DNA of 64,000 bases from Bdellovibrionota bacterium (lineage in GTDB: Bacteria; Bdellovibrionota_C; UBA2361; CAKMMH01), in NCBI GenBank assembly GCA_034180415.1, contig JAXFOK010000018.1, positions 12,539-76,538 of the forward strand. The letters run 5' to 3'. The notes beneath the pieces are model-generated. The model was not told where the DNA came from and searched no databases. It saw only the letters and a list, made by a program, of their open reading frames with translations. This document shows, piece by piece, positions 1-64,000 of this stretch; position 1 is the stretch's first letter, and every line of letters starts with the position of its first letter. Made by a program: the position numbers and the translations under genes.

Positions 1-1
1 T

Positions 2-301
2 GGATTTGCTATTCCAAGTAGATGCGATAAGACTCCAAATAGAAAATGTGCTATTCGAATTTTAGTTGAAAGATATGGGTTTAGAACATTTGAAGTTGCA
101 TATCAAGATGATACAAAAGCTATGTTTAAAAAGCTTTGGCCAAAAGAACATTTCAATATTTTTAGTTTTTCAAATGCAAATGCTCTTGCGCAAGTTGGAA
201 ACAGAGCTGAAAAAATTAAACTTAATGAGCTTAATTTCTCAGGCATAAAAGAATTTATGACGAGAATGCCTCTTGGAAGTAATACTCTAAATATGCAGTA
301 A
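2..301 (+). CDS. 3' end (C-terminal ~99 aa) of a gene that starts upstream of the window; function not recognised
   Basis: Frame 2 is open from position 2 to the TAA at 299-301 and the translation is protein-like (..VERYGFRTFEVAYQDDTKAMFKKLWPKEHFNIF..). The supplied track ORF 66..248 is in a different frame and looks spurious. Confidence 0.4.
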   Translation, partial: GFAIPSRCDKTPNRKCAIRILVERYGFRTFEVAYQDDTKAMFKKLWPKEHFNIFSFSNANALAQVGNRAEKIKLNELNFSGIKEFMTRMPLGSNTLNMQ

Positions 302-452
302 AATTACTAAAATTTGTATCTAATTTGTAAAAAATTTTTAAATTGTCATTATTAAATTAACGATAATCATTAATTATCATCTTTAAGTTATAAATTGAAA
401 AATAACTAACTTATTTCTAATAAAATTTTTATAATTTAAAGGAATAAATAAT

Positions 453-677
453 ATGAAAAAAAACATCAATAAAAATACAAAGAACAAAGAATTCATTAAT
501 AGTCAAATTGAATCAGTACAAACTACAATTGGAGATTTGATAGAAGCTATTTCAAAAATTTCACTTGGAATTTGTAATGACAAAGAGGAAGCTTACAAAT
601 TAACTTCTAAAAGAATTTCTCAAATTCTAGCTCAGAATAATAAAAATTTTAATGATATAAATAATATGGACGCTTAA
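453..677 (+). CDS. hypothetical small protein (74 aa)
   Basis: ORF with an upstream GGAAT purine-rich stretch; composition only, no recognisable domain. Confidence 0.3.
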   Translation: MKKNINKNTKNKEFINSQIESVQTTIGDLIEAISKISLGICNDKEEAYKLTSKRISQILAQNNKNFNDINNMDA

Positions 678-711
678 AAAACATTATTAAGCTAAGTTAT
701 ATTTTTATTTT

Positions 712-1434
712 ATGTTAAAAGTTAAAAATATTTATAAAAATTTTGAAAACTTTGAAGTCCTAAAAGATTTAAATTTTACAGTTTCACCTTCTGAAATTTG
801 TGTTTTCTTAGGCGTAAATGGCGCTGGAAAAACCACGACTATGAAAATACTTGCTGGAATTTTAAAACCAACAAAGGGTGAGATAATAATCGATAATATA
901 AATTTTAAGGATAATCCTAACTACTGTAAAAGTATAACAGGTTACATTCAAGATAGACCATATTTTTATGAAAAATTATCAGTTAGAGAATTCTTAAGAT
1001 TTATTGGTGGACTATATGGGTTAAAAAAAGATATTACAAATGAAAGGATTAAAAAACTTTTAGCCCATTATCAAATAGAAAGTAAAATCGATTCTTTAAT
1101 TGAAAGTTTATCTCATGGAATGAGGCAACGCCTAGCTATTTGTGCAGGTCTTATTCATGAGCCAAAACTCTTAATAATAGATGAACCAATGGTAGGATTA
1201 GACCCATATGGAGCAAAACTTTTAAAAGAATCATTAAAAGAATATGCAAAAAATGGTATGGGAATTTTAGTTTCTACTCATAGTCTTGATGTAGCAGAAG
1301 AGTTAGCAGATAAAATTTTAATTATTGATAAGGGAAAAATAATTAAAAATACATCTTTAAGAGAAATCAAAGAAGATAAAAATTTTAAATCATTAGAAGA
1401 TCTTTTTATAAGTATTACTGATAAAAATTTATGA
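712..1434 (+). CDS. ABC transporter ATP-binding protein
   Basis: Walker A GVNGAGKTTT, signature-like LSHGMRQRLAI, Walker B LLIIDEP. Confidence 0.9.
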   Translation: MLKVKNIYKNFENFEVLKDLNFTVSPSEICVFLGVNGAGKTTTMKILAGILKPTKGEIIIDNINFKDNPNYCKSITGYIQDRPYFYEKLSVREFLRFIGGLYGLKKDITNERIKKLLAHYQIESKIDSLIESLSHGMRQRLAICAGLIHEPKLLIIDEPMVGLDPYGAKLLKESLKEYAKNGMGILVSTHSLDVAEELADKILIIDKGKIIKNTSLREIKEDKNFKSLEDLFISITDKNL

Positions 1435-3032
1435 AGCTATTAATTGCACTTATACCAAGAGTAAAAGAATTAATTAATGAGATGAAAAGTATTATTAAAA
1501 ATCCAGAGAAATCAGGAAGAATAATATTTTTATTAGTAATTTCATCTTTGCTAATTTATGCAACTTATATAGGAACACTTTTTCTAGCCAAATTTTTTCC
1601 AATACCATTTTTTCCGTTAAATTCAATTTTTACAATGCTTTTTGCATTAATATTATTTTCGGGCGCTATAATATCAATAAATGAGTTTTTTGTTTCTAAC
1701 GACTTAAATATATTTTTAAGCAGTCCACTAAAAAGTTTTTATTTTTACTTTGGGAAAATTGTAATAACTATTTTTTCGGCTTCCTGGATGCCAATTGCAC
1801 TTCTCATTCCATGTCTAATTGCTTTTGGTGTATATTATAATCAAGGGGCATTATATTATTTAATGATGCCTATAGTAATAATTCCTATTTTATCTATTCC
1901 GATATTCTTAGGTAATATTTTTGTTTTTCTATTTTCAAAATTAATACCAATAAAAATTTTTAAAGAAGTATTATTCTTTTTTTATATTACTGTATTTTTA
2001 TTAATGGGAGTAATAATAAAAAATTTATTTATAATTAAATATGAAAATTTTAATACAATTCCACCTAACGCCATGCCATATCATAAAGTTTCATATATAT
2101 TAAATGATTTATTACTAAACAAAGGCTTACTAATTAACAACATCTCATATTTGTATATTTTAACTTTATTATTATTATTAATCTCATATTACATTTTTAA
2201 AAAAAGTTATTTTGAAACATTAAATATAATATCATCTTATTCGTCTGCAAAAACTATTGTTATTAAAAAATTAGAATCTTTCTCAGAATATATTACTAGT
2301 TTTTTAGGTATAACAAGGCAACAAATATTTTTTAAAGAATACAAGACATTCTTAAGAAATCTAGGGCAAGCTTCTCAGATTTTCTTATTACTTGGAATAG
2401 TATTTTTATATTTTTCAAATTTAAGTGTTGTCGCAAAGATTTCAAATTTTGATGACAACCCTCTAATTACAACTATTGTAAATTTAGCAGTATGTTCATT
2501 TATATTAATTGCATTTTGTTCTCGATTTATATATCCAAGCCTTTCGTTAGAATCAAAAGCCTATGATATATTTTTAAAAAGTCCTATTAATTTAAAATTA
2601 TTATATAATAGCAAGAAAACTTTTTGGTTATTTTTCTTAAGTATCATTTCTTTGGTAATTTTTATTTCTACATCATTTGTATTAAATTTTACGCCTAAGT
2701 TAATTCTTTTAAGTCTTATATGTGCATTAGTATTACCTTATGGATTAATTAATGTATCTCTTTTTACAGGAAGTTACTTTTTAAAGCTAAACTGGAAGAA
2801 TCCTTATGAACTTTGTTCTTCAATTGGTAGCTTATCATGTATGTTACTAAGCATGTTATATTTATGTTTATCAGCATTATTTGTGTGTAAATTGTATCAA
2901 TATATGAATTTTGAAAACTATAATTTAAAAGTAATGAGCATATTAGTTTTATTTATAATATTTAATATACTAATTGCACGGTTTCTAACTTTTCTAAGTA
3001 TACGAAAATTAAAGGAAAAAATTTTACTTTAA
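1431..3032 (+). CDS. ABC-2-type transporter permease (polytopic membrane protein, 533 aa)
   Basis: 4-bp start/stop overlap with the upstream ATPase gene (operon); highly hydrophobic with many predicted TM helices. Confidence 0.7.
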   Translation: MKLLIALIPRVKELINEMKSIIKNPEKSGRIIFLLVISSLLIYATYIGTLFLAKFFPIPFFPLNSIFTMLFALILFSGAIISINEFFVSNDLNIFLSSPLKSFYFYFGKIVITIFSASWMPIALLIPCLIAFGVYYNQGALYYLMMPIVIIPILSIPIFLGNIFVFLFSKLIPIKIFKEVLFFFYITVFLLMGVIIKNLFIIKYENFNTIPPNAMPYHKVSYILNDLLLNKGLLINNISYLYILTLLLLLISYYIFKKSYFETLNIISSYSSAKTIVIKKLESFSEYITSFLGITRQQIFFKEYKTFLRNLGQASQIFLLLGIVFLYFSNLSVVAKISNFDDNPLITTIVNLAVCSFILIAFCSRFIYPSLSLESKAYDIFLKSPINLKLLYNSKKTFWLFFLSIISLVIFISTSFVLNFTPKLILLSLICALVLPYGLINVSLFTGSYFLKLNWKNPYELCSSIGSLSCMLLSMLYLCLSALFVCKLYQYMNFENYNLKVMSILVLFIIFNILIARFLTFLSIRKLKEKILL

Positions 3033-3154
3033 TTTTCATTTATTTAATAACTTCACCTCTTGATTAAAATTTAATATCCTAACATAATACTTGAATTAAT
3101 TAGGTTTTTTCTTAAATATTTCGCATAGGAATTTAACAAAGAAAGGACAATCCC

Positions 3155-4321
3155 GTGTCACCTATAGAACTTCAGGATAGAGACAAATGGATAAGCGTTC
3201 TTACTGCAATTCCACCGTCTTCAATTTGGACTTACGCTCAGTATTTCCTAATAACTGAGCTGGCTGACAGAAAATGGGAAGCCGAAGAAATATACAGGAA
3301 GCAAAAAAACGAAAGTGAACAAAACCTGGAATCGTTAGATGATTTGACCAAAACTTGGGCAAAAATCATGCTCTTATTGTCCGGGTTGTTCATAATCATT
3401 CTAAAGATCTTCATGCTTGCTTTCTTCTATATCGGCTTCATCAATAAGAATTGCAAAAAGTACATCACTCAAATTGAGAAATCACTCGAGGAAAAAGCTG
3501 ATTGTGCCTGTAAGTCAAAAAAGAATCTAAGAGTAAAAACCGTAGATGAAATTTCGGCTGAAAAAGGAATAACACACTTTGAGGATATGGTTGATAACCT
3601 ATTTAAAAATAGTGCAGATAATATCTACATTAAGGCTTATATAAACAACTTTCTCTCGAGTGTGATGGCAATCGGTCAACGTTGGGCAGTGGCAGAATTA
3701 AACTGCCGAGCAACAGAAAGCTCGCAGGATAGAGCAGAAGCACTATGGCGAGGCGGATTTATGATTAGAGCCTTTGGCTTTGGTACAATTAAGCTTATTC
3801 GTCAGCTTCTAGCGATACTTGCGATTGGTATGGCTGTGCCATTTCTGATCAATCTGTTTGCAAAAACTCCTAACTATTCCATTATAACAAACCTTGCCCA
3901 AGGCATTGGTTGGACGGCGATTCTCTGGGCAATAACGCTTGCGCTTACTCTGTTTTTAAATGATAGGCGTATGGCGAAAATTTGGAAAAGAGCGAAGCTT
4001 GCTTCTCTTTTAGCCCAAAAAACGAGATCGGAAGAATTAATTAAGGTTTTTAATGAGGTGAAAAATGCGATACAAAATTGCTTAACTCCACTCATTAATA
4101 GTATCGAGGATTCCATTTTGAAACTTCTAATTCTCGATAACATGAGACAGATTGATGAACTTATAAAAAGGGAGGAAAGTAAGCTTAAAAACTTTGATAG
4201 CGAAATAGCGATGATAAAACAGAACTTAAATCTAATAGAGAAGATTAAGCAAATCCTAGATACATCGTCGCAAGGAGATGCCATCGAACAACTTACAGAT
4301 GGTATCACAGATGCTTTCTAG
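3155..4321 (+). CDS. membrane protein of unknown function (GTG start; about 4 TM helices plus a C-terminal coiled-coil); GC-elevated, likely horizontally acquired
   Basis: 388-aa ORF whose GC is visibly higher than the flanks. Hydrophobic segments at about aa 70-95 and 205-260, and a heptad-like C-terminus. Isolated between an operon end and a terminator. Confidence 0.65.
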   Translation: MSPIELQDRDKWISVLTAIPPSSIWTYAQYFLITELADRKWEAEEIYRKQKNESEQNLESLDDLTKTWAKIMLLLSGLFIIILKIFMLAFFYIGFINKNCKKYITQIEKSLEEKADCACKSKKNLRVKTVDEISAEKGITHFEDMVDNLFKNSADNIYIKAYINNFLSSVMAIGQRWAVAELNCRATESSQDRAEALWRGGFMIRAFGFGTIKLIRQLLAILAIGMAVPFLINLFAKTPNYSIITNLAQGIGWTAILWAITLALTLFLNDRRMAKIWKRAKLASLLAQKTRSEELIKVFNEVKNAIQNCLTPLINSIEDSILKLLILDNMRQIDELIKREESKLKNFDSEIAMIKQNLNLIEKIKQILDTSSQGDAIEQLTDGITDAF

Positions 4322-4350
4322 ACCAATCGAAGGTTTGTTTCCGAGCACAT

Positions 4351-4389
4351 AAGAGCCGCGTTTTAATCAAAGCGCGACTCTTTTTTTTA
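4351..4389. terminator. bidirectional rho-independent terminator between convergent genes
   Basis: AAGAGCCGCG-ttttaatcaa-AGCGCGACTCTT hairpin followed by T8. Confidence 0.6.
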
Positions 4390-5175
4390 TCTTTTATAAA
4401 CTTTATAATTTTTAGGGATTTTTATATTAAAAACATCTTGTTTTACGTTGACATCATATTCTTTCTTTGTAACAAAGAAATTCATTAGTAATTCATTTTG
4501 AGGAATTATAACATAAAGCGCATTATTTGATTTTTTGATTCGCATTATAAGTTCTTGTCCATTATCTTTCCAATTATCATAAGTAACTAGTGACAAATCT
4601 TTTAAATTAAATTCATAATATTCATTTTTATTTTTACTTACAATTTGAAGAATCTTATAATCTTTATTTTCTAAAATATAAAAATCATAATTATTAACAT
4701 TATCTTTTGTTAAATTATTATTACCTGCAATTATTTCCATAAGGTTTTTATAATCGATATCTTCCTTCCATATTTCTTTAAATATATTTTTTATATCACC
4801 TGTTTTTATTGCAATCTTTTGCTGCCTATCTAAAAACATAGCCTCATTTTCATTTTGGGTTAAAATATGAAGTGATAAAAATGTTTCAGGAGGAAAAGCT
4901 TCTATACGAACAAATTCTTTTTTATCACTTAAATTTTTATCATATATAAATAAGTATCTAAACTTAAACCCCTCACCTTTTTCAATCAAAATGACATCTG
5001 AAAGGACTCGTACATTATTAAAATTTTTATTATTCTCTACTAATTTGTCAAAGAAAACATTTTTCTGCTTATCAGAAACAATATTTTTACTTATATTGGG
5101 AAATGTAATTTTATTACTTGAAAAACATCCTGTAAAAGATATTAAAATAAATAAAATTAATATGAATCTTTTCAC
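4387..5175 (-). CDS. lipoprotein, function unknown
   Basis: N-terminal signal peptide with lipobox-like FTGC, asparagine/lysine-rich. Confidence 0.6.
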   Translation of the reverse strand: MKRFILILFILISFTGCFSSNKITFPNISKNIVSDKQKNVFFDKLVENNKNFNNVRVLSDVILIEKGEGFKFRYLFIYDKNLSDKKEFVRIEAFPPETFLSLHILTQNENEAMFLDRQQKIAIKTGDIKNIFKEIWKEDIDYKNLMEIIAGNNNLTKDNVNNYDFYILENKDYKILQIVSKNKNEYYEFNLKDLSLVTYDNWKDNGQELIMRIKKSNNALYVIIPQNELLMNFFVTKKEYDVNVKQDVFNIKIPKNYKVYKR

Positions 5176-5200
5176 TTTGTCCTCAATTTTTTAAAGCTTA

Positions 5201-6961
5201 TTATAAATCTTCTAACTTATCTTCCATTCTTTCTATTGATTTAAGTTCATCGCCTGATAATTTATCATTCTTTTTAGCTAGACCTAATTTATAGTATTTT
5301 TTAGCAAGTTCTTTATTACCATCTGCTAAATAAACATCTCCTATATGCTCGAAAATAACGATATCATCATCAGCTAAATTAAGTGCTCGAAGTAATAAAT
5401 CGAGTGCTTCTTTATACTCTTCTTGCTTAAACTTAATCCAACCAAGTGTATCAATGTAATAAGGATTCTTAGGATCTTTTTCTAACGCTCTATTTATATA
5501 CTCTAGCGCTTTATCCAGATTAATATTATCTTCTGCCCAAGAATATGCTAAATAATTCAAAGCCTCTGCATAATCAGGATTTTTTGTAAGAATATAATTC
5601 ATTTTTTCAAGTGCTATATCTTTTTTTCCAGATTCATATTGTAAAACTGCATATTGAAAAATTATATCCAAGTCACCAGGTTTTTTCTCAAGAAATTCTA
5701 AAATTAATTTTTCTGAATCAGAGCTTTTTTCTAATTTTCTATAAATCATAATAAGTGTAGTAGCAATTCTTTTATCAAATGGAACATTTTTATAAGCTTC
5801 TTCTAACACTTTTTTTGCGTTATCATCTTTATCTAATTTTCTAAGAACATAAGCTAAAAGTAATTTAGCATCGATATAATTTTTCTTTTCATCATCAAAT
5901 TTAACTTTTTCTAGCTCGGTAGCAGCTTCTTCATATTTTTTTTCTGCTGCATACACAGTACCAAGTGCGTATCTTGCGCCTGTGTGTTCAGGATTAGACG
6001 CTAAAAGCAAGTTTAATTCTTTTGCCGCCTCTTCAGGCATATTTTTTTGCATATATATTAGTGCAATTTTATATCTAACTTCTGCTGTTGCTTCTTTTGA
6101 ATCTTTTAATGCATTAAAATGAGAAAGTGCTTCATCTAGATTATTATCTTGAAGTGAAAGCTCAGCTAAAATTCTTCTTGCTAAAGAATGATTAGGATTT
6201 TTTTCTATAACATTTAGTGCAACTTTTTTGGCATCTTCAAGTTTACCTTGTAAAACTAGTATTCTGCAAAATTCCATTGCAAGCACATCGTTTTCTTTAT
6301 CAAGTTCATAAGCTTGTTTTAATATACTTTCTGCTTTAGAAATATCCTTTTGTTTTTCATAAATTCTAGCTAAATATTGATATGAAATAACATCATCTGA
6401 AAACCTTTCTTTCATTTGTTCTAAAAGCTCTTGGGCTTTTGCTATATCTCCTTCTTCTCTATAAATATCCGCTAAAAGCAAATATGCGTTCTTTTGTTTT
6501 GGATCGTTTTTTAAAATAAACTTATAAGCTTTTTTAGCTTCATCACTTTGAGAAAGAGCTTCACAAAGCCCGGCTTTTATGTAGTAATTATCAAGTTTAA
6601 TTGGCGCTTCTTTAATTGCGATTTTAATTTCATCTAATGCTTTTTCTAGAAGTCCTTCTCTTAAGTAAAGTTCTGCAAGTTTTGAATGGACTGCTGCTGA
6701 GTTTCCTTTTGACAATTCGCCAGCTTTTTTTAAATTACTAAGTGCTGAATCAAAATTTTGATCAAATAAATCCATATTTCCCATTAAAAAATGGTGAAAT
6801 GATGATGACTGTTGTTCCATATTATCTTGCATAAAGCTAACTTTGGAATTTTTTATATCAACAGTTGGCGGTAAATCTGTTGGTGGAACGCTTGAACAAG
6901 CAATAACGACTAAACTAATGATAAAAATTGAAATAAAGATAACTTTTTTCACGCAAATCAC
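5201..6961 (-). CDS. tetratricopeptide-repeat (TPR) protein with N-terminal membrane anchor
   Basis: Repeated A..Y/L..A..A 34-residue helical repeat pattern throughout; N-terminal hydrophobic segment. Confidence 0.8.
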   Translation of the reverse strand: MICVKKVIFISIFIISLVVIACSSVPPTDLPPTVDIKNSKVSFMQDNMEQQSSSFHHFLMGNMDLFDQNFDSALSNLKKAGELSKGNSAAVHSKLAELYLREGLLEKALDEIKIAIKEAPIKLDNYYIKAGLCEALSQSDEAKKAYKFILKNDPKQKNAYLLLADIYREEGDIAKAQELLEQMKERFSDDVISYQYLARIYEKQKDISKAESILKQAYELDKENDVLAMEFCRILVLQGKLEDAKKVALNVIEKNPNHSLARRILAELSLQDNNLDEALSHFNALKDSKEATAEVRYKIALIYMQKNMPEEAAKELNLLLASNPEHTGARYALGTVYAAEKKYEEAATELEKVKFDDEKKNYIDAKLLLAYVLRKLDKDDNAKKVLEEAYKNVPFDKRIATTLIMIYRKLEKSSDSEKLILEFLEKKPGDLDIIFQYAVLQYESGKKDIALEKMNYILTKNPDYAEALNYLAYSWAEDNINLDKALEYINRALEKDPKNPYYIDTLGWIKFKQEEYKEALDLLLRALNLADDDIVIFEHIGDVYLADGNKELAKKYYKLGLAKKNDKLSGDELKSIERMEDKLEDL

Positions 6962-7129
6962 CTAAAACAAAATAAAACTTTAAAAGGATATTATTACCTA
7001 AGAGATAGCTACACTCTTTTAATCATAGTAACTTATAATTATTTTCTTAACAATCAGATATTACTAAAAAATTTAATCTTTCCGCTCTTTACTTATTATT
7101 TTTATATTGGTATATTAAATCATCATTTT

Positions 7130-7202
7130 GACCCTATCGTCTAGTGGTCTAGGACGCTAGCCTCTCACGCTGGAGACACGAGTTCGAACCTCGTTAGGGT
7201 CA
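7130..7202 (+). tRNA. tRNA-Glu (anticodon CUC)
   Basis: Cloverleaf folds by eye. Acceptor GACCCTA/TAGGGTC, D-arm GTCT..GGAC, anticodon stem CTAGC/GCTGG with loop CTCTCAC (U33, anticodon CTC, A37), T-arm ACGAG-TTCGAAC-CTCGT, discriminator A. Architecture is very close to canonical tRNA-Glu. CCA is not encoded. Confidence 0.85.
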
Positions 7203-7382
7203 TATTCTCTTTATCACATATCAGAAGTCAAGTACAAAAAGACAAGAAACGGCAATCAATTAGCAAAAACCAATATTAGCTATTAGAGAAAATCAGAAAT
7301 CAGATAACAGACACCCAGCACCATCCCCACGAGAGCAGATTCGACGAATAAAAAAACAAGAACAAACAAAGTACAAAATAGA

Positions 7383-7431
7383 CAAGGCATTGAAGAGTAA
7401 AAATTGGCAAGGCGTGAAAAAGACGAGACAT
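7383..7431. repeat. 49-bp direct repeat, copy 1 (caaggcattgaagagtaaaaattggcaaggcgtgaaaaagacgagacat)
   Basis: Matches copy 2 at 47/49 positions; lies in the T-depleted tract after tRNA-Glu. Confidence 0.8.
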
Positions 7432-7559
7432 ACTTAGCTTTATCACAAAAAAAACGAGCGAAGTTAGTCTACACTATACAATCCGTAAAAATTAGTGAGG
7501 CACGAAAAAGTCAAAAATAATTAATTTCACCAAAAAAAACGGACAAGGTGCGGAAATTA

Positions 7560-7608
7560 CAAGGCATTGAAGCGTAAAAATTGGCAAGGCGCGAAAAAGA
7601 CGAGACAT
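7560..7608. repeat. 49-bp direct repeat, copy 2
   Basis: caaggcattgaagCgtaaaaattggcaaggcgCgaaaaagacgagacat, 177 bp downstream of copy 1. Shorter degenerate sub-repeats (gtaaaaattagtgaggcacgaaaaagtc) lie between the copies. Confidence 0.8.
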
Positions 7609-7694
7609 TTGATAGGACTCCACCGGAGGCGTACTATTAGTACGTTGAGGATGGAGTCACTATCAAATAACGAAGTATTTTTCGATGGATTGCC
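7608..7694. repeat. GC-rich structured intergenic element, copy A. Outer stem TTTGATAGGACTCC/GGAGTCACTATCAAA, inner hairpin GTACTA-T-TAGTAC, then motif ATAACGAAGTATTTTTCGATGGAT.
   Basis: About 75-nt alignment to 63470..63550 with conserved blocks GGCGTACT..TGAGG..ATAACGAAGTATTTTT(C/T)GATG(G/C)AT. Confidence 0.7.
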
Positions 7695-7702
7695 AATTTT
7701 TA

Positions 7703-8464
7703 CTAGTCGGAGAAGTCGACAAGACTCTTAGCTGGCGCAAAACGCACCCTACTCTTTGCCTTAATATGAACGATTTCGCCAGTTGTAGGATTTCTTCCGA
7801 TTCTAGCCTTTGTTTTTCTTACATAAAGCTTTCCAAGACCTAAGAATGGAACTTTGTAACCTTTTGAAAGAGCATCTAATATAAAATTTGTAATATCATC
7901 GCAAATTTCTTTTGCTTGGGCTCTTTTTTCAAGTCCACAGAAAGCTTTAATATTATCATAAAACTCTAATTGTGTGTAACTAAGAGTTGAATCATTATTT
8001 GGCTTAATTGCTGAAGTAATCTTTTCAACTTCTTGTTTTTCAACTACTTTTGAAGAATTATTCTTACTTGAAACATTGATTACTTTATCTTGTTTTGAAG
8101 ATTTTAGTGATTTGTTAAGCTGTACGTTACTTACTTTGACATTATCTTTTACCTGGCTTTTTGCTTGAATGCTTGTATCTTTTGCTTTTATATTTAATTT
8201 TGTACTCTTAACTTTTAAATCTTCAGTTTTAGCACTTTTAGTCTGAACTTTTTTGACATCTTTAACTTTAGAAGCAGCGATCTTTTTACTAGCTGATGCA
8301 ATTTGCTTTTTTGATTTAGTATCACTTACCTTACTAACTTTTTTACTTGTGCTCTTTACGCTTGCACTTTTTGAACTAGCTTTTAAAGTTTTTACATTTT
8401 TTTTAGGTTCAAGCTTTTTTGTTTTGCTTGTAGTTACTTTTTTAGCAGATGCTGCCTTAGCCAT
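7703..8464 (-). CDS. hup: HU/IHF-family DNA-binding protein with about 165-aa N-terminal Lys/Ala/Ser-rich histone-H1-like extension
   Basis: C-terminal 90 aa matches the HU fold (..FLGLGKLYVRKTKARIGRNPTTGEIVHIKAKSRVRFAPAKSL..). Start moved to the second ATG, which has a perfect AAAGGAG RBS. The N-terminus is K/S/A/T low-complexity. Confidence 0.8.
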   Translation of the reverse strand: MAKAASAKKVTTSKTKKLEPKKNVKTLKASSKSASVKSTSKKVSKVSDTKSKKQIASASKKIAASKVKDVKKVQTKSAKTEDLKVKSTKLNIKAKDTSIQAKSQVKDNVKVSNVQLNKSLKSSKQDKVINVSSKNNSSKVVEKQEVEKITSAIKPNNDSTLSYTQLEFYDNIKAFCGLEKRAQAKEICDDITNFILDALSKGYKVPFLGLGKLYVRKTKARIGRNPTTGEIVHIKAKSRVRFAPAKSLVDFSD

Positions 8465-8668
8465 ATTAGCTCCTTTCATAAAATATTAAATTTATTAGAA
8501 AATTATAGAAAAGTTATAAAAATTATAAACTTCCAATAAAATAACACTATTGCTATATATAATGTAAAACTGATATATTTATCAAGAGTTTTTTTTGCAA
8601 TATCTTAAAAAAAAACAAAACTGTCCTTTATAATTTTACTAAATTATTAAATTTATACAACAGAAAAT

Positions 8669-9313
8669 ATGCTAAAAAACAGATTATTATTAACCTTTAT
8701 CTTTATAATACTATATTTTACAGTATTTAATAACGCCTTATGTGAGATATTCGAGCAAAATAATATTTTTATTGATATTCCAAGTAACATGACTACGGTT
8801 AAAAGCGATTTTCCTATGGTTATAGCTCAAATAAAATACAAAGATAAGGATTTTCCAACGGTAACAATAACTAATGAACAATCAAAGGATACGGCTAATC
8901 TTTTACCACAAGAGCTTGAAGCAAGGTTAAAGGAGACTTATGAAAGATTAGGATTTAAAGTTTTAACATCTAACTTTCTAAAAACGCAGGCAATTTCTAC
9001 TTATACTTCAAATTTATTTCAAATTGAGTATACATATAATGGACTATTATTTGTGTCACTTATAAACATTTTCACCTATAATGATCAAACTTACTATATT
9101 ACGACAATAAACAAAATAGATAACCAAACTCCATTAAAGGAAACTATCAAATTTCAAGAAGGGTTTTTAAACTTTATTTCTTTAGAAAAGAAAACATTAA
9201 CTAATGATTCTAAAAGTAGCAATGAGACTAAAAACAATTCTGCATCAAATATCTTAATCGGGTGTATTGCGTTACTTGGGAGCGCCATTTTATTTGCGGG
9301 CAAAAAATCTTAA
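8669..9313 (+). CDS. hypothetical exported protein with C-terminal TM anchor
   Basis: N-terminal signal-like hydrophobic segment; C-terminal ILIGCIALLGSAILFAG. Confidence 0.5.
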   Translation: MLKNRLLLTFIFIILYFTVFNNALCEIFEQNNIFIDIPSNMTTVKSDFPMVIAQIKYKDKDFPTVTITNEQSKDTANLLPQELEARLKETYERLGFKVLTSNFLKTQAISTYTSNLFQIEYTYNGLLFVSLINIFTYNDQTYYITTINKIDNQTPLKETIKFQEGFLNFISLEKKTLTNDSKSSNETKNNSASNILIGCIALLGSAILFAGKKS

Positions 9314-9431
9314 AAACTAACATATTAATATTGTTTTATTTCCTTGCAATCACTTCGTCTATATTTTATAGTACTTGTTACAAAGCTATTTATAAGTAGA
9401 TTTTTAATTATATTTTTAAATTGAGGTAAAA

Positions 9432-10871
9432 ATGATTGATAATATTCGTGAAGAAAAAATAAAGAAAATGAATAATTTTAAAGAAGCTGGAATTGAAACT
9501 TACCCAGCAGGGCCGTTTATAAAAGAATCTACTCAAAGTGCAATAAAAAAAACTGTAGGCGAAGAAGTAAAAATTGCTGGAAGAATTATGCTTTTTAGAG
9601 AAATGGGAAATATTACTTTTCTTACCATTCAAGATGAACAAGGTAGAATGCAAGCAGTGCTAAGTAAAAAAGAGCTTGAAAATGAAGAAGGATATAAGTT
9701 CTGGATTAAAAATTTAGATATGGGAGATTTCGTAGGACTTGAAGGCCCAAGATTTACAACTCAAAAAGGTGAAGAGTCTGTTTTAGTTAAAAAAATTACA
9801 CTTCTTACAAAATCGCTTCTTCCTCTTCCTGATAAGCATAAAGCGCTTCAAGATGAAGATAAAAGGTTAAGGAAACGTTACCTTGATATTATGTTCAATA
9901 AAGATGTTCAAGATTTAGTATATAAGAGAGATAAGTATTGGAATGCAATTAGAACTTTCTTAAAAGAAAGAGGATTTACGGAGGTTTATACACCAGTACT
10001 TGAAACTACTCCTGGTGGAGCAGACGCTAGACCGTTTGTGACTCATCACAACGCACTTGACATTCCTGTATATTTAAGAATTTCAATGGGAGAACTTTGG
10101 CAAAAAAGACTAATGGTTGCAGGGTTTGAAAAAACTTTTGAAATTGGAAGACAATTTAGAAATGAAGGAATGGATGCGGAGCACTTGCAAGATTATAGCC
10201 AAGTAGAGTTTTACTGGGCTTACGCAAATTATGAAATGGGAATGAAGCTTGTAGAAGAAATGTATAAGTATATAGCAAAGGAAGTTTTCGGTACATTAAA
10301 ATTTTCAATCAAAGGCTGGGATATTGATTTAGGAAGTGAGTGGAAAAGATATTCTTACACTGAAACTATTGAAGAGATGACAGGAATTAATATTAACACT
10401 GCCTCTTTAGAAGATATCACAAAGAAACTTGCAGATCTTAAAGTTGAGTATGATAGAAAAGGTTGGAACTTAACGAGAGCTATTGATACTCTTTGGAAAT
10501 ATTGTAGAAAACAAATTCCTGGACCTGGTTTTTTAATTAATGAACCAGTTTCTATTTCACCTCTTGCAAAAAGAATGAAAAATGAACCAGATTTAACTGA
10601 AAGATTTCATGTATTAATTGGTGGAAGTGAAATTGGAAATGGTTATAGTGAACTTAACGACCCAATGGATCAGGCGTCTCGCTTTGAAGAGCAACAAGCA
10701 TTAAGAGATAGCGGAGACGAAGAAGCTCAAATGCATGATAAGGATTTCGTAGAAGCTCTAGAATACGGTATGCCTCCTACTTGTGGCTTTGGTACTAGTG
10801 AAAGACTTTTATGGTTTTTACTTGATAAGAGTGCAAGAGAATGTCAAACATTCCCTCTAATGAAGCCGTAA
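9432..10871 (+). CDS. lysS: lysine--tRNA ligase (class II)
   Basis: 479 aa with an N-terminal OB-fold anticodon-binding region. Class II motifs FRNEGMDAEHLQDYSQVEFYWAY and ..GGSEIGNGYSELNDP..; GAGG RBS. Confidence 0.95.
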   Translation: MIDNIREEKIKKMNNFKEAGIETYPAGPFIKESTQSAIKKTVGEEVKIAGRIMLFREMGNITFLTIQDEQGRMQAVLSKKELENEEGYKFWIKNLDMGDFVGLEGPRFTTQKGEESVLVKKITLLTKSLLPLPDKHKALQDEDKRLRKRYLDIMFNKDVQDLVYKRDKYWNAIRTFLKERGFTEVYTPVLETTPGGADARPFVTHHNALDIPVYLRISMGELWQKRLMVAGFEKTFEIGRQFRNEGMDAEHLQDYSQVEFYWAYANYEMGMKLVEEMYKYIAKEVFGTLKFSIKGWDIDLGSEWKRYSYTETIEEMTGININTASLEDITKKLADLKVEYDRKGWNLTRAIDTLWKYCRKQIPGPGFLINEPVSISPLAKRMKNEPDLTERFHVLIGGSEIGNGYSELNDPMDQASRFEEQQALRDSGDEEAQMHDKDFVEALEYGMPPTCGFGTSERLLWFLLDKSARECQTFPLMKP

Positions 10872-10887
10872 GATGATTTAAATAAAA

Positions 10888-10942
10888 AACTACATGAAGA
10901 ACTCCTTTTGCAACGATTCGTGCTTAGAAGTTTCATGTAGTT
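10888..10942. terminator. large-loop hairpin downstream of lysS (AACTACATGAA ... TTCATGTAGTT); possible terminator or structured element
   Basis: 11-bp perfect inverted repeat with about a 33-nt loop, followed by a T-rich tract. Confidence 0.3.
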
Positions 10943-10950
10943 GCATCTTA

Positions 10951-11175
10951 TTATTTATAAAGAGAAGTTTCGCGGCTTAGAGGCTCTACTCTCAATATTC
11001 TACTATTGTCGGGGATCATCTGTTCCCCCCTCACAAATAAGATTTTGTCCTTTTGACCAATCAAACCAAGCTTGACATTAGAGCGTCCTATGTTGTTAAC
11101 AAATATTTGGGCAATTACCTTGCCGCAGTATATGATATCAATTATTTGTCCTTGTTTGCGTGATAAAATATACAT
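10951..11175 (-). CDS. csrA: carbon storage regulator CsrA-like RNA-binding protein (74 aa)
   Basis: N-terminal MYILSRKQGQII..I..V..I.....VKLGLIGQKDKILFVRGE follows the CsrA consensus ML(I)L(S/T)RK.GE.I.I...V.I.V......VRLGI.AP..V.I.REE. Confidence 0.6.
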   Translation of the reverse strand: MYILSRKQGQIIDIIYCGKVIAQIFVNNIGRSNVKLGLIGQKDKILFVRGEQMIPDNSRILRVEPLSRETSLYK

Positions 11176-11312
11176 AATCAGAACCTCCCTATAAAAAACC
11201 TTCTTGATCCATCCTCTTACCCATTATGAGCAAAAAACATAGCTCGTTATATTAACAAAAACTAAGAAGTAATGCAAATATTTAGAAAAGCAATAATATA
11301 CTGAAATTTTGG

Positions 11313-12758
11313 TTATAATTTTAAATAATTATGGATTGATTTAGCAGCCTTTCTCCCCATTCCCATAGCTAAAATCACGGTAGCTGCCCCTAAAACTATA
11401 TCTCCACCTGCGTATATGCCATCAATAGATGTCTTTAAATTTTCATCAACTACGATTCTCCCCTTCTTATCAACTTCTATTTCAGGCGTTGTCTTTGAAA
11501 TAAGAGGATTTGGATTATTTCCAAGAGCCATAATGACAGCATCAGCTTCAATAAAAAATTCACTTCCTGGAATTTCCTTTGGACTTCTTCTTCCTGATGC
11601 ATCAACTTCTCCTAATTCATACTTTAAACATTCAATCTTTGAAACTCTTTTATTTTCATCGCCAAGAATTCGTTTTGGGTTTGTTAAAAATAAAAATTCA
11701 ACCCCTTCTTCCATCGCATGTTCTACCTCTTCTTTTCTTGCTGGCATTTCATCTCTAGTTCGTCTATAAACAAGTTTAACATTTGCTCCAAGTCTTCTTG
11801 CAACTCTTGAAGCATCCATTGCAACATTTCCACCACCTACTACAACTACATTTTTTACTTTATAAACTGGTGTATTTGACTCTTCTTTGTAACCTTCCAT
11901 TAAGTTTACACGAGTAAGAAATTCATTAGCACTAAAAACACCAACCAAATTCTCGCCTTCAATATTCATGAACAAAGGAAGTCCAGCACCAGTGCTAATA
12001 AAAATAGCTTCAAAGCCATACTCTTCTTTTAATTCTTTTAATGTAGCAGTACGTCCAATAACAAAATTTGTTACAAACTTTACGCCTAACTTTTTTAACT
12101 TTTCAATTTCTTTCTCAACTATATTATTTGGAAGTCTAAATTCTGGGATTCCATAAATTAGGACACCACCAAGTTTATGAAATGCTTCAAACACTGTAAC
12201 ATCATATCCTAGCTTCCTTAAATCAGCACTTGCTGTAATTCCGCATGGCCCACTTCCTATAATTGCGACTTTCTTTCCATTGCTTTTGATTTCTTTAATG
12301 TCAGAATCAAAGTCATTTTCTCTTGCGTAATCTGCGACAAATCTTTCAACTCGTCCTATTGATACTGCTTTGTTTACATCCTTTAAAGATTTTCCAAGTA
12401 CACATTCTTTTTGACATTGTTTTTCTTGAGGGCAAACTCTACCACAAATGCTAGGAAGAAGTGTATCTTCTTTTAGAACTTCATATGCTCCTTTAATATC
12501 ACCTAATGAAACTTTTTTTAAAAAACTAGGGATTTTTACATTTACAGGACATCCTCCCATACAAAGAGGATTTTTACATTCAAGACACCTTGAGGCTTCA
12601 ATTCTTGCTTGCCTTTCAGTGTATGTGCTAGTAACTTCTAGCATATTGCAAATTCTCTTTTGTGCATCTTGTTCTTGTGGTATTTGAACAGAAATTTGTT
12701 GTTTTTCTTTTATCGTTAACGATTCATTATTAAAAATTTTTGATATCGTTTCTTCCAT
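11313..12758 (-). CDS. nfnB: glutamate-synthase-small-subunit-like FAD/NAD(P)H oxidoreductase with N-terminal Cys cluster (NfnB/SudA/GltD family)
   Basis: 481 aa; N-terminal Cys-rich Fe-S region (C..C..C...C), then two Rossmann GxGxxG motifs (IIGSGPCG, VVGGGNVAMD); adjacent to a PyrK-like partner. Confidence 0.8.
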   Translation of the reverse strand: MEETISKIFNNESLTIKEKQQISVQIPQEQDAQKRICNMLEVTSTYTERQARIEASRCLECKNPLCMGGCPVNVKIPSFLKKVSLGDIKGAYEVLKEDTLLPSICGRVCPQEKQCQKECVLGKSLKDVNKAVSIGRVERFVADYARENDFDSDIKEIKSNGKKVAIIGSGPCGITASADLRKLGYDVTVFEAFHKLGGVLIYGIPEFRLPNNIVEKEIEKLKKLGVKFVTNFVIGRTATLKELKEEYGFEAIFISTGAGLPLFMNIEGENLVGVFSANEFLTRVNLMEGYKEESNTPVYKVKNVVVVGGGNVAMDASRVARRLGANVKLVYRRTRDEMPARKEEVEHAMEEGVEFLFLTNPKRILGDENKRVSKIECLKYELGEVDASGRRSPKEIPGSEFFIEADAVIMALGNNPNPLISKTTPEIEVDKKGRIVVDENLKTSIDGIYAGGDIVLGAATVILAMGMGRKAAKSIHNYLKL

Positions 12759-12768
12759 GAAAATACCC

Positions 12769-13593
12769 TTAATTTGTTAACCCAATCCTACATTTATGTT
12801 CGTGTTCAATTCCTGCAAAACTTTTCCCTCTTGCAAGAAGATTATCAAAATCAACTCCCGCCGCATCAAACTCTGGCCCATCAACGCATACAAATTTTGT
12901 TTCACCATTAACACTAACACGGCATCCGCCACACATTCCAGTACCATCTATCATTATTGTATTTAATGATACAATTGTTTTTACATCATATTTTTTTGTA
13001 GTTAGCGAACAAAACTTCATCATAGGAAGAGGCCCAATTGCAATTACTAAATCAGGTTTCGTTTCGTTATTTTTGCAAAGCTCCTCAAGAGGCTCTGTAA
13101 CTAAGGCTTTTTTCCCAGCACTTCCATCATCTGTACAAACTATAAGATTATGAGAAATATCTTTAAAACGTTCTTCCCATAAAATTAATTCTTTTGTTCT
13201 TGCTCCTAGGATAACATTAACTTCATTACCTATTTTATATATTTCTTTACATATAGGAAAAAGTGGAGCAACACCGACACCTCCTCCAACACATACTACT
13301 TTTCCAAATTTTTCAATATGAGTTGGCGTTCCAAGAGGCCCCACAACAGAAATCTCATCACCGACATTTAATTTTGAAAGTTTAAAAGTTGTAGCTCCTA
13401 CAACTTGAAATATTAAAGTTATAGTTTCATTTTCAGCATCAGCAATAGTAAGCGGGATTCTTTCTGCTAAATTTTCATTTAACATTACAATAACAAATTG
13501 TCCCGCTTTTCTATTTTTAGCGATTTCTTTTGCTTGAACTTTTAAACAAAAGACATCTTTTGAAAGTTGCTCTTTAAAGATTATTTTATTCAT
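12769..13593 (-). CDS. nfnA: PyrK-like FAD/[2Fe-2S] electron-transfer subunit (NfnA / sulfide dehydrogenase alpha-like)
   Basis: 274 aa; FAD-binding RIPLTIAD-type motif and C-terminal Cys cluster CGGCRVSVNGETKFVCVDGPEF; 10-bp spacing to nfnB. Confidence 0.8.
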   Translation of the reverse strand: MNKIIFKEQLSKDVFCLKVQAKEIAKNRKAGQFVIVMLNENLAERIPLTIADAENETITLIFQVVGATTFKLSKLNVGDEISVVGPLGTPTHIEKFGKVVCVGGGVGVAPLFPICKEIYKIGNEVNVILGARTKELILWEERFKDISHNLIVCTDDGSAGKKALVTEPLEELCKNNETKPDLVIAIGPLPMMKFCSLTTKKYDVKTIVSLNTIMIDGTGMCGGCRVSVNGETKFVCVDGPEFDAAGVDFDNLLARGKSFAGIEHEHKCRIGLTN

Positions 13594-14302
13594 CTAAATC
13601 TTCTGCGACTCCTGGCCATAAGCAAACTACATTGCTTTCATCGTTAACATAAACACTAAATTCATCACCATAACGGCAGAAACCATATCTTACAGCTCCA
13701 CCATTATCTCTTAATAAATCTCTACAAGCCTTGTCCTCACCATTATTCCAAAGCTCTTCGTATTTCTTTAAAAGTGAATTATCATCTAAAAGCTCTCTAT
13801 CAACCATAGCAACACAACGCGTATCTACAAAGATATTTCCAACAGGTTCTTGCATTTCTCGAGATAATTCCTTTTTATCAACTTTAACATTAGTTGGATG
13901 AATTATAATTGAAAGCCCGTAAGGATCTCTTTGAATACCGTAAGTATCAGGAGCTATATCTATAACTTCTCCACCATAGTCCCTGATGATATTATCTTTT
14001 ACACTTGCATCTTCATCTATATTATCAAGCATTTTTTGAATAAATTGAGGATTTGCAAGCATGAACTGATCAATTAAAACCAATGCACCACTTTCAATTG
14101 CAATTCTTTCTCTTTTATTTCCTGCATCTGCCTGACTTATATCACTTCTCCTACGATTAAATCTTGGAGCGCCACGGCCTGATGAATATCTTGAACTACT
14201 ACGTGAAGAATACCTACCATCTCTCCCTCTTGAATTTCTTGAATAACGGCTATCACCTCTAGAGCCTCTATCATCTCTACTATACCTACTACCTCTTCTC
14301 AT
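13586..14302 (-). CDS. hypothetical protein with N-terminal Arg/Ser/Tyr-rich (RS-like) disordered region; co-operonic with nfnAB
   Basis: 8-bp overlap with the nfnA start. N-terminal 60 aa is RYSR/RGSR repeats (GC-elevated coding). The C-terminal about 170 aa is globular-looking with no domain I recognise. Confidence 0.55.
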   Translation of the reverse strand: MRRGSRYSRDDRGSRGDSRYSRNSRGRDGRYSSRSSSRYSSGRGAPRFNRRRSDISQADAGNKRERIAIESGALVLIDQFMLANPQFIQKMLDNIDEDASVKDNIIRDYGGEVIDIAPDTYGIQRDPYGLSIIIHPTNVKVDKKELSREMQEPVGNIFVDTRCVAMVDRELLDDNSLLKKYEELWNNGEDKACRDLLRDNGGAVRYGFCRYGDEFSVYVNDESNVVCLWPGVAEDLDE

Positions 14303-14801
14303 ATTTATTTCATCCCTTTATATCAATATAAAAAATAAATTCTCATAAAAATCACACTTTTTTACCAGTAATTCTATTTAAAAAGATACTTAAGATAAAT
14401 TAATTAAGAAAATTTATGACCTAAACATACTAAATGTATAAATTTATATTTCTCATATTTATATATAACTTATTTTTAATTTGAACTAAGCTATCAATTA
14501 GAAAAAGGCTCATATCATTAACTTTATCTTCTTTGTTATAAATAAAATTGCTGTATTTAAAAAGTACTCTAAATTAAAATTTAAATAAAAATAAACTTCT
14601 CTAAGGGTTTATACGTATTATATTCTCTGTCTTACATTATCTATAAATATATACTTATCTTTCTCATCTCTAAAATATTTTATATAAGACTTTAACTAAA
14701 ACCCTTATGCTTATAACTTACTAATATTAGTATAGTTTAATTTTCAAATTATTAAAAGTTAGTATCTATAAATTTTTTAAAAGTTCCGATACTAATTACA
14801 A

Positions 14802-15338
14802 ATGGAAATTATACAATATACTAATTCAAACATATCGCAAGACAATTTACAAAATTTTTCTCAAAGTAATCAAGATGTTACATCTTTTGGCTTTGTTTCA
14901 TATGACAAAGATACATACAAAGTCATTGGAGAATATTCTAATGAATTATACCTTTTTAGAGCAAAAAAACTCTGGAAAATGGTACTTCAAGATACTTTTT
15001 TATTAGAAGAAGTAACTGATTTTAAATTTCAAGTTAGAAAAAACTCAAAATTAAATGTTTTTACATTATCTTGTACTTTTAAAAGTGCTTGCGGACGTTA
15101 TGCTTTTTGGAGAATAAACAACAATCAAAATCCAGAAGTTACATATATCTTAGAAGCAGCGCATCTTACACAAACTACAGATAATTATGAACAATTATTA
15201 AATAAAACACCAAATTTCATCGTTTCACACAACTCTGAAATCTTGTGTGATATAGAAGATAAAGCAAATAATATATCAGAAATTCTAAAAAAAATTGTTA
15301 AAAAAATATGCAAAACTAAAGATGAAGAGGAAGAATAG
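14802..15338 (+). CDS. hypothetical protein (178 aa)
   Basis: ORF only; acidic C-terminus. Confidence 0.4.
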   Translation: MEIIQYTNSNISQDNLQNFSQSNQDVTSFGFVSYDKDTYKVIGEYSNELYLFRAKKLWKMVLQDTFLLEEVTDFKFQVRKNSKLNVFTLSCTFKSACGRYAFWRINNNQNPEVTYILEAAHLTQTTDNYEQLLNKTPNFIVSHNSEILCDIEDKANNISEILKKIVKKICKTKDEEEE

Positions 15339-15340
15339 CC

Positions 15341-16588
15341 TTACATTTCTTCCTTTTTAAACGCAATTGTTGCATTAGTCCCCCCAAATCCAAATGAATT
15401 TGAAAGCGCATAATTAATATTTCTTTCCTTATATTTATTTGGTGTATAATCTAAATCACACATCGGATCTTGATTTTCATAATTAATCGTTGGAGGAATA
15501 ATATTATTTTTAACTGCCAGTGCACAAAATAAAGCTTCCATAGCTCCTGCACCACCAAGAAGATGACCTGTCATAGACTTTGTAGAGCTTACACTAAGTT
15601 TATATGCATGCTCCTTAAAAACTTCCTTTATAGCAACTGTTTCCATTTCGTCATTTGCGTGAGTAGAAGTTCCATGAGCATTTATATAATCGACTTTTTC
15701 TGGTGTAATTGTAGCGCCATCAAGAGCCATTTTCATAGAAGATACTGCACCTTCTCCATCTTTTAAAGGAGCTGTAATATGATAAGCATCACAAGAATAA
15801 CCATATCCAACTATTTCTGCATAAATTTTAGCGCCTCTTTGCTTTGCCTTTTCATATTCCTCTAATACTAGAACTATTCCACCCTCTCCCATCACAAAAC
15901 CATCTCTATCTCTATCAAATGGACGAGATGCCCTTTGAGGTTCATCATTTCTTGTAGATAATGCTTTCATAGCCGCAAACCCCCCAACTGCACTTGGAGT
16001 TATTGTACTTTCAGCTCCACCTGTAAGAACGACATCATGTAATCCATCTCTTATCATTCTGTAACTTTCACCTATTGCATGTGTTGAAGAAGCACAAGCG
16101 CTAGTTATAACATAATTTATTCCCTTTAAGCCGTATTCAATTCCTAAATAGCCTGCAGCTAAATTACTTATAAGAGCTGGTATTAAGAAAGGAGATATCT
16201 TTCTAGGCCCACCTTCTCTATATGCATCATAATATTTTTCTAAGATGGGAAGCCCTCCCATACCAACACCTAAGATGCATCCCATGCGCTCTTTATCATA
16301 AAAGCCATCTTGCATAAGTCCAGAATCGACCCATGCCTGTTTTCCAGCTGCTATCGCATATTGGGTAAAAAAATCAACTTTTTTTACTTGTTTAACTTCC
16401 ATATAATCCTGAGGAACAAAATCTTTAACAACTCCTGCAATTTTTACTGAAAAATCTTGTGTATCAAATTGAGTTATACGATCAACACCTGAAACACCTT
16501 TTAGAGCATTCTCCCAAGTATCATTAACATTATTTCCTAAAGGACAAATACAACCTAAACCTGTTATAGCGACTCTTCTTTTTGACAT
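15341..16588 (-). CDS. fabF: 3-oxoacyl-[acyl-carrier-protein] synthase II
   Basis: 415 aa; active-site ..SACASSTHAIGE.. and the C-terminal HGTSTHANDE/GHLLGGAG motifs of KAS II. Confidence 0.95.
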   Translation of the reverse strand: MSKRRVAITGLGCICPLGNNVNDTWENALKGVSGVDRITQFDTQDFSVKIAGVVKDFVPQDYMEVKQVKKVDFFTQYAIAAGKQAWVDSGLMQDGFYDKERMGCILGVGMGGLPILEKYYDAYREGGPRKISPFLIPALISNLAAGYLGIEYGLKGINYVITSACASSTHAIGESYRMIRDGLHDVVLTGGAESTITPSAVGGFAAMKALSTRNDEPQRASRPFDRDRDGFVMGEGGIVLVLEEYEKAKQRGAKIYAEIVGYGYSCDAYHITAPLKDGEGAVSSMKMALDGATITPEKVDYINAHGTSTHANDEMETVAIKEVFKEHAYKLSVSSTKSMTGHLLGGAGAMEALFCALAVKNNIIPPTINYENQDPMCDLDYTPNKYKERNINYALSNSFGFGGTNATIAFKKEEM

Positions 16589-16612
16589 ATAAAAACTCCT
16601 CCTTAAATTTTA

Positions 16613-19090
<2,478 letters not shown>

Positions 19091-19281
19091 CTAACGCACG
19101 CGATATAAATAGTATTAAAATCATTTCAAATTACCTAAAAAATCGCAAAAATTTTTTAAAAATTTTTAAGATAAAATACTAGGATAGTTTACAATATTTA
19201 CCAAAATTTAGCAAAGGAAGAATCCATTTTAAATGCATAAAAATTCTTGATTTTAAAGGCTTTATAAATATAATAAACCCC

Positions 19282-20775
19282 ATGTCTAAAGAGCGTAAAT
19301 TTTCTATATTTTGCATTGTTATTTTAGCTGTTTTTTTTGCTTATTCTGTCTTTATTTCGCTTAACAGGCTTATTGCAAGAGATGAAGGATTTTACATAAT
19401 AGCAAGTGAACTTTTATTAAAAGGCAAAACACTGTACAAAGATTTTTTCTTTCCTCAAATGCCATTTACTGCGTTATTTTATAGTCTTTGCTTTAAAATT
19501 TTTGGAATTTCTTGGGGCGTAGCAAGATTAGCCTCAGGATTAATGTATTTTTTAACTGGAAGCTTTCTATTTTTATATATAAGGAAAAATTATAATTTTG
19601 GACTCGCTCTTTTTTCTTTGATTTTTTTTGCTCTTCACCCAATGGGATTTGCCTGGCAAAGCGTCATTAAGAGTTACACATTTGTAAATTTTTTTCTTAT
19701 TATTGTTTTTATTTTAATAAATTCTTATTTAAGTAAAAATAAAGATAACAAGAATGTTATATTTTTTATTGGTATTATTTATGGGCTTCTTGGATTAACT
19801 AGACTTCATTTTCTATCTTTACTTCCCTTAATTTTATTTCATATATACATAAAACAAGGAAAAATTAATTTTAAAGATCTATTATTTTTTATTATTGGAA
19901 GCGTTATATCATTAAGTCCTTCTGTTTATTATTTTGTTTTATCTCCTAATGATTTTATTTTTAATAATCTTGGCTATCATCTAGTAAGAAGCCAAACTCC
20001 GCTTGAAGCGGAATTTCTCACCAAGCTTCAATCATTAAGTAAACTTTTAGGCTTATTACTTTCTCAGCAAGTTTTTAAAACACAAATGTTTATAACATAT
20101 TTTATTCCTATTCTTTTTGGAATTTGTTATTTTTTTGTTTTGCTAGTAAAGAAAAATATTTATTTTCCTATTCTTTATACACTTTGGATATTAATTTTAA
20201 ACTTAATTCCTACTCCAACATATTTACAATATCATTCTTGCGTTATTATTTTCATTATTATTTTAAGTGTGGATTTTATCAAATTACAAAATAATAATAT
20301 TATTAAATTTTTTATTTTATCGGCATTTATACTTATTAATTTATTTTATTACAAAGAATCTTTGAAATCTTATACGATAACAGGTCATAACGTAATTGGT
20401 ATAACCGGACAGAATCCTGAAATTTGGAATATTCATTTGATAGAAAAAATTAACGAACATGTAAACAAAATTGAAACTAATAAATATTTAGTTGCGATAT
20501 GGCCTGGACATGCACTTAACACAAGGCATAAGTTTTTACCTGGCACAGAAAATCCATTTCTTGTAAAAGTCCCAGAAGATATTTCAGAAAAATATGGCTT
20601 TACTAAAAAAGCGGATATTTTGGATGCTATATCTAATAAAAAAGTTGGAATTGTCGTTTATAAAGATGGTGATACAATTAACAAGAAAGAGTTAAAAAAT
20701 TTTTTAATTAAAAATAAGTTTTTATTACGTTCAAGAGTAGGAAGTGTCTTTATTTGGAGTAGGTATGATGATTAG
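19282..20775 (+). CDS. polytopic membrane glycosyltransferase, GT-C fold (ArnT/PMT-like, GT39/83-type)
   Basis: 497 aa with more than 10 TM helices; N-terminal region resembles dolichyl-phosphate-mannose/ArnT-family transferases (..RDEGFYIIASELLLKG..LY.DFFFPQMP..). Confidence 0.65.
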   Translation: MSKERKFSIFCIVILAVFFAYSVFISLNRLIARDEGFYIIASELLLKGKTLYKDFFFPQMPFTALFYSLCFKIFGISWGVARLASGLMYFLTGSFLFLYIRKNYNFGLALFSLIFFALHPMGFAWQSVIKSYTFVNFFLIIVFILINSYLSKNKDNKNVIFFIGIIYGLLGLTRLHFLSLLPLILFHIYIKQGKINFKDLLFFIIGSVISLSPSVYYFVLSPNDFIFNNLGYHLVRSQTPLEAEFLTKLQSLSKLLGLLLSQQVFKTQMFITYFIPILFGICYFFVLLVKKNIYFPILYTLWILILNLIPTPTYLQYHSCVIIFIIILSVDFIKLQNNNIIKFFILSAFILINLFYYKESLKSYTITGHNVIGITGQNPEIWNIHLIEKINEHVNKIETNKYLVAIWPGHALNTRHKFLPGTENPFLVKVPEDISEKYGFTKKADILDAISNKKVGIVVYKDGDTINKKELKNFLIKNKFLLRSRVGSVFIWSRYDD

Positions 20776-21403
20776 ATTTTTTGTTTTATTATTGTTTTTA
20801 TGTGTTTCAAATGTTTTTGCAGGACCACTTAACGATATTAACAATCAGATTATCAACAACACCTTAAACAAACCTATCGATTCACCTGCTTGGTTTAAGG
20901 ATAATCCGAATTTAAAAATTTTATTTTTAGAAAAAAATGGTTCGAAAGCTTTATTCTCTTGGGTTGGAGAAGGAGATGGTGATTTTTTTAGACAAGATAG
21001 CTTTTATTCAGAGAAAATTAAATTTAAAGATCCCTTTATTGTATATAGTGCAGACTATGTTAATAAAGAAAGGGAACTGTTAAAAATCAGCATTTATGTT
21101 CCTCACCCCATGATTGCAAGCACAGTAGAATTAGGATTAAACGACAAGATAAACGAATTTTTTCCTCCTCAAATTAAAACTTTTTTTGAAAAAAAAGTTA
21201 ATTTAAAGGATGTCGAAGGAAAATTATATTTGCACAAAAGTAATGCTTGTTCCATCGTATTAAACTTTCCATCAAATGCTGTATTAAGAACATACAAAAA
21301 AGATTGTAAAAATAGTGATGAGCTTGTAAAGTTTACAGAAGGTTTTGATTTAACTAGACTTAAAATTAAGCTAACAAAACCTAAGAAAGACTCTAATCTT
21401 TAA
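20765..21403 (+). CDS. hypothetical secreted protein
   Basis: Start re-assigned to the ATG at 20765 (GGAGTAGGT RBS; 11-bp overlap with the upstream gene). N-terminal signal peptide MMIRFFVLLLFLCVSNVFAG. Confidence 0.5.
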   Translation: MMIRFFVLLLFLCVSNVFAGPLNDINNQIINNTLNKPIDSPAWFKDNPNLKILFLEKNGSKALFSWVGEGDGDFFRQDSFYSEKIKFKDPFIVYSADYVNKERELLKISIYVPHPMIASTVELGLNDKINEFFPPQIKTFFEKKVNLKDVEGKLYLHKSNACSIVLNFPSNAVLRTYKKDCKNSDELVKFTEGFDLTRLKIKLTKPKKDSNL

Positions 21404-21532
21404 GAAATATTTATAATTTACTTAAATTATTAAATATTTTACATTTACTACTACTTGCAAAAGGATTAAGCATTTGTTAAACTAAGGAACTCATAAGATT
21501 TAATTTTTTTATATTTAAGAGGTCAATTTAAT

Positions 21533-21802
21533 ATGCCAAATCATAAATCAGCTGAAAAGCGTTTAAGACAAAATTTAAAGAAAAGAATTCGTAATAGATT
21601 AGTAAAATCTGCTTGCAGAACTGCTGTTAAAAAAGTTAACAAAGCAATTGAAGAAAATGATATTGAAAGAGCAAGAGAGTATTTTTTAATTGCAGAAAAG
21701 AAATTAGCAAGTGCTGCTACTAAAGGTATTTATCATAAGAAAAATGCTTCAAGAAGAATTAGTAGATTAGCTTTAAAATTAAATAATATTCAAGCTAAGT
21801 AA
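21533..21802 (+). CDS. rpsT: 30S ribosomal protein S20
   Basis: 89 aa, MPNHKSAEKRLRQN.. basic helical protein typical of S20. Confidence 0.9.
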   Translation: MPNHKSAEKRLRQNLKKRIRNRLVKSACRTAVKKVNKAIEENDIERAREYFLIAEKKLASAATKGIYHKKNASRRISRLALKLNNIQAK

Positions 21803-21881
21803 TTTTTATATTTATTATTATTTCTTGTGTGTGTCACATATATAATGACATGTTTAGTGACGCATGTAAGAGATAAGAGCT

Positions 21882-21924
21882 AAAAAAAAGGGTAGCTAAT
21901 TGTTTTATTAGCTACCCTTTTTAG
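21882..21924. terminator. bidirectional rho-independent terminator (A8-GGGTAGCTAA-loop-TTAGCTACCC-T5)
   Basis: Perfect 10-bp stem flanked by an A-run and a T-run between the convergent genes rpsT and 21941..22576. Confidence 0.7.
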
Positions 21925-21940
21925 TTTTTATTTTAAATTA

Positions 21941-22576
21941 TTAGTTATAATAATGATATGAGTTATTATAATCTTGCTCTTCAAGTATATTGTCAGCTAA
22001 TTTATTTCCTAACCAATCACCTATTTCATAACACAAAGCACCAGCTCCCATACCAACAGTTGTTGCAAGTGGTGCACCTATACCTGTAGAAGCTGTAAAT
22101 AGCCCTGCTCCAGCTCCACAAGCAACGCTTAACCCATTACTAGTTGCAGAAACTAACGCATCTCTTTTAGTTCCGCCTTCTTCCCATGTCCAAGGATTTA
22201 CACCATTTTGAACATTGTTATCATATGAATTTTTTGTATCTCTATAAATGTTAAAAAATGTCAATGCTCCACCAAGTTTTCTAAAAACATCTGATGTGAA
22301 TTTTGATACATTTTTACTCACGCCATCTCTTATATTACCCCATAAACGGTTTCCGCGTTCAGTCACCCCACCAAGAATTGAACCATCAAATAGTTTTGAA
22401 AAAAATCCTTTGCTTGATGTATCTGTGTTAGGTGCTGCATATGCCCCACCGTTTACATTGGCATTATTAAGGATATTACCATAATTCATATAGCCTGTAT
22501 TACCAGTACCTAAATTACCGGTATATGTATAATTATTATAGTTATTATAATTATAATTTCCGTTGATTGTATTCAT
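21941..22576 (-). CDS. hypothetical protein: N-terminal Asn/Tyr-rich low-complexity region plus C-terminal Gly/Ala glycine-zipper segment
   Basis: N-terminus NGNYNYNNYNNYTYTGN.. The C-terminus GAGAGLFTASTGIGAPLATTVGMGAGAL has repeated GxxxG/A, like glycine-zipper membrane-insertion or bacteriocin-like motifs. No signal peptide. Confidence 0.5.
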   Translation of the reverse strand: MNTINGNYNYNNYNNYTYTGNLGTGNTGYMNYGNILNNANVNGGAYAAPNTDTSSKGFFSKLFDGSILGGVTERGNRLWGNIRDGVSKNVSKFTSDVFRKLGGALTFFNIYRDTKNSYDNNVQNGVNPWTWEEGGTKRDALVSATSNGLSVACGAGAGLFTASTGIGAPLATTVGMGAGALCYEIGDWLGNKLADNILEEQDYNNSYHYYN

Positions 22577-22733
22577 ATTATAGTCTCCTCTAATTAAAAA
22601 ACTTTTTAAAAAGTTTTCCTATAAATGAAAATCGAAAATTATGTGTTAAAATGTGCTTTAAAATAATATTTTAATATTAGTATTATTAATGTATTATAAA
22701 AAAGATATTTTTAGTTAAGAGAAAAATATATTC

Positions 22734-23290
22734 ATGAATAACAATTATTTTATAATACATGGAAGTTTTGGAAGCCCATTTAGCAATTGGTTTCCATGGC
22801 TTAGGGAAGAAAATAGAGGTTAAAGGGTTTGATGTATATACGCCAGATTTTCCTAAAGGCGTTGGATTTCCAAATTATAATAATTGGTCTAACTTCCTAA
22901 AATCTTATTTAATGAGTGGAGTATTAAATATAAATTCTATAATATTTGCTCATTCGATAACACCTGTATTCATTTGTAAATTTCTAATAGAAAAATCAAA
23001 TTAAAGTTAAAAGATTAGTTTTTGTGTATGGTTTTAATAATTACCTAGGCATAAATGAAGAGTATTATGCTGTTAATAAAAGTATGTTTTTTGATAATTT
23101 GCGTGATGTAAAAAAGTATTGTAATGACATTGTTTGTTTTTATACAGATAACGATCCTTATGTAAAATTTGAAACAGAAAAAGAATTTACAGATACAATC
23201 GGTGCAAAACAAATTCTTATACCTAATGGTGGCCATTTAAATTCAGAAAGTGGTTTTAGTGAATTTAAAGAATTATTAGAATATATGTAG
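22734..23290 (+). pseudogene. alpha/beta-hydrolase (YdeN/RBBP9-like serine hydrolase) pseudogene with two frameshifts
   Basis: Three consecutive frames give MNNNYFIIHGSFGSPFSNWFPWL / ..KKIEVKGFDVYTPDFP..IIFAHSIT.. / ..CFYTDNDPYVKFE..IPNGGHLN.., which together match the conserved order of YdeN-type esterases. The nucleophile motif has degenerated to AHSIT. Confidence 0.6.
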
Positions 23291-23431
23291 AAAAATAAAT
23301 ATAGTAATTTTAATTCGTTAAAAATTTCCTTGAAATAAATTTTACTAAGAGAATTTTCTATGTTATAAAAAAGATAGCGGTTTTCAAATGATAACCAATT
23401 CATTGTTCAAAGGTTTTTTTCGGAGAAATAT

Positions 23432-23659
23432 GTGATGAAATACCTTTTTTATGTTTTTATACCCTCTATAATTCTCGGGGCACTAATTAAATTTATTATG
23501 CCCACAGAACAACAAGAACCAGCAGAAATAGTAATGGATTTCCTTGGTTACGATGGGTTTTCATTTGATAAAATTTTTAAACAATCCATCTGTTTTGCCG
23601 TATTCATTATACTCAACATTCTCTACTTCAAGGATTGGATATCGGAAAACAAACAGTAA
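23432..23659 (+). CDS. hypothetical small membrane protein (75 aa)
   Basis: ORF with two hydrophobic helices; followed by a terminator. Confidence 0.35.
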   Translation: MMKYLFYVFIPSIILGALIKFIMPTEQQEPAEIVMDFLGYDGFSFDKIFKQSICFAVFIILNILYFKDWISENKQ

Positions 23660-23674
23660 AGAAAAACGCTCACG

Positions 23675-23720
23675 AAAAAAGAGGTCTAGGATATTTTATT
23701 TTAGACCTCTTTTTCTTTTT
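23675..23720. terminator. bidirectional rho-independent terminator (AAGAGGTCTA ... TAGACCTCTT + T-run)
   Basis: 10-bp perfect inverted repeat with a T-tract, between convergent genes. Confidence 0.65.
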
Positions 23721-23738
23721 AATCTTACGATAAATTTC

Positions 23739-25667
23739 TTACAATAAATCAATGTCTAATCGATACGCATTATCACATATCATCTGATATCTATCCTTTG
23801 CATCTTTTCCAAAAAGTCTATCAAGCATTTTGTCTGCTTCTTTAACATCATCGATTGTGATTTTTAAAATTGTTCTATGAATAGGGTCAAGAGTAGTTTC
23901 CCAAAGCGTGCTTGGATTCATTTCCCCTAACCCTTTGAAACGAGTAATAACATATTTTTTATTTGCATATTTTTTCATAAGTTTATCTCGCTGATCATCA
24001 GAGAATGCCCAGTAATCTTCTTGTTTAGCACCAGCGCCAACTCGCACTCTATATAAGGGAGATAAACCTAAATATAAGTGTCCTTCTTCAATTAATGGAC
24101 GCATAAAACGATAAAAGAATGTCATAAGAAGTGTTGCTATATGCATTCCGTCAGCATCTGCATCTGTTAAAATAATAACTTTTCCATAACGAATTTTTGA
24201 AGCGTTAAATTTATCCCCAATTCCTGCACCTATTGCAAGAGCAAGGTCACTAAGCTCTTTATTGTCTTTTATTTTATCCATTGAGATTGAAAGAGAGTTT
24301 AAAATTTTTCCACGAAGCGGAAAAATGGCTTGAGTCTTTCTATCACGACCTTGTTTTGCACTACCTCCTGCAGAGTCTCCCTCTACAATAAATAACTCAG
24401 ATTTATCTGGGCTATTGGAAGTACAATCTGCAAGTTTCCCAGGAAGATTAAGTCTGTAGCTTAATGTTCCTTTTCTATTTACACTTTGCGAAGCACTCCT
24501 TGCAGCTGCTCTTGCTTTTGCAGCAAGCATTATTCTTTCTACAATTTTTGATGCAACTTGCGATTTTGCATTAAGCACATTTTCAAAGCTTTTTAAAAGA
24601 GAATCTACAGGTGCAATAACTTCTACGTTATTTAATTTATCTTTTGTTTGTCCCTGAAATTGAAGTTCACTTACCCCACTTGGAATTGTTACTGATAAAA
24701 TTGCAACAAGCCCTTCACGCATATCTTCTGCGGTAAGTTTTACACCTTTTGGATTTAGGTTGTGAACACTTATATAATTTCTTATAGCTTTTGTTAGCCC
24801 TGATTTAAAGCCCTCAACATGTGTTCCACCTTCTAATGTGTTAATACCATTTACATAAGATTTAATAACTTCATTTGTATCCTCTGTCCAAGTAAAAGCA
24901 ACTTGAATTTTTATACCGTTTTGTTTTTCTAAATAAAAATCTTCACCTAATATTGATTGAAGTTCACATTCTTTTAGTAAATCTGTTAAATAAGTTTTTA
25001 TTCCTTCTTCATAAAAGAAAGTAAACTCTTCATCTTTACTTTCATTTTTAAAAATAATTTTTAAACCTTGATTTAAAAATGCTTTTTCCTCTGCAATTCT
25101 TTTTATTTTTTCTGCATTAAACGTAGTTTTTGGAAAAATCTCATCATCTGGTTTAAAAAATATTGTAGTTCCATGTTCTTTTGTTTTAGCGCCTTTTTTT
25201 AAAGGTGATACAACTTTTCCTTTTCGGTATTCTTGAGACCAAGTGTAGCCATCTCTTTTTACAGTTGCAATCATTTGAGAAGAAAGCGCATTTACAACAG
25301 AGCCACCAACTCCGTGAAGACCGCCAGCTGAAACATAATTTTTATTTGAGAATTTACCACCTGCATGAAGTGTAGTTAATATGATTTCAAGAGCTGGCTT
25401 TTTAAACTTAGGATGTGTATCTACTGGTATTCCACGGCCATTATCTTCTACAGTAATACTTTCTAAATCTTCATGAAGTGTAATTACAATTTTATTTGCA
25501 AAACCATTCATTGCCTCATCTACAGAGTTATCAACGATTTCTTTTACAAGATGGTGAAGCCCGTTAGAATCTGTTCCACCTATATACATACCAGGGCGTT
25601 TTCTTACAGGTTCTAAACCTTCTAAAACTTCTATATCTGCTGCATTATATGAACTACTACTAACCAT
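23739..25667 (-). CDS. parE: type IIA topoisomerase ATPase subunit, short form (topoisomerase IV subunit B-like)
   Basis: 642 aa; GHKL motifs (GLHHLVKEIVDNSVDE, GLHGVGGSVVNALS), Toprim [15 protein letters not shown]. Immediately upstream of a 763-aa GyrA/ParC-type gene; a separate long GyrB exists at 16613..19078. Confidence 0.75.
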   Translation of the reverse strand: MVSSSSYNAADIEVLEGLEPVRKRPGMYIGGTDSNGLHHLVKEIVDNSVDEAMNGFANKIVITLHEDLESITVEDNGRGIPVDTHPKFKKPALEIILTTLHAGGKFSNKNYVSAGGLHGVGGSVVNALSSQMIATVKRDGYTWSQEYRKGKVVSPLKKGAKTKEHGTTIFFKPDDEIFPKTTFNAEKIKRIAEEKAFLNQGLKIIFKNESKDEEFTFFYEEGIKTYLTDLLKECELQSILGEDFYLEKQNGIKIQVAFTWTEDTNEVIKSYVNGINTLEGGTHVEGFKSGLTKAIRNYISVHNLNPKGVKLTAEDMREGLVAILSVTIPSGVSELQFQGQTKDKLNNVEVIAPVDSLLKSFENVLNAKSQVASKIVERIMLAAKARAAARSASQSVNRKGTLSYRLNLPGKLADCTSNSPDKSELFIVEGDSAGGSAKQGRDRKTQAIFPLRGKILNSLSISMDKIKDNKELSDLALAIGAGIGDKFNASKIRYGKVIILTDADADGMHIATLLMTFFYRFMRPLIEEGHLYLGLSPLYRVRVGAGAKQEDYWAFSDDQRDKLMKKYANKKYVITRFKGLGEMNPSTLWETTLDPIHRTILKITIDDVKEADKMLDRLFGKDAKDRYQMICDNAYRLDIDLL

Positions 25668-25956
25668 ACACTCCTTTCCTTAATAATTTGTGGCGCCCCT
25701 TTAGGGCATCAAATGAGTAGAAATTAACGATTAAAAATAAAACTTCTAAAAATCTCGTAATTTCTCAACTCAAACTAACATTTTGTGCAAAAATTTTTAA
25801 ATAACCTTTATTTTACCCTGGCACCGCGTACTATGTACGCTTATTCAACCCCTAATGAGGTAAATAAATACCGAGTTAATAAACTATATTATTGTTCTCG
25901 GATAAATTTAAAAATATCCCGCAAGGGGTCGACTAACCAAATTGATATAACTCTCC
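25668..25956. other. 289-bp parC-parE intergenic spacer carrying GC-rich palindromes (GCCCCTTTAGGGC; GCGTACTATGTACGC; CCCGCAAGGGG)
   Basis: Perfect palindromes read directly from the sequence. GCGTACTAT.GTACG resembles the GTACTA-N-TAGTAC hairpin in the dispersed repeat elements. Confidence 0.4.
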
Positions 25957-28248
25957 CTATCTTGCCAAAGTTACACTTATTAATTTTGCCTTTGATAAAA
26001 TCTTATTTCCTTTTAGTGCGCGTTTTCCTTTAACAATATCTGAAGCGCTTATTAACACTTCTTTATCTTTATCATTTTTTATAACAAGACTTTCATCTTT
26101 ATCATAACTTATCGCCGCAACTAATTCATCATCATCTCTTATTCCCATTAAAGTTATTCCAACAACCGGGCTATCTTTTAATGGAATTTCTTTTGTTTTT
26201 ATTGAAAGAGCAGATGAGTCAGATGTAAACATTGCTAAATTTACCTTATTTCCTTTAACTACGCATCGAAGCTCATCTCCATCTTTTATTTTCATAATTC
26301 TTCTTCCACTTTTCTTTATATTTGAAAGATCATCTAAATGATACGCGGTTCCTAATCCATTTTTTGTAATTAAAATTACATCATCTTCATTTCTAATTTC
26401 ATCATCTTGAGTATTTTTTGCAAAATCAAAAACTTCTATTTGCTCATCTTCAGAAAGTTTTAAAAAGAACGATTCAACTATAATTTCACCGTCCTTAAAC
26501 TTTAAAATTTTTTGAATTGGCACACCATAACCACTAGATGATGGAAACTCAGATACGTTAAGGGAATAAACATTTCCTAAATTTGTAATAAAGACAACAT
26601 TATCTAAAGTGCTAATTGCAAATGCTTTAAAAATACTATCCCCATCTCTAAGCCTTGTGGAAGAAAGCTCATTGTTTTGTCTAATTCTTTTTATCCAGCC
26701 ATCTTTTGTAACAATTGCATATACATCTTCTTTTACAACATATTCGCTCTTATCAAATTCTATAATCTTATCTTGATAGTCTTTTATTAATTTACTCTTC
26801 CTTGCATCACCATACTCTTTTGCTACAAGTTCTAAATCTTCTTTAACAAGATTAAGAATTGCTTTTTCGCTTTTTAAGATATTATCAATTTCTTTTATAC
26901 GTTTTAATTTAGCTTTTAGCTCAGCTCTAACTTCTTCAATATTTGTTCTTGATAGTTGATAAATCTTCATATCAACTACTGCAAAAGATTGTACTTCAGT
27001 TAAATCAAATCTTTTAGCTAGCTTTAGAGCAGCATCTTGCCTTCCATCACTTTTTCTTACAATTTTTATTGCTTCATCAAGCGAGTCGAAAATCTTTGCA
27101 AGTGCTTCTAAAATATGCACTCTTGCTTCAAGTTGTTTCTTTTCAAAAATTAATCTCTTCTTTGTAACATCAACACGAAACTCTAAGAAATAATTTAAAC
27201 ATTCTTTTAAAGATAAAACTTGCGGCTTTAAACTTATTCCCTTTGTAGGAACAAGTGCTGTTAAATTAACATTAAAATTGCTTTCAAGAGCTGTGTTTTT
27301 ATAAATAAAAGCCATTGCAACTTCAGAATCCGCATTTGGTGCAAGCTCTAAAACAACACGCACTTCATCTGTTGATTCATCTCTTATATCAACAATTTGA
27401 GGAAGTTTTTTATCAGTAATAAGCTGAGCAATTTTTTCTATAAGCTGAGATTTATTAACTCCATAAGGAACAGAAGTGATAATTACAAATTTTTTTCCAC
27501 GCTGTCCTTCCTCTTCTTCCCACTCACCACGCATCCTTATTGCGCCTTTTCCTGTAGCGTAAATTTCCTCGAGCTCATTTTTTGAATTTAAAATTGTGCA
27601 GCCTGTTGGAAAGTCTGGAGCTTTAATTAAAGAAACAAGTTTTGAATTTGTAATTTCTTTATCTTCTAAAAGTCCAATAAGAGCAGAAACTACATTTTTT
27701 AAATTATGAGGTGGCACACTTGTTGCCATACCAACTGCAATTCCTGAAACACCATTTACTAAAAGATTAGGTACCCTACTTGGAAATACCTGTGGTTCTT
27801 TTAATCTTCCATCGAAGTTATCTCTAAACTCTACTGTTTCTTCGTCAATTTCTCCTATTACTTCAAGAGCAAATGGTCTTAACCTTGCTTCTGTGTAACG
27901 ATACGCAGCAGCAGAGTCGCCATCAATCGAACCAAAATTTCCTTGTCCATCTACTATTGGGTACCTAAGAGAGAAATCCTGTGCCATTCTAACCATAGCT
28001 TCGTAACAAGCCGTGTCACTATGTGGGTGATAATTACCAAGCACCTCTCCTACAACTGATGCTGATTTTCTATATGAGCTATTTGGTTTTAAATTAAGAT
28101 TTTTATACATTGCGTATAAAATTCTTCTTTGAACTGGTTTTAAACCGTCCCTAACATCAGGAAGCGCTCTACTTGAAACAACGCTAAGAGCGTAAGTTAA
28201 ATACCTATCTTGTGATTCTCTTTCTAATGATGATTCTATTACTGCCAT
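25957..28248 (-). CDS. parC: type IIA topoisomerase subunit A, short form (topoisomerase IV subunit A-like)
   Basis: 763 aa. N-terminal ..[21 protein letters not shown].. and the catalytic-Tyr region ..[11 protein letters not shown]..; it lacks the long GyrA C-terminal extension. Confidence 0.75.
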
Positions 28249-28555
28249 AAAAAACTACTTAAAAACTAATAAATTCTATATAAATTATTAAAATTTCACT
28301 ATAAATATACATTTTAACAGTAATTTTAAATTTTTAAAATATGGAAATAAAGCATTATTTGATTAAAAATACTAAATAATTATAACATTTTCAATTTATT
28401 AGCCTGAGATTATAATTAAGGAAAAGGACTAATATGGATAATTTAGAAAATTCAAATGAAGAAATAAATATGACACTTGAAAATTTAAAATTAAAAAGCA
28501 AGAAAATAAAAGAAAGAAACAAAAGAGTAGAGCTAGACAAAGCTTAGAAACAAGC

Positions 28556-28726
28556 ATGACTCGTAAAGTTTCAATTATCATTTTAACTTATCTTGTAATG
28601 GTACTTGTAATGAATACGTTAAAAATGGAAGAACTACTAATAAATGCAATTATTCTAACTTTAGGATTTACTTTATCTACATTTTCAATGAGTTTAATTA
28701 AGATTTTTTGGTTAAAGAAAAGATAA
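28556..28726 (+). CDS. possible small membrane peptide (56 aa), unannotated in the ORF track; a 37-aa ORF precedes it at 28434..28547
   Basis: ATG ORF MTRKVSIIILTYLVMVLVMN.. with two hydrophobic helices, followed by the hairpin AGGTGTCTT..AAGGCACCT. Weak RBS, so speculative. Confidence 0.25.
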   Translation: MTRKVSIIILTYLVMVLVMNTLKMEELLINAIILTLGFTLSTFSMSLIKIFWLKKR

Positions 28727-28781
28727 GAGAAGGTGTCTTGAAAGATTAAAGGCACCTCCCCTTTTAACATGAAAACCTTTT

Positions 28782-29075
28782 TTAGAAATGAGAAAACTCG
28801 CCGTCTGTATACGCAATACCATCTGGTGTCATACATGAGGAGAACATCTCACTTATACCGTAAGGATGCGCAACTTCGACTATCCCTAAATTTGATTCCG
28901 AATCAGGCATCCATACCTTTCCATGAAACGGGTCATCAAAGTCAAGAAACATTACATCTGACTCTTTCCCCTGCTTTTCGGAAAACTTATCATATAGATA
29001 GCTTCCTTTAGCTAAAGTTTCTAACGAACAAACTTTAACCTCAAAAAGATCAAGATCGACTTTCAAAAAACTCAC
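28782..29075 (-). CDS. hypothetical acidic protein (97 aa), GC-elevated
   Basis: ORF with protein-like composition in a locally GC-richer patch; no recognisable domain. Confidence 0.4.
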   Translation of the reverse strand: MSFLKVDLDLFEVKVCSLETLAKGSYLYDKFSEKQGKESDVMFLDFDDPFHGKVWMPDSESNLGIVEVAHPYGISEMFSSCMTPDGIAYTDGEFSHF

Positions 29076-29167
29076 AAATTTGCAAGTTATTATGTTGTGT
29101 GTCTATCATAGCATCATATGGGTAACTCTCTCCACCTTTTCCTGCAATAGAAACTTTCAAGAAAACA

Positions 29168-29213
29168 CTGATTAATGAAAATTTACTCATTGAATGTACT
29201 TTTCATTAATCAG
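29168..29213. promoter_or_regulatory. 14-bp inverted repeat CTGATTAATGAAAA-N18-TTTTCATTAATCAG downstream of the Nif3-like gene (terminator or operator candidate)
   Basis: Perfect inverted repeat read from the sequence. Confidence 0.3.
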
Positions 29214-29225
29214 CACTCTTTGACT

Positions 29226-29978
29226 TTATACTTCGCAAGGGATATCAACAAATTCTGATTTTATCCCAAACTCTTTTTCAAGTAATTTTCCTAAATTTTG
29301 CACTCCAAGTTTTTCAGTGTTATAGTGCCCAGCACCTATTACTGAAATATTTTCTTCTTCAGAAGAACGCACAACTCCTTCATAAAGCTCCCCTGTTACA
29401 AACACATCTGCTCCTAATTTTTGAGCTCCCTGATACCAACTTGCAGCACCACCAGAAACAATAGCAATCTTTTTAATTTTTCTATTATCATTATTTGTAA
29501 CGACTGATTTGGTATTTAATTTTTTATTAATGGTATTTACAAAATCATTTAATGAGCATGCTTTTTCTAAATTTCCTATAAAGCCAATATCGTAAAGTTT
29601 TAAATTCTTAACGCCTAAAAGTTTACAAAGAGATATATTGTTTCCAATTTTTGGATGTGCATCAAGTGGAAGATGAAAGCCAACAAGTGAGATATCATTT
29701 GAAAGCATGCTTTTTAATCTTCCTTTCATATAGCCATCAATTTTAGGAGAGTTGCCTATCATTTTAGGGAAAATTCCGTGGTGAACAAGAATCATCTCTG
29801 CTTTTTTAGAAATTGCATAATCAATAAGTTTTTGCGACCAAGAAACGCCTAAAATAATTTTACTTACTTTATCAGCACCTTCTATTTGAAGTCCATTTTC
29901 GCAGTGGTCATCAAAGCTAGAAACATCTAAATATTTTTTACAAAAGTTTACTATATCATCTCTTTTTGCAGTTTTCAT
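29226..29978 (-). CDS. Nif3-family dinuclear-metal-centre protein (YqfO/YbgI-like)
   Basis: 250 aa; N-terminal ..CENGLQIEG.. and C-terminal ..VFVTGELYEGVVRSSEEENISVIGAGHYNTEK.. match Nif3-family conserved His/Glu metal ligands. Confidence 0.75.
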   Translation of the reverse strand: MKTAKRDDIVNFCKKYLDVSSFDDHCENGLQIEGADKVSKIILGVSWSQKLIDYAISKKAEMILVHHGIFPKMIGNSPKIDGYMKGRLKSMLSNDISLVGFHLPLDAHPKIGNNISLCKLLGVKNLKLYDIGFIGNLEKACSLNDFVNTINKKLNTKSVVTNNDNRKIKKIAIVSGGAASWYQGAQKLGADVFVTGELYEGVVRSSEEENISVIGAGHYNTEKLGVQNLGKLLEKEFGIKSEFVDIPCEV

Positions 29979-30109
29979 ATTAAATTCCTTATAAACACCA
30001 ATTCTAATATAAATTTAAATATATAAGATATGTTATTATATACAATGAAATATTTTTAAATAAAACTATTATTTATAATATTAACTAGTTATATATTTTA
30101 AACGATATT

Positions 30110-30153
30110 CTATTTTATTTTTACGCCCGAATGGGCGAAAATATAAAATAGAG
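30110..30153. promoter_or_regulatory. palindrome P1 (ctattttattt-TTACGCCC-GAAT-GGGCGAAA-atataaaatag) in a divergent promoter region
   Basis: Imperfect long inverted repeat with a GC core ACGCCC/GGGCG. Confidence 0.5.
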
Positions 30154-30178
30154 ATAGATTTTTATTAGATATTTTTAA

Positions 30179-30224
30179 GCTCTATTTTAGATTTACGCCC
30201 AAATGGGCGTAAATCTAAAATAGC
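30179..30224. promoter_or_regulatory. palindrome P2: perfect 19-bp inverted repeat CTATTTTAGATTTACGCCC-aaat-GGGCGTAAATCTAAAATAG
   Basis: Perfect 19-bp arms with a 4-nt loop, 26 bp from P1 and sharing the TTTACGCCC..GGGCGTAAA core. It lies 78 bp upstream of the DUF4143-type ATPase gene. Confidence 0.55.
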
Positions 30225-30301
30225 ATATTGTTAAATTAAATTATTTATGTAATATTTAACTTTACTACCAAATAATTTTATAAATCATATAGAGAGATTA
30301 C

Positions 30302-31561
30302 ATGCGAATAAAAAGAGATTTATATCTAAATAAACTAATAAGGCACAAGCATAATGGATTCATAAAAATCATTAGTGGCGTTAGGCGCTCAGGAAAGTCA
30401 TTTTTACTTTTTGAATTATTCAAAGAACACTTATTAGAATCAGGCATTAAAAATGATCATATAATTTCGATTGCATTAGATAACAGAAAGTACGTTAAGC
30501 TTCAAGATCCCGATCTTTGTTATGAATACATAGAATCAAATATTAAAGATAATGATATGTATTATCTTTTTATAGATGAAGTGCAACTTATGAATAATTT
30601 TGAAAGTGTTTTAAATGGTTGCCTTTATATTAAAAACCTTGATGTCTATGTTACTGGCAGTAACTCTAAGTTTTTAACTACCGATATAGTAACTGAATTT
30701 AGAGGAAGAGGCGATGAAATTAAAATCCATCCTCTTAGTTTTTCAGAATATTATAGTGCTGTAAATGGTAGCTGGAACAAAGCTCTTGATGAATATTTAA
30801 CTTATGGCGGGATGCCGGCCTTATTTTCATATGATACACATACCGAAAAAGAAGAATATTTAAAAAGATTATTTTATGAAACTTACATTAAAGATTTAGT
30901 AGAGAGAAATAAAATAAAGAATGAAATCGAGTTTAGTGAACTTTTAGATGTTCTCGCATCAAATATTGGAACACTTACTAACCCTAAAAAACTCTCTGAT
31001 ACTTTTTCTAGTGTACAAAATAACAAAACCATTTCAGAACCAACTATAAAACTTTACTTATCATATCTTTCAAATGCTTTTCTTATAAATAAAGTTTTAC
31101 GATACGATATAAAAGGGAAAAAATATTTAAACACTCCATTTAAATGCTACTTTATAGACACGGGACTTCGCAATGCAAGATTAAACTTCAGACAATTTGA
31201 ACCTACACACTTAATAGAAAATGTCATATATAATGAACTTTGCATAATGGGATATCAAGTTGATGTTGGAAATATTGAAATTAGAGAACAAAACCAAGAC
31301 AAATCATATTCTAAGAAACAACTTGAAGTGGATTTTGTTGTAAATGCTGGAAGTAAACAATACTATATCCAATCTGCTTATATGATGCCAACATTAGAAA
31401 AGCAACAACAAGAAGAAAAATCATTACTACATATTGATAATTCATTTAAAAAGATAATTATTGTAAACGAAGATATTATTCCAAGGCACCAAGAAAACGG
31501 GATTACAATTTTAGGCCTTAAAGATTTTTTGTTAAACAAGAATAGTCTTGATTTAGCGTGA
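30302..31561 (+). CDS. AAA+ superfamily ATPase of the DUF4143 type (predicted ATP-binding protein)
   Basis: 419 aa; Walker A GVRRSGKS, Walker B LFIDEVQ, and the conserved C-terminal region typical of DUF4143 ATPases. Paralog at 59711..60970. Confidence 0.8.
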   Translation: MRIKRDLYLNKLIRHKHNGFIKIISGVRRSGKSFLLFELFKEHLLESGIKNDHIISIALDNRKYVKLQDPDLCYEYIESNIKDNDMYYLFIDEVQLMNNFESVLNGCLYIKNLDVYVTGSNSKFLTTDIVTEFRGRGDEIKIHPLSFSEYYSAVNGSWNKALDEYLTYGGMPALFSYDTHTEKEEYLKRLFYETYIKDLVERNKIKNEIEFSELLDVLASNIGTLTNPKKLSDTFSSVQNNKTISEPTIKLYLSYLSNAFLINKVLRYDIKGKKYLNTPFKCYFIDTGLRNARLNFRQFEPTHLIENVIYNELCIMGYQVDVGNIEIREQNQDKSYSKKQLEVDFVVNAGSKQYYIQSAYMMPTLEKQQQEEKSLLHIDNSFKKIIIVNEDIIPRHQENGITILGLKDFLLNKNSLDLA

Positions 31562-31603
31562 AATAAACGAGGCTTGGGAAATAGTAAAGCATTTGAGGGG
31601 AGG

Positions 31604-31684
31604 ATCACCGCAAGCTACACTAAAGCACAGCAAGGATAACGCTCCCTCACATAGCGAAGCATCTTTTCGATGCATCGTTTATTT
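31604..31684. repeat. GC-rich structured element, partial copy C (TGAGGGGAG..CTCCCTCA outer stem; ATAGCGAAGCATCTTTTCGATGCATCG containing the perfect palindrome CGATGCATCG at 31668..31677)
   Basis: Shares the motif (A)TA(A/G)CGAAG.AT.TTTTCGATGCATC with the copies at 7668..7694 and 63517..63546. Confidence 0.5.
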
Positions 31685-31686
31685 TA

Positions 31687-33672
31687 CTAGATAGCCTTCT
31701 TTATAGCATCTTTAACTGCGTTAATATCAGCTTTACTTAATGTGATTCCATTAACTTCAACATTAACGCCCTCTTCCCATTTAGGAAGGAAGAATGTACC
31801 TTCAACATAAACTTTATCTTGTAATTTTTCTGAATCAATAAAGTTTAGAACTTGAGAAAGTAAGTTTGTTTCTTCTTTTGTTCTACCTGCAAGAGAAACT
31901 TTAACTGAAACTTTTCCCTCTTTCTTTCCTGTGTTAAAGATATCTACAGAGCTTGTGCTTGTAGGCTGAGAATGATAATAAGTGTGAAGTAAATGATGAG
32001 CTTTTTCTCCACCAATCTCGCCTAAGAACTTCTCATAACAAGCCTTAATATCAGGGTTATCTTGAGAGTTTCTTAATTCCATACTCTTATCATTATTATA
32101 AATCCCAGCACTTCTTTTTTGTCTATAATCAAAGTCTGTGTTTCTGATTTGTCCTGCACCATTTATGCAACCTCCAGGACATGCCATAACTTCAATTAAG
32201 TCATAGTTACATTTTCCAGCACGAATTTCATCGCAAACTTTCTTAGCATTTGCAAGGCCACTAACAAGAGCTAAGCGAATTGTCTTTCCTGCAACAGTAT
32301 ACTGTGCAGTCCTAATTCCCTCTTGTCCTCTAACTTCTACAAAGTCACTATTTTGAAGTTTCTCACCTGTTAATTTCTCTACTGCAAACCTAAGTGCTGC
32401 TTCTGTAACACCACCTGTTACACCAAAAATCACACCACCACCTGAGAAATCACCAAATGGCTTATCAAATTTATCAGGCGCTACTTTCTTAAAATTAATC
32501 CCCGCGCCCTCAATCATTTGAGCAAGTTCTTGAGTTGTTAAAACTACATCTGTGTCACGAATTCCATCATGAGTAAAACGCTCTAATGCTGCTTCGTGTT
32601 TCTTTGCAGTACATGGCATAATTGCAACATTAAAGATATCTTTCTTCTCTACTCCAAGCTCTCCTGGAAGCGCATCCTTAATTACGCCACCAAACATTTG
32701 CATAGGGGAACGACAAGATGATAAATTATCCTTTAAATCAGGATAGAAAAGCTCAACATAACGAACCCACGCTGGGCAACATGATGTAAATTGAGGAAGT
32801 TTCTCTCCCTTAATTACACGATTAACAAACTCTGTTGCTTCTTCTACTATTGTTAAATCTGCACTAAATGATGTGTCAAACACTAAATCAAACCCTAGCA
32901 TTCTTAAACAAGCAGCAATCTTATTTGTTAAAACCTCCCCAGGTTCCTCGCCAAATGCTTCCCCTAGAGATACTCTAACAGCTGGTGCCATATGAACTAC
33001 TGTCTTTTTAGTAGGGTCATTTAATGCAGCCATTACTTTTTCAATTTCATTCTTAGGTAAGATTGCACCTGTTGGACAAACTGCAGCACAACGACCGCAA
33101 AGCACACAATCAACTTCTGATAGTGGTTTATCAAGACATGGTGTTACATACGCATTTGATCCTCTTTTTGCAAAATCTAAAACGCCAATTCCTTGCACTT
33201 CATTACAAGCTCTAACGCAGTTTCCGCAAAGTACACATTTACTTGGGTCTCTTGTCAAAGAATCAGATGAATTATCAATAGGTCTTGGTTTTCTTGTTGG
33301 TTTAAATCTTACATTTTCAACACCTATTACTCTAGTTAATTTTTGAAGCTCGCAAGTGTTATTCTTATCGCATGTTGGACAAGACTTATTGTGGTCTGCA
33401 AGTATTAACTCTAAAGCAACCTTTCTTAGCTTTCTAATTTCATCTGTGTTTGTTAAAACTTTCATACCATCTTGTGGCTTTGTTGTACAACTTGTAACAA
33501 TACGTCCGTCAATATCAACAAGACATAAACGACACGCTCCATATACGCTTAAATCTGCATGATTACAAAATGTAGGAATATCAATTCCTGCTTTTTTTGC
33601 AAGCTCTAATATACTACGCTCACCATTAATAGGAATCTGTTTGCCATTTATTGTAATTATTCCATCACTCAT
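31687..33672 (-). CDS. hydA: [FeFe]-hydrogenase catalytic (H-cluster) subunit
   Basis: 661 aa; N-terminal 2Fe-2S and 4Fe-4S ferredoxin domains; H-cluster motifs TSCCPAW, MPCTAKKHEA and EVMACPGGCINGAGQ. Confidence 0.9.
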   Translation of the reverse strand: MSDGIITINGKQIPINGERSILELAKKAGIDIPTFCNHADLSVYGACRLCLVDIDGRIVTSCTTKPQDGMKVLTNTDEIRKLRKVALELILADHNKSCPTCDKNNTCELQKLTRVIGVENVRFKPTRKPRPIDNSSDSLTRDPSKCVLCGNCVRACNEVQGIGVLDFAKRGSNAYVTPCLDKPLSEVDCVLCGRCAAVCPTGAILPKNEIEKVMAALNDPTKKTVVHMAPAVRVSLGEAFGEEPGEVLTNKIAACLRMLGFDLVFDTSFSADLTIVEEATEFVNRVIKGEKLPQFTSCCPAWVRYVELFYPDLKDNLSSCRSPMQMFGGVIKDALPGELGVEKKDIFNVAIMPCTAKKHEAALERFTHDGIRDTDVVLTTQELAQMIEGAGINFKKVAPDKFDKPFGDFSGGGVIFGVTGGVTEAALRFAVEKLTGEKLQNSDFVEVRGQEGIRTAQYTVAGKTIRLALVSGLANAKKVCDEIRAGKCNYDLIEVMACPGGCINGAGQIRNTDFDYRQKRSAGIYNNDKSMELRNSQDNPDIKACYEKFLGEIGGEKAHHLLHTYYHSQPTSTSSVDIFNTGKKEGKVSVKVSLAGRTKEETNLLSQVLNFIDSEKLQDKVYVEGTFFLPKWEEGVNVEVNGITLSKADINAVKDAIKKAI

Positions 33673-33714
33673 TTAAAAATCTCCTTGTTCTTTTTTTCTT
33701 TTTATATTTTTTTA

Positions 33715-33753
33715 TCATTATAAAGATTAAATACTTCTTATAATCTTTATAAT
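33715..33753. promoter_or_regulatory. perfect 14-bp inverted repeat CATTATAAAGATTA-N9-TAATCTTTATAATG inside the hydrogenase operon, between the NuoF-like and catalytic subunit genes
   Basis: Read directly from the 130-bp intercistronic spacer. Confidence 0.4.
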
Positions 33754-33802
33754 GATATTTTTAAGCTTACTTAAAATTTTTTACCTTTTAAGCAGATACT
33801 TT

Positions 33803-35722
33803 TTAAGCTGATACACCTGAAATTGCACCAAACTTACAAGTTCTTACACAAGAGCCACAACGAATACACTTATCTTTATCGATAGAGTGTGGCTGTTTAA
33901 TTGTGCCAGAAATTGCACCTACTGGGCACTGTTTAGCGCACGCTGTGCATCCTTTGCATTTCTCTTTGTCAATTACAGGTGTTGAAAGTTTAGGGCAACG
34001 ATTAGTTGGACAACGCTTATTAAACACGTGCTCATTTACTTCATCTCTAAAATAACGAAGTGTAGCAAGCACTGGGTTTGGAGCTGTCTTTCCTAATCCA
34101 CAAAGCGAGCTTATTCTTACAGATTTTGCAAGTTCTTCTAATGTTTCGATAGTTTCTGCTGTTGCAGTACCATCAATAATTTCATCTAAAAGATTTAGCA
34201 TCTGCTTTGTACCTTCTCTACAAGGAATACATTTTCCACAAGATTCATTTTGAATAAATTGCATAAAGAATCTCGCAACACTTACCATACAAGTATTCTT
34301 GTTCATTACAACAAGTCCACCAGATCCTACCATTGCACCAACTTTTGGAAGTGAGTCAAAGTCTAATGGCATATCTAAGTGTTCTTCTGTCAAACAACCT
34401 CCTGAAGGTCCACCAATTTGAACAGTCTTAAATCCATCTGGCCAAGGGTTACCGTTATCATCAATAACACCACCACCGATATCAAAAATAATCTTTCTTA
34501 ATGTTGTTCCCATTGGAACTTCAATAAGACCTGTGTTAACAACGTGTCCTGTTAGTGCAAAAGTCTTAGTACCTGGAGAAGTTTCTGTTCCCATTTTTCT
34601 AAATTCTTCTACACCGTTTCTTACGATAAATGGAACTGTTGCTAAAGTTTCCACATTGTTAATTGTAGTAGGAGCTTTCCAAAGTCCAGATTGTGCTGGG
34701 AATGGTGGTTTTGGGCGTGGCATACCACGATGTCCTTCAACTGATGCCATAAGTGCAGTTTCTTCACCACAAACAAACGCACCTGCTCCTTCCATTACGT
34801 GAAGATGTAATTTTAAGCCTGTACCAAAAACATTATCGCCTAAGATACCTTCTTTTTCTGCATCTTGTACAGCACGAGTAATACGTTTAACTGCAAGTGG
34901 ATATTCAGCACGAACATAAAAATACCCTTCGCTAGCCCCTATTGCACGAGCTGCAATCATCATACCTTCGATAACTGCATGAGGATTTCCTTCCATAACA
35001 CTTCTATCCATGAAAGCACCTGGGTCTCCCTCATCTGCATTACATACGATATATTTAAGGTCAGCTTGAACAACTCTTGTTAAATCCCATTTTTTACCAG
35101 TTGGGAAGCCAGCTCCTCCTCTACCTCTTAATCCAGAGTCAAGAATCATTTTACAAACTGCCTCTGGTTCCATATCTAAATAAGCTTTGGCAGCTGCAGC
35201 GTAACCACCGTGAGAAATATATTCTTCAACATTCTCTGGGTCTAAACTTCCGCATTCATTTAATGCAACACGATGTTGCTTTGAATAGAAATCTATTTCC
35301 TTTTTACCTTTACAATGCTTTCCTGTATTATGGTCAACATATAAAAGTCTTTCTATAACTTCACCATGAAGAATAGTTTTTTCAACTATTTCTTTTGCAT
35401 CTTCTGGTTTAACTTTTACATATAAAATTCCATCAGGCTCAATAGATAAAAGAGGTCCCATTTGACAGAATCCTTGGCAACCACTTTTTGACATCCATAC
35501 ACCTTTTTCATTTAACTCTTTTTCTTTTTGAAGCTCTACAACAATATCAAGTCCATTTGCTTTTAATTCTTTACAAACTTCATCATAAACTTTCATTGAG
35601 CCACCAGCCATACAACCAGTACCTGCACAAAGTATGATTCTGCGTTTTACATTTTGCTGAGCTTTAATAAAATTGTCTTTAATTTCCGCTAATTTTGCAG
35701 CATTAATACATTCATTACTCAT
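33803..35722 (-). CDS. hydB: NuoF-like flavoprotein (NADH-binding, FMN, Fe-S) subunit of the multimeric [FeFe]-hydrogenase
   Basis: 639 aa; N-terminal thioredoxin-like 2Fe-2S domain, GRGGAGFPTG FMN/NADH motif, C-terminal CGKCIPCREG and 2x[4Fe-4S] CxxCxxCxxxC. Confidence 0.9.
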   Translation of the reverse strand: MSNECINAAKLAEIKDNFIKAQQNVKRRIILCAGTGCMAGGSMKVYDEVCKELKANGLDIVVELQKEKELNEKGVWMSKSGCQGFCQMGPLLSIEPDGILYVKVKPEDAKEIVEKTILHGEVIERLLYVDHNTGKHCKGKKEIDFYSKQHRVALNECGSLDPENVEEYISHGGYAAAAKAYLDMEPEAVCKMILDSGLRGRGGAGFPTGKKWDLTRVVQADLKYIVCNADEGDPGAFMDRSVMEGNPHAVIEGMMIAARAIGASEGYFYVRAEYPLAVKRITRAVQDAEKEGILGDNVFGTGLKLHLHVMEGAGAFVCGEETALMASVEGHRGMPRPKPPFPAQSGLWKAPTTINNVETLATVPFIVRNGVEEFRKMGTETSPGTKTFALTGHVVNTGLIEVPMGTTLRKIIFDIGGGVIDDNGNPWPDGFKTVQIGGPSGGCLTEEHLDMPLDFDSLPKVGAMVGSGGLVVMNKNTCMVSVARFFMQFIQNESCGKCIPCREGTKQMLNLLDEIIDGTATAETIETLEELAKSVRISSLCGLGKTAPNPVLATLRYFRDEVNEHVFNKRCPTNRCPKLSTPVIDKEKCKGCTACAKQCPVGAISGTIKQPHSIDKDKCIRCGSCVRTCKFGAISGVSA

Positions 35723-36233
35723 TTCCTGCCTCCTTTTTAAGAATTTTATCTAGAAGTGCTTCTACTTTAGCAGGAGACATTTGACCATGAACTTCTCCAT
35801 CAATAACAACAACAGGTGCAAGTCCACATGCACCTAAGCAAGAAACTATTTCAATAGAAAATAATAAATCATCTGATGTATTCTTCCCTTCTTGCATATT
35901 TAATTTTTTTCTTATTGCATTAATAATAGGAATTGATTGCTTCACATGACATGCAGTTCCATTACAACAACGAATTAAATGTTTTCCTTTCGGTTCTAGT
36001 GTGAAATGTGAATAAAATGTTGCAACACCGTAAATACGAGAAGCAGGTATTTTTATTGAATTTGCAACAAACTCTATTATTTCCTTAGGAAGATAATGGT
36101 ATACGTCTTGTATTCTCTGTAAAATTGGGATCAATTTTTCTTCTCTATATTCGAATTCCTCTAATATTTTACAGATACTCTCAAATTGTTGAGTACGGGT
36201 TAATACTTCCCCAGTCTGAGTTCCATCAGTCAT
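35715..36233 (-). CDS. hydC: NuoE-like [2Fe-2S] thioredoxin-like ferredoxin subunit of the hydrogenase
   Basis: 172 aa; ..LIRCCNGTACH....CLGACGLAPVV.. Cys motif; 8-bp overlap with the downstream NuoF-like gene. Confidence 0.85.
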   Translation of the reverse strand: MTDGTQTGEVLTRTQQFESICKILEEFEYREEKLIPILQRIQDVYHYLPKEIIEFVANSIKIPASRIYGVATFYSHFTLEPKGKHLIRCCNGTACHVKQSIPIINAIRKKLNMQEGKNTSDDLLFSIEIVSCLGACGLAPVVVIDGEVHGQMSPAKVEALLDKILKKEAGNE

Positions 36234-36573
36234 GATTCTTTCTCCGATATATATGTTAATGTACTAAAATATTTAAATTTATTAACGAAAAACCTTAGTA
36301 AAATCTTTTAAGACTCTAGCTTTTAAAAAATAAAAAATTGAAAGGTAAAAATATCCTATTTCAAATTTTATAACTAAATTTAAAAAGAAAATTAAAAGAA
36401 ATTACCAACAATTTTAAACTCTAAGAATTTTAACAGCCCCCCCACGATCCGTCAAGATAGCTAAGGAAACGCGCCAAATTCCTTCTTATGCTTACAAGCT
36501 AGTACGTGTATTTTATTTTAAAATTCACTAACGAAATAGTGTTTGAATTATATTGAATTTTTCATTAAAATTT

Positions 36574-37779
36574 TTATTTTTTCTTTAACATATCATTTAA
36601 CACTTCACTTAAATTATTTTTGTATATTTCATTAAATTTAACGTCTATATCATATTTAGTTTTAACATCTTTTAAACTTCTAAAAAACTCTAGCAACTTT
36701 CTCTTTGGATAATTTTCTATTATATATTTTATTAAAAACCCACCACCGATTTTCTTAATAGTAACACTCGCACTGTTATCCAATAAATTCAAAATTTTTT
36801 CGTTATAATCCATACCTGTTAATCCGCCAGTTAGGTATGTAACGATTCCATGTACTACCCAAGAATCGACTAAATTATTATTTTTGAAATATTGTATTAT
36901 TAAATTTTTAGTAGCAAATGTCGTAACATATTTAAAGTAATTATCCAATTTATAGTAGCTCTTTCTTGGATTAAACAAATAAAGTGAAGATTGCATTTCA
37001 GAATAATTGTTATTTGCTGAAAGTTCCTCTAAGTATCCCTCTATTAAAACTTTATTATTACTGAAATCGTACTCAAAAAACTCTTCTAGTAATTCTTTAC
37101 ATTCATTAACTCTTTTATAAACTTCTGATTTAAAAGAATTTATTAAATTATTTTTCCCGTTTATTATTACTTCATTACTTTTCAAAAGTTCTTTTAGTAT
37201 ATCTCTCAAAGATTTACCATAAATTTTAATACAGCATTTATTAGTTTCATTTTGAGATTTTATTTTACTTAATAAATCTAAAAATTGTAGAAAATTATCT
37301 TTACTATACTGTTCAATTAAATATTTAATAAATATTCCTGCACCATCATAATAAAGTCTAATATCCGGATTCTTTTCAAAAAGCTTAAACATATTTATTG
37401 ATATATTACAATTTTCAACTTGATTAGATAAATATACTGATAATCCTTCGCAAAGCCACTTAGGTATAAAATGATTTAAATCTGTATAACAATTTAAAAA
37501 CGCATGCGCAATTTCATGTTTTAAAAGTTTAATGTATTCTTTTTCATTATATTCATTTGCTATACTTTCATAACTACAAATATAGACATTATTATTATCT
37601 GTTAGCCCTACAGCAAAATTACTTAATCCATTATTCAATCTATAAAATGAGTTTTTATCCAATATGTGAATAAATATCATATTATCTGTTATTTTAACTC
37701 GAAAAAAATCATTATATTCATCGATAATTTTGGCTATAATGCCATCTAAATTTACATCATTAGATACGTGAAAAATCAT
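36574..37779 (-). CDS. putative zincin-like metallopeptidase with tandem duplicated MA-like domains (first HEIAH..WLCEGLSVYLS, second degenerate)
   Basis: Start moved to the ATG at 37779, which has a perfect AAGGAG RBS. HExxH followed about 20 aa later by WLxEGLxxYLS, a pattern I associate with peptidase MA-like domains. The second half repeats the fold without HExxH. Paralog at 41962..42627. Confidence 0.55.
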   Translation of the reverse strand: MIFHVSNDVNLDGIIAKIIDEYNDFFRVKITDNMIFIHILDKNSFYRLNNGLSNFAVGLTDNNNVYICSYESIANEYNEKEYIKLLKHEIAHAFLNCYTDLNHFIPKWLCEGLSVYLSNQVENCNISINMFKLFEKNPDIRLYYDGAGIFIKYLIEQYSKDNFLQFLDLLSKIKSQNETNKCCIKIYGKSLRDILKELLKSNEVIINGKNNLINSFKSEVYKRVNECKELLEEFFEYDFSNNKVLIEGYLEELSANNNYSEMQSSLYLFNPRKSYYKLDNYFKYVTTFATKNLIIQYFKNNNLVDSWVVHGIVTYLTGGLTGMDYNEKILNLLDNSASVTIKKIGGGFLIKYIIENYPKRKLLEFFRSLKDVKTKYDIDVKFNEIYKNNLSEVLNDMLKKK

Positions 37780-37929
37780 CTTTATTATATCTCCTTGTAT
37801 AGAAAAAGGCACACATAAGAATAAAATTCTTACATATGCCCTATTAGGATAACATACTCCTACTGCTTCCATCATAAAGGAAAGAAAGCAAAACCTTAAT
37901 GGATTACAACTTAGTTTTAGCTATCCTTA

Positions 37930-38154
37930 TTAATCCATGCAAGTGTCGCAAGGCGGCTTATGACAAATGTAACAACATTCTTCACAAAGACCGTGACAAA
38001 CGCAATTACTCGTCTGAGAGTGATTGTTAGCGGAAAATTCGACATCACAACCATCATCGACGCATTGGTTGGAACTCTCAAAAGATAAATTTTTGCTACA
38101 AGCATTAAAGTCATCATCAAAGATGTCCAACACATGAGGATCGAGCGCAATCAT
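37930..38154 (-). CDS. Cys-rich acidic small peptide (74 aa; 11 Cys, C-terminal ..CVCHGLCEECCYICHKPPCDTCMD); candidate RiPP precursor
   Basis: Lies 5 bp downstream of a PqqD-like gene. This frame is conserved in the paralogous remnant at 42901..43019 (MIALDPHVLDIFDDDF.. vs MIVLNSCVIDVFDGSF..). The overlapping 77-aa ORF 37917..38150 was rejected. Confidence 0.5.
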   Translation of the reverse strand: MIALDPHVLDIFDDDFNACSKNLSFESSNQCVDDGCDVEFSANNHSQTSNCVCHGLCEECCYICHKPPCDTCMD

Positions 38155-38158
38155 AGCA

Positions 38159-38540
38159 CTATTCCTTATTAGTAGAGGTTAATGAAACAACATTACTATT
38201 AAGAAGTCTTAAAAAGAACTTCTTATATTGGGTAACAGTTAAGTCGTTAGTAGATACTAACTTTTTTTCAATGCAACTTTCAACTAATTTGTATCCGTCA
38301 ACATCTAAAAAAAGCCAACCACCATTTTCGCTTGGCATTACCGCTCGAAATCTTCCTTTCAAGTTATTACCTTTTGAAAATCAAGAAAACAATCATTAGG
38401 AATTTCTTCTTTTTGAATTTTTATCTTCACATTTTCCTTAAACAACTCGAAAGCCAAATCTTTTGATAAGACATCACACAGAGGATCAAGACCATCAATT
38501 AATCCTGTATTATCCTCTCCCCGATATCGACACCCTCCCC
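38159..38540 (-). pseudogene. PqqD-like RiPP recognition element (RRE) protein, frameshifted relative to the paralog at 43006..43404
   Basis: Two frames give ..GLIDGLDPLCDVLSKDLAFELFKENVKIKIQKEEIPNDCFLDFQKVIT* and (TTG)KGRFRAVMPSENGGWLFLDVDGYKLVESC..FFLRLLNSNVVSL. These align colinearly with the intact paralog, and no ATG precedes the N-terminal part. A shorter product from the internal ATG (MPSENGG..) remains possible. Confidence 0.5.
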
Positions 38541-38546
38541 TACAAT

Positions 38547-39050
38547 TTACAAAGAGCTTGCAGTATTAAAAATATCATGTACATTAAGCTTCGTCGTTAC
38601 CATATTGCATGTAACATCAAAACCATTATTTAATGCACATTTAATCCCGTCAACTGCCTTTTTGAAACCACCTTTCACACCGCTTACCAATTCGTACACT
38701 TCCTCGCATGAACCCATAAACGATGTTAAGATTCTCCTTAAGCCAAGTTCTTTAAGTTCTCTTGCAATATGATCATTAATATATGTCAAATTTGAATTCA
38801 TCGACATATTAATATGATTTTCTTTTGCAAGAATCAAAAGGTGCTTCACAATTTTGTAATTAAGAAGCGGCTCACCACCAGTAATCACGATACTTTTAAT
38901 TTTATGCTTTTTGATTTCACTAAAAAGCTTATTAGCAGTATATAAAGTCATATGACTTGAGTGAACATTATCTGAATAATCCTTATCAAGCCAATCTCCA
39001 CGCCAAAAATTGTAACAATGTTTGCATTTAATATTACAAACACCGATAGC
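38547..39050 (-). pseudogene. radical SAM enzyme remnant (N-terminal core only; SPASM/C-terminal half missing)
   Basis: The track ORF MTLYTANKLF..ITGGEPLL.. is in frame with an upstream CNIKCKHCYNFW (CxxxCxxC). A TAA lies immediately 5' of the motif (..SVQL*AIGVCNIKC..) with no start codon. The protein ends after about 160 aa of rSAM core and overlaps the PqqD-like gene. Confidence 0.65.
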
Positions 39051-39422
39051 TTACAATTGAACACTAAGGGGTACAGTTAATGATTTATATATCTTATTAA
39101 CCCTTTCATTAATTAAAGGTAAGGATAAGAAAACATCTACTCATATTTTTTGTAACCATTTATAAGCGAGAAATATTTCTACGCATAAAAAGGGGCTGAA
39201 TGAAAAAACTAAATTTTATATTTCTTTAAAATCACACACTCTCTAATATATGTACCGAAAATTAATTAAAAAAAATGTTTTTATTTTGGTAAAAAATTTT
39301 AAATTTATTTTTATAAATATTTTCTCTTGGAGTTTATAGCATCTTAATTCAAAATCCTCTACAGAAACAACTTGTAAAAAATTCAAGTGACATTTTGGAT
39401 AAAATCTAACTAAAGATTTACG

Positions 39423-40139
39423 TCAATCAATGTTATTTACCACATCATATATTGCGTACTCTTTATTATAAATTTTAGCCCATTCCCTATCTCCAAAGCT
39501 AAAGTGCCACCACTCTCCATTAAATGGAGCAAATTCATGACGAATCATAAGCTTTCTTAGCATCAATCTATTTTCAAATTGTTCTTTCGTAATATAGGAA
39601 TTTTTTACAGGTAAATATTCTTCTTTATCAAAATCACCAATTTCACATCCCATATCTAATAATGTATCACCAATTTTTATAGATAAATCGATAGCCCCGC
39701 CTGTTGTATGCCCCGCAACTTTTGGATAAGCAATCATTAAATGAGTTTTTTCAATTTGTTCATCTTGAGATAATAAAGGAAACTTTGCTTTTATATCGTT
39801 AAAAACTTTTTTAAAATTTTCTTCCTGTATTTTTGGATGTCTATACACATTTGAAACCACTAATGAAGCATCTTTATTTATATTTAGTAGTTCTTTGCTT
39901 ATTTCATCTAATTTTTCTGCAATTTCTTTTCTTCCATAGAAAAAAAGATTTCTTATTTCATTATTGTTATCACTAATTGAAAGATACTTTGGAATTCTAA
40001 ATTCAATATTAGGGTTTACCATATCTGGTAAATAGACTAACTCTTTAGAGCTTTCATTAACATTAATAATTACTAAATCAGAAACTAAACTAAAAGTTTC
40101 GAAATCATTTAGTACATAATCATATAATTTATTATCCAT
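39423..40139 (-). CDS. VanX/DdpX-like D-alanyl-D-alanine dipeptidase (peptidase M15D)
   Basis: 238 aa; motifs YRHPKIQ, AGHTTGGAIDLSI (SxHxxGxAxDL) and EWWHF characteristic of VanX-type zinc D,D-dipeptidases. Confidence 0.8.
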   Translation of the reverse strand: MDNKLYDYVLNDFETFSLVSDLVIINVNESSKELVYLPDMVNPNIEFRIPKYLSISDNNNEIRNLFFYGRKEIAEKLDEISKELLNINKDASLVVSNVYRHPKIQEENFKKVFNDIKAKFPLLSQDEQIEKTHLMIAYPKVAGHTTGGAIDLSIKIGDTLLDMGCEIGDFDKEEYLPVKNSYITKEQFENRLMLRKLMIRHEFAPFNGEWWHFSFGDREWAKIYNKEYAIYDVVNNID

Positions 40140-40255
40140 AGTCTCTATAAATTAAATAAAAAAATGCAAGCCACTAGGATAGTATAATTTAATGGTTTTC
40201 ATATGTCACGATTTCTACCAATAAAGCAGAAGATACAACATTTAGAGAAGATCTC

Positions 40256-40849
40256 TTAGTGAAGAGACCTCCGAACCATGAAAATCCGCCTATCTCTTAC
40301 GGGAGCATCGCCAAGTCTTCGCTGACTGACGTATTCTTTCGTCCCGTCAAGGAGCGAGAATCCAGATTTGAGGAACAGGTTCTTCGATGCGACATTTTTT
40401 TCTGTCGTACGAACAATCATGTTCGTATCAGGATACTCTTCCTTAAGCTTGTTAACAAGACAAGCAGCGAACCCATTACCACGCCACTCGGGAGCAGTAA
40501 GGATTTCTGCGACATAAAGATAATTTTGAGGCTCATCAATATTATCTTTAATCGCCTTTAAAACCTTCTCTTCATGTTCCAGGTTGTATGCCACCAAATA
40601 GCTATAAACTTGCCCGGTGGACACATCAACAAGAGCAAAGATCGAAGAATTAGGGGTGGACCACTTTTCCTTTGCAAGTTTCATGACATCGTCATGAGTA
40701 AACTTTTCTTGGTAAGGTGGCGCACCAAAACAAAGAACATACAGGGAGGTATACTGCGATGACGAATCACCGAAAATGGCCTCAGAAATCTTGACGATTT
40801 TCACGGCCTCCCAATCCAAGCACGACATCTTTTGGGTTTGTCGTTTCAT
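40256..40849 (-). CDS. GNAT-family N-acetyltransferase (GC-elevated)
   Basis: 197 aa; acetyl-CoA-binding motif ..VAEILTAPEWRGNGFAACLV.. and ..EKNVASKNLFLKSGF..; coding GC clearly above the background. Confidence 0.75.
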   Translation of the reverse strand: MKRQTQKMSCLDWEAVKIVKISEAIFGDSSSQYTSLYVLCFGAPPYQEKFTHDDVMKLAKEKWSTPNSSIFALVDVSTGQVYSYLVAYNLEHEEKVLKAIKDNIDEPQNYLYVAEILTAPEWRGNGFAACLVNKLKEEYPDTNMIVRTTEKNVASKNLFLKSGFSLLDGTKEYVSQRRLGDAPVRDRRIFMVRRSLH

Positions 40850-40924
40850 GATAAAACCTCATATGTTTTATAATGGGAGTTAACGACTAGAAAATCAAAA
40901 GAACACTTTTCCCTTTAAAACTTT

Positions 40925-41788
40925 CTAATCATCTAAGAACAATTCTCCTTTAGCTATCACATCTACGATGCCTCCAATTGAGACACTTTCAACATACAAA
41001 GCATCAGAAGATAACCTAACTTCTAACTCGATTGATTTCTTAGACGGTTGATATATCCGTTCCTTAAAATCTCTCTTGTTATTCAACGCGCTTACTATAC
41101 CAAATGCTGCGGTTCCTGAACCGCATGCTGTTTCATAATATGTACTATCGGTATCTCGTACCCAAACGACAGGATTAATAAAAACCCCATTATCATTTTT
41201 TTGTACAAATATTAATCCTACTGCACTTTCATTTTGTAATTCCAAACTATCTCTCACATGTTTTGAGAATTCGACATAATTATCTTTTCTGAACTTAAAG
41301 TGTGGTTCATTCAAAATAACGTGAGTAATACCACTAAGATAAGTAACAAAAACTTTGTAGCCATCTAAAAGTTTTTCTTCAACATGATTTTTAGTTGAAA
41401 GATAAACTTTAGTATTTATTTTACTCCCGTCCCTAAAACATTCACCTTTAACTTTTTCATTAACCCCAGAAACAGATAAATAGCATTCCCAATGATTTTC
41501 ACCAATAGACTTTAATGATTTTGAATCTTCAAAGAGTAAAAGCGCCAAGACGCTTCTTGTAGCATTTCCACAAAACTCTCCACCCATCATATCTAGTCTT
41601 GGAGTACCCTCTTCAAGATAACTTACGACTCCGACCTGCTCTCCACCAAGATGCAATGGGTCTAGAATCTTATTTGAAATCAAAGCACGGTATCTAGCAT
41701 CCATTGAATCTTTATTTTTAATGAGAACCGTCGTGTTTCCACTAGGGCTCATTTTATAAAAGCTGTACGTAGTCATAACAAAAAACAT
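40925..41788 (-). CDS. DapF-family PLP-independent amino-acid epimerase (diaminopimelate-epimerase-like, two catalytic Cys)
   Basis: 287 aa; ..SGNTTVLI.. (GNDF-like), ..GGEFCGNATRS.. (QCGNGARC-like) and ..YETACGSGTAAFGI.. (ETxACGSGAxA-like) give both DapF active-site cysteines. Confidence 0.7.
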   Translation of the reverse strand: MFFVMTTYSFYKMSPSGNTTVLIKNKDSMDARYRALISNKILDPLHLGGEQVGVVSYLEEGTPRLDMMGGEFCGNATRSVLALLLFEDSKSLKSIGENHWECYLSVSGVNEKVKGECFRDGSKINTKVYLSTKNHVEEKLLDGYKVFVTYLSGITHVILNEPHFKFRKDNYVEFSKHVRDSLELQNESAVGLIFVQKNDNGVFINPVVWVRDTDSTYYETACGSGTAAFGIVSALNNKRDFKERIYQPSKKSIELEVRLSSDALYVESVSIGGIVDVIAKGELFLDD

Positions 41789-41961
41789 CCTTTCTTTTAC
41801 AAGAAATATGATCTTCTATAGGAGGTATCGAATTTAAATTTTAAAAGTTGCTTAAAATCGATAAAAATTTTCAAAAATTGATATTTAAAGATATTTTTAT
41901 TAAAAAATGATAAAGAAAATTACATGGTTACATGTAATATATTTCTGATGACTTTTTAATT

Positions 41962-42627
41962 TTACTTATTATTTTCGCCTAATATTTCATTTAAAACTTC
42001 TTTAATATCTTTATTGTAATGTTTCATAAATATAATACTTACTTCATTGCTACTCTTAAGATTTCTTAACTCATTGAAAAATTCTAAAAATTTTTTATTA
42101 CCATAAGTTTCTATAAGATGTTTTACAAAGATTCCCCCACCTTAATAAATTACATTTGGTAAAATATTATCATTAAATAATGTTTCCAAATCTTTACAAA
42201 CTTCGCCACTTATCATCTGTCCTGATAAATATCTTGCTAGTCCTTCATGCAACCAATTTGGAACGTACTTATTAAAATTAACATACATATACGCATATAC
42301 ATGTACTATTTCATGTTTAATTAATTTTTTATATTCGATATCGTTATATATATTTTTTATATCATCATGATTACAGATAAAAATAATATTAGAACGAGGG
42401 CAAGCAAACGCTACGACATAATCTTCCTTAATACTTTTAAATTCATCAAATATTTCTTTTTTCATTGAAAAAACGCAAACACTAAATTCATCATTAGGAA
42501 TATTAAAAAAAACTGAATATTCTTTAGATGTTTCTTCTATACATTTATTAAGTTCTATATCATTATTTGGAAAAATATTATAAAGCATACTATCTCTCAT
42601 TAAAAAAGAGCAGGGACAAAAAATCAT
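41962..42627 (-). pseudogene. single-domain paralog of the MA-like metallopeptidase, interrupted by a frameshift/stop at about 42142
   Basis: The track ORF (..LIKHEIVHVYAYMYVNFNKYVPNWLHEGLARYLSG..) stops at 42142. The next frame continues with ..GGGIFVKHLIETYGNKKFLEFFNELRNLK..NEILGENNK*, which matches the C-terminal part of 36574..37779. The first codons lie inside a terminator hairpin. Confidence 0.55.
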
Positions 42628-42635
42628 CCCTGCTC
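42602..42635 (-). terminator. rho-independent terminator on the minus strand (GAGCAGGGA-loop-TCCCTGCTC + T6) between the RRE/peptide module and the peptidase paralog
   Basis: Perfect 9-bp stem followed by TTTTTT on the transcribed strand; the annotated ATG of the peptidase paralog sits in the loop. Confidence 0.5.
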
Positions 42636-42900
42636 AAGCAAGCTGTTATCAAATTTCTAGAAATTTTACTCTGCCTTTAACGACGATAAAAACCTTATTC
42701 ACGGTTTAAGCCTCTTAAGGTGTAACACTGTTTCATTGAGGTTCACCATCAACACAAATTCTTTAGCAAAGTTCAAAGTATTCAAAATTACGGCCCACAT
42801 GGATCTTGCGATCAACAATACTCAAAACTTGCGGATTGATTTCTTTTATCTTAGCACTCCTTATGTTAGAACGATTAACATCACCATTGTAATAGCAAAC

Positions 42901-43019
42901 TCAGTGACAGATATGCCGGTAGCAATTACAACCACAGTAAAATGCATTATGAAATTCTAATTACTAGCTTTAAAGCTACCATCAAACACATCAATAACGC
43001 AAGAGTTAAGTACAATCAT
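42901..43019 (-). pseudogene. remnant of a second Cys-rich precursor-like peptide (broken by a stop and a frameshift)
   Basis: MIVLNSCVIDVFDGSFKASN* then, in the adjacent frame, ..EFHNAFYCGCNCYRHICH*. The N-terminus parallels the leader of the 37930..38154 peptide. It overlaps the PqqD-like gene end by 14 bp. Confidence 0.4.
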
Positions 43020-43404
43020 AACGTTGTTCCTTATGACTAGGGGTTAATGAAACTATATTACTGTTAAGAAGCCTTAAGAAGAACTCCTTATTTTCAGTAA
43101 TTACCTGAGCATTAGTAGACACTAATACTTTTTGCACACACTGTTCTATTAAGTTGTAACCATCAACATTTACAAATAGCGACCTACCATTTTTACCTAG
43201 TATTACAGCACCAAAGTCTTCCTCTCGAGTTACCACTCCTTCAAAATCAAGATAGTAATCATTAGGAATTTCTTCCATATATTTTATCTTAACCTTATTT
43301 TTACTATATAACTCAAGAGAAATATCTTTCGAAGATACCTCAAAAAGCGGATCAAGTCCATCGACTGACTTCTGAAAGCTACCTTTTCCTAAAATAAATA
43401 TCAA
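43006..43404 (-). CDS. PqqD-like RRE protein (intact copy; probable true start at internal ATG 43278, giving about 90 aa)
   Basis: ..DFEGVVTREEDFGAVILGKNGRSLFVNVDGYNLIEQCVQKVLVSTNAQVITENKEFFLRLLNSNIVSL.. fits the PqqD/RRE pattern (V..RE.DGG.LL.n..g..f.LN..G..IW.......T...I......FL..L...GLI). The annotated start is TTG without an SD. Confidence 0.55.
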   Translation of the reverse strand: MIFILGKGSFQKSVDGLDPLFEVSSKDISLELYSKNKVKIKYMEEIPNDYYLDFEGVVTREEDFGAVILGKNGRSLFVNVDGYNLIEQCVQKVLVSTNAQVITENKEFFLRLLNSNIVSLTPSHKEQRYDCT

Positions 43405-43472
43405 ATATTAAAAATAAAAGTTGCTAAATATAATTAATTTATTTTAAAACTAAAATATTGTTTTTATATATT

Positions 43473-44135
43473 TTACTTTATTCTTTCACTAATCTTTTTT
43501 GCTGATATTTTTTGAATATAATTTGGCTCTAAATCTGTAATATTTGATACACTTTGCACATCGTGATTTATATAATATTCTATTAGAATTTTTGATGGTA
43601 AATTTGAATCTGATAAATCTAATAATTCATAATCAAAACTTTTATACTCATCTTCTATTTTATTTATGACAAAAGCTTTAGAATTTTTTTCTTTTAAATA
43701 CTCTTTAATGCTTTCACTTTCTATAAATTCAAGTTTATTTTCTTTTACATTATAAACAAAATAACTACTTTTTCTTATATGTTGGCAAATAAGATCACTT
43801 TCATTTATTGCATCACTATAAATATGCCTTAAAGCTTCTAAAAGTGTAATTTCTGCAACATTAATACTTACACTCATCATTATACCTTCTAAAAAAGCAT
43901 AACCTATCCTAAGCCCTGTAAAAGATCCTGGCCCCTTATTTATAAGAATAGTATTTACATCATTAATACTAAGAGAATTGTCATCTAAGATTTTTTTTAG
44001 TAAACTTGCAAGCTCCTCGTTATTACTACTTTCCCCTTCACCTTTTATACTTGTAATTTCACCGTCTTTATAAAGAGAAATATTTAAGATGCTTCCTGCA
44101 CTATCTATTGCAATTATATTATTTTTACTATTCAT
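43473..44135 (-). CDS. tsaB: tRNA threonylcarbamoyladenosine biosynthesis protein TsaB (YeaZ-like)
   Basis: 220 aa; ..IDSAGSILNISL.. and GPGSFTGLRIG motif. Confidence 0.8.
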   Translation of the reverse strand: MNSKNNIIAIDSAGSILNISLYKDGEITSIKGEGESSNNEELASLLKKILDDNSLSINDVNTILINKGPGSFTGLRIGYAFLEGIMMSVSINVAEITLLEALRHIYSDAINESDLICQHIRKSSYFVYNVKENKLEFIESESIKEYLKEKNSKAFVINKIEDEYKSFDYELLDLSDSNLPSKILIEYYINHDVQSVSNITDLEPNYIQKISAKKISERIK

Positions 44136-44151
44136 ATAATAAATACATCAA

Positions 44152-45327
44152 TTAATTGTGAAACAATCTAAACAAATCATTTCCTGTTGCAAAAATCATA
44201 AGAGAAAAAAGAATAAACATACCTAGTTGCCCAGCAAGTGCTTGCACTTTTAAAGGCACAGGACGCCTTATTAAAAATTCAATTGTAAAAAACATAAGAT
44301 GTCCGCCATCTAAAATTGGTATTGGTAAAAGATTCATAATAGCAAGTGACATACTTATAAAAATCATTAAATCTAGAAGCTTATTAAATCCCTTCTTAGA
44401 AACTTTTGAAGTAACATTTACTATTTCTATAGGGCCTCCAATATGTTTTGCTGAAATTGCACCATTTATTATTCCTTTAAAACCTCTATAAGTTAAAACA
44501 GTAATTCCTATAAGTTTTGAAAGTGAATATAGCGGAGCATGAATTAATGGAACTTTTTTTGTTTGAGATGAAGCGACTATTCCTATTTTTAATCTTTCAC
44601 TACTTTTATTATTGCTATTTGAAATAGCCTTCATCTCTGCTGAATCTTCAGTTGCCACAAGAGATACATTTTTAGTTATAAATCTATCATCAACTTTTCT
44701 TCTTATAGCAACATTAACTTTTCCATCTTGAGATTTTGCAATGAACCTTGCGACATCACTCCAAGTCTTTGGCTTAACACCATTAATTGATACAATTCTA
44801 TCATCTGCTTTTATTCCTGCTTTTGCTGCTGGATAATCTGGTACCACATCACCTACTATCGGCTTATTTAAAGGAACATCTACTCCCCAAAAACACACGA
44901 TAGCTATCCCAACTAAAAATGCAAATAATATATTAAAAAATGGACCCGCAAAAACTATTAAAAATTTTTGCCACACAGGTTTATTTAAAAACCATCTTGA
45001 TTCATTTTTTGAAAGTTTTATAGATTCCTCATCATAAAATTTAGGATATTTTGGTGCATTATCTTCTTTATTATCTTCCTTACTATTAATTTCTTCTTCT
45101 CCATAAACAGTATGTGGATCTTCTCCTGCCATACTTACATAGCCACCTAGTGGTATTGCCCTTAAAGAATACCAAGTTTCACCTTTTTTCTTTTGCCAAA
45201 TTTTTTTACCAAATCCTATTGAATATTCAAGGACACCAACTTTAAACATTTTAGCAACAATAAAATGTCCAAATTCATGTACAATAACTAAAATACCTAA
45301 TACTATAACTGCTGTTATAATTCCCAT
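44152..45327 (-). CDS. rseP: RIP site-2 zinc metalloprotease RseP
   Basis: 391 aa; HEFGHF (HExxH) in TM1, central PDZ region, C-terminal LDGG motif (..PIPILDGGHL..). Confidence 0.85.
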   Translation of the reverse strand: MGIITAVIVLGILVIVHEFGHFIVAKMFKVGVLEYSIGFGKKIWQKKKGETWYSLRAIPLGGYVSMAGEDPHTVYGEEEINSKEDNKEDNAPKYPKFYDEESIKLSKNESRWFLNKPVWQKFLIVFAGPFFNILFAFLVGIAIVCFWGVDVPLNKPIVGDVVPDYPAAKAGIKADDRIVSINGVKPKTWSDVARFIAKSQDGKVNVAIRRKVDDRFITKNVSLVATEDSAEMKAISNSNNKSSERLKIGIVASSQTKKVPLIHAPLYSLSKLIGITVLTYRGFKGIINGAISAKHIGGPIEIVNVTSKVSKKGFNKLLDLMIFISMSLAIMNLLPIPILDGGHLMFFTIEFLIRRPVPLKVQALAGQLGMFILFSLMIFATGNDLFRLFHN

Positions 45328-45372
45328 TATTAAAAATAATCCTTAAAAATAAATTACTCTAAAAAACTTACA

Positions 45373-46200
45373 TTAAAAAAAGCAAATAAGAGTAAGTGGA
45401 GCAGCACCAAAAATCGCATCGACTCTATCAAGCACTCCACCATGCCCTGGTAAAAGATTTGAGCTATCTTTAACCCCTACAATTCTTTTTATAAATGATT
45501 CTATTAAATCTCCAATTTGTGCACACCACACAGTAAAAATTGTTGGAACTAAAAGTCCATATCTTAAATTAGATATTCCTAAAAAATGAATCATTAAATA
45601 TGAAACAATAATCGCCCCAATCATTCCACAAACTGAACCGCTTATTGTTTTATTTGGAGATATAAATTTATTAAATTTAGCTCCCCCTATTAAGCGCCCT
45701 CCAGCGTAGGCAAAAATATCATTAAAAGAAACTACTGAAATAAGCCAAAAGAAAACTTTTGCACTCTCATTGTGACAAGCAATTTTAGTAAGAGAAAAGC
45801 CCCCAAGTCCAATTAGTATAAAATATAAAAGATATAAAAAAGTCTTTTTTTGAACTGCCTCTAACTCTCTCCCTTCAAATTCTGCTTTTAACACTTCATT
45901 ATTTGGTTCATAAAAAAAGAAACCAACGGTTAAAACATAAATAAATCCAAAAATTGAATAGAACGCAAATGTTCTTCCTGTGACTGCAAAAATTATAGGA
46001 GCAATTACAAAAGCAAAAAACATAAGAACACTTTGTTTTTTGTTTTGAAGTTTTAACATTTTTACAAATTCATAAAAACAAAAAGTTAAAATTAAACCTA
46101 TAAAACATGAAGTAAGCTGAGCACTCTCTTGAAGCAACACAAAAATAATAACCAATAATAAAATTGTTGCAGTAATAATTCTTTTTGTAAGATTGTTCAT
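45373..46200 (-). CDS. cdsA: phosphatidate cytidylyltransferase
   Basis: 275 aa polytopic membrane protein; C-terminal CDS signature ..SFIKRIVGVKDSSNLLPGHGGVLDRVD.. Confidence 0.85.
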   Translation of the reverse strand: MNNLTKRIITATILLLVIIFVLLQESAQLTSCFIGLILTFCFYEFVKMLKLQNKKQSVLMFFAFVIAPIIFAVTGRTFAFYSIFGFIYVLTVGFFFYEPNNEVLKAEFEGRELEAVQKKTFLYLLYFILIGLGGFSLTKIACHNESAKVFFWLISVVSFNDIFAYAGGRLIGGAKFNKFISPNKTISGSVCGMIGAIIVSYLMIHFLGISNLRYGLLVPTIFTVWCAQIGDLIESFIKRIVGVKDSSNLLPGHGGVLDRVDAIFGAAPLTLICFF

Positions 46201-46304
46201 AAGTTTCCCTTATAATATTATTAAAAGCATACAACATTTGCATTTTATAATGCCAATATCCTGAAGGGATATATTAAAACATTATTCAACTTTTCCTAAT
46301 GCTT

Positions 46305-46345
46305 AAACGGCGGCTGCTTCGCTTGCGCTACGCATCCCCTCCGTT
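46305..46345. other. GC-rich hairpin (AACGGCGG ... CCTCCGTT) in the uppS-cdsA intercistronic spacer
   Basis: Inverted repeat with an about 24-nt GC-rich interior (GCTTCGCTTGCGCTACGC) in an otherwise AT-rich 145-bp spacer. Confidence 0.35.
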
Positions 46346-47095
46346 CTATTTTTCTTCGCTTTCAGCCTTTATTTGATCTCCCGTTTTGCCAAACCTACGA
46401 CTTCTCTTATTAAATTCATCGATACATCGCTTTAGCTCAGAAAAATCAAACTCTGGCCAATACTTCTCGCTAACTACTAACTCAGAGTAAGCGATTTGCC
46501 AAAGTAGAAAATTTGAAACACGAAGCTCTTTAGAGGTGCGAATTAAAAAATCAGGATCTGGAACATCTGGTAAATATAAATAGTTTCTAAATGTATTTTC
46601 ATTAACTTCATCAATGCTTATTTTTTTATCTTCAAAATCTTTTAATAATTTCTTACAAGCATCACAAATTTCATATCGCCCACCATAAGAAACTGCAATA
46701 ATTAAATCAAGAGCATCACAATCTTTTGTCATATCCATTGCTTCATAAAGTTTCTCTTGAACATCTTTGGGAAGCATATCTAAAGCCCCCATTGCTCTTA
46801 ATCTTACATTATTTTTCTTTAACTCTGGCGTTTCATCATTAAGAGCCGAAATAAAAAGCTTCATAAGCGAAGAAACTTCCGCTTCTGGCCTTTTCCAGTT
46901 TTCAGTTGAAAAGGCATAAACTGTTAAATATCGAATCCCTAACTCCCTTGAAGCTTTTACAATTCTTTTTAGTGCTTTTGCACCTTGCCTATGCCCTTCA
47001 ACTCTTGGCATCATGCGAGCTCTCGCCCACCTACCATTTCCATCCATTATAATTGCTACATGCTGTGGAATATTATTTGGAATATTGCTTTCCAT
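46346..47095 (-). CDS. uppS: ditrans,polycis-undecaprenyl-diphosphate synthase
   Basis: 249 aa; ..HVAIIMDGNGRWA.. and ..YLTVYAFSTENWKRP.. motifs. Confidence 0.9.
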   Translation of the reverse strand: MESNIPNNIPQHVAIIMDGNGRWARARMMPRVEGHRQGAKALKRIVKASRELGIRYLTVYAFSTENWKRPEAEVSSLMKLFISALNDETPELKKNNVRLRAMGALDMLPKDVQEKLYEAMDMTKDCDALDLIIAVSYGGRYEICDACKKLLKDFEDKKISIDEVNENTFRNYLYLPDVPDPDFLIRTSKELRVSNFLLWQIAYSELVVSEKYWPEFDFSELKRCIDEFNKRSRRFGKTGDQIKAESEEK

Positions 47096-47131
47096 ATTAA
47101 ACTTTTAAAAACAACAAAAAATTAAACTAAA

Positions 47132-47686
47132 TTATACTTCCATTATTTCAGCTTCTTTTTGCTTAAACATCTCATCAATTTTAGCAATATATTTATCAGT
47201 AACTCCCTGAACTTCTGCTTGCCCTTTCTTAAGTTCATCTTCAGAAATCTCTTTTTCCTTTTCCATTTTCTTGAGAGCATCAATGGCGTCTTTTCTGTGA
47301 TTTCTTATTACTACTTTTTCATCTTCCCCAAGCTTTCCTAGTCTTTTTGAAAGCTCCTTTCTTCTATCCTCTGTTAATGCAGGGACATTTAACCTAATTA
47401 AATTCCCCTCTCTTGCAGGATTTAAATTTAAATCAGAATTTCTTATAGCTTTTTCAACACTATCAATTGAACTTGCATCATAAACTTGCACTGTAATAAG
47501 TCTTGGCTCTGGTGTGTTTATTAATCCCATTTGAATTAAAGGAACTTTTGAACCATAGTAATCAACTTGAATATTTTCTAAGATAGCACCATTAGCCCTT
47601 GCACCTCTTATTTTTCCAAGCTCAGATTTAAAATGAGCAATGGTTTTTTCACAATTATCAGCAAAAATATCTATTTGTTCTTTCAT
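47132..47686 (-). CDS. frr: ribosome recycling factor
   Basis: 184 aa; typical RRF length and conserved ..LNLNP..EGN.IRLNVP.LTEDRR..L.K.. pattern. Confidence 0.9.
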   Translation of the reverse strand: MKEQIDIFADNCEKTIAHFKSELGKIRGARANGAILENIQVDYYGSKVPLIQMGLINTPEPRLITVQVYDASSIDSVEKAIRNSDLNLNPAREGNLIRLNVPALTEDRRKELSKRLGKLGEDEKVVIRNHRKDAIDALKKMEKEKEISEDELKKGQAEVQGVTDKYIAKIDEMFKQKEAEIMEV

Positions 47687-47745
47687 AAAATTATTTTCCT
47701 AATATTAAATCAAAAAAATTAAACTAAAAATTAAAACTTACAAAA

Positions 47746-48462
47746 TTACGCCTCTACAATTGTTCCTACATTTTCTCCTTGTAAAAGCTTAACTAATGCC
47801 CCCTCTTCTTTCATATTATAAACAGCAAGAGGCATTTTATTATCTCTACACATAGAAATTGCCGTAGCGTCAATTACTTTTAAATTTTTTGCTAGCACTT
47901 CATCGCATGTAATTCTTTCAAAGAATTTAGCATCTTCAAACTTCTTAGGGTCCTTATCATAGACTCCATTTACGCTTGTTCCTTTAATTAAAAGATCTGC
48001 TTTTATTTCTATAGCCTTTAAGCTAGCTCCAGTATCTGTTGTAAAGTAAGGATTTCCTGTACCACAAGCAAAAATTAAAACTTTACCATTTTCTAACTCG
48101 TTAAGAGCTTTTTCTTTTGAAAACTTTTCAATTAGATTATCAAGATAAAGCATAGAAAGCGCCTTTGCTTTTATGCCGTTTTTATTTAAATAACTCTCTA
48201 ACGCTATTGCATTAATCGCAGTTGCAAGCATTCCCATATAATGTGCGTTTGTTTCTTCAATTTCTAAATCCTTTGCTTGCCTACCTCTAAAAATATTCCC
48301 AGCTCCTATTACTAGTGAAACTTCTGCCCCTAGCTCTTTAATTTTTTTTATTTCTTCTAAAATAAATTTAAAAATTTTTACATCATGTCCAAACCCTACA
48401 TCTCCAGCTAACACTTCACCACTTAACTTTAAAAGTACTCTTTTATATTTCAAATTGGACAT
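47746..48462 (-). CDS. pyrH: UMP kinase
   Basis: 238 aa; ..KRVLLKLSGE.. and ..GAGNIFRG.. motifs. Confidence 0.9.
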   Translation of the reverse strand: MSNLKYKRVLLKLSGEVLAGDVGFGHDVKIFKFILEEIKKIKELGAEVSLVIGAGNIFRGRQAKDLEIEETNAHYMGMLATAINAIALESYLNKNGIKAKALSMLYLDNLIEKFSKEKALNELENGKVLIFACGTGNPYFTTDTGASLKAIEIKADLLIKGTSVNGVYDKDPKKFEDAKFFERITCDEVLAKNLKVIDATAISMCRDNKMPLAVYNMKEEGALVKLLQGENVGTIVEA

Positions 48463-48579
48463 AATTTATTTACCTTAAAAAATTTTTAAAAACTTGTCTT
48501 TATATATAAAAAAAGACTGCAACATAAAAATACCTAAATACTTTTATATTGCAATCTTCTTTATAGAGCAAGCATTAAA

Positions 48580-49224
48580 TTATTGCATAGCTGCAGCAAC
48601 TTCAGCAGCAAAATCTTCTTGTTTCTTCTCAATTCCTTCGCCAACTTCAAAACGAGCAAAACGTCTAATAACAATTTTTTCACCGATTTTAGCACTTAAA
48701 TCTTGAACTAATTGAGTAATAGTTTTGCTGTCATCTTTAATGAAAGCTTGTTTAGCAAGAACATTCTCTGAATAAAACTTCTCAAGTTTTCCTGGGATGA
48801 TCATATCAGCTTTTTCTTTTTGCTTATCATTTAATTGTTCCATTAAGATTTCTTTTTCTTTATTTAAAACATCCTCTGGAATATCTTCAACAGTATTATA
48901 TTTTGGATTCATTGCAGCAACTTGCATTGCAATATCATTTGCTAAAGTTTTAAACTCTTCTCCTCTTGCAACAAAATCTGTTTCAGAATTTAATTCAACA
49001 ATTGCTACAATTTGAGCTCCAGCGTGAACATAACAACCGATTGTTCCTTCAGCTGCAACTTTTCCAGCTCTTTTATCAACGCTTTTTAATCCTTTCTTTC
49101 TCAAGATTTCAATTGCTTTTGTTTCATCGCCATCAGCTTCTACTAAAGCTTTTTTACAATCCATCATTCCAGCGCCTGTTTTTTCTCTTAAATCTTTAAC
49201 GATACTAGCTGTAATTTCTGCCAT
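48580..49224 (-). CDS. tsf: elongation factor Ts (short form, 214 aa)
   Basis: N-terminal UBA-like ..[24 protein letters not shown]..; position between rpsB and pyrH. Confidence 0.85.
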
Positions 49225-49327
49225 TTTTTAAAATCTCCTAAAATAACTTTTTTCCTAAAATCTTTTTATCAAAAGTGGAAAAATTTATTATTTTCCCACT
49301 TTAAAAGATATCAATCAAAAATATCAA

Positions 49328-50128
49328 TTATTGCATATTTTCAGTTCTATTAAATTTAGCTTGAAAATTTTTCTTTCCTTCACAAACTGCATCAGCCACA
49401 GCATTACAAAAAAGTGAAATTGTTCTTAATGCATCATCATTTGATGGGATTGGATAAGTAATGTCTGTTGGATCGCAATTTGTATCAACAAGAGCAATTA
49501 CAGGAACATTTAAATTTTTAGCTTCTTTAACAGCGATATCTTCTTTTGTAACATCAATAATGAAAATTAAATCTGGAGTTCTTTTCATGTTGTAAATACC
49601 AGCTAAGTTCATAGCCAATTTATCTAAAGTCTTAGAGATATCTAATTTCTCTTTTTTATTTAACTTAACACCTGTTGCTTCATTTTCAGCATCAGTTAAA
49701 AGTTTTTTAAGCTTATTCATTTTTTCGATTGAACGCTTAATTGTAGCAAAATTTGTTAAAGTACCACCAAGCCATCTATTGTTAATATAGTAAGAATCAC
49801 ATCTTGTAGCAGCCTCTTTAACTACTTCTTTTGCTTGTTGTTTTGTAGCAACAAATAAAACTGTAGCTCCTTGAGACACCTTATCAACTATAAATTTTCT
49901 AGCTTCTAACCATTTTTGAAGAGTAATATCTAGGTTAATAATATGGATGTTATTTCTTTCACCGTAGATATAAGGAATCATTTTAGGATTCCAACGAACA
50001 GTTTGGTGTCCATAATGAGCACCCGCTTTTAAAAGTGATTTAATATCTACAACTGTTTCTTCTTGTGGTTTATTATTTAATGTATCTTGCATAGAAGTAG
50101 CTTCTGTGCTGTTTAATTCTTCTGACAT
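49328..50128 (-). CDS. rpsB: 30S ribosomal protein S2
   Basis: 266 aa; ..LLKAGAHYGHQTVRWNPKM..IINL..T.. conserved S2 N-terminus; operon context with tsf. Confidence 0.9.
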   Translation of the reverse strand: MSEELNSTEATSMQDTLNNKPQEETVVDIKSLLKAGAHYGHQTVRWNPKMIPYIYGERNNIHIINLDITLQKWLEARKFIVDKVSQGATVLFVATKQQAKEVVKEAATRCDSYYINNRWLGGTLTNFATIKRSIEKMNKLKKLLTDAENEATGVKLNKKEKLDISKTLDKLAMNLAGIYNMKRTPDLIFIIDVTKEDIAVKEAKNLNVPVIALVDTNCDPTDITYPIPSNDDALRTISLFCNAVADAVCEGKKNFQAKFNRTENMQ

Positions 50129-50396
50129 AAAATTCTCCTTTATAACTTAGTTAATTCCTCCTTAGATATATATGGCGTGACTCTTTGATAGCTCACTAAG
50201 TTTTTTAGATATCTAAGTGCGTTAATAACCCTTATGCCTTACATTTTGAATAAAAATCAAAGCATAAAGACTTTGTTAAAATTAACATATTTACTAAATA
50301 AATTCAAATATCTCTTTTTTTTAATTACTTACAGTATATTATGTACATAAAATATCATTATATATTTCATCGTTATATAAATTATTTATAATATTT

Positions 50397-51872
50397 TTAA
50401 ATAGTTACATAATATTCACAACTAAATATATGCGCACTATATTTCTTAAGCTTTACAAAAAGCCCGTTTGTATCTAAATCAGATTTTTTATATTCATACT
50501 CTTTATTATTTAATAAATCAGTAAATTTAATCTTTTCACTATTTCCAAAATTAACTCTTATATGTGCACTCGAATCATATTCTGAAAAATTAATAATAAT
50601 TAAAACTTTCTTTCCTTCATACTCACGTGACCATGCTAAAATATTATTATAAGAAAGCGAATCTTCTCCCCTTTCTACATTTAATAGACTCCATGAACCT
50701 TTTCTAAATATATCAGTATTAACAATATTTAATAATTTTAAATAAAACTCTTTTATTTCCTTATTTTCTTCTTCAACTGGTTCACGCCTTAGCTGAACTG
50801 GTAATTTTACAGTCTTTCCTTCAAACTCGCCATCATAATAAAATCTCATTCCTAAAATCGTACTTATAATAATAGCAGCCATTTTTGCTTTATCTTCGCC
50901 AAGGGCTTTAATTGAGCGTTCTTCATCATGATTTTCAATAAACCTTACAAGTTTTTCTTGATATAAAGTTTCTGCCCTTAAGTGTCCTCTTATATCATTT
51001 GCATCAGAGTACTTTATTCTATCCATTAATCTTTTATCGTATGTGTAATCAAAACCTAAGTTTTGCATTTCCCATTCTGTATCCCAGTATGTTTCTGCAA
51101 TAAAAATGAAATTTGGATTTTTTGCTTTTACTTTTTTAATTGCTTCGCTCCAAAATTCATTTTGAGGAGCATGAAGATTTTGTTTTTCTATAATATTTTT
51201 CCAAGTCTTTGCAAAAATTCTATTAAGACAAAGCATTGCCATATCGCATCTTACGCCATCTGCAACACTCGAAAGATTAAGCAAAATTTGCTCCATAAAG
51301 TTTCTTGCACTTTCACTAAAATAATTTATCTGAACTGTATCTTGCCAAGCTGCAAAATTTGGGTCTTTTCCATGAGCAAAAAATACTTCTTTTTCTTTAA
51401 ATGGTCTAAAAAAAGTAGTTCTATCGTTAAAAAAATCTTCTTTTGTGCATTTTAAAAATACATCTTCATGTGTTTCTAAAAGTGGAGTACTTGCACCAAA
51501 ATGATTAGGTACAAAATCAACAATTAATTTCAAACCAATACTATTTAATTTTTGTTTTAACAGTATTATATCATCTAAATTTCCAAGTGCAGGATTTAAT
51601 TTATAATCTGAAATTGCATAAGGGGAACCTACGATATCATCTTCTTTTACATCAGGAAGTGCTTTTTTATATTCTTTTAATAGGTTTATTTCTTTACAAT
51701 ATTTATCAATATATTTTTTAGATAATGGTTCCCAAACTCCCATCATCCACACATAATCGATACCTAATAATTTTAATTTTCTAAAATACTCTAGTGGGAT
51801 TTGAAGCAAAGCTTTGTTCTGCTTGTAACAAAATGCACGAGTGTTTATTTGATAAATAGAAACATTTTGCAT
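50397..51872 (-). CDS. glycoside hydrolase family 13 (alpha-amylase superfamily) enzyme
   Basis: 491 aa; GH13 conserved regions: IVDFVPNHFG (region I), GVRCDMAM (region II, catalytic Asp), IAETYWD (region III, Glu), FIENHDEERS (region IV). Confidence 0.75.
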   Translation of the reverse strand: MQNVSIYQINTRAFCYKQNKALLQIPLEYFRKLKLLGIDYVWMMGVWEPLSKKYIDKYCKEINLLKEYKKALPDVKEDDIVGSPYAISDYKLNPALGNLDDIILLKQKLNSIGLKLIVDFVPNHFGASTPLLETHEDVFLKCTKEDFFNDRTTFFRPFKEKEVFFAHGKDPNFAAWQDTVQINYFSESARNFMEQILLNLSSVADGVRCDMAMLCLNRIFAKTWKNIIEKQNLHAPQNEFWSEAIKKVKAKNPNFIFIAETYWDTEWEMQNLGFDYTYDKRLMDRIKYSDANDIRGHLRAETLYQEKLVRFIENHDEERSIKALGEDKAKMAAIIISTILGMRFYYDGEFEGKTVKLPVQLRREPVEEENKEIKEFYLKLLNIVNTDIFRKGSWSLLNVERGEDSLSYNNILAWSREYEGKKVLIIINFSEYDSSAHIRVNFGNSEKIKFTDLLNNKEYEYKKSDLDTNGLFVKLKKYSAHIFSCEYYVTI

Positions 51873-51938
51873 ATTTTTAATAACCCCTACTAAAAATCAC
51901 TTACAGTTAAAACCACATATAATTATAAATCACATTTC

Positions 51939-53423
51939 TTAAAAGTCTTCATTATAAATCTTTATCGAATATTCAACAGAGTCTACAGGCACATACTTTA
52001 TACCTAAATTTTTAAGCTCATTTTTAAACCTTTCAGATAGCACACCTTTTATCATCGCTACAATCTCTTTTGGTTTTATGCCATCTTCTTTTATGGCTTC
52101 TAGTGTTTCTTTAAAGAACATACTAGTATCTCTTACCCAATAAAGATGATCCCCGGCAAATGTTATTAGCACTCTATTATCTTTTGTCACAACTGTAGCA
52201 AGGGGAGCATCTTTTATAAATCTTACGAAAGGCTCTTTTTCATATAATGTAGGCAAAATTGCAAAACCTTGCATCATCATCCAACCTATTTCATAATCAT
52301 CGACCATAACTGCGATTTTTATTAACTCATTAACATTTTTAACTTTTCTTAAACGTATAACATTATTTGCAATAATAACTTTTAAGAACGTAGAAAATCC
52401 ATCTGCCTTTTCAAATTTATCGATTAATTTTTTACTACAACCAGCTAAAAGTAAACCATCATGTATTTTTTCCATTTGCTCTCTTTCAGTGCTATATACT
52501 GAAATTGTATCAGCAGCACCAACAAATGTTTTTGTTGTGTTTAAAATCCTCAAAACCTGAGTTGCAGGAACAAGAGATGTAGTAAGCCCGCCATAAGCCT
52601 TCATTTTTGATATATGTAAAATTTTATCACGCAAAACTGGGTTTGTGTTATCTGGGTCGATATGAAATTTCTCTAAAATATCAATGATATTTTCTCTAAC
52701 GCCAATTAGACTTTGAACTGTATTTACATTTGCAGTCTCATCACTGTTAAATTTATTATATGGTATATGTTCAACAAAATCTTTATCATCATCAAGTATC
52801 TTTCCAAATCTCTTATTAACCAACTCACTATCGTCATCATCATTATCATTTCCATTATTTTGAGATACTGTTTGCTTTTTTATTTCCTTAAGTTTTTCTT
52901 CATCTTCCAAGTCTTCTTCTGTAGTTTCTTTAGGACTAGCTGTAAACATTTTTCCTATCAACTTTACTAATTTCCAAGGGGAAGTTATTACTGCTAAAGC
53001 AGATTTTCCTAACCCTTTAAAAAATGGAACTCTCTCGAGCTTATCTAAACTTTCTAGTGCATTGACTTCATTTATTCTAGTTTTTAAAATTAAAAAACTT
53101 TCAGCCTTTGAATCTCCCCATTTTGATTTAAGATAAAAATGGTCAATAGTACCATCACTATAAACTTCATCTTTAATCGTATATAATTTATTTCCTAACA
53201 TAGATGGTGGCAAAATGTCCTTTGCCTTTAACACAGGCGGTATTTCAAATCCTTCTTGATGCTTAACATTTGTTTCGTAATACTTATTCCCAGGAATAAA
53301 AACATCTTCGCAAAAATCAGCCACTTTATACTTTTTTGAAGAACATGATACGCAAAATAAAAAAGAAATAGTTAAAACTATTTTAAAAAGACGATTAAAT
53401 AAATTTAATTCTTTGTTTTTCAT
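51939..53423 (-). CDS. hypothetical lipoprotein (494 aa) with acidic Asp-rich linker
   Basis: Signal peptide with ..FLFCVSCSS lipobox-like Cys; internal NGNDNDDDDSE low-complexity linker. Confidence 0.5.
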   Translation of the reverse strand: MKNKELNLFNRLFKIVLTISFLFCVSCSSKKYKVADFCEDVFIPGNKYYETNVKHQEGFEIPPVLKAKDILPPSMLGNKLYTIKDEVYSDGTIDHFYLKSKWGDSKAESFLILKTRINEVNALESLDKLERVPFFKGLGKSALAVITSPWKLVKLIGKMFTASPKETTEEDLEDEEKLKEIKKQTVSQNNGNDNDDDDSELVNKRFGKILDDDKDFVEHIPYNKFNSDETANVNTVQSLIGVRENIIDILEKFHIDPDNTNPVLRDKILHISKMKAYGGLTTSLVPATQVLRILNTTKTFVGAADTISVYSTEREQMEKIHDGLLLAGCSKKLIDKFEKADGFSTFLKVIIANNVIRLRKVKNVNELIKIAVMVDDYEIGWMMMQGFAILPTLYEKEPFVRFIKDAPLATVVTKDNRVLITFAGDHLYWVRDTSMFFKETLEAIKEDGIKPKEIVAMIKGVLSERFKNELKNLGIKYVPVDSVEYSIKIYNEDF

Positions 53424-53456
53424 GTTACCAATTTTTGATACAGATATTTAAAAAAA

Positions 53457-55820
53457 CTACTTTTGCTTAACGCCTTTCTTAGCTAAATTTTCTACTACTT
53501 TATCAACTACTTCTTGCACTTCTTCTCTTGTCAAAGTTCTTTCAAGGCAAGAGAAAGTTATTCTTGTAGTGATAGCCCTACCATCCTCTCCATCGTAAAT
53601 ATCAATAACTTTTACGCTACTTACTAGTGGTGAGTTAATCTCTTTTATAGTGCTATCAATTACATCAAATTTATCAGAAATAAAATTTAAATCTACTTCT
53701 ATACTTGGATATTTAGAAACCTGTTTGTATTTTAAAGGTAGCTTCTCTATATTACTTAATGATTTTATATCTATTTCAAAATACACAATAGACGCTTTCT
53801 TATCTATATTCTTTGAAACAAAAGGATGAACGATACCTATTTCACCTAAAGATGAATTCTCTACGAAAATTTCACATAGATTTTTAGGATGGCTAAAGCT
53901 ATGAGCATTTTTATTTACCTTTAAGCTTATGCTTTTTCCTGTAATTTCAGAAACTATTAAAGAAATAATATCTCTTAACTCAAAGTAAAGTTTCTCAGTG
54001 TCTTTTGTCTTACTAAAAAGCACAACACTTAAATTTTTATGTTCATTGCAAAGTCCATCAGCTCCTAATCCTTTAACAACGCTTCCTATTTCAAAAATAC
54101 CAAAATTAGGTGCGTAGTAAATATTATTTGAAGCGATGCAAAGCAAAGTTGGAGTGATAAAATTTCTTAAAGTTCTAATGCTAGGATTAATTGAATTTAC
54201 TATTCCAACATTTTCCTCAACATCAATTCCTAAATTTTTATACTCATCACCATACGCCCAAACATAAGAATGTACTTCGTGAAGAAGAAAACGTTTTACA
54301 AGAATATCTTTAACTTGTTCTTCTACTTGTTTTTCTCTTTCCATACGAACAGGTGAAAGACTTGACTCAAGGGCAGCTGGCTTAAAATTATCATAACCAT
54401 AAATTCTTGTAATTTCTTCAATAATGTCAGCTTTTATTGTGACATCTTTTGTAGCTCTATAAGATGGAACTTTTACTTCAAAATCGCTATCATTTCTTTT
54501 AACTTCAAAACCTAATGCTTTTAAAGTGTTTTCAATAAAATCACAAGTTATTGTATCGCCAATTCCTGTGTATCTATCAACAAAAGCTTTATTAAATGTT
54601 ATTATTTTTCTTTCATAGCTTTTTTTATACTCATCTGTAAAACTCGAAATTACTTTTGCATTTTTATCGATACTTGTTAAAAGATTTACGAATCTTCCTA
54701 CTGCAATTTTTGTCATCTCTGGATCTAAAGATTTTTCATATCTTTGCGATGCATCTGTTCTATGCCCAAGTCTTACAGCTGACTTTCTAATAGAAGGCGC
54801 CAAGAAGCAAGCAGATTCTAGTGTTAAAGAAGTAGTATCTTCTACAATCTCAGAGTCTAAACCTCCCATAATTCCTGCGATTGCAACAGGAGTATCTCCG
54901 TTACAAATCATAAGAGTTTCTGTATCAATATTTCGCTCTACATTATCTAAAGTTGTAAATTTAAAAGGCTTATCAAATTTTTTAATTCTTATTTTTTCTA
55001 CTTTTCTTGAGTCAAATGCGTGCATTGGTTGTCCCATTTCAAGCATAAGATAATTTGTAAGGTCAGCTAAGAAATTTATTGCACGCATTCCGCAATAATA
55101 AAGCCTAATTCTCATGTTTACTGGGCTTTTATTTATGCTAACGTTATCAAATTTAATTCCCGAATATCTTAAACAATCTTCATTTTCAATTTTGATATCA
55201 AGTTTTGGTAAATTATTAAAATCATCTAAATTAACACTTGGCATTTCTTTTAAAGGTCTTCCTGAAATTACAGCAAACTCTCTTGCAATTCCATAATGCC
55301 CCCACAAATCAGGTCTATTTGTTAAAGATTTATTATCAACTTCAAAAATTATATCATCAATTTCATAAATATCTTTTAAGTTAGTTCCATTTTTTAAACT
55401 TGCATCTAAATCCATTATGCCAGAATGGTCATCACTTATTCCAAGCTCTTTTTCAGAGCAACACATCCCGTTTGACATAACGCCTGCTAATGCTCTTGGA
55501 GTAATTTCAATTTCGCCAAGTTTTGCACCAACTTTCGCAAAAGCGGTCTTCATACCGACTCTTACATTAGGAGCTCCGCAAACTACATCTACTAAACTGC
55601 TTTCTCCTATATCAACTTTTAGAAGGTGAAGTTTTTTTGAACTTGGATGTTCTGCAACTTCTTTAATTTCAGCAACGACGATCCCTTCGATATCTTTTCC
55701 TTTATAAAATATTTTATTTTCCACCTCTGCAGTAGATAGAGAAAACTTTTGAATTAATTTATTAATATCTAGTCCACTTAAATCAACAAAATCCTTAATC
55801 CAATTAATTGAAATATACAT
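53457..55820 (-). CDS. pheT: phenylalanine--tRNA ligase beta subunit
   Basis: 787 aa; N-terminal tRNA-binding domain, B3/B4 and FDX-ACB-like C-terminus; directly downstream of pheS. Confidence 0.9.
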   Translation of the reverse strand: MYISINWIKDFVDLSGLDINKLIQKFSLSTAEVENKIFYKGKDIEGIVVAEIKEVAEHPSSKKLHLLKVDIGESSLVDVVCGAPNVRVGMKTAFAKVGAKLGEIEITPRALAGVMSNGMCCSEKELGISDDHSGIMDLDASLKNGTNLKDIYEIDDIIFEVDNKSLTNRPDLWGHYGIAREFAVISGRPLKEMPSVNLDDFNNLPKLDIKIENEDCLRYSGIKFDNVSINKSPVNMRIRLYYCGMRAINFLADLTNYLMLEMGQPMHAFDSRKVEKIRIKKFDKPFKFTTLDNVERNIDTETLMICNGDTPVAIAGIMGGLDSEIVEDTTSLTLESACFLAPSIRKSAVRLGHRTDASQRYEKSLDPEMTKIAVGRFVNLLTSIDKNAKVISSFTDEYKKSYERKIITFNKAFVDRYTGIGDTITCDFIENTLKALGFEVKRNDSDFEVKVPSYRATKDVTIKADIIEEITRIYGYDNFKPAALESSLSPVRMEREKQVEEQVKDILVKRFLLHEVHSYVWAYGDEYKNLGIDVEENVGIVNSINPSIRTLRNFITPTLLCIASNNIYYAPNFGIFEIGSVVKGLGADGLCNEHKNLSVVLFSKTKDTEKLYFELRDIISLIVSEITGKSISLKVNKNAHSFSHPKNLCEIFVENSSLGEIGIVHPFVSKNIDKKASIVYFEIDIKSLSNIEKLPLKYKQVSKYPSIEVDLNFISDKFDVIDSTIKEINSPLVSSVKVIDIYDGEDGRAITTRITFSCLERTLTREEVQEVVDKVVENLAKKGVKQK

Positions 55821-55862
55821 ATTAACTTTTCCTTTTAAACATGACCAATATAAATTTTATTA

Positions 55863-56918
55863 TTATTTATCCTCTGTAAATTGAGATAGGAAATTCAAAT
55901 TTCCGCCGTTTAAATCTCTAATATCATTTACGCCATATTTCATCATTACAAGTCTATCTAACCCTAAACCAAAGGCAAAACCCATATATTCCTCTGGGTC
56001 AATTCCGCCTTCTTTTAACACATTAGGATGTATCATTCCGCAAGGGCAAAGCTCAAGCCAACCTCCATGCTTGCAGCTTGGGCACCCCTTGCCGCCACAA
56101 ATTCTACAGCTACAATCAAGCTCAAACCCTGGTTCTACAAACGGGAAGAATCCTGGGCGAAGTCTAACTTTTAAATTTTTATCATTAAAAACCTCAATTA
56201 GCATAATTTTCATAGAATAAATTAAATTTGCTATTGAGATATTTTTCCCTACCATCACGCCTTCCATTTGGAAGAATGTGTTTTCGTGGCATGCATCAAG
56301 CGACTCATTTCTAAAGCAACGACCAGGGAAAATTGCCTTTATTGTTTTTCCCTCATTAATCAAGGCATCTTTATATTTTTTATAAATTGCATTTTGCCCA
56401 GCAGATGTTTGAGTTTTTAAAAGCTCACCGTTTGTTAAGTAAAGAGTGTCTTGCATATCTCTTGCTGGGTGGAATTTAGGAACATTTAACGACTCGAAGC
56501 ATTCATAATCTGTTACGACTTCGCCGTAATCTTCTATAGTAAAACCCATTGATTTAAAAATTTCTGCACATTGTCTTAAAACAAGAGTTATTGGGTGATA
56601 TGAACCACTTTCAAGGTTTGGAGGAAGTGAAATATCAAATTCTTTTGTTTCATCGATTTCTTTTTGAAGTTCTTGTTTTTTTAATTCAACTTGGCGCTTA
56701 CTAATTAAATTTGCGGCATAAGTTTTAAGTTCATTAACCTCGCTTCCAAAGCTTCGTTTTTCTTCATCTGATAGCTTTCCCATTTCTTTTAAAAGGGAGG
56801 TGATCTTCCCTTTTTTACCTAAAAACTCTACTCTAAAATTTTCAAGCTCGCTTTCACTTTTTGCATTATTTACAGCGCCGTCTAAATCTTCCCTAATTTT
56901 ATCTACGATTTCGCTCAT
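55863..56918 (-). CDS. pheS: phenylalanine--tRNA ligase alpha subunit
   Basis: 351 aa; class II motifs ..FPGRCFRNESLDACHENTFFQMEG.. and ..GFAFGLGLDRLVM.. Confidence 0.9.
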   Translation of the reverse strand: MSEIVDKIREDLDGAVNNAKSESELENFRVEFLGKKGKITSLLKEMGKLSDEEKRSFGSEVNELKTYAANLISKRQVELKKQELQKEIDETKEFDISLPPNLESGSYHPITLVLRQCAEIFKSMGFTIEDYGEVVTDYECFESLNVPKFHPARDMQDTLYLTNGELLKTQTSAGQNAIYKKYKDALINEGKTIKAIFPGRCFRNESLDACHENTFFQMEGVMVGKNISIANLIYSMKIMLIEVFNDKNLKVRLRPGFFPFVEPGFELDCSCRICGGKGCPSCKHGGWLELCPCGMIHPNVLKEGGIDPEEYMGFAFGLGLDRLVMMKYGVNDIRDLNGGNLNFLSQFTEDK

Positions 56919-57713
56919 AAAAACTCTATCTCCAACAAACTAAAAAATATATTTATGTAATTTTGACAAATTGAATTTAAACTAGACATATTATTTTAAC
57001 ATAAATTAAATTTAATTGGTATAAAAATCGAGAAAACCACTATAAAAGATTGCACATTTAAGCATACTTAAAATTATTTTACTAACTTTTAGCTTATATC
57101 CTTCTACATCTTATATAAACCCACGAAAATGTAATAAGCATTTTTTTTAAGTGAAGAACTTTATGAAGTATCAATTATAAGTCCTGTTGAATTTTGCATT
57201 TCATATTCGTCAAGCACTTTAAATTTTTCTCTCACTCTATGTTTTCCTACATCTTTATTAATTTTTATGAATAAATTTTTCATCTTTAAAACTGCAAAAA
57301 TAACTTTCAGCAAAAACAACATAGCATTGTAATTTTTTACAGAAACAATAAAGCGACATCTTACTTTTATAAAATTCATATTAAATTCAGATTGTTACAA
57401 ATTTTACTGCACCAATTTGAGATTTTCTACAAGTTCAATTTGCATCTTTTTGAGATTTTTGAAGAATTTTAGAGGTTTTTATATTAAATTTAGATGGTTA
57501 TACTTTTTTAATTACATTTTTTCTAACGATAGCAATTATAGAATACACTGATAAATTCATAATATTATAAATCTTAGTTTCCACCTACGGTGTCGTGTGT
57601 ATGATGGATTTTGTTATAATGGAGTATCGACCCGAAATTGTTCCACAACATAGTAATTTTAAATCAACCTATAAATTCTTATACCAACTAGCACTTATCA
57701 ATTACTTTAGAAT

Positions 57714-58472
57714 TTATCTTAATTTATAAGATGGAGTTACTCTTTTAATGTAATAATGATAGTCATAACCTGTATTGTTTTCTTTAATGAATTTATTATA
57801 TTCTCTTTTTACATTATTTTTGTATTTTACATACATGACTCTTGGAGAAGTTTGACTATAGGCATTACCCAAAGCTGAAAGATATTTTCCTTTAAAATAT
57901 TCTAATTTTATTGAAACTACACCCGAAATATTTTCTTTTAAATGAATACCACAAGGAAGATAATTATTTTCTTTATAATATTTTGTAAACCAATCATTTT
58001 TATCTTCTTGAGTTATAGCATGAGTAGAACCTACATAATAAAAATTTAGTTTATCTTTATCATAATGTTCATAAATATTTTTACACATTGAAAGTTCATG
58101 TTCATCATAAGTTGAAATATCCTCATCTTTCCTACCTACGGTAAAAAAAGAGTTTATCCTATTCTTATTATCCTTTATAAAGTCAATTATTTTAAACATG
58201 TCTTTTGATAAACGTCCATCATATAAATCTTTTGGTGGATTAAAAAAGTTTGTTTTTAAAAATTCTTTATATTCAACTTTACCTTCAATATAATCATTAA
58301 GTAATTTTTGCATTTCTACTGGAAATTCTAAAAACACATTTATATTTTTATTTAAAGTTAAAGCTTCTTTTAAAATTTTAATAAATGTTTGTGGCATTTC
58401 TTTTGTGCCATGACATTCACCAATTAAGAACATGTTAGATTTTGTTTGATTATAAAGGTCAAGGAAATTCAT
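57714..58472 (-). CDS. hypothetical protein, possibly TraB/GumN/Tiki-family (GxxH motif FLIGECHG)
   Basis: 252 aa; N-terminal ..MFLIGECHGTKEMP..FIKILKEAL.. resembles the TraB/GumN superfamily signature. Weak assignment. Confidence 0.4.
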   Translation of the reverse strand: MNFLDLYNQTKSNMFLIGECHGTKEMPQTFIKILKEALTLNKNINVFLEFPVEMQKLLNDYIEGKVEYKEFLKTNFFNPPKDLYDGRLSKDMFKIIDFIKDNKNRINSFFTVGRKDEDISTYDEHELSMCKNIYEHYDKDKLNFYYVGSTHAITQEDKNDWFTKYYKENNYLPCGIHLKENISGVVSIKLEYFKGKYLSALGNAYSQTSPRVMYVKYKNNVKREYNKFIKENNTGYDYHYYIKRVTPSYKLR

Positions 58473-58553
58473 ATATACGCCATTAGTTATATATAAAACT
58501 TAAGGGGTTATAACAAAATAAAATGAGAATGAGAGAAGAATTTAAAATATTAT

Positions 58554-58733
58554 TTATCGTGGATCAGCACATTGATCATCAAGACACATTCCGCCTTTAC
58601 CATCAGAAGATGCTGTCCCATATCCTGAAGCATACACATCTAGGCAAGCGCTTTCATTAAGCCTCTGAAGCTTGTCGTCATAATCCTTTCTATTATAAGG
58701 AAGATTAACTCTAAACGGCTCGCTTCCAAGCAT
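58554..58733 (-). CDS. possible small GC-rich ORF (59 aa, MLGSEPFRVNLPYNRKDYDDKLQRLNESACLDVYASGYGTASSDGKGGMCLDDQCADPR), immediately preceded by an 11-codon mini-ORF
   Basis: Open frame in a GC-elevated patch (about 45% GC) upstream of 57714..58472. Below the track length cutoff, no RBS identified, so speculative. Confidence 0.2.
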   Translation of the reverse strand: MLGSEPFRVNLPYNRKDYDDKLQRLNESACLDVYASGYGTASSDGKGGMCLDDQCADPR

Positions 58734-58976
58734 TTAAGACATTAAACTGTTACTAGTTGCAAATTTCATATAAATACCCTATCAAAACCTTCCTCTTTTC
58801 CCTCATTCTCGTAGGAAATCTAACATATATCATGATAGTTATCAATCAATATTTAAAAAATCTTAACAAAATATCAAGTACTTTATATATTTTCTTAGGA
58901 TTTTTAAGTATTTTGTATTAGAATAAATAAGAATCTTAGTATTCCCTACTCTTTTATTCTTAGGAGTTACTTTCTT

Positions 58977-59483
58977 ATGGAGAACCTTCTTTTTAAAAAC
59001 ATTATTTCTAAATTTGCAAAACCTTATAATGAAAAAAGTGATGCAACAAGATGTAGATGTATTTTATTAAACAAAGATGAAGAAAAACTTGCATTAATTA
59101 AACGCACAAAACAAAACATTGATATATACTATGTTTTTCCTGGAGGTGGCGTTGAAAAAGATGATAAAAATTTTATAGATACGATGTATAGAGAAATTAA
59201 TGAAGAAGTCGGGTTAGAAAAAGAAAAAGTAAAATTAATAAAAGATTTTGTTCTTGAAGATATAGGTATTTTTAAAAACGAAGTAAAAGAAGAACATTTT
59301 AAATATTTAACATTTTTAGGTATTGCAAATACAAACGCTCCTTTAAAAATTGCATCCGCCGCTCCAGAACTTACAAGAAATAATGGTATATATGAGCCAG
59401 TGTGGGTTCCTTTAGAAGATATTGAAAAGTTAAATGTGGTTCATACATATTTAAAAAATGTTGTTGTAGAATGCCTAAAGTAA
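58977..59483 (+). CDS. NUDIX hydrolase
   Basis: 168 aa; Nudix box ..FPGGGVEKDDKNFIDTMYREINEEVGL.. (GX5EX7REUXEEXGU). Confidence 0.8.
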   Translation: MENLLFKNIISKFAKPYNEKSDATRCRCILLNKDEEKLALIKRTKQNIDIYYVFPGGGVEKDDKNFIDTMYREINEEVGLEKEKVKLIKDFVLEDIGIFKNEVKEEHFKYLTFLGIANTNAPLKIASAAPELTRNNGIYEPVWVPLEDIEKLNVVHTYLKNVVVECLK

Positions 59484-59710
59484 CACAAAAATTTTATAAC
59501 ATACTGATTATACATATATTTTTAATTTTACTTTAGTATTTTGCTACAAAAGTTAAAAACTTTATTAAATTTATATTAAAATCAACAAGTTATGGCAATA
59601 ACTACCTAAAATAATAAAAATCACACATAAACCAACAAATATTTATTTAATCTTTTTAATAAGTTGGCCAATCTAAAGTAGTACTTTGGATTTTTTCAAA
59701 AGGACTTACC

Positions 59711-60970
59711 GTGTACTCAATAAAACGTCATATTGCTGATATTATAAAATCACGTTCAAAAAATAGTAAATCTATTCTTTTAACTGGTCCAAGACAAGTT
59801 GGAAAATCAACTCTCTTTAAACATTTATTTAAAGATGCAAGACAAGTAACTTTTGATGATAACTTATTACTCTCACAAGCAACAGATGACCCTAAATTAT
59901 TTTTAATGGATAATCCTTGCCCTCTTATGATTGATGAAGTACAAAAATGTCCTATGATTTTTAATAGCATAAAAATCATTCTTGATAATACTGATAAATA
60001 TGGAAATTTTTTTCTCACAGATTCTCAAAAATTTCACTTAATGGCTAATGTTAGTGAATCACTTGCAGGAAGAATTTCCGTAATGGAGCTAGATGGTCTC
60101 TCACTTCGTGAAATTAATAATGTTGATTTTAATAAACACTTTGTTCCATCATCTGATTACCTTAAAAAACGAGAAGAAAAACTAAAAAATTATTCTTCAA
60201 ACATTTGGGATATTATTCACAAAGGAAGTTACCCAGAGCTTTATGCAAATGATAACAAAGATTGGCAAGATTTCTATCGCTCTTATGTTAAGACTTATTT
60301 AGAACGTGACGTAAACAGTCTAATAAAAGTTAAAAACAATCTTACTTTTATTAAATTTATGACCGCAATCGCTGCAAGAACTGGACAAGTAATAAATTAT
60401 GCTAACATAGCTTCTGAAGTTGGTATAAGCGAAGTGACTATAAAAGAATGGATTTCCATTCTTGAAAAAAGTGGCATTATTTATATTTTAAAACCATACA
60501 CACCAAGTGTGTTAAACCGCGCAATAAAAAGACCTAAGATTTATTTTAAAGACACAGGACTTTGCTGTTACCTAACTCGCTGCCTCACTCAAGAAACTCT
60601 TAAAAACGGTGCAATGACAGGTGCTATTTTTGAAACATTTGTTGTTAATGAAATTTTAAAATCATACACAAATGAAGGGTTAGATTATGATTTTAATGTT
60701 TTCTATTACAATGGAAAAGATAAGTTAAAAAAAGATGGAGACTCATCAAATCAAGCAGGCGAGATAGATTTAATTATATACGAAAATGGCACTCTATATC
60801 CTATAGAAATAAAACTCACCTCATCTCCAAAAGCCAATATGACATCAGCATTTAAAGTGTTAGATAAAGTGCCAGAAACTCAACGTGGCATGGGAGCAAT
60901 CATTTGCCTAATCGACAAGAAAACTCACCTTAGAGAAAATCTTGTGGCACTTCCTATAGAATATATATAG
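59711..60970 (+). CDS. AAA+ superfamily ATPase of the DUF4143 type (second paralog; GTG start)
   Basis: 419 aa; Walker A GPRQVGKST, Walker B LMIDEVQ; same architecture as 30302..31561. Confidence 0.8.
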   Translation: MYSIKRHIADIIKSRSKNSKSILLTGPRQVGKSTLFKHLFKDARQVTFDDNLLLSQATDDPKLFLMDNPCPLMIDEVQKCPMIFNSIKIILDNTDKYGNFFLTDSQKFHLMANVSESLAGRISVMELDGLSLREINNVDFNKHFVPSSDYLKKREEKLKNYSSNIWDIIHKGSYPELYANDNKDWQDFYRSYVKTYLERDVNSLIKVKNNLTFIKFMTAIAARTGQVINYANIASEVGISEVTIKEWISILEKSGIIYILKPYTPSVLNRAIKRPKIYFKDTGLCCYLTRCLTQETLKNGAMTGAIFETFVVNEILKSYTNEGLDYDFNVFYYNGKDKLKKDGDSSNQAGEIDLIIYENGTLYPIEIKLTSSPKANMTSAFKVLDKVPETQRGMGAIICLIDKKTHLRENLVALPIEYI

Positions 60971-61020
60971 CTAAAAAACCATATTGCAAGTATTTACCTT
61001 TTAGCTTAATACTTATATTT

Positions 61021-62253
61021 ATGGAAAATAATATACTTAAAAATAGAATTCAAAAAATTAGAAAAGAGCTTTTAAAACAATCAAAAGGTGCTGTGCTTTT
61101 ATTATCAAGTAAGCCTGAAATTATAAACACACGCGACCTTACATTTGATTATAAACAAGACACAAATTTTTATTACTTTACAGGTTCTCATATTAAAAAC
61201 ACACTTATGTTAATTAAAGCAAACGAAGATGAGCCTTTAGTTTTATCCCCACACCAAAGCAAAGAAGAAATTTTATGGCTTGGAGCAAATAAGTCCCCTA
61301 AAAATTTAGCAAAAAAAATTGGTGGAAAATTTATTGAGTGTGATTTAAAAGAAGAAAGTGTGTTTAAATATTTAAAAGAAGCTGACACTCTTTTTTATAG
61401 TTCTTATGAGTATTCACTATCAAATAAAATTGCAAAAAAACTTTTAAAAGAAAATACAAGCACTCTTGAAAGATATAAACTTCCATATAAATTAATTAAC
61501 CAAGATTTTTTAATTACCCCTTTAAGACAAATTAAAGAAGCAAGCGAAATTGAAAATATCAAAAAGGCAGTAAATATTACGTTAAATTCAATTAAGGAGC
61601 TAGAAAATATTTTACGCCCAGGGCTTACAGAGCTTCAAATTAAAAACTTTCTTGAAAATGAATTTAAAAAACAAGGCGCCCTTATTGCATTTGACACAAT
61701 TGTAGCAAGCGGGAAAAATGCAGCAACTCTTCATCACACATGCTCAAATAAAGTGCTTCAAAAAGGCGAAATGCTTCTTTTAGACTTAGGTGCAGAATAT
61801 AATATGTACGCAGCTGATATTAGTAGAACACTTCCTGTTTCTGGTGCATTCTCCCCTCTTCAAGAAGAATTAGTAAAAGGGGTTAAAAAAGCACAAAATG
61901 CTGCAATTAAAAAAGCAAAATCAGGTATTACTTATGGCGATTTCCAAAAAGCAGCAGATTTAGAAATTATAAAACTTTTAAAAGAATTAGGAATTTTAAA
62001 AGGAACAGAAAAACAAATCTTAGAAAAAAATCTTCATAGAGAATATTTTCCTCATAGCATTGGACACTCTCTTGGGCTAGATACTCATGATACAGGAAGA
62101 TTGTTTAAAGATACAGTACTTAAAAAGAATATGGTCATAACTTGCGAACCTGGTATTTATTTTAGTAAAAAGATTAAAAATATTATGCCACTTGGGATAA
62201 GAATTGAAGATGATATACTTATTGGAGATAAGGAAAGTAAGGTAATAGGATAA
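61021..62253 (+). CDS. Xaa-Pro aminopeptidase (peptidase M24B)
   Basis: 410 aa; pita-bread metal-ligand motifs ..LLDLGAEYNMYAADISRT.., ..HSIGHSLGLDTHD.., ..ITCEPGIYF.., ..GIRIEDDILI.. Confidence 0.85.
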   Translation: MENNILKNRIQKIRKELLKQSKGAVLLLSSKPEIINTRDLTFDYKQDTNFYYFTGSHIKNTLMLIKANEDEPLVLSPHQSKEEILWLGANKSPKNLAKKIGGKFIECDLKEESVFKYLKEADTLFYSSYEYSLSNKIAKKLLKENTSTLERYKLPYKLINQDFLITPLRQIKEASEIENIKKAVNITLNSIKELENILRPGLTELQIKNFLENEFKKQGALIAFDTIVASGKNAATLHHTCSNKVLQKGEMLLLDLGAEYNMYAADISRTLPVSGAFSPLQEELVKGVKKAQNAAIKKAKSGITYGDFQKAADLEIIKLLKELGILKGTEKQILEKNLHREYFPHSIGHSLGLDTHDTGRLFKDTVLKKNMVITCEPGIYFSKKIKNIMPLGIRIEDDILIGDKESKVIG

Positions 62254-62319
62254 AGTTTTTAAAAAGAAATATTTTTTATGATTCAAGAATTATAACCTAA
62301 AAAAACTTATTATAATAAT

Positions 62320-62834
62320 ATCATTATTGAAACAAAGAGACTTATTTTACGTAACTTAACACTAGATGATTCAGATGATGTTTTAAGTGGTGTGGCGACC
62401 CCGATGTTACAAAGTTTGTAAGTTATAACACATATAATAATACTAATGAAGTTAGAGAATATCTTAAGTGGGTAATATCTGAAAATTAAAATCCAGATCA
62501 TTTAATCGCAGGAGTAGTAACAAAAGCTACAAATGAATTAATAGGAAGTTGCACTATATGTTACGAAAAAGATAGAGATATCTGGTCTATGGGATACACC
62601 TTTAGAAAAGATACTTGGGGACATGGTTACGCTACAGAAGCTATGCAAGGTCTTATAGATTACATTAAAAAATTTAGGACAATGAGAGGAATTGAAGGAT
62701 GTGTTGTAAATGAAAATCCTGAAAGTCAACGTGTACTTGAAAAATCAGGAATGACATTTCTTAAGGACGTTACACTTTCTAAAATAGATGGTACTCAAAC
62801 CTTTAAAGGAAAAAAATTTCGAAAGATATTTTAG
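62320..62834 (+). pseudogene. GNAT (RimL/YoaA-like) N-acetyltransferase pseudogene: lost ATG, a +1 frameshift near 62370-62395, and an in-frame TAA at 62487..62489
   Basis: Frame 1 gives IIETKRLILRNLTLDDSDDVLS; frame 2 continues WCGDPDVTKFVSYN..EVREYLKWVISEN*NPDHLIAGVVTKATNELIGS..GYTFRKDTWGHGYATEAMQGLIDY..VNENPESQRVLEKSGM.., the canonical GNAT order. Confidence 0.6.
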
Positions 62835-62919
62835 CAATCGTTTTTAAAAATAAAAAAAAGAACAGACAACATTTTCTAAAAAGTGTCATCTGTTCTCCGT
62901 AATTTTGCTGGATTCAGAA

Positions 62920-63276
62920 TTATTTATGAAATCCAGAGAGTTGCTTTTCGCCAAGTGCTCCTGCTTGCCGCAATTCATGAAAATGCTCAAGTGTTACAAG
63001 AACTATTTCAAAGCTTTTGAGTTTGTTACCGAAGGATTCAATTCGGTCAACATTCTCATACACAAAAAAACCTTCTTGCTTGTCGTTCAGAAAACCTGTC
63101 TTAAGCTTCCCATCAACCTCAATTCCATAAAGCTGAGGGGGCCGTCGACGAAATTTGAAACGTCCATAAAACTTAGGAAACTTGTATTTCCCGTTTTTTG
63201 CTCGAAGCAACAAGACATATTCAATATTAGGTTGATTCTTAAACGAAAGCTTGATAAAACACTTCCGCCTATACAT
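62920..63276 (-). CDS. hypothetical basic protein (118 aa) in a GC-elevated patch
   Basis: Better protein-like composition than the overlapping plus-strand ORF 62905..63291; no domain recognised. Confidence 0.35.
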   Translation of the reverse strand: MYRRKCFIKLSFKNQPNIEYVLLLRAKNGKYKFPKFYGRFKFRRRPPQLYGIEVDGKLKTGFLNDKQEGFFVYENVDRIESFGNKLKSFEIVLVTLEHFHELRQAGALGEKQLSGFHK

Positions 63277-63469
63277 AATGTCCTTTCGTAAAAAATGACT
63301 AAAATTGGCTAAAGTGAAAAACCCCTTTATTCTTTTGTATCACATAATTAAAACTTAATAAAACGTATTTTAAATAAATGTTATAACTTTTAGATTTTTT
63401 TTAGTATTTTCATCCTATTTATGAAAAAAACAAAGTTAGAAGTGTTTAAAATAAGATACATATGAGGGG

Positions 63470-63550
63470 GAGCAACCAAAGGCGTACTTATGCTACAGTG
63501 AGGCTTGATCTCCTTAAGATAACGAAGTATTTTTTGATGCATCCTCTCTA
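63470..63550. repeat. GC-rich structured intergenic element, copy B (..AAAGGCGTACTTATGCTACAGTGAGG..AAGATAACGAAGTATTTTTTGATGCATCC)
   Basis: Colinear with copy A (7608..7694). More GC-rich hairpins follow downstream: GCTGTACTA-CT-TAGTACAGC at 63604..63623 and the CGATGCATCG palindrome at 63660..63669. Confidence 0.65.
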
Positions 63551-64000
63551 TTTTTAGGTGCGAGGCGCGATAATTTCAAGGCATTTTAGGGGAGACGAAC
63601 GGAGCTGTACTACTTAGTACAGCGAGTATCGGCTCTCTCTAAAATAACACAGAAATTATCGATGCATCGCCCCTAAAAACAAAAAAAAAGCTGACTTAAG
63701 AACTTATTATTATCCTTCAGCCAGCTCAAACAAACTAAAGAAACTTGTTTTTTACCTCGCAAGTTCCTATATTCATAGGCGTAGTTTGCCCCACCCTTTC
63801 TCTGTATTTGTATTTGCACATATAATTAAATGATAACATCTAAAAAAGGATTCTTTTTTTTAAAAAAATTTTTAACTTTTATGCCAAAAGGTATGAATGT
63901 GTGTGTGTGCGGTAAATAGGAGGAAACTTTTGGCATAAAGTCATTATTTTTTAAATTATCCTCTACATGCATCTACTAACAAGTAATAAAGCAAGCTTTA

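Follow-up and report, generated by a model that had tools for sequence, protein, structure and literature searches.

What is the function of three adjoining genes, encoding a DapF-like racemase, a GNAT acetyltransferase and a VanX-like M15 peptidase, that lie between two RiPP-like modules in a Bdellovibrionota MAG? A preliminary description of the window (the whole 64-kb stretch of DNA analysed here) had taken them for a D-amino-acid peptide tailoring or immunity set that had been transferred together. Its three consecutive minus-strand ORFs were confirmed at exactly the limits it gave. The racemase ORF (41788..40925, minus strand) encodes 287 aa, with a likely start at Met5 (41776) that yields 283 aa; this shorter form is NCBI MDY6090152.1, and NCBI and Logan both start the protein at 41776. 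The GNAT ORF (40849..40256, minus strand) encodes 197 aa, and the M15 ORF (40139..39423, minus strand) encodes 238 aa identical to NCBI MDY6090150.1. Catalytic motifs are intact in all three genes. The racemase motifs ExCGNA and ACGSGT and the peptidase motifs HxxGxAxDL and EWWHF that had been read from the sequence are all present, with one correction: the proposed ‘SxH’ of the peptidase reads ‘AGH’. Within ~10 kb, one flank of the triad carries tsaB, rseP, cdsA, uppS, frr, pyrH and rpsB, the other flank a HydABC-type hydrogenase, and there are no dap or lys genes among these neighbours.

Among NCBIfam models, the best-scoring families for the racemase are HisR (123.6 bits) and CntK (103.4 bits), although it stays below both equivalog cutoffs (400 bits for HisR NF052224 and 300 bits for CntK NF033599). 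A DapF identity was rejected on scores of 30.1 bits with TIGR00652 (cutoff 114.65) and 21.6 bits with Pfam DAP_epimerase (cutoff 34.7), which upholds the earlier suspicion that these genes serve D-amino acids and not the making of lysine. The two catalytic cysteines of the pseudo-symmetric DapF fold are present, but this is a superfamily-wide feature and does not discriminate. The best solved relatives are the Fusobacterium nucleatum histidine racemase structures 9CR1/9CR6 (E 4e-25, ~30% identity). Each of the 120 homologues listed has a precomputed Pfam PF26317 (CntK_N) annotation, the 98%-identical P0001 among them, and PF26317 is also recorded on the 99%-identical racemase gene in locus L083; our local Pfam copy reported no PF26317 match on the window racemase.

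The active site resembles that of HisR, for which residue roles were taken from PMC11602996. On the minus strand, the motif MMGGEFCGNA (41561..41590) carries catalytic Cys73 and Glu71 (HisR Cys67 and Glu65), YETACGSGT (41111..41137) carries Glu219 and catalytic Cys222 (HisR Glu206 and Cys209), and GEQVG (41630..41644) carries Glu50 (HisR Glu49, CntK Glu46). The three glutamates of HisR, Glu49, Glu65 and Glu206, have been proposed to bind the imidazole ring, and the substrate of CntK/HisR enzymes is the free amino acid (PMC11602996). Cys73, Cys222, Glu50, Glu71 and Glu219 are invariant in 20 homologues (set A1) and in 25 racemases from clusters and fusions. By homology, we conclude that the window gene is a cofactor-independent two-cysteine racemase of the CntK/HisR family and that its substrate is most likely histidine. 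Another basic amino acid is possible, since identity to HisR is only ~30% and both equivalog cutoffs are missed. Indirectly, histidine as substrate is favoured by the hisS genes that adjoin or are fused to related clusters (below) and by clostridial homologues encoded beside HutH.

The enzyme is nevertheless set apart from its characterized relatives. It shares with HisR the two-cysteine fold, the cysteine pair, the three imidazole-type glutamates and the absence of a metallophore cluster around the gene, but in a neighbour-joining tree it falls in a separate clade, apart from both HisR and the clostridial racemases that adjoin a permease and histidine ammonia-lyase (HutH). HisR itself has no known physiological role, and the genes conserved around it are of the pab/anthranilate kind, with neither GNAT nor M15 nor hisS among them. 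The Staphylococcus aureus CntK, from the staphylopine operon cntKLM (PDB 6JIW), belongs to the same family, as PF26317 on homologues of the window racemase indicates, and likewise supplies D-histidine to a dedicated downstream enzyme encoded alongside; here, however, the partner enzymes are a GNAT and an M15 peptidase. No genes for CntL (nicotianamine-synthase-like), CntM (opine dehydrogenase) or the Cnt transporter adjoin the window racemase. A staphylopine-type opine metallophore cluster was thus rejected, the neighbours being the GNAT, the M15 gene, HExxH peptidases and PqqD-like/radical-SAM remnants.

The peptidase belongs to Pfam Peptidase_M15 (PF01427; 52.4 bits, gathering cutoff 27). 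Its AF2 model (pLDDT 94.3) found VanX (1R44) as the top PDB fold match (E 2e-8, probability 1.00, TM 0.56/0.65), so that the predicted structure is clearly VanX-related but diverged. On the minus strand, AGHTTGGAIDL (39684..39716), aligned to VanX SSHSRGSAIDL, provides the zinc ligands His144 and Asp151; GEWWHF (39501..39518), aligned to VanX LEWWHY, provides catalytic Glu209 and zinc ligand His212; and VYRHP (39834..39848) contains Arg100, a probable transition-state arginine that we take to be the counterpart of VanX Arg71. H144, D151, R100, W210, W211, H212 and F213 are invariant in set A5, and E209 and Y99 nearly so. Inspection of the N-terminus revealed no obvious signal peptide. While fold, His/Asp/His zinc site and catalytic Glu and Arg are shared with VanX/DdpX, the protein lies far below the equivalog cutoffs (VanX 37.7 vs 320 bits; DdpX, PRK10178, 35.1 vs 176; VanXY 13.7 vs 250), and its TM score to VanX is only 0.56-0.65.

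A racemase encoded together with a D-specific M15 peptidase recalls the VanC-type clusters, which combine the PLP-dependent serine racemase VanT with VanXYc and the VanC ligase. The window racemase, however, is predicted to be cofactor-independent and of the histidine type. Among the ORFs within ~10 kb there is no D-Ala-D-X (D-Ala-D-Lac/Ser) ligase, VanH, VanT or VanRS, and no dipeptide transporter is present. A Van-type glycopeptide-resistance cluster was rejected on the absence of ligase, VanH/VanT and VanRS.

For the GNAT, in which an acetyl-CoA fold had been read from the sequence, family membership is borne out by a match to Pfam Acetyltransf_1 (PF00583; 30.9 bits, cutoff 20.7) and by motif A, WRGNGFA (40466..40486, minus strand), the acyl-CoA pyrophosphate-binding loop. 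Within R123-G-N-G126-F-A128 of this motif, R123 is nearly invariant in set A2 and the glycines and alanine are majority residues. A second, subfamily-specific signature, CFGAPPYQEKF (40700..40732, minus strand; consensus F..PPY.E.F), has an invariant P45 and nearly invariant F41, Y46, E48 and F50 in A2, and used as a search pattern it recovered 10 metagenome loci. RT...N..S and D.RIF are further signatures of the subfamily. Relatives are few, with 4 found by k-mer search and 111 by exhaustive HMMER, and these features suggest a distinct, sparsely populated and dedicated subfamily.

An AF2 model of the GNAT from a 5-sequence alignment reached a pLDDT of 49.8 and was left out of the fold search. 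With the A2 profile, matches were obtained to the acetyl-CoA core in structures of Naa30/Naa50/RimI/PAT and of many other solved GNATs, while no subfamily member reaches any equivalog cutoff. The window GNAT itself weakly matches RimI and the osmolyte acetyltransferase AblB; other A2 members match RimI/Naa, PAT, ArsN1 and the Sat2/Sat4/STAT streptothricin acetyltransferases, and AblB, EctA and the NAGGN GNAT are each weakly matched by one or two members. Detoxifying N-alpha-acetyltransferases (yeast Hpa3, PAT, ArsN1, YncA, MccE/RimL) share the GNAT core with motif A, but the present subfamily has its own signatures, and fusions to racemase, M15 or HisS have not been reported for those enzymes. 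Hpa3 is a D-amino-acid N-acetyltransferase, and acetylating D- or non-canonical amino acids would keep them out of translation.

The same gene set recurs in ~12 independent loci, in unrelated bacteria; our literature searches found no description of a racemase-GNAT-M15 cluster. The order is racemase-GNAT-M15 in L084, L089, L090, L097 and L101 and M15-racemase-GNAT in L091 and L094, a racemase::GNAT fusion is followed by M15 in L100, and L098 reads GNAT-M15-HisS. Fusion to the racemase, in both domain orders, is the commonest architecture among GNAT-subfamily representatives, which are remote relatives of the window GNAT (19 of 109); a single representative has M15 as its fusion partner (P0349), and another, P0400, has a bona fide HisS (322.7 bits, cutoff 286.75). 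Conserved order and domain fusions bear out the earlier view of the three genes as a functional unit, and we conclude from these comparisons that the triad is a genuine one: a conserved operon around a putative histidine-type racemase. Within it, racemase and peptidase form a core to which the GNAT may or may not be added. Racemase-M15 pairs occur without the GNAT in L001, L004 and L088, and L090 and L004, from one Bdellovibrionales species, are 98-99% identical, with a clean 690-bp indel that comprises the GNAT.

A bona fide hisS or a HisRS paralogue adjoins the cluster in seven of the ~12 loci. Bona fide hisS genes are found in L088, L089, L091, L095 and L101, the L098 contig ends in what is probably a fragment of hisS, and HisRS paralogues adjoin the cluster in L089, L100 and L101; L089 and L101 carry duplicate HisRS genes inside the operon. 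No hisS occurs within the 64-kb window, so that for the window operon the histidine link is imported from these other loci. A HisRS gene within an operon consuming or handling free histidine has a precedent in the lactobacillal histidine decarboxylase locus hdcA-hdcB-hisRS-hdcP. That locus, however, works by decarboxylation and antiport, whereas racemisation, acylation and peptidolysis are expected of the triad, and no hisS adjoins the triad in the window.

Other neighbours vary. L101 has a HIT hydrolase, L089 an S66 MccF/LdcA-like peptidase, and L091 a HAD phosphatase and a RihC-like nucleoside hydrolase inside the operon; SLOG genes are found in L091 and L094 and Sir2 in L095, and L100 is set among integrase and AbiEi genes. 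The nucleotide-handling members of this list (HIT, HAD phosphatase, nucleoside hydrolase and SLOG) are unaccounted for by the histidine-based explanation given below.

Base composition differs among the three genes. The triad span has 34.2% GC, compared with 27.8-28.0% in the immediate flanks and 30.2% in the whole window. The elevated GC that all three genes had been said to share holds strongly for the GNAT (GC 0.439, GC3 0.460) and mildly for the racemase (0.346, 0.257), where the rise lies mainly at both gene ends; the M15 gene is at background (0.272, 0.167). Relative to a mean GC3 of 0.205 (sd 0.081) over 51 ORFs, with housekeeping genes at ~0.13-0.20, the GNAT is a strong outlier. Shared GC as a sign of co-transfer as a unit, which had been proposed, was therefore not sustained. 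In its lineage the operon has a core-genome setting, between tsaB and the hydrogenase genes, and is native to the Bdellovibrionota lineage of the window. Why GC3 should be so anomalous in the GNAT of this lineage is likewise not covered by the histidine-based explanation.

We propose, with a probability of roughly 0.55, that the triad is a chromosomal operon acting on small molecules, with histidine stereochemistry at its centre, and that it controls the D-/L-histidine pool. The enzyme classes follow from homology, whereas the substrates of GNAT and M15 and the net role are predictions. The racemase would most likely interconvert free L-histidine and D-histidine in the cytoplasm. The GNAT would carry out an acyl-CoA-dependent N-acylation of the racemase product, most likely N-alpha-acetylation of D-histidine, which would either pull racemisation in one direction or neutralise D-histidine; the resemblance of the A2 profile to N-alpha-acetyltransferases and amino-acid-analogue acetyltransferases is consistent with this step. 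The M15 enzyme would cleave the amide bond before a C-terminal D-residue. Its substrate may be a D-His-terminated dipeptide, in which case D-histidine would be released for the racemase, or N-acyl-D-histidine, in which case the GNAT step would be reversed. Taken together, these activities may salvage D-histidine to L-histidine and neutralise the rest, keeping histidyl-tRNA charging clean. The frequent position of the cluster beside, or fused to, hisS would follow from such a role.

The alternative that survives best, although we consider it unlikely, is that the operon makes N-acetyl-D-histidine or another N-acyl-D-histidine as a compatible solute, buffer, metal ligand or signal. The racemase would convert L-histidine to a metabolically inert isomer, the GNAT would cap it, and M15 would be a D-specific amidase that recycles the product. 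Parallels exist in the AblA/AblB route to N-acetyl-beta-lysine and in the turnover of N-acetyl-L-histidine in fish. The racemase-GNAT fusions in both orders suit consecutive steps with an irreversible pull, and since salvage and acetylation compete for the same D-histidine, such a fusion reads more easily as a biosynthetic channel from L-histidine to N-acetyl-D-histidine than as detoxification. The GNAT-M15 fusion and the weak osmolyte-acetyltransferase matches (AblB for the window GNAT; AblB, EctA and the NAGGN GNAT for A2 members) point the same way. On the other hand, the GNAT-less pairs and the polymorphism of the GNAT within one species make it hard to see this gene as a committed biosynthetic step. 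Furthermore, neither an exporter nor osmoregulated surroundings were seen, enzymes of the VanX type normally require a free N-terminal amine, and no mention of N-acetyl-D-histidine was found in our literature search.

It is less probable still that the operon confers immunity by shielding HisRS from a histidine-mimicking antimetabolite or an aminoacyl-nucleoside or -nucleotide toxin. The GNAT would then acetylate the toxin's alpha-amino group, with chemistry as in MccE/RimL, PAT, ArsN1 and the streptothricin or puromycin acetyltransferases, the peptidase would cut a carrier peptide or toxic amide, and an extra HisRS would serve as a resistant target. ArsN1, Sat2/Sat4/STAT and PAT are indeed among the best family matches of A2 members, although the window GNAT matched none of them, and the duplicate HisRS genes of L089 and L101 fit. 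So do the HIT, S66, HAD phosphatase, nucleoside hydrolase, SLOG and Sir2 neighbours and the integrase and AbiEi surroundings of L100, given that MccE, MccF and HinT act in microcin C immunity. However, these accessory genes vary by locus and none is in the window, PADLOC returned no hits, and the core-genome setting of the operon in its lineage does not favour such a function. Moreover, we know of no histidyl-adenylate-type natural toxin, and no role would be left for an apparently intact racemase with a histidine-type pocket.

Just as improbable is a role in the cell wall. M15 may be no more than an ordinary D-Ala-D-Ala dipeptidase of the DdpX/VanX kind, and with a broad-specificity racemase it would recycle D-amino acids from the bacterium's own or its prey's peptidoglycan, the GNAT being incidental. 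PF01427 membership, the VanX fold, the Bdellovibrionota host and the proximity of a Desulfobaculum racemase homologue to the peptidoglycan enzymes YkuD and M99 are all compatible with this. Against it stand M15 scores that fall far short of the VanX and DdpX cutoffs, an invariant racemase pocket of the HisR type, and the lack of ddl, dipeptide transporter and mur genes beside the triad; the repeated proximity to hisS and the fusions of the GNAT would also be left without explanation.

The two RiPP-like modules that flank the triad each consist of a PqqD-like gene, a Cys-rich peptide and an HExxH peptidase, and both are decayed. The radical-SAM ORF is truncated to 134-169 aa, lacks SPASM and has a stop just upstream of CxxxCxxC; there is an in-frame stop in the PqqD-like gene of module 2 and there are stops in a precursor copy of module 1; and the 161-aa peptidase ORF ends at a premature stop relative to L083. 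This decay was seen in two independent assemblies. In L084, from a close relative with 93-95% nucleotide identity, the order is tsaB-racemase-GNAT-M15-nuoE, with the triad directly between tsaB and nuoE and neither module present, an arrangement of the kind that the preliminary description had itself named as evidence against its reading. No fewer than 10 further loci have the cluster but not the modules, L001, L089, L090, L091, L097 and L100 among them. Given L084 and the decay, the triad is independent of the modules, and the operon is functionally unrelated to the remnants on either side; the tailoring or immunity role for the modules that the preliminary description had favoured falls with this. 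That the triad introduces, acetylates or trims D-residues of the modules' peptide, or gives immunity to it, is accordingly very improbable and already largely refuted, since its physical adjacency to both modules, a radical-SAM/SPASM gene and 46-aa peptide near the cluster in L101, and weak matches of two A2 members to the RiPP acetyltransferase HaaN are offset by these loci, by a radical-SAM protein in L101 that is unrelated to that of the window (20% identity, E 0.003) and divergently oriented, by the generic nature of the HaaN matches, in which the window GNAT has no part, and by the action of CntK/HisR enzymes on the free amino acid.

Control of the histidine pool remains our preferred reading. 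In a bolder form, which we put forward tentatively as a possibility, the cluster together with HisRS may form an as yet unrecognised checkpoint ahead of translation, directed at histidine chirality or at mimics of histidyl-nucleotides, or a system that makes N-acetyl-D-histidine. In the checkpoint version, D-histidine would be generated or removed, and its derivatives acetylated and hydrolysed, such that HisRS is not poisoned. In the other version, if true, N-acetyl-D-histidine would be a new bacterial metabolite. Either version, if true, would provide the first physiological role for non-metallophore histidine racemases.

Three consecutive open reading frames on the minus strand match exactly the limits that the preliminary description had given for its three genes (39423-41788): a racemase (41788-40925; 287 aa), a GNAT acyltransferase (40849-40256; 197 aa) and a VanX-like M15 peptidase (40139-39423; 238 aa), separated by gaps of 75 and 116 nt. 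Public annotations place the start of the racemase at 41776, four codons downstream, which makes a protein of 283 aa; by exact-sequence lookup, this form has a database record and the 287-aa form has no exact match. The triad proteins are identical to MDY6090150-52 of a Bdellovibrionota bacterium MAG and are frequent in metagenome assemblies. Inspection by eye revealed no apparent signal peptide at any of the three N-termini. The motifs described earlier are present, namely MMGGEFCGNA and YETACGSGT in the racemase, WRGNGFA (motif A) in the GNAT, and AGHTTGGAIDL and GEWWHF in the peptidase, with the correction that the “SxH” of the peptidase is really AGH.

The raised GC that the three genes were thought to share is borne out for the GNAT, a strong outlier (GC 0.439, GC3 0.460), but the triad has no common composition: values are 0.346 and 0.257 for the racemase, whose surplus GC3 is concentrated mainly at both gene ends, and 0.272 and 0.167 for the peptidase. 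Housekeeping genes of the window have a GC3 of 0.13-0.20, and overall GC is 34.2% over the triad span, ~28% in its immediate flanks and 30.2% in the whole window. High GC3 is not a mark of high expression in the window, since pheS shows only a moderate rise and rpsB none above background. The remaining high-GC3 ORFs of the window lack a Pfam match; those at 3155-4321 (+; 0.38), 28782-29075 (-; 0.35) and 62905-63291 (+; 0.50) could be of foreign origin or not be genuine genes, and the last is overlapped by an antisense ORF of similar length. Upstream of the cluster, neither the window nor any of 13 related loci has an Rfam element (T-box, leader). Promoter and terminator signals stayed within shuffled expectation, and PADLOC gave no meaningful matches.

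Judged from its sequence, the racemase is a histidine-racemase-like member of the CntK/HisR family and not a DapF. It scores 123.6 bits against the NCBIfam model of HisR, the Fusobacterium nucleatum histidine racemase, 103.4 against that of CntK, the histidine racemase of the staphylopine pathway, and only 30.1 against DapF (cutoff 114.65), while remaining below both the HisR and CntK equivalog cutoffs. The closest solved structures are those of the F. nucleatum enzyme (9CR1/9CR6, E 4e-25), followed by S. aureus CntK, and Pfam CntK_N is present on its homologues. Cys73 and Cys222 align with HisR Cys67 and Cys209, and Glu50, Glu71 and Glu219 with HisR Glu49, Glu65 and Glu206, which the HisR and CntK papers proposed as the residues holding the imidazole (PMC11602996). 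These five residues do not vary among 20 diverse homologues, and all 25 racemases from clusters and fusions keep them. In the 2024 study of HisR, a knockout showed only a slight growth lag and the gene context, which differs from that of the triad, was uninformative; its physiological role was stated as unknown (PMC11602996).

The peptidase passes Pfam Peptidase_M15 (52.4 bits vs 27) and falls far under the VanX and DdpX equivalog cutoffs. Its zinc ligands, catalytic Glu and one Arg are invariant across the subfamily, and its confident AF2 model (pLDDT 94.3) finds VanX (1R44) as the best solved match, with a TM of 0.56-0.65. The GNAT passes Pfam Acetyltransf_1 and falls into a sparsely populated subfamily marked by a distinct signature (F..PPY.E.F; RT...N..S; D.RIF). 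Its profile matches N-alpha-acetyltransferases and amino-acid-analogue acetyltransferases in their acetyl-CoA core only, and its AF2 model, built with near-identical sequences only as input, reached a pLDDT of 49.8, too low for structural use. A k-mer protein search with 4 matches had made this protein look like an orphan, a view overturned by an exhaustive HMMER search yielding 111 proteins, of which two nearly equal the query and 109 are remote relatives. PLSDB contains no plasmid copy of the GNAT, and the racemase matches on plasmids are of the HisR and CntK types. Homology assigns the three predicted proteins to a two-Cys racemase class with a histidine-type pocket, an acyl-CoA N-acyltransferase class and a class of zinc peptidases cleaving before a C-terminal D-residue.

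The cluster recurs as a functional unit in related loci, found in part through a metagenome scan for GNAT relatives with a 6-sequence alignment; most are short metagenome contigs, and contig GC is 30-50% at the remoter ones. The order rac-GNAT-M15 occurs in L090, a Bdellovibrionales contig, and in L097. It continues into a HisRS (histidyl-tRNA synthetase) paralogue and HisS in two loci, L089 next to an S66 peptidase gene and L101 next to a HIT gene, and L098 carries GNAT-M15 followed by a probable HisS fragment at a contig end. The arrangement is M15-rac-GNAT-HAD-nucleoside hydrolase-HisS in L091-93 and M15-rac-GNAT in L094; in L100 a rac::GNAT fusion is followed by M15, with a HisRS-like gene adjoining, and in L095/96 HisS adjoins GNAT. 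Bdellovibrionota relatives also have racemase-M15 pairs without GNAT (L001, L004, L088) or M15 alone (L086, L087). Among the 109 remote relatives, the GNAT is fused to the racemase family in 19, in both domain orders, to an M15 domain in one and to a bona fide HisS in another (322.7 bits vs cutoff 286.75). At 80 GTDB racemase loci (Desulfovibrionales, Clostridia, Tissierellia, Fusobacterium) searched by tblastn and HMM, no GNAT of this subfamily was found, and an M15 partner only in two Bdellovibrionota loci; this scarcity indicates that the association is clade-specific, not CntK_N family-wide.

Genes of nucleotide-handling or conflict type are found repeatedly next to the cluster (L091 3400-5928 and 8493-10285; L094 3030-5533; L095 5726-6586; L101 3557-4060). 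Among them are two occurrences of SLOG cluster-4 proteins, one sharing an operon with a second copy of the racemase, as well as Shedu SduA_C, Sir2, a HIT hydrolase and, within the operon, a HAD phosphatase and a RihC-like nucleoside hydrolase. L091 also has a match to the Rfam LOOT sRNA (3203-3321, minus; 82.6 bits), a few kb upstream of its cluster.

L090 and L004 belong to one Bdellovibrionales species (98-99% nucleotide identity), and L004 is without exactly the 690-bp GNAT gene, so the GNAT is facultative. The difference, at 1007-1699 of L090 and 4265-4294 of L004, falls between racemase and M15. Between the window and L090, amino-acid identity is 42% for the GNAT, 39% for the racemase and 39% for M15; because the GNAT thus parallels its partners, the triad looks old in the phylum, with repeated GNAT loss. 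The GC3 of the GNAT had raised the idea that the gene was recently inserted, from a foreign source, between the members of an ancestral rac-M15 pair. We reject this as a simple explanation given the parallel divergence, and it is also countered by the indel of the same gene within one species. The raised GC3 of the GNAT is confined to the window lineage and L084, a close relative, and is absent from six other clusters; a copy acquired from a GC-richer relative may have taken the place of the original gene.

In seven independent loci, the cluster has a hisS-type gene no more than a few genes away. Since a genome normally has one hisS among thousands of genes, we judge chance adjacency unlikely, a judgement on seven counted loci and not a statistical one. 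Histidine as the substrate is supported by this adjacency and by clostridial racemase homologues, which adjoin permease and histidine ammonia-lyase genes. No hisS is present within the 64-kb window. The HisRS paralogues (L089 2806-4122; L101 6786-8072; 428-438 aa), each between M15 and a bona fide hisS, fall short of the cutoffs for both hisS and hisZ and lack a recognised anticodon-binding domain, yet keep GGRYD- and RxxEYY-like motifs.

We propose a general model, to which we assign a probability of about 0.55, in which the triad controls the D-/L-His pool. The racemase would interconvert L-His and D-His, the GNAT would N-acetylate D-His, and the peptidase would hydrolyse N-acyl-D-His or a dipeptide ending in D-His; acting together, they would keep the pool under control in a manner coupled to HisRS. 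Much less confidence attaches to the direction of flux. Among the main rivals, we regard a biosynthetic route to N-acetyl-D-His as rather unlikely. The HIT, S66, HAD, nucleoside-hydrolase, SLOG and Sir2 neighbours and the duplicated HisRS genes at other loci suggest another rival, in which the cluster would confer immunity to a His-mimicking antimetabolite or aminoacyl-nucleotide; it appears improbable, and so does ordinary D-Ala-D-Ala and peptidoglycan recycling, which the VanX-like peptidase might call to mind.

The triad had also been read as the tailoring or immunity set of the two RiPP-like modules that flank it, a reading that we now consider very improbable: L084 has the order tsaB-rac-GNAT-M15-nuoE with short intergenic gaps and neither module, at a nucleotide identity to the window of 93% over the triad and 95% over nuoE. 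The downstream module (36574-39386, minus) is apparently decayed. Its radical-SAM remnant (38547-38951, extending to ~39065) is an ORF of 134-169 aa without a SPASM domain and with a stop three codons upstream of CNIKCKHC, and an in-frame stop breaks its PqqD-like gene (67-aa ORF, 38159-38362); a 74-aa Cys-rich peptide ORF (37930-38154; GC3 0.39) and a 433-aa protein with two HExxH peptidase-MA-like halves (36574-37875) follow. In the paralogous upstream module (42142-43404, minus), a PqqD-like 132-aa ORF (43006-43404) is ~60% identical to the downstream copy, the Cys-rich peptide gene (~42628-43005) is a remnant full of stops, and the HExxH peptidase ORF (42142-42627) stops prematurely relative to L083, which reads on to 208 aa. 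Given this decay and the absence of modules from L084, the triad is neither dependent on nor specific to them. L083, a 99%-identical contig, repeats the gene arrangement of the window, and the downstream truncations recur in this independent assembly. At 485-3213 (minus), L101 carries an intact-looking radical-SAM/SPASM maturase (361 aa), a 46-aa peptide ending CGICS and a methyltransferase, oriented divergently from its rac-GNAT-M15-HisRS operon; a homology test showed this set to be unrelated to the radical-SAM remnant of the window.

On one side of the triad lie the core genes tsaB, rseP, cdsA, uppS, frr, pyrH and rpsB, and on the other a HydABC-type electron-bifurcating [FeFe]-hydrogenase (31687-36233, minus), comprising NuoE-like (35715-36233), NuoF-like (33803-35722) and Fe-only hydrogenase large-subunit (31687-33672) genes, which suggests an anaerobic lifestyle; this would be unusual for the classically aerobic Bdellovibrionota predators. 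An AAA_14/DUF4143 ATPase gene (30302-31561, +) lies on the opposite strand from its neighbours, and the sole tRNA gene of the window is at 7130-7202 (+). When L084 is compared with window 35498-44076, nucleotide identity is 93-95% over the triad and nuoE and 78% over the adjoining tsaB (66% amino-acid); this drop is suggestive of recombination, with a breakpoint between the racemase and tsaB.

We found no paper linking racemase, GNAT, M15 and HisRS genes, and the literature gave no match to N-acetyl-D-histidine or to the combinations of the four enzyme names that were searched. The component families are all known; the conserved combination and the fusions are new. The adjacency of RiPP-like genes alone is no evidence of shared function, and the labels “diaminopimelate epimerase” and “D-Ala-D-Ala dipeptidase” on such genes should not be taken to denote lysine-biosynthesis or vancomycin-type functions. 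Cofactor-independent histidine racemases outside the staphylopine pathway had no known role, and one clade of them is now tied to a dedicated GNAT, with which it is repeatedly encoded and often fused, accompanied by a VanX-like D-specific peptidase and a hisS gene or HisRS paralogue. The arrangement suggests that aminoacyl-tRNA synthesis and the handling of D-amino acids are connected.
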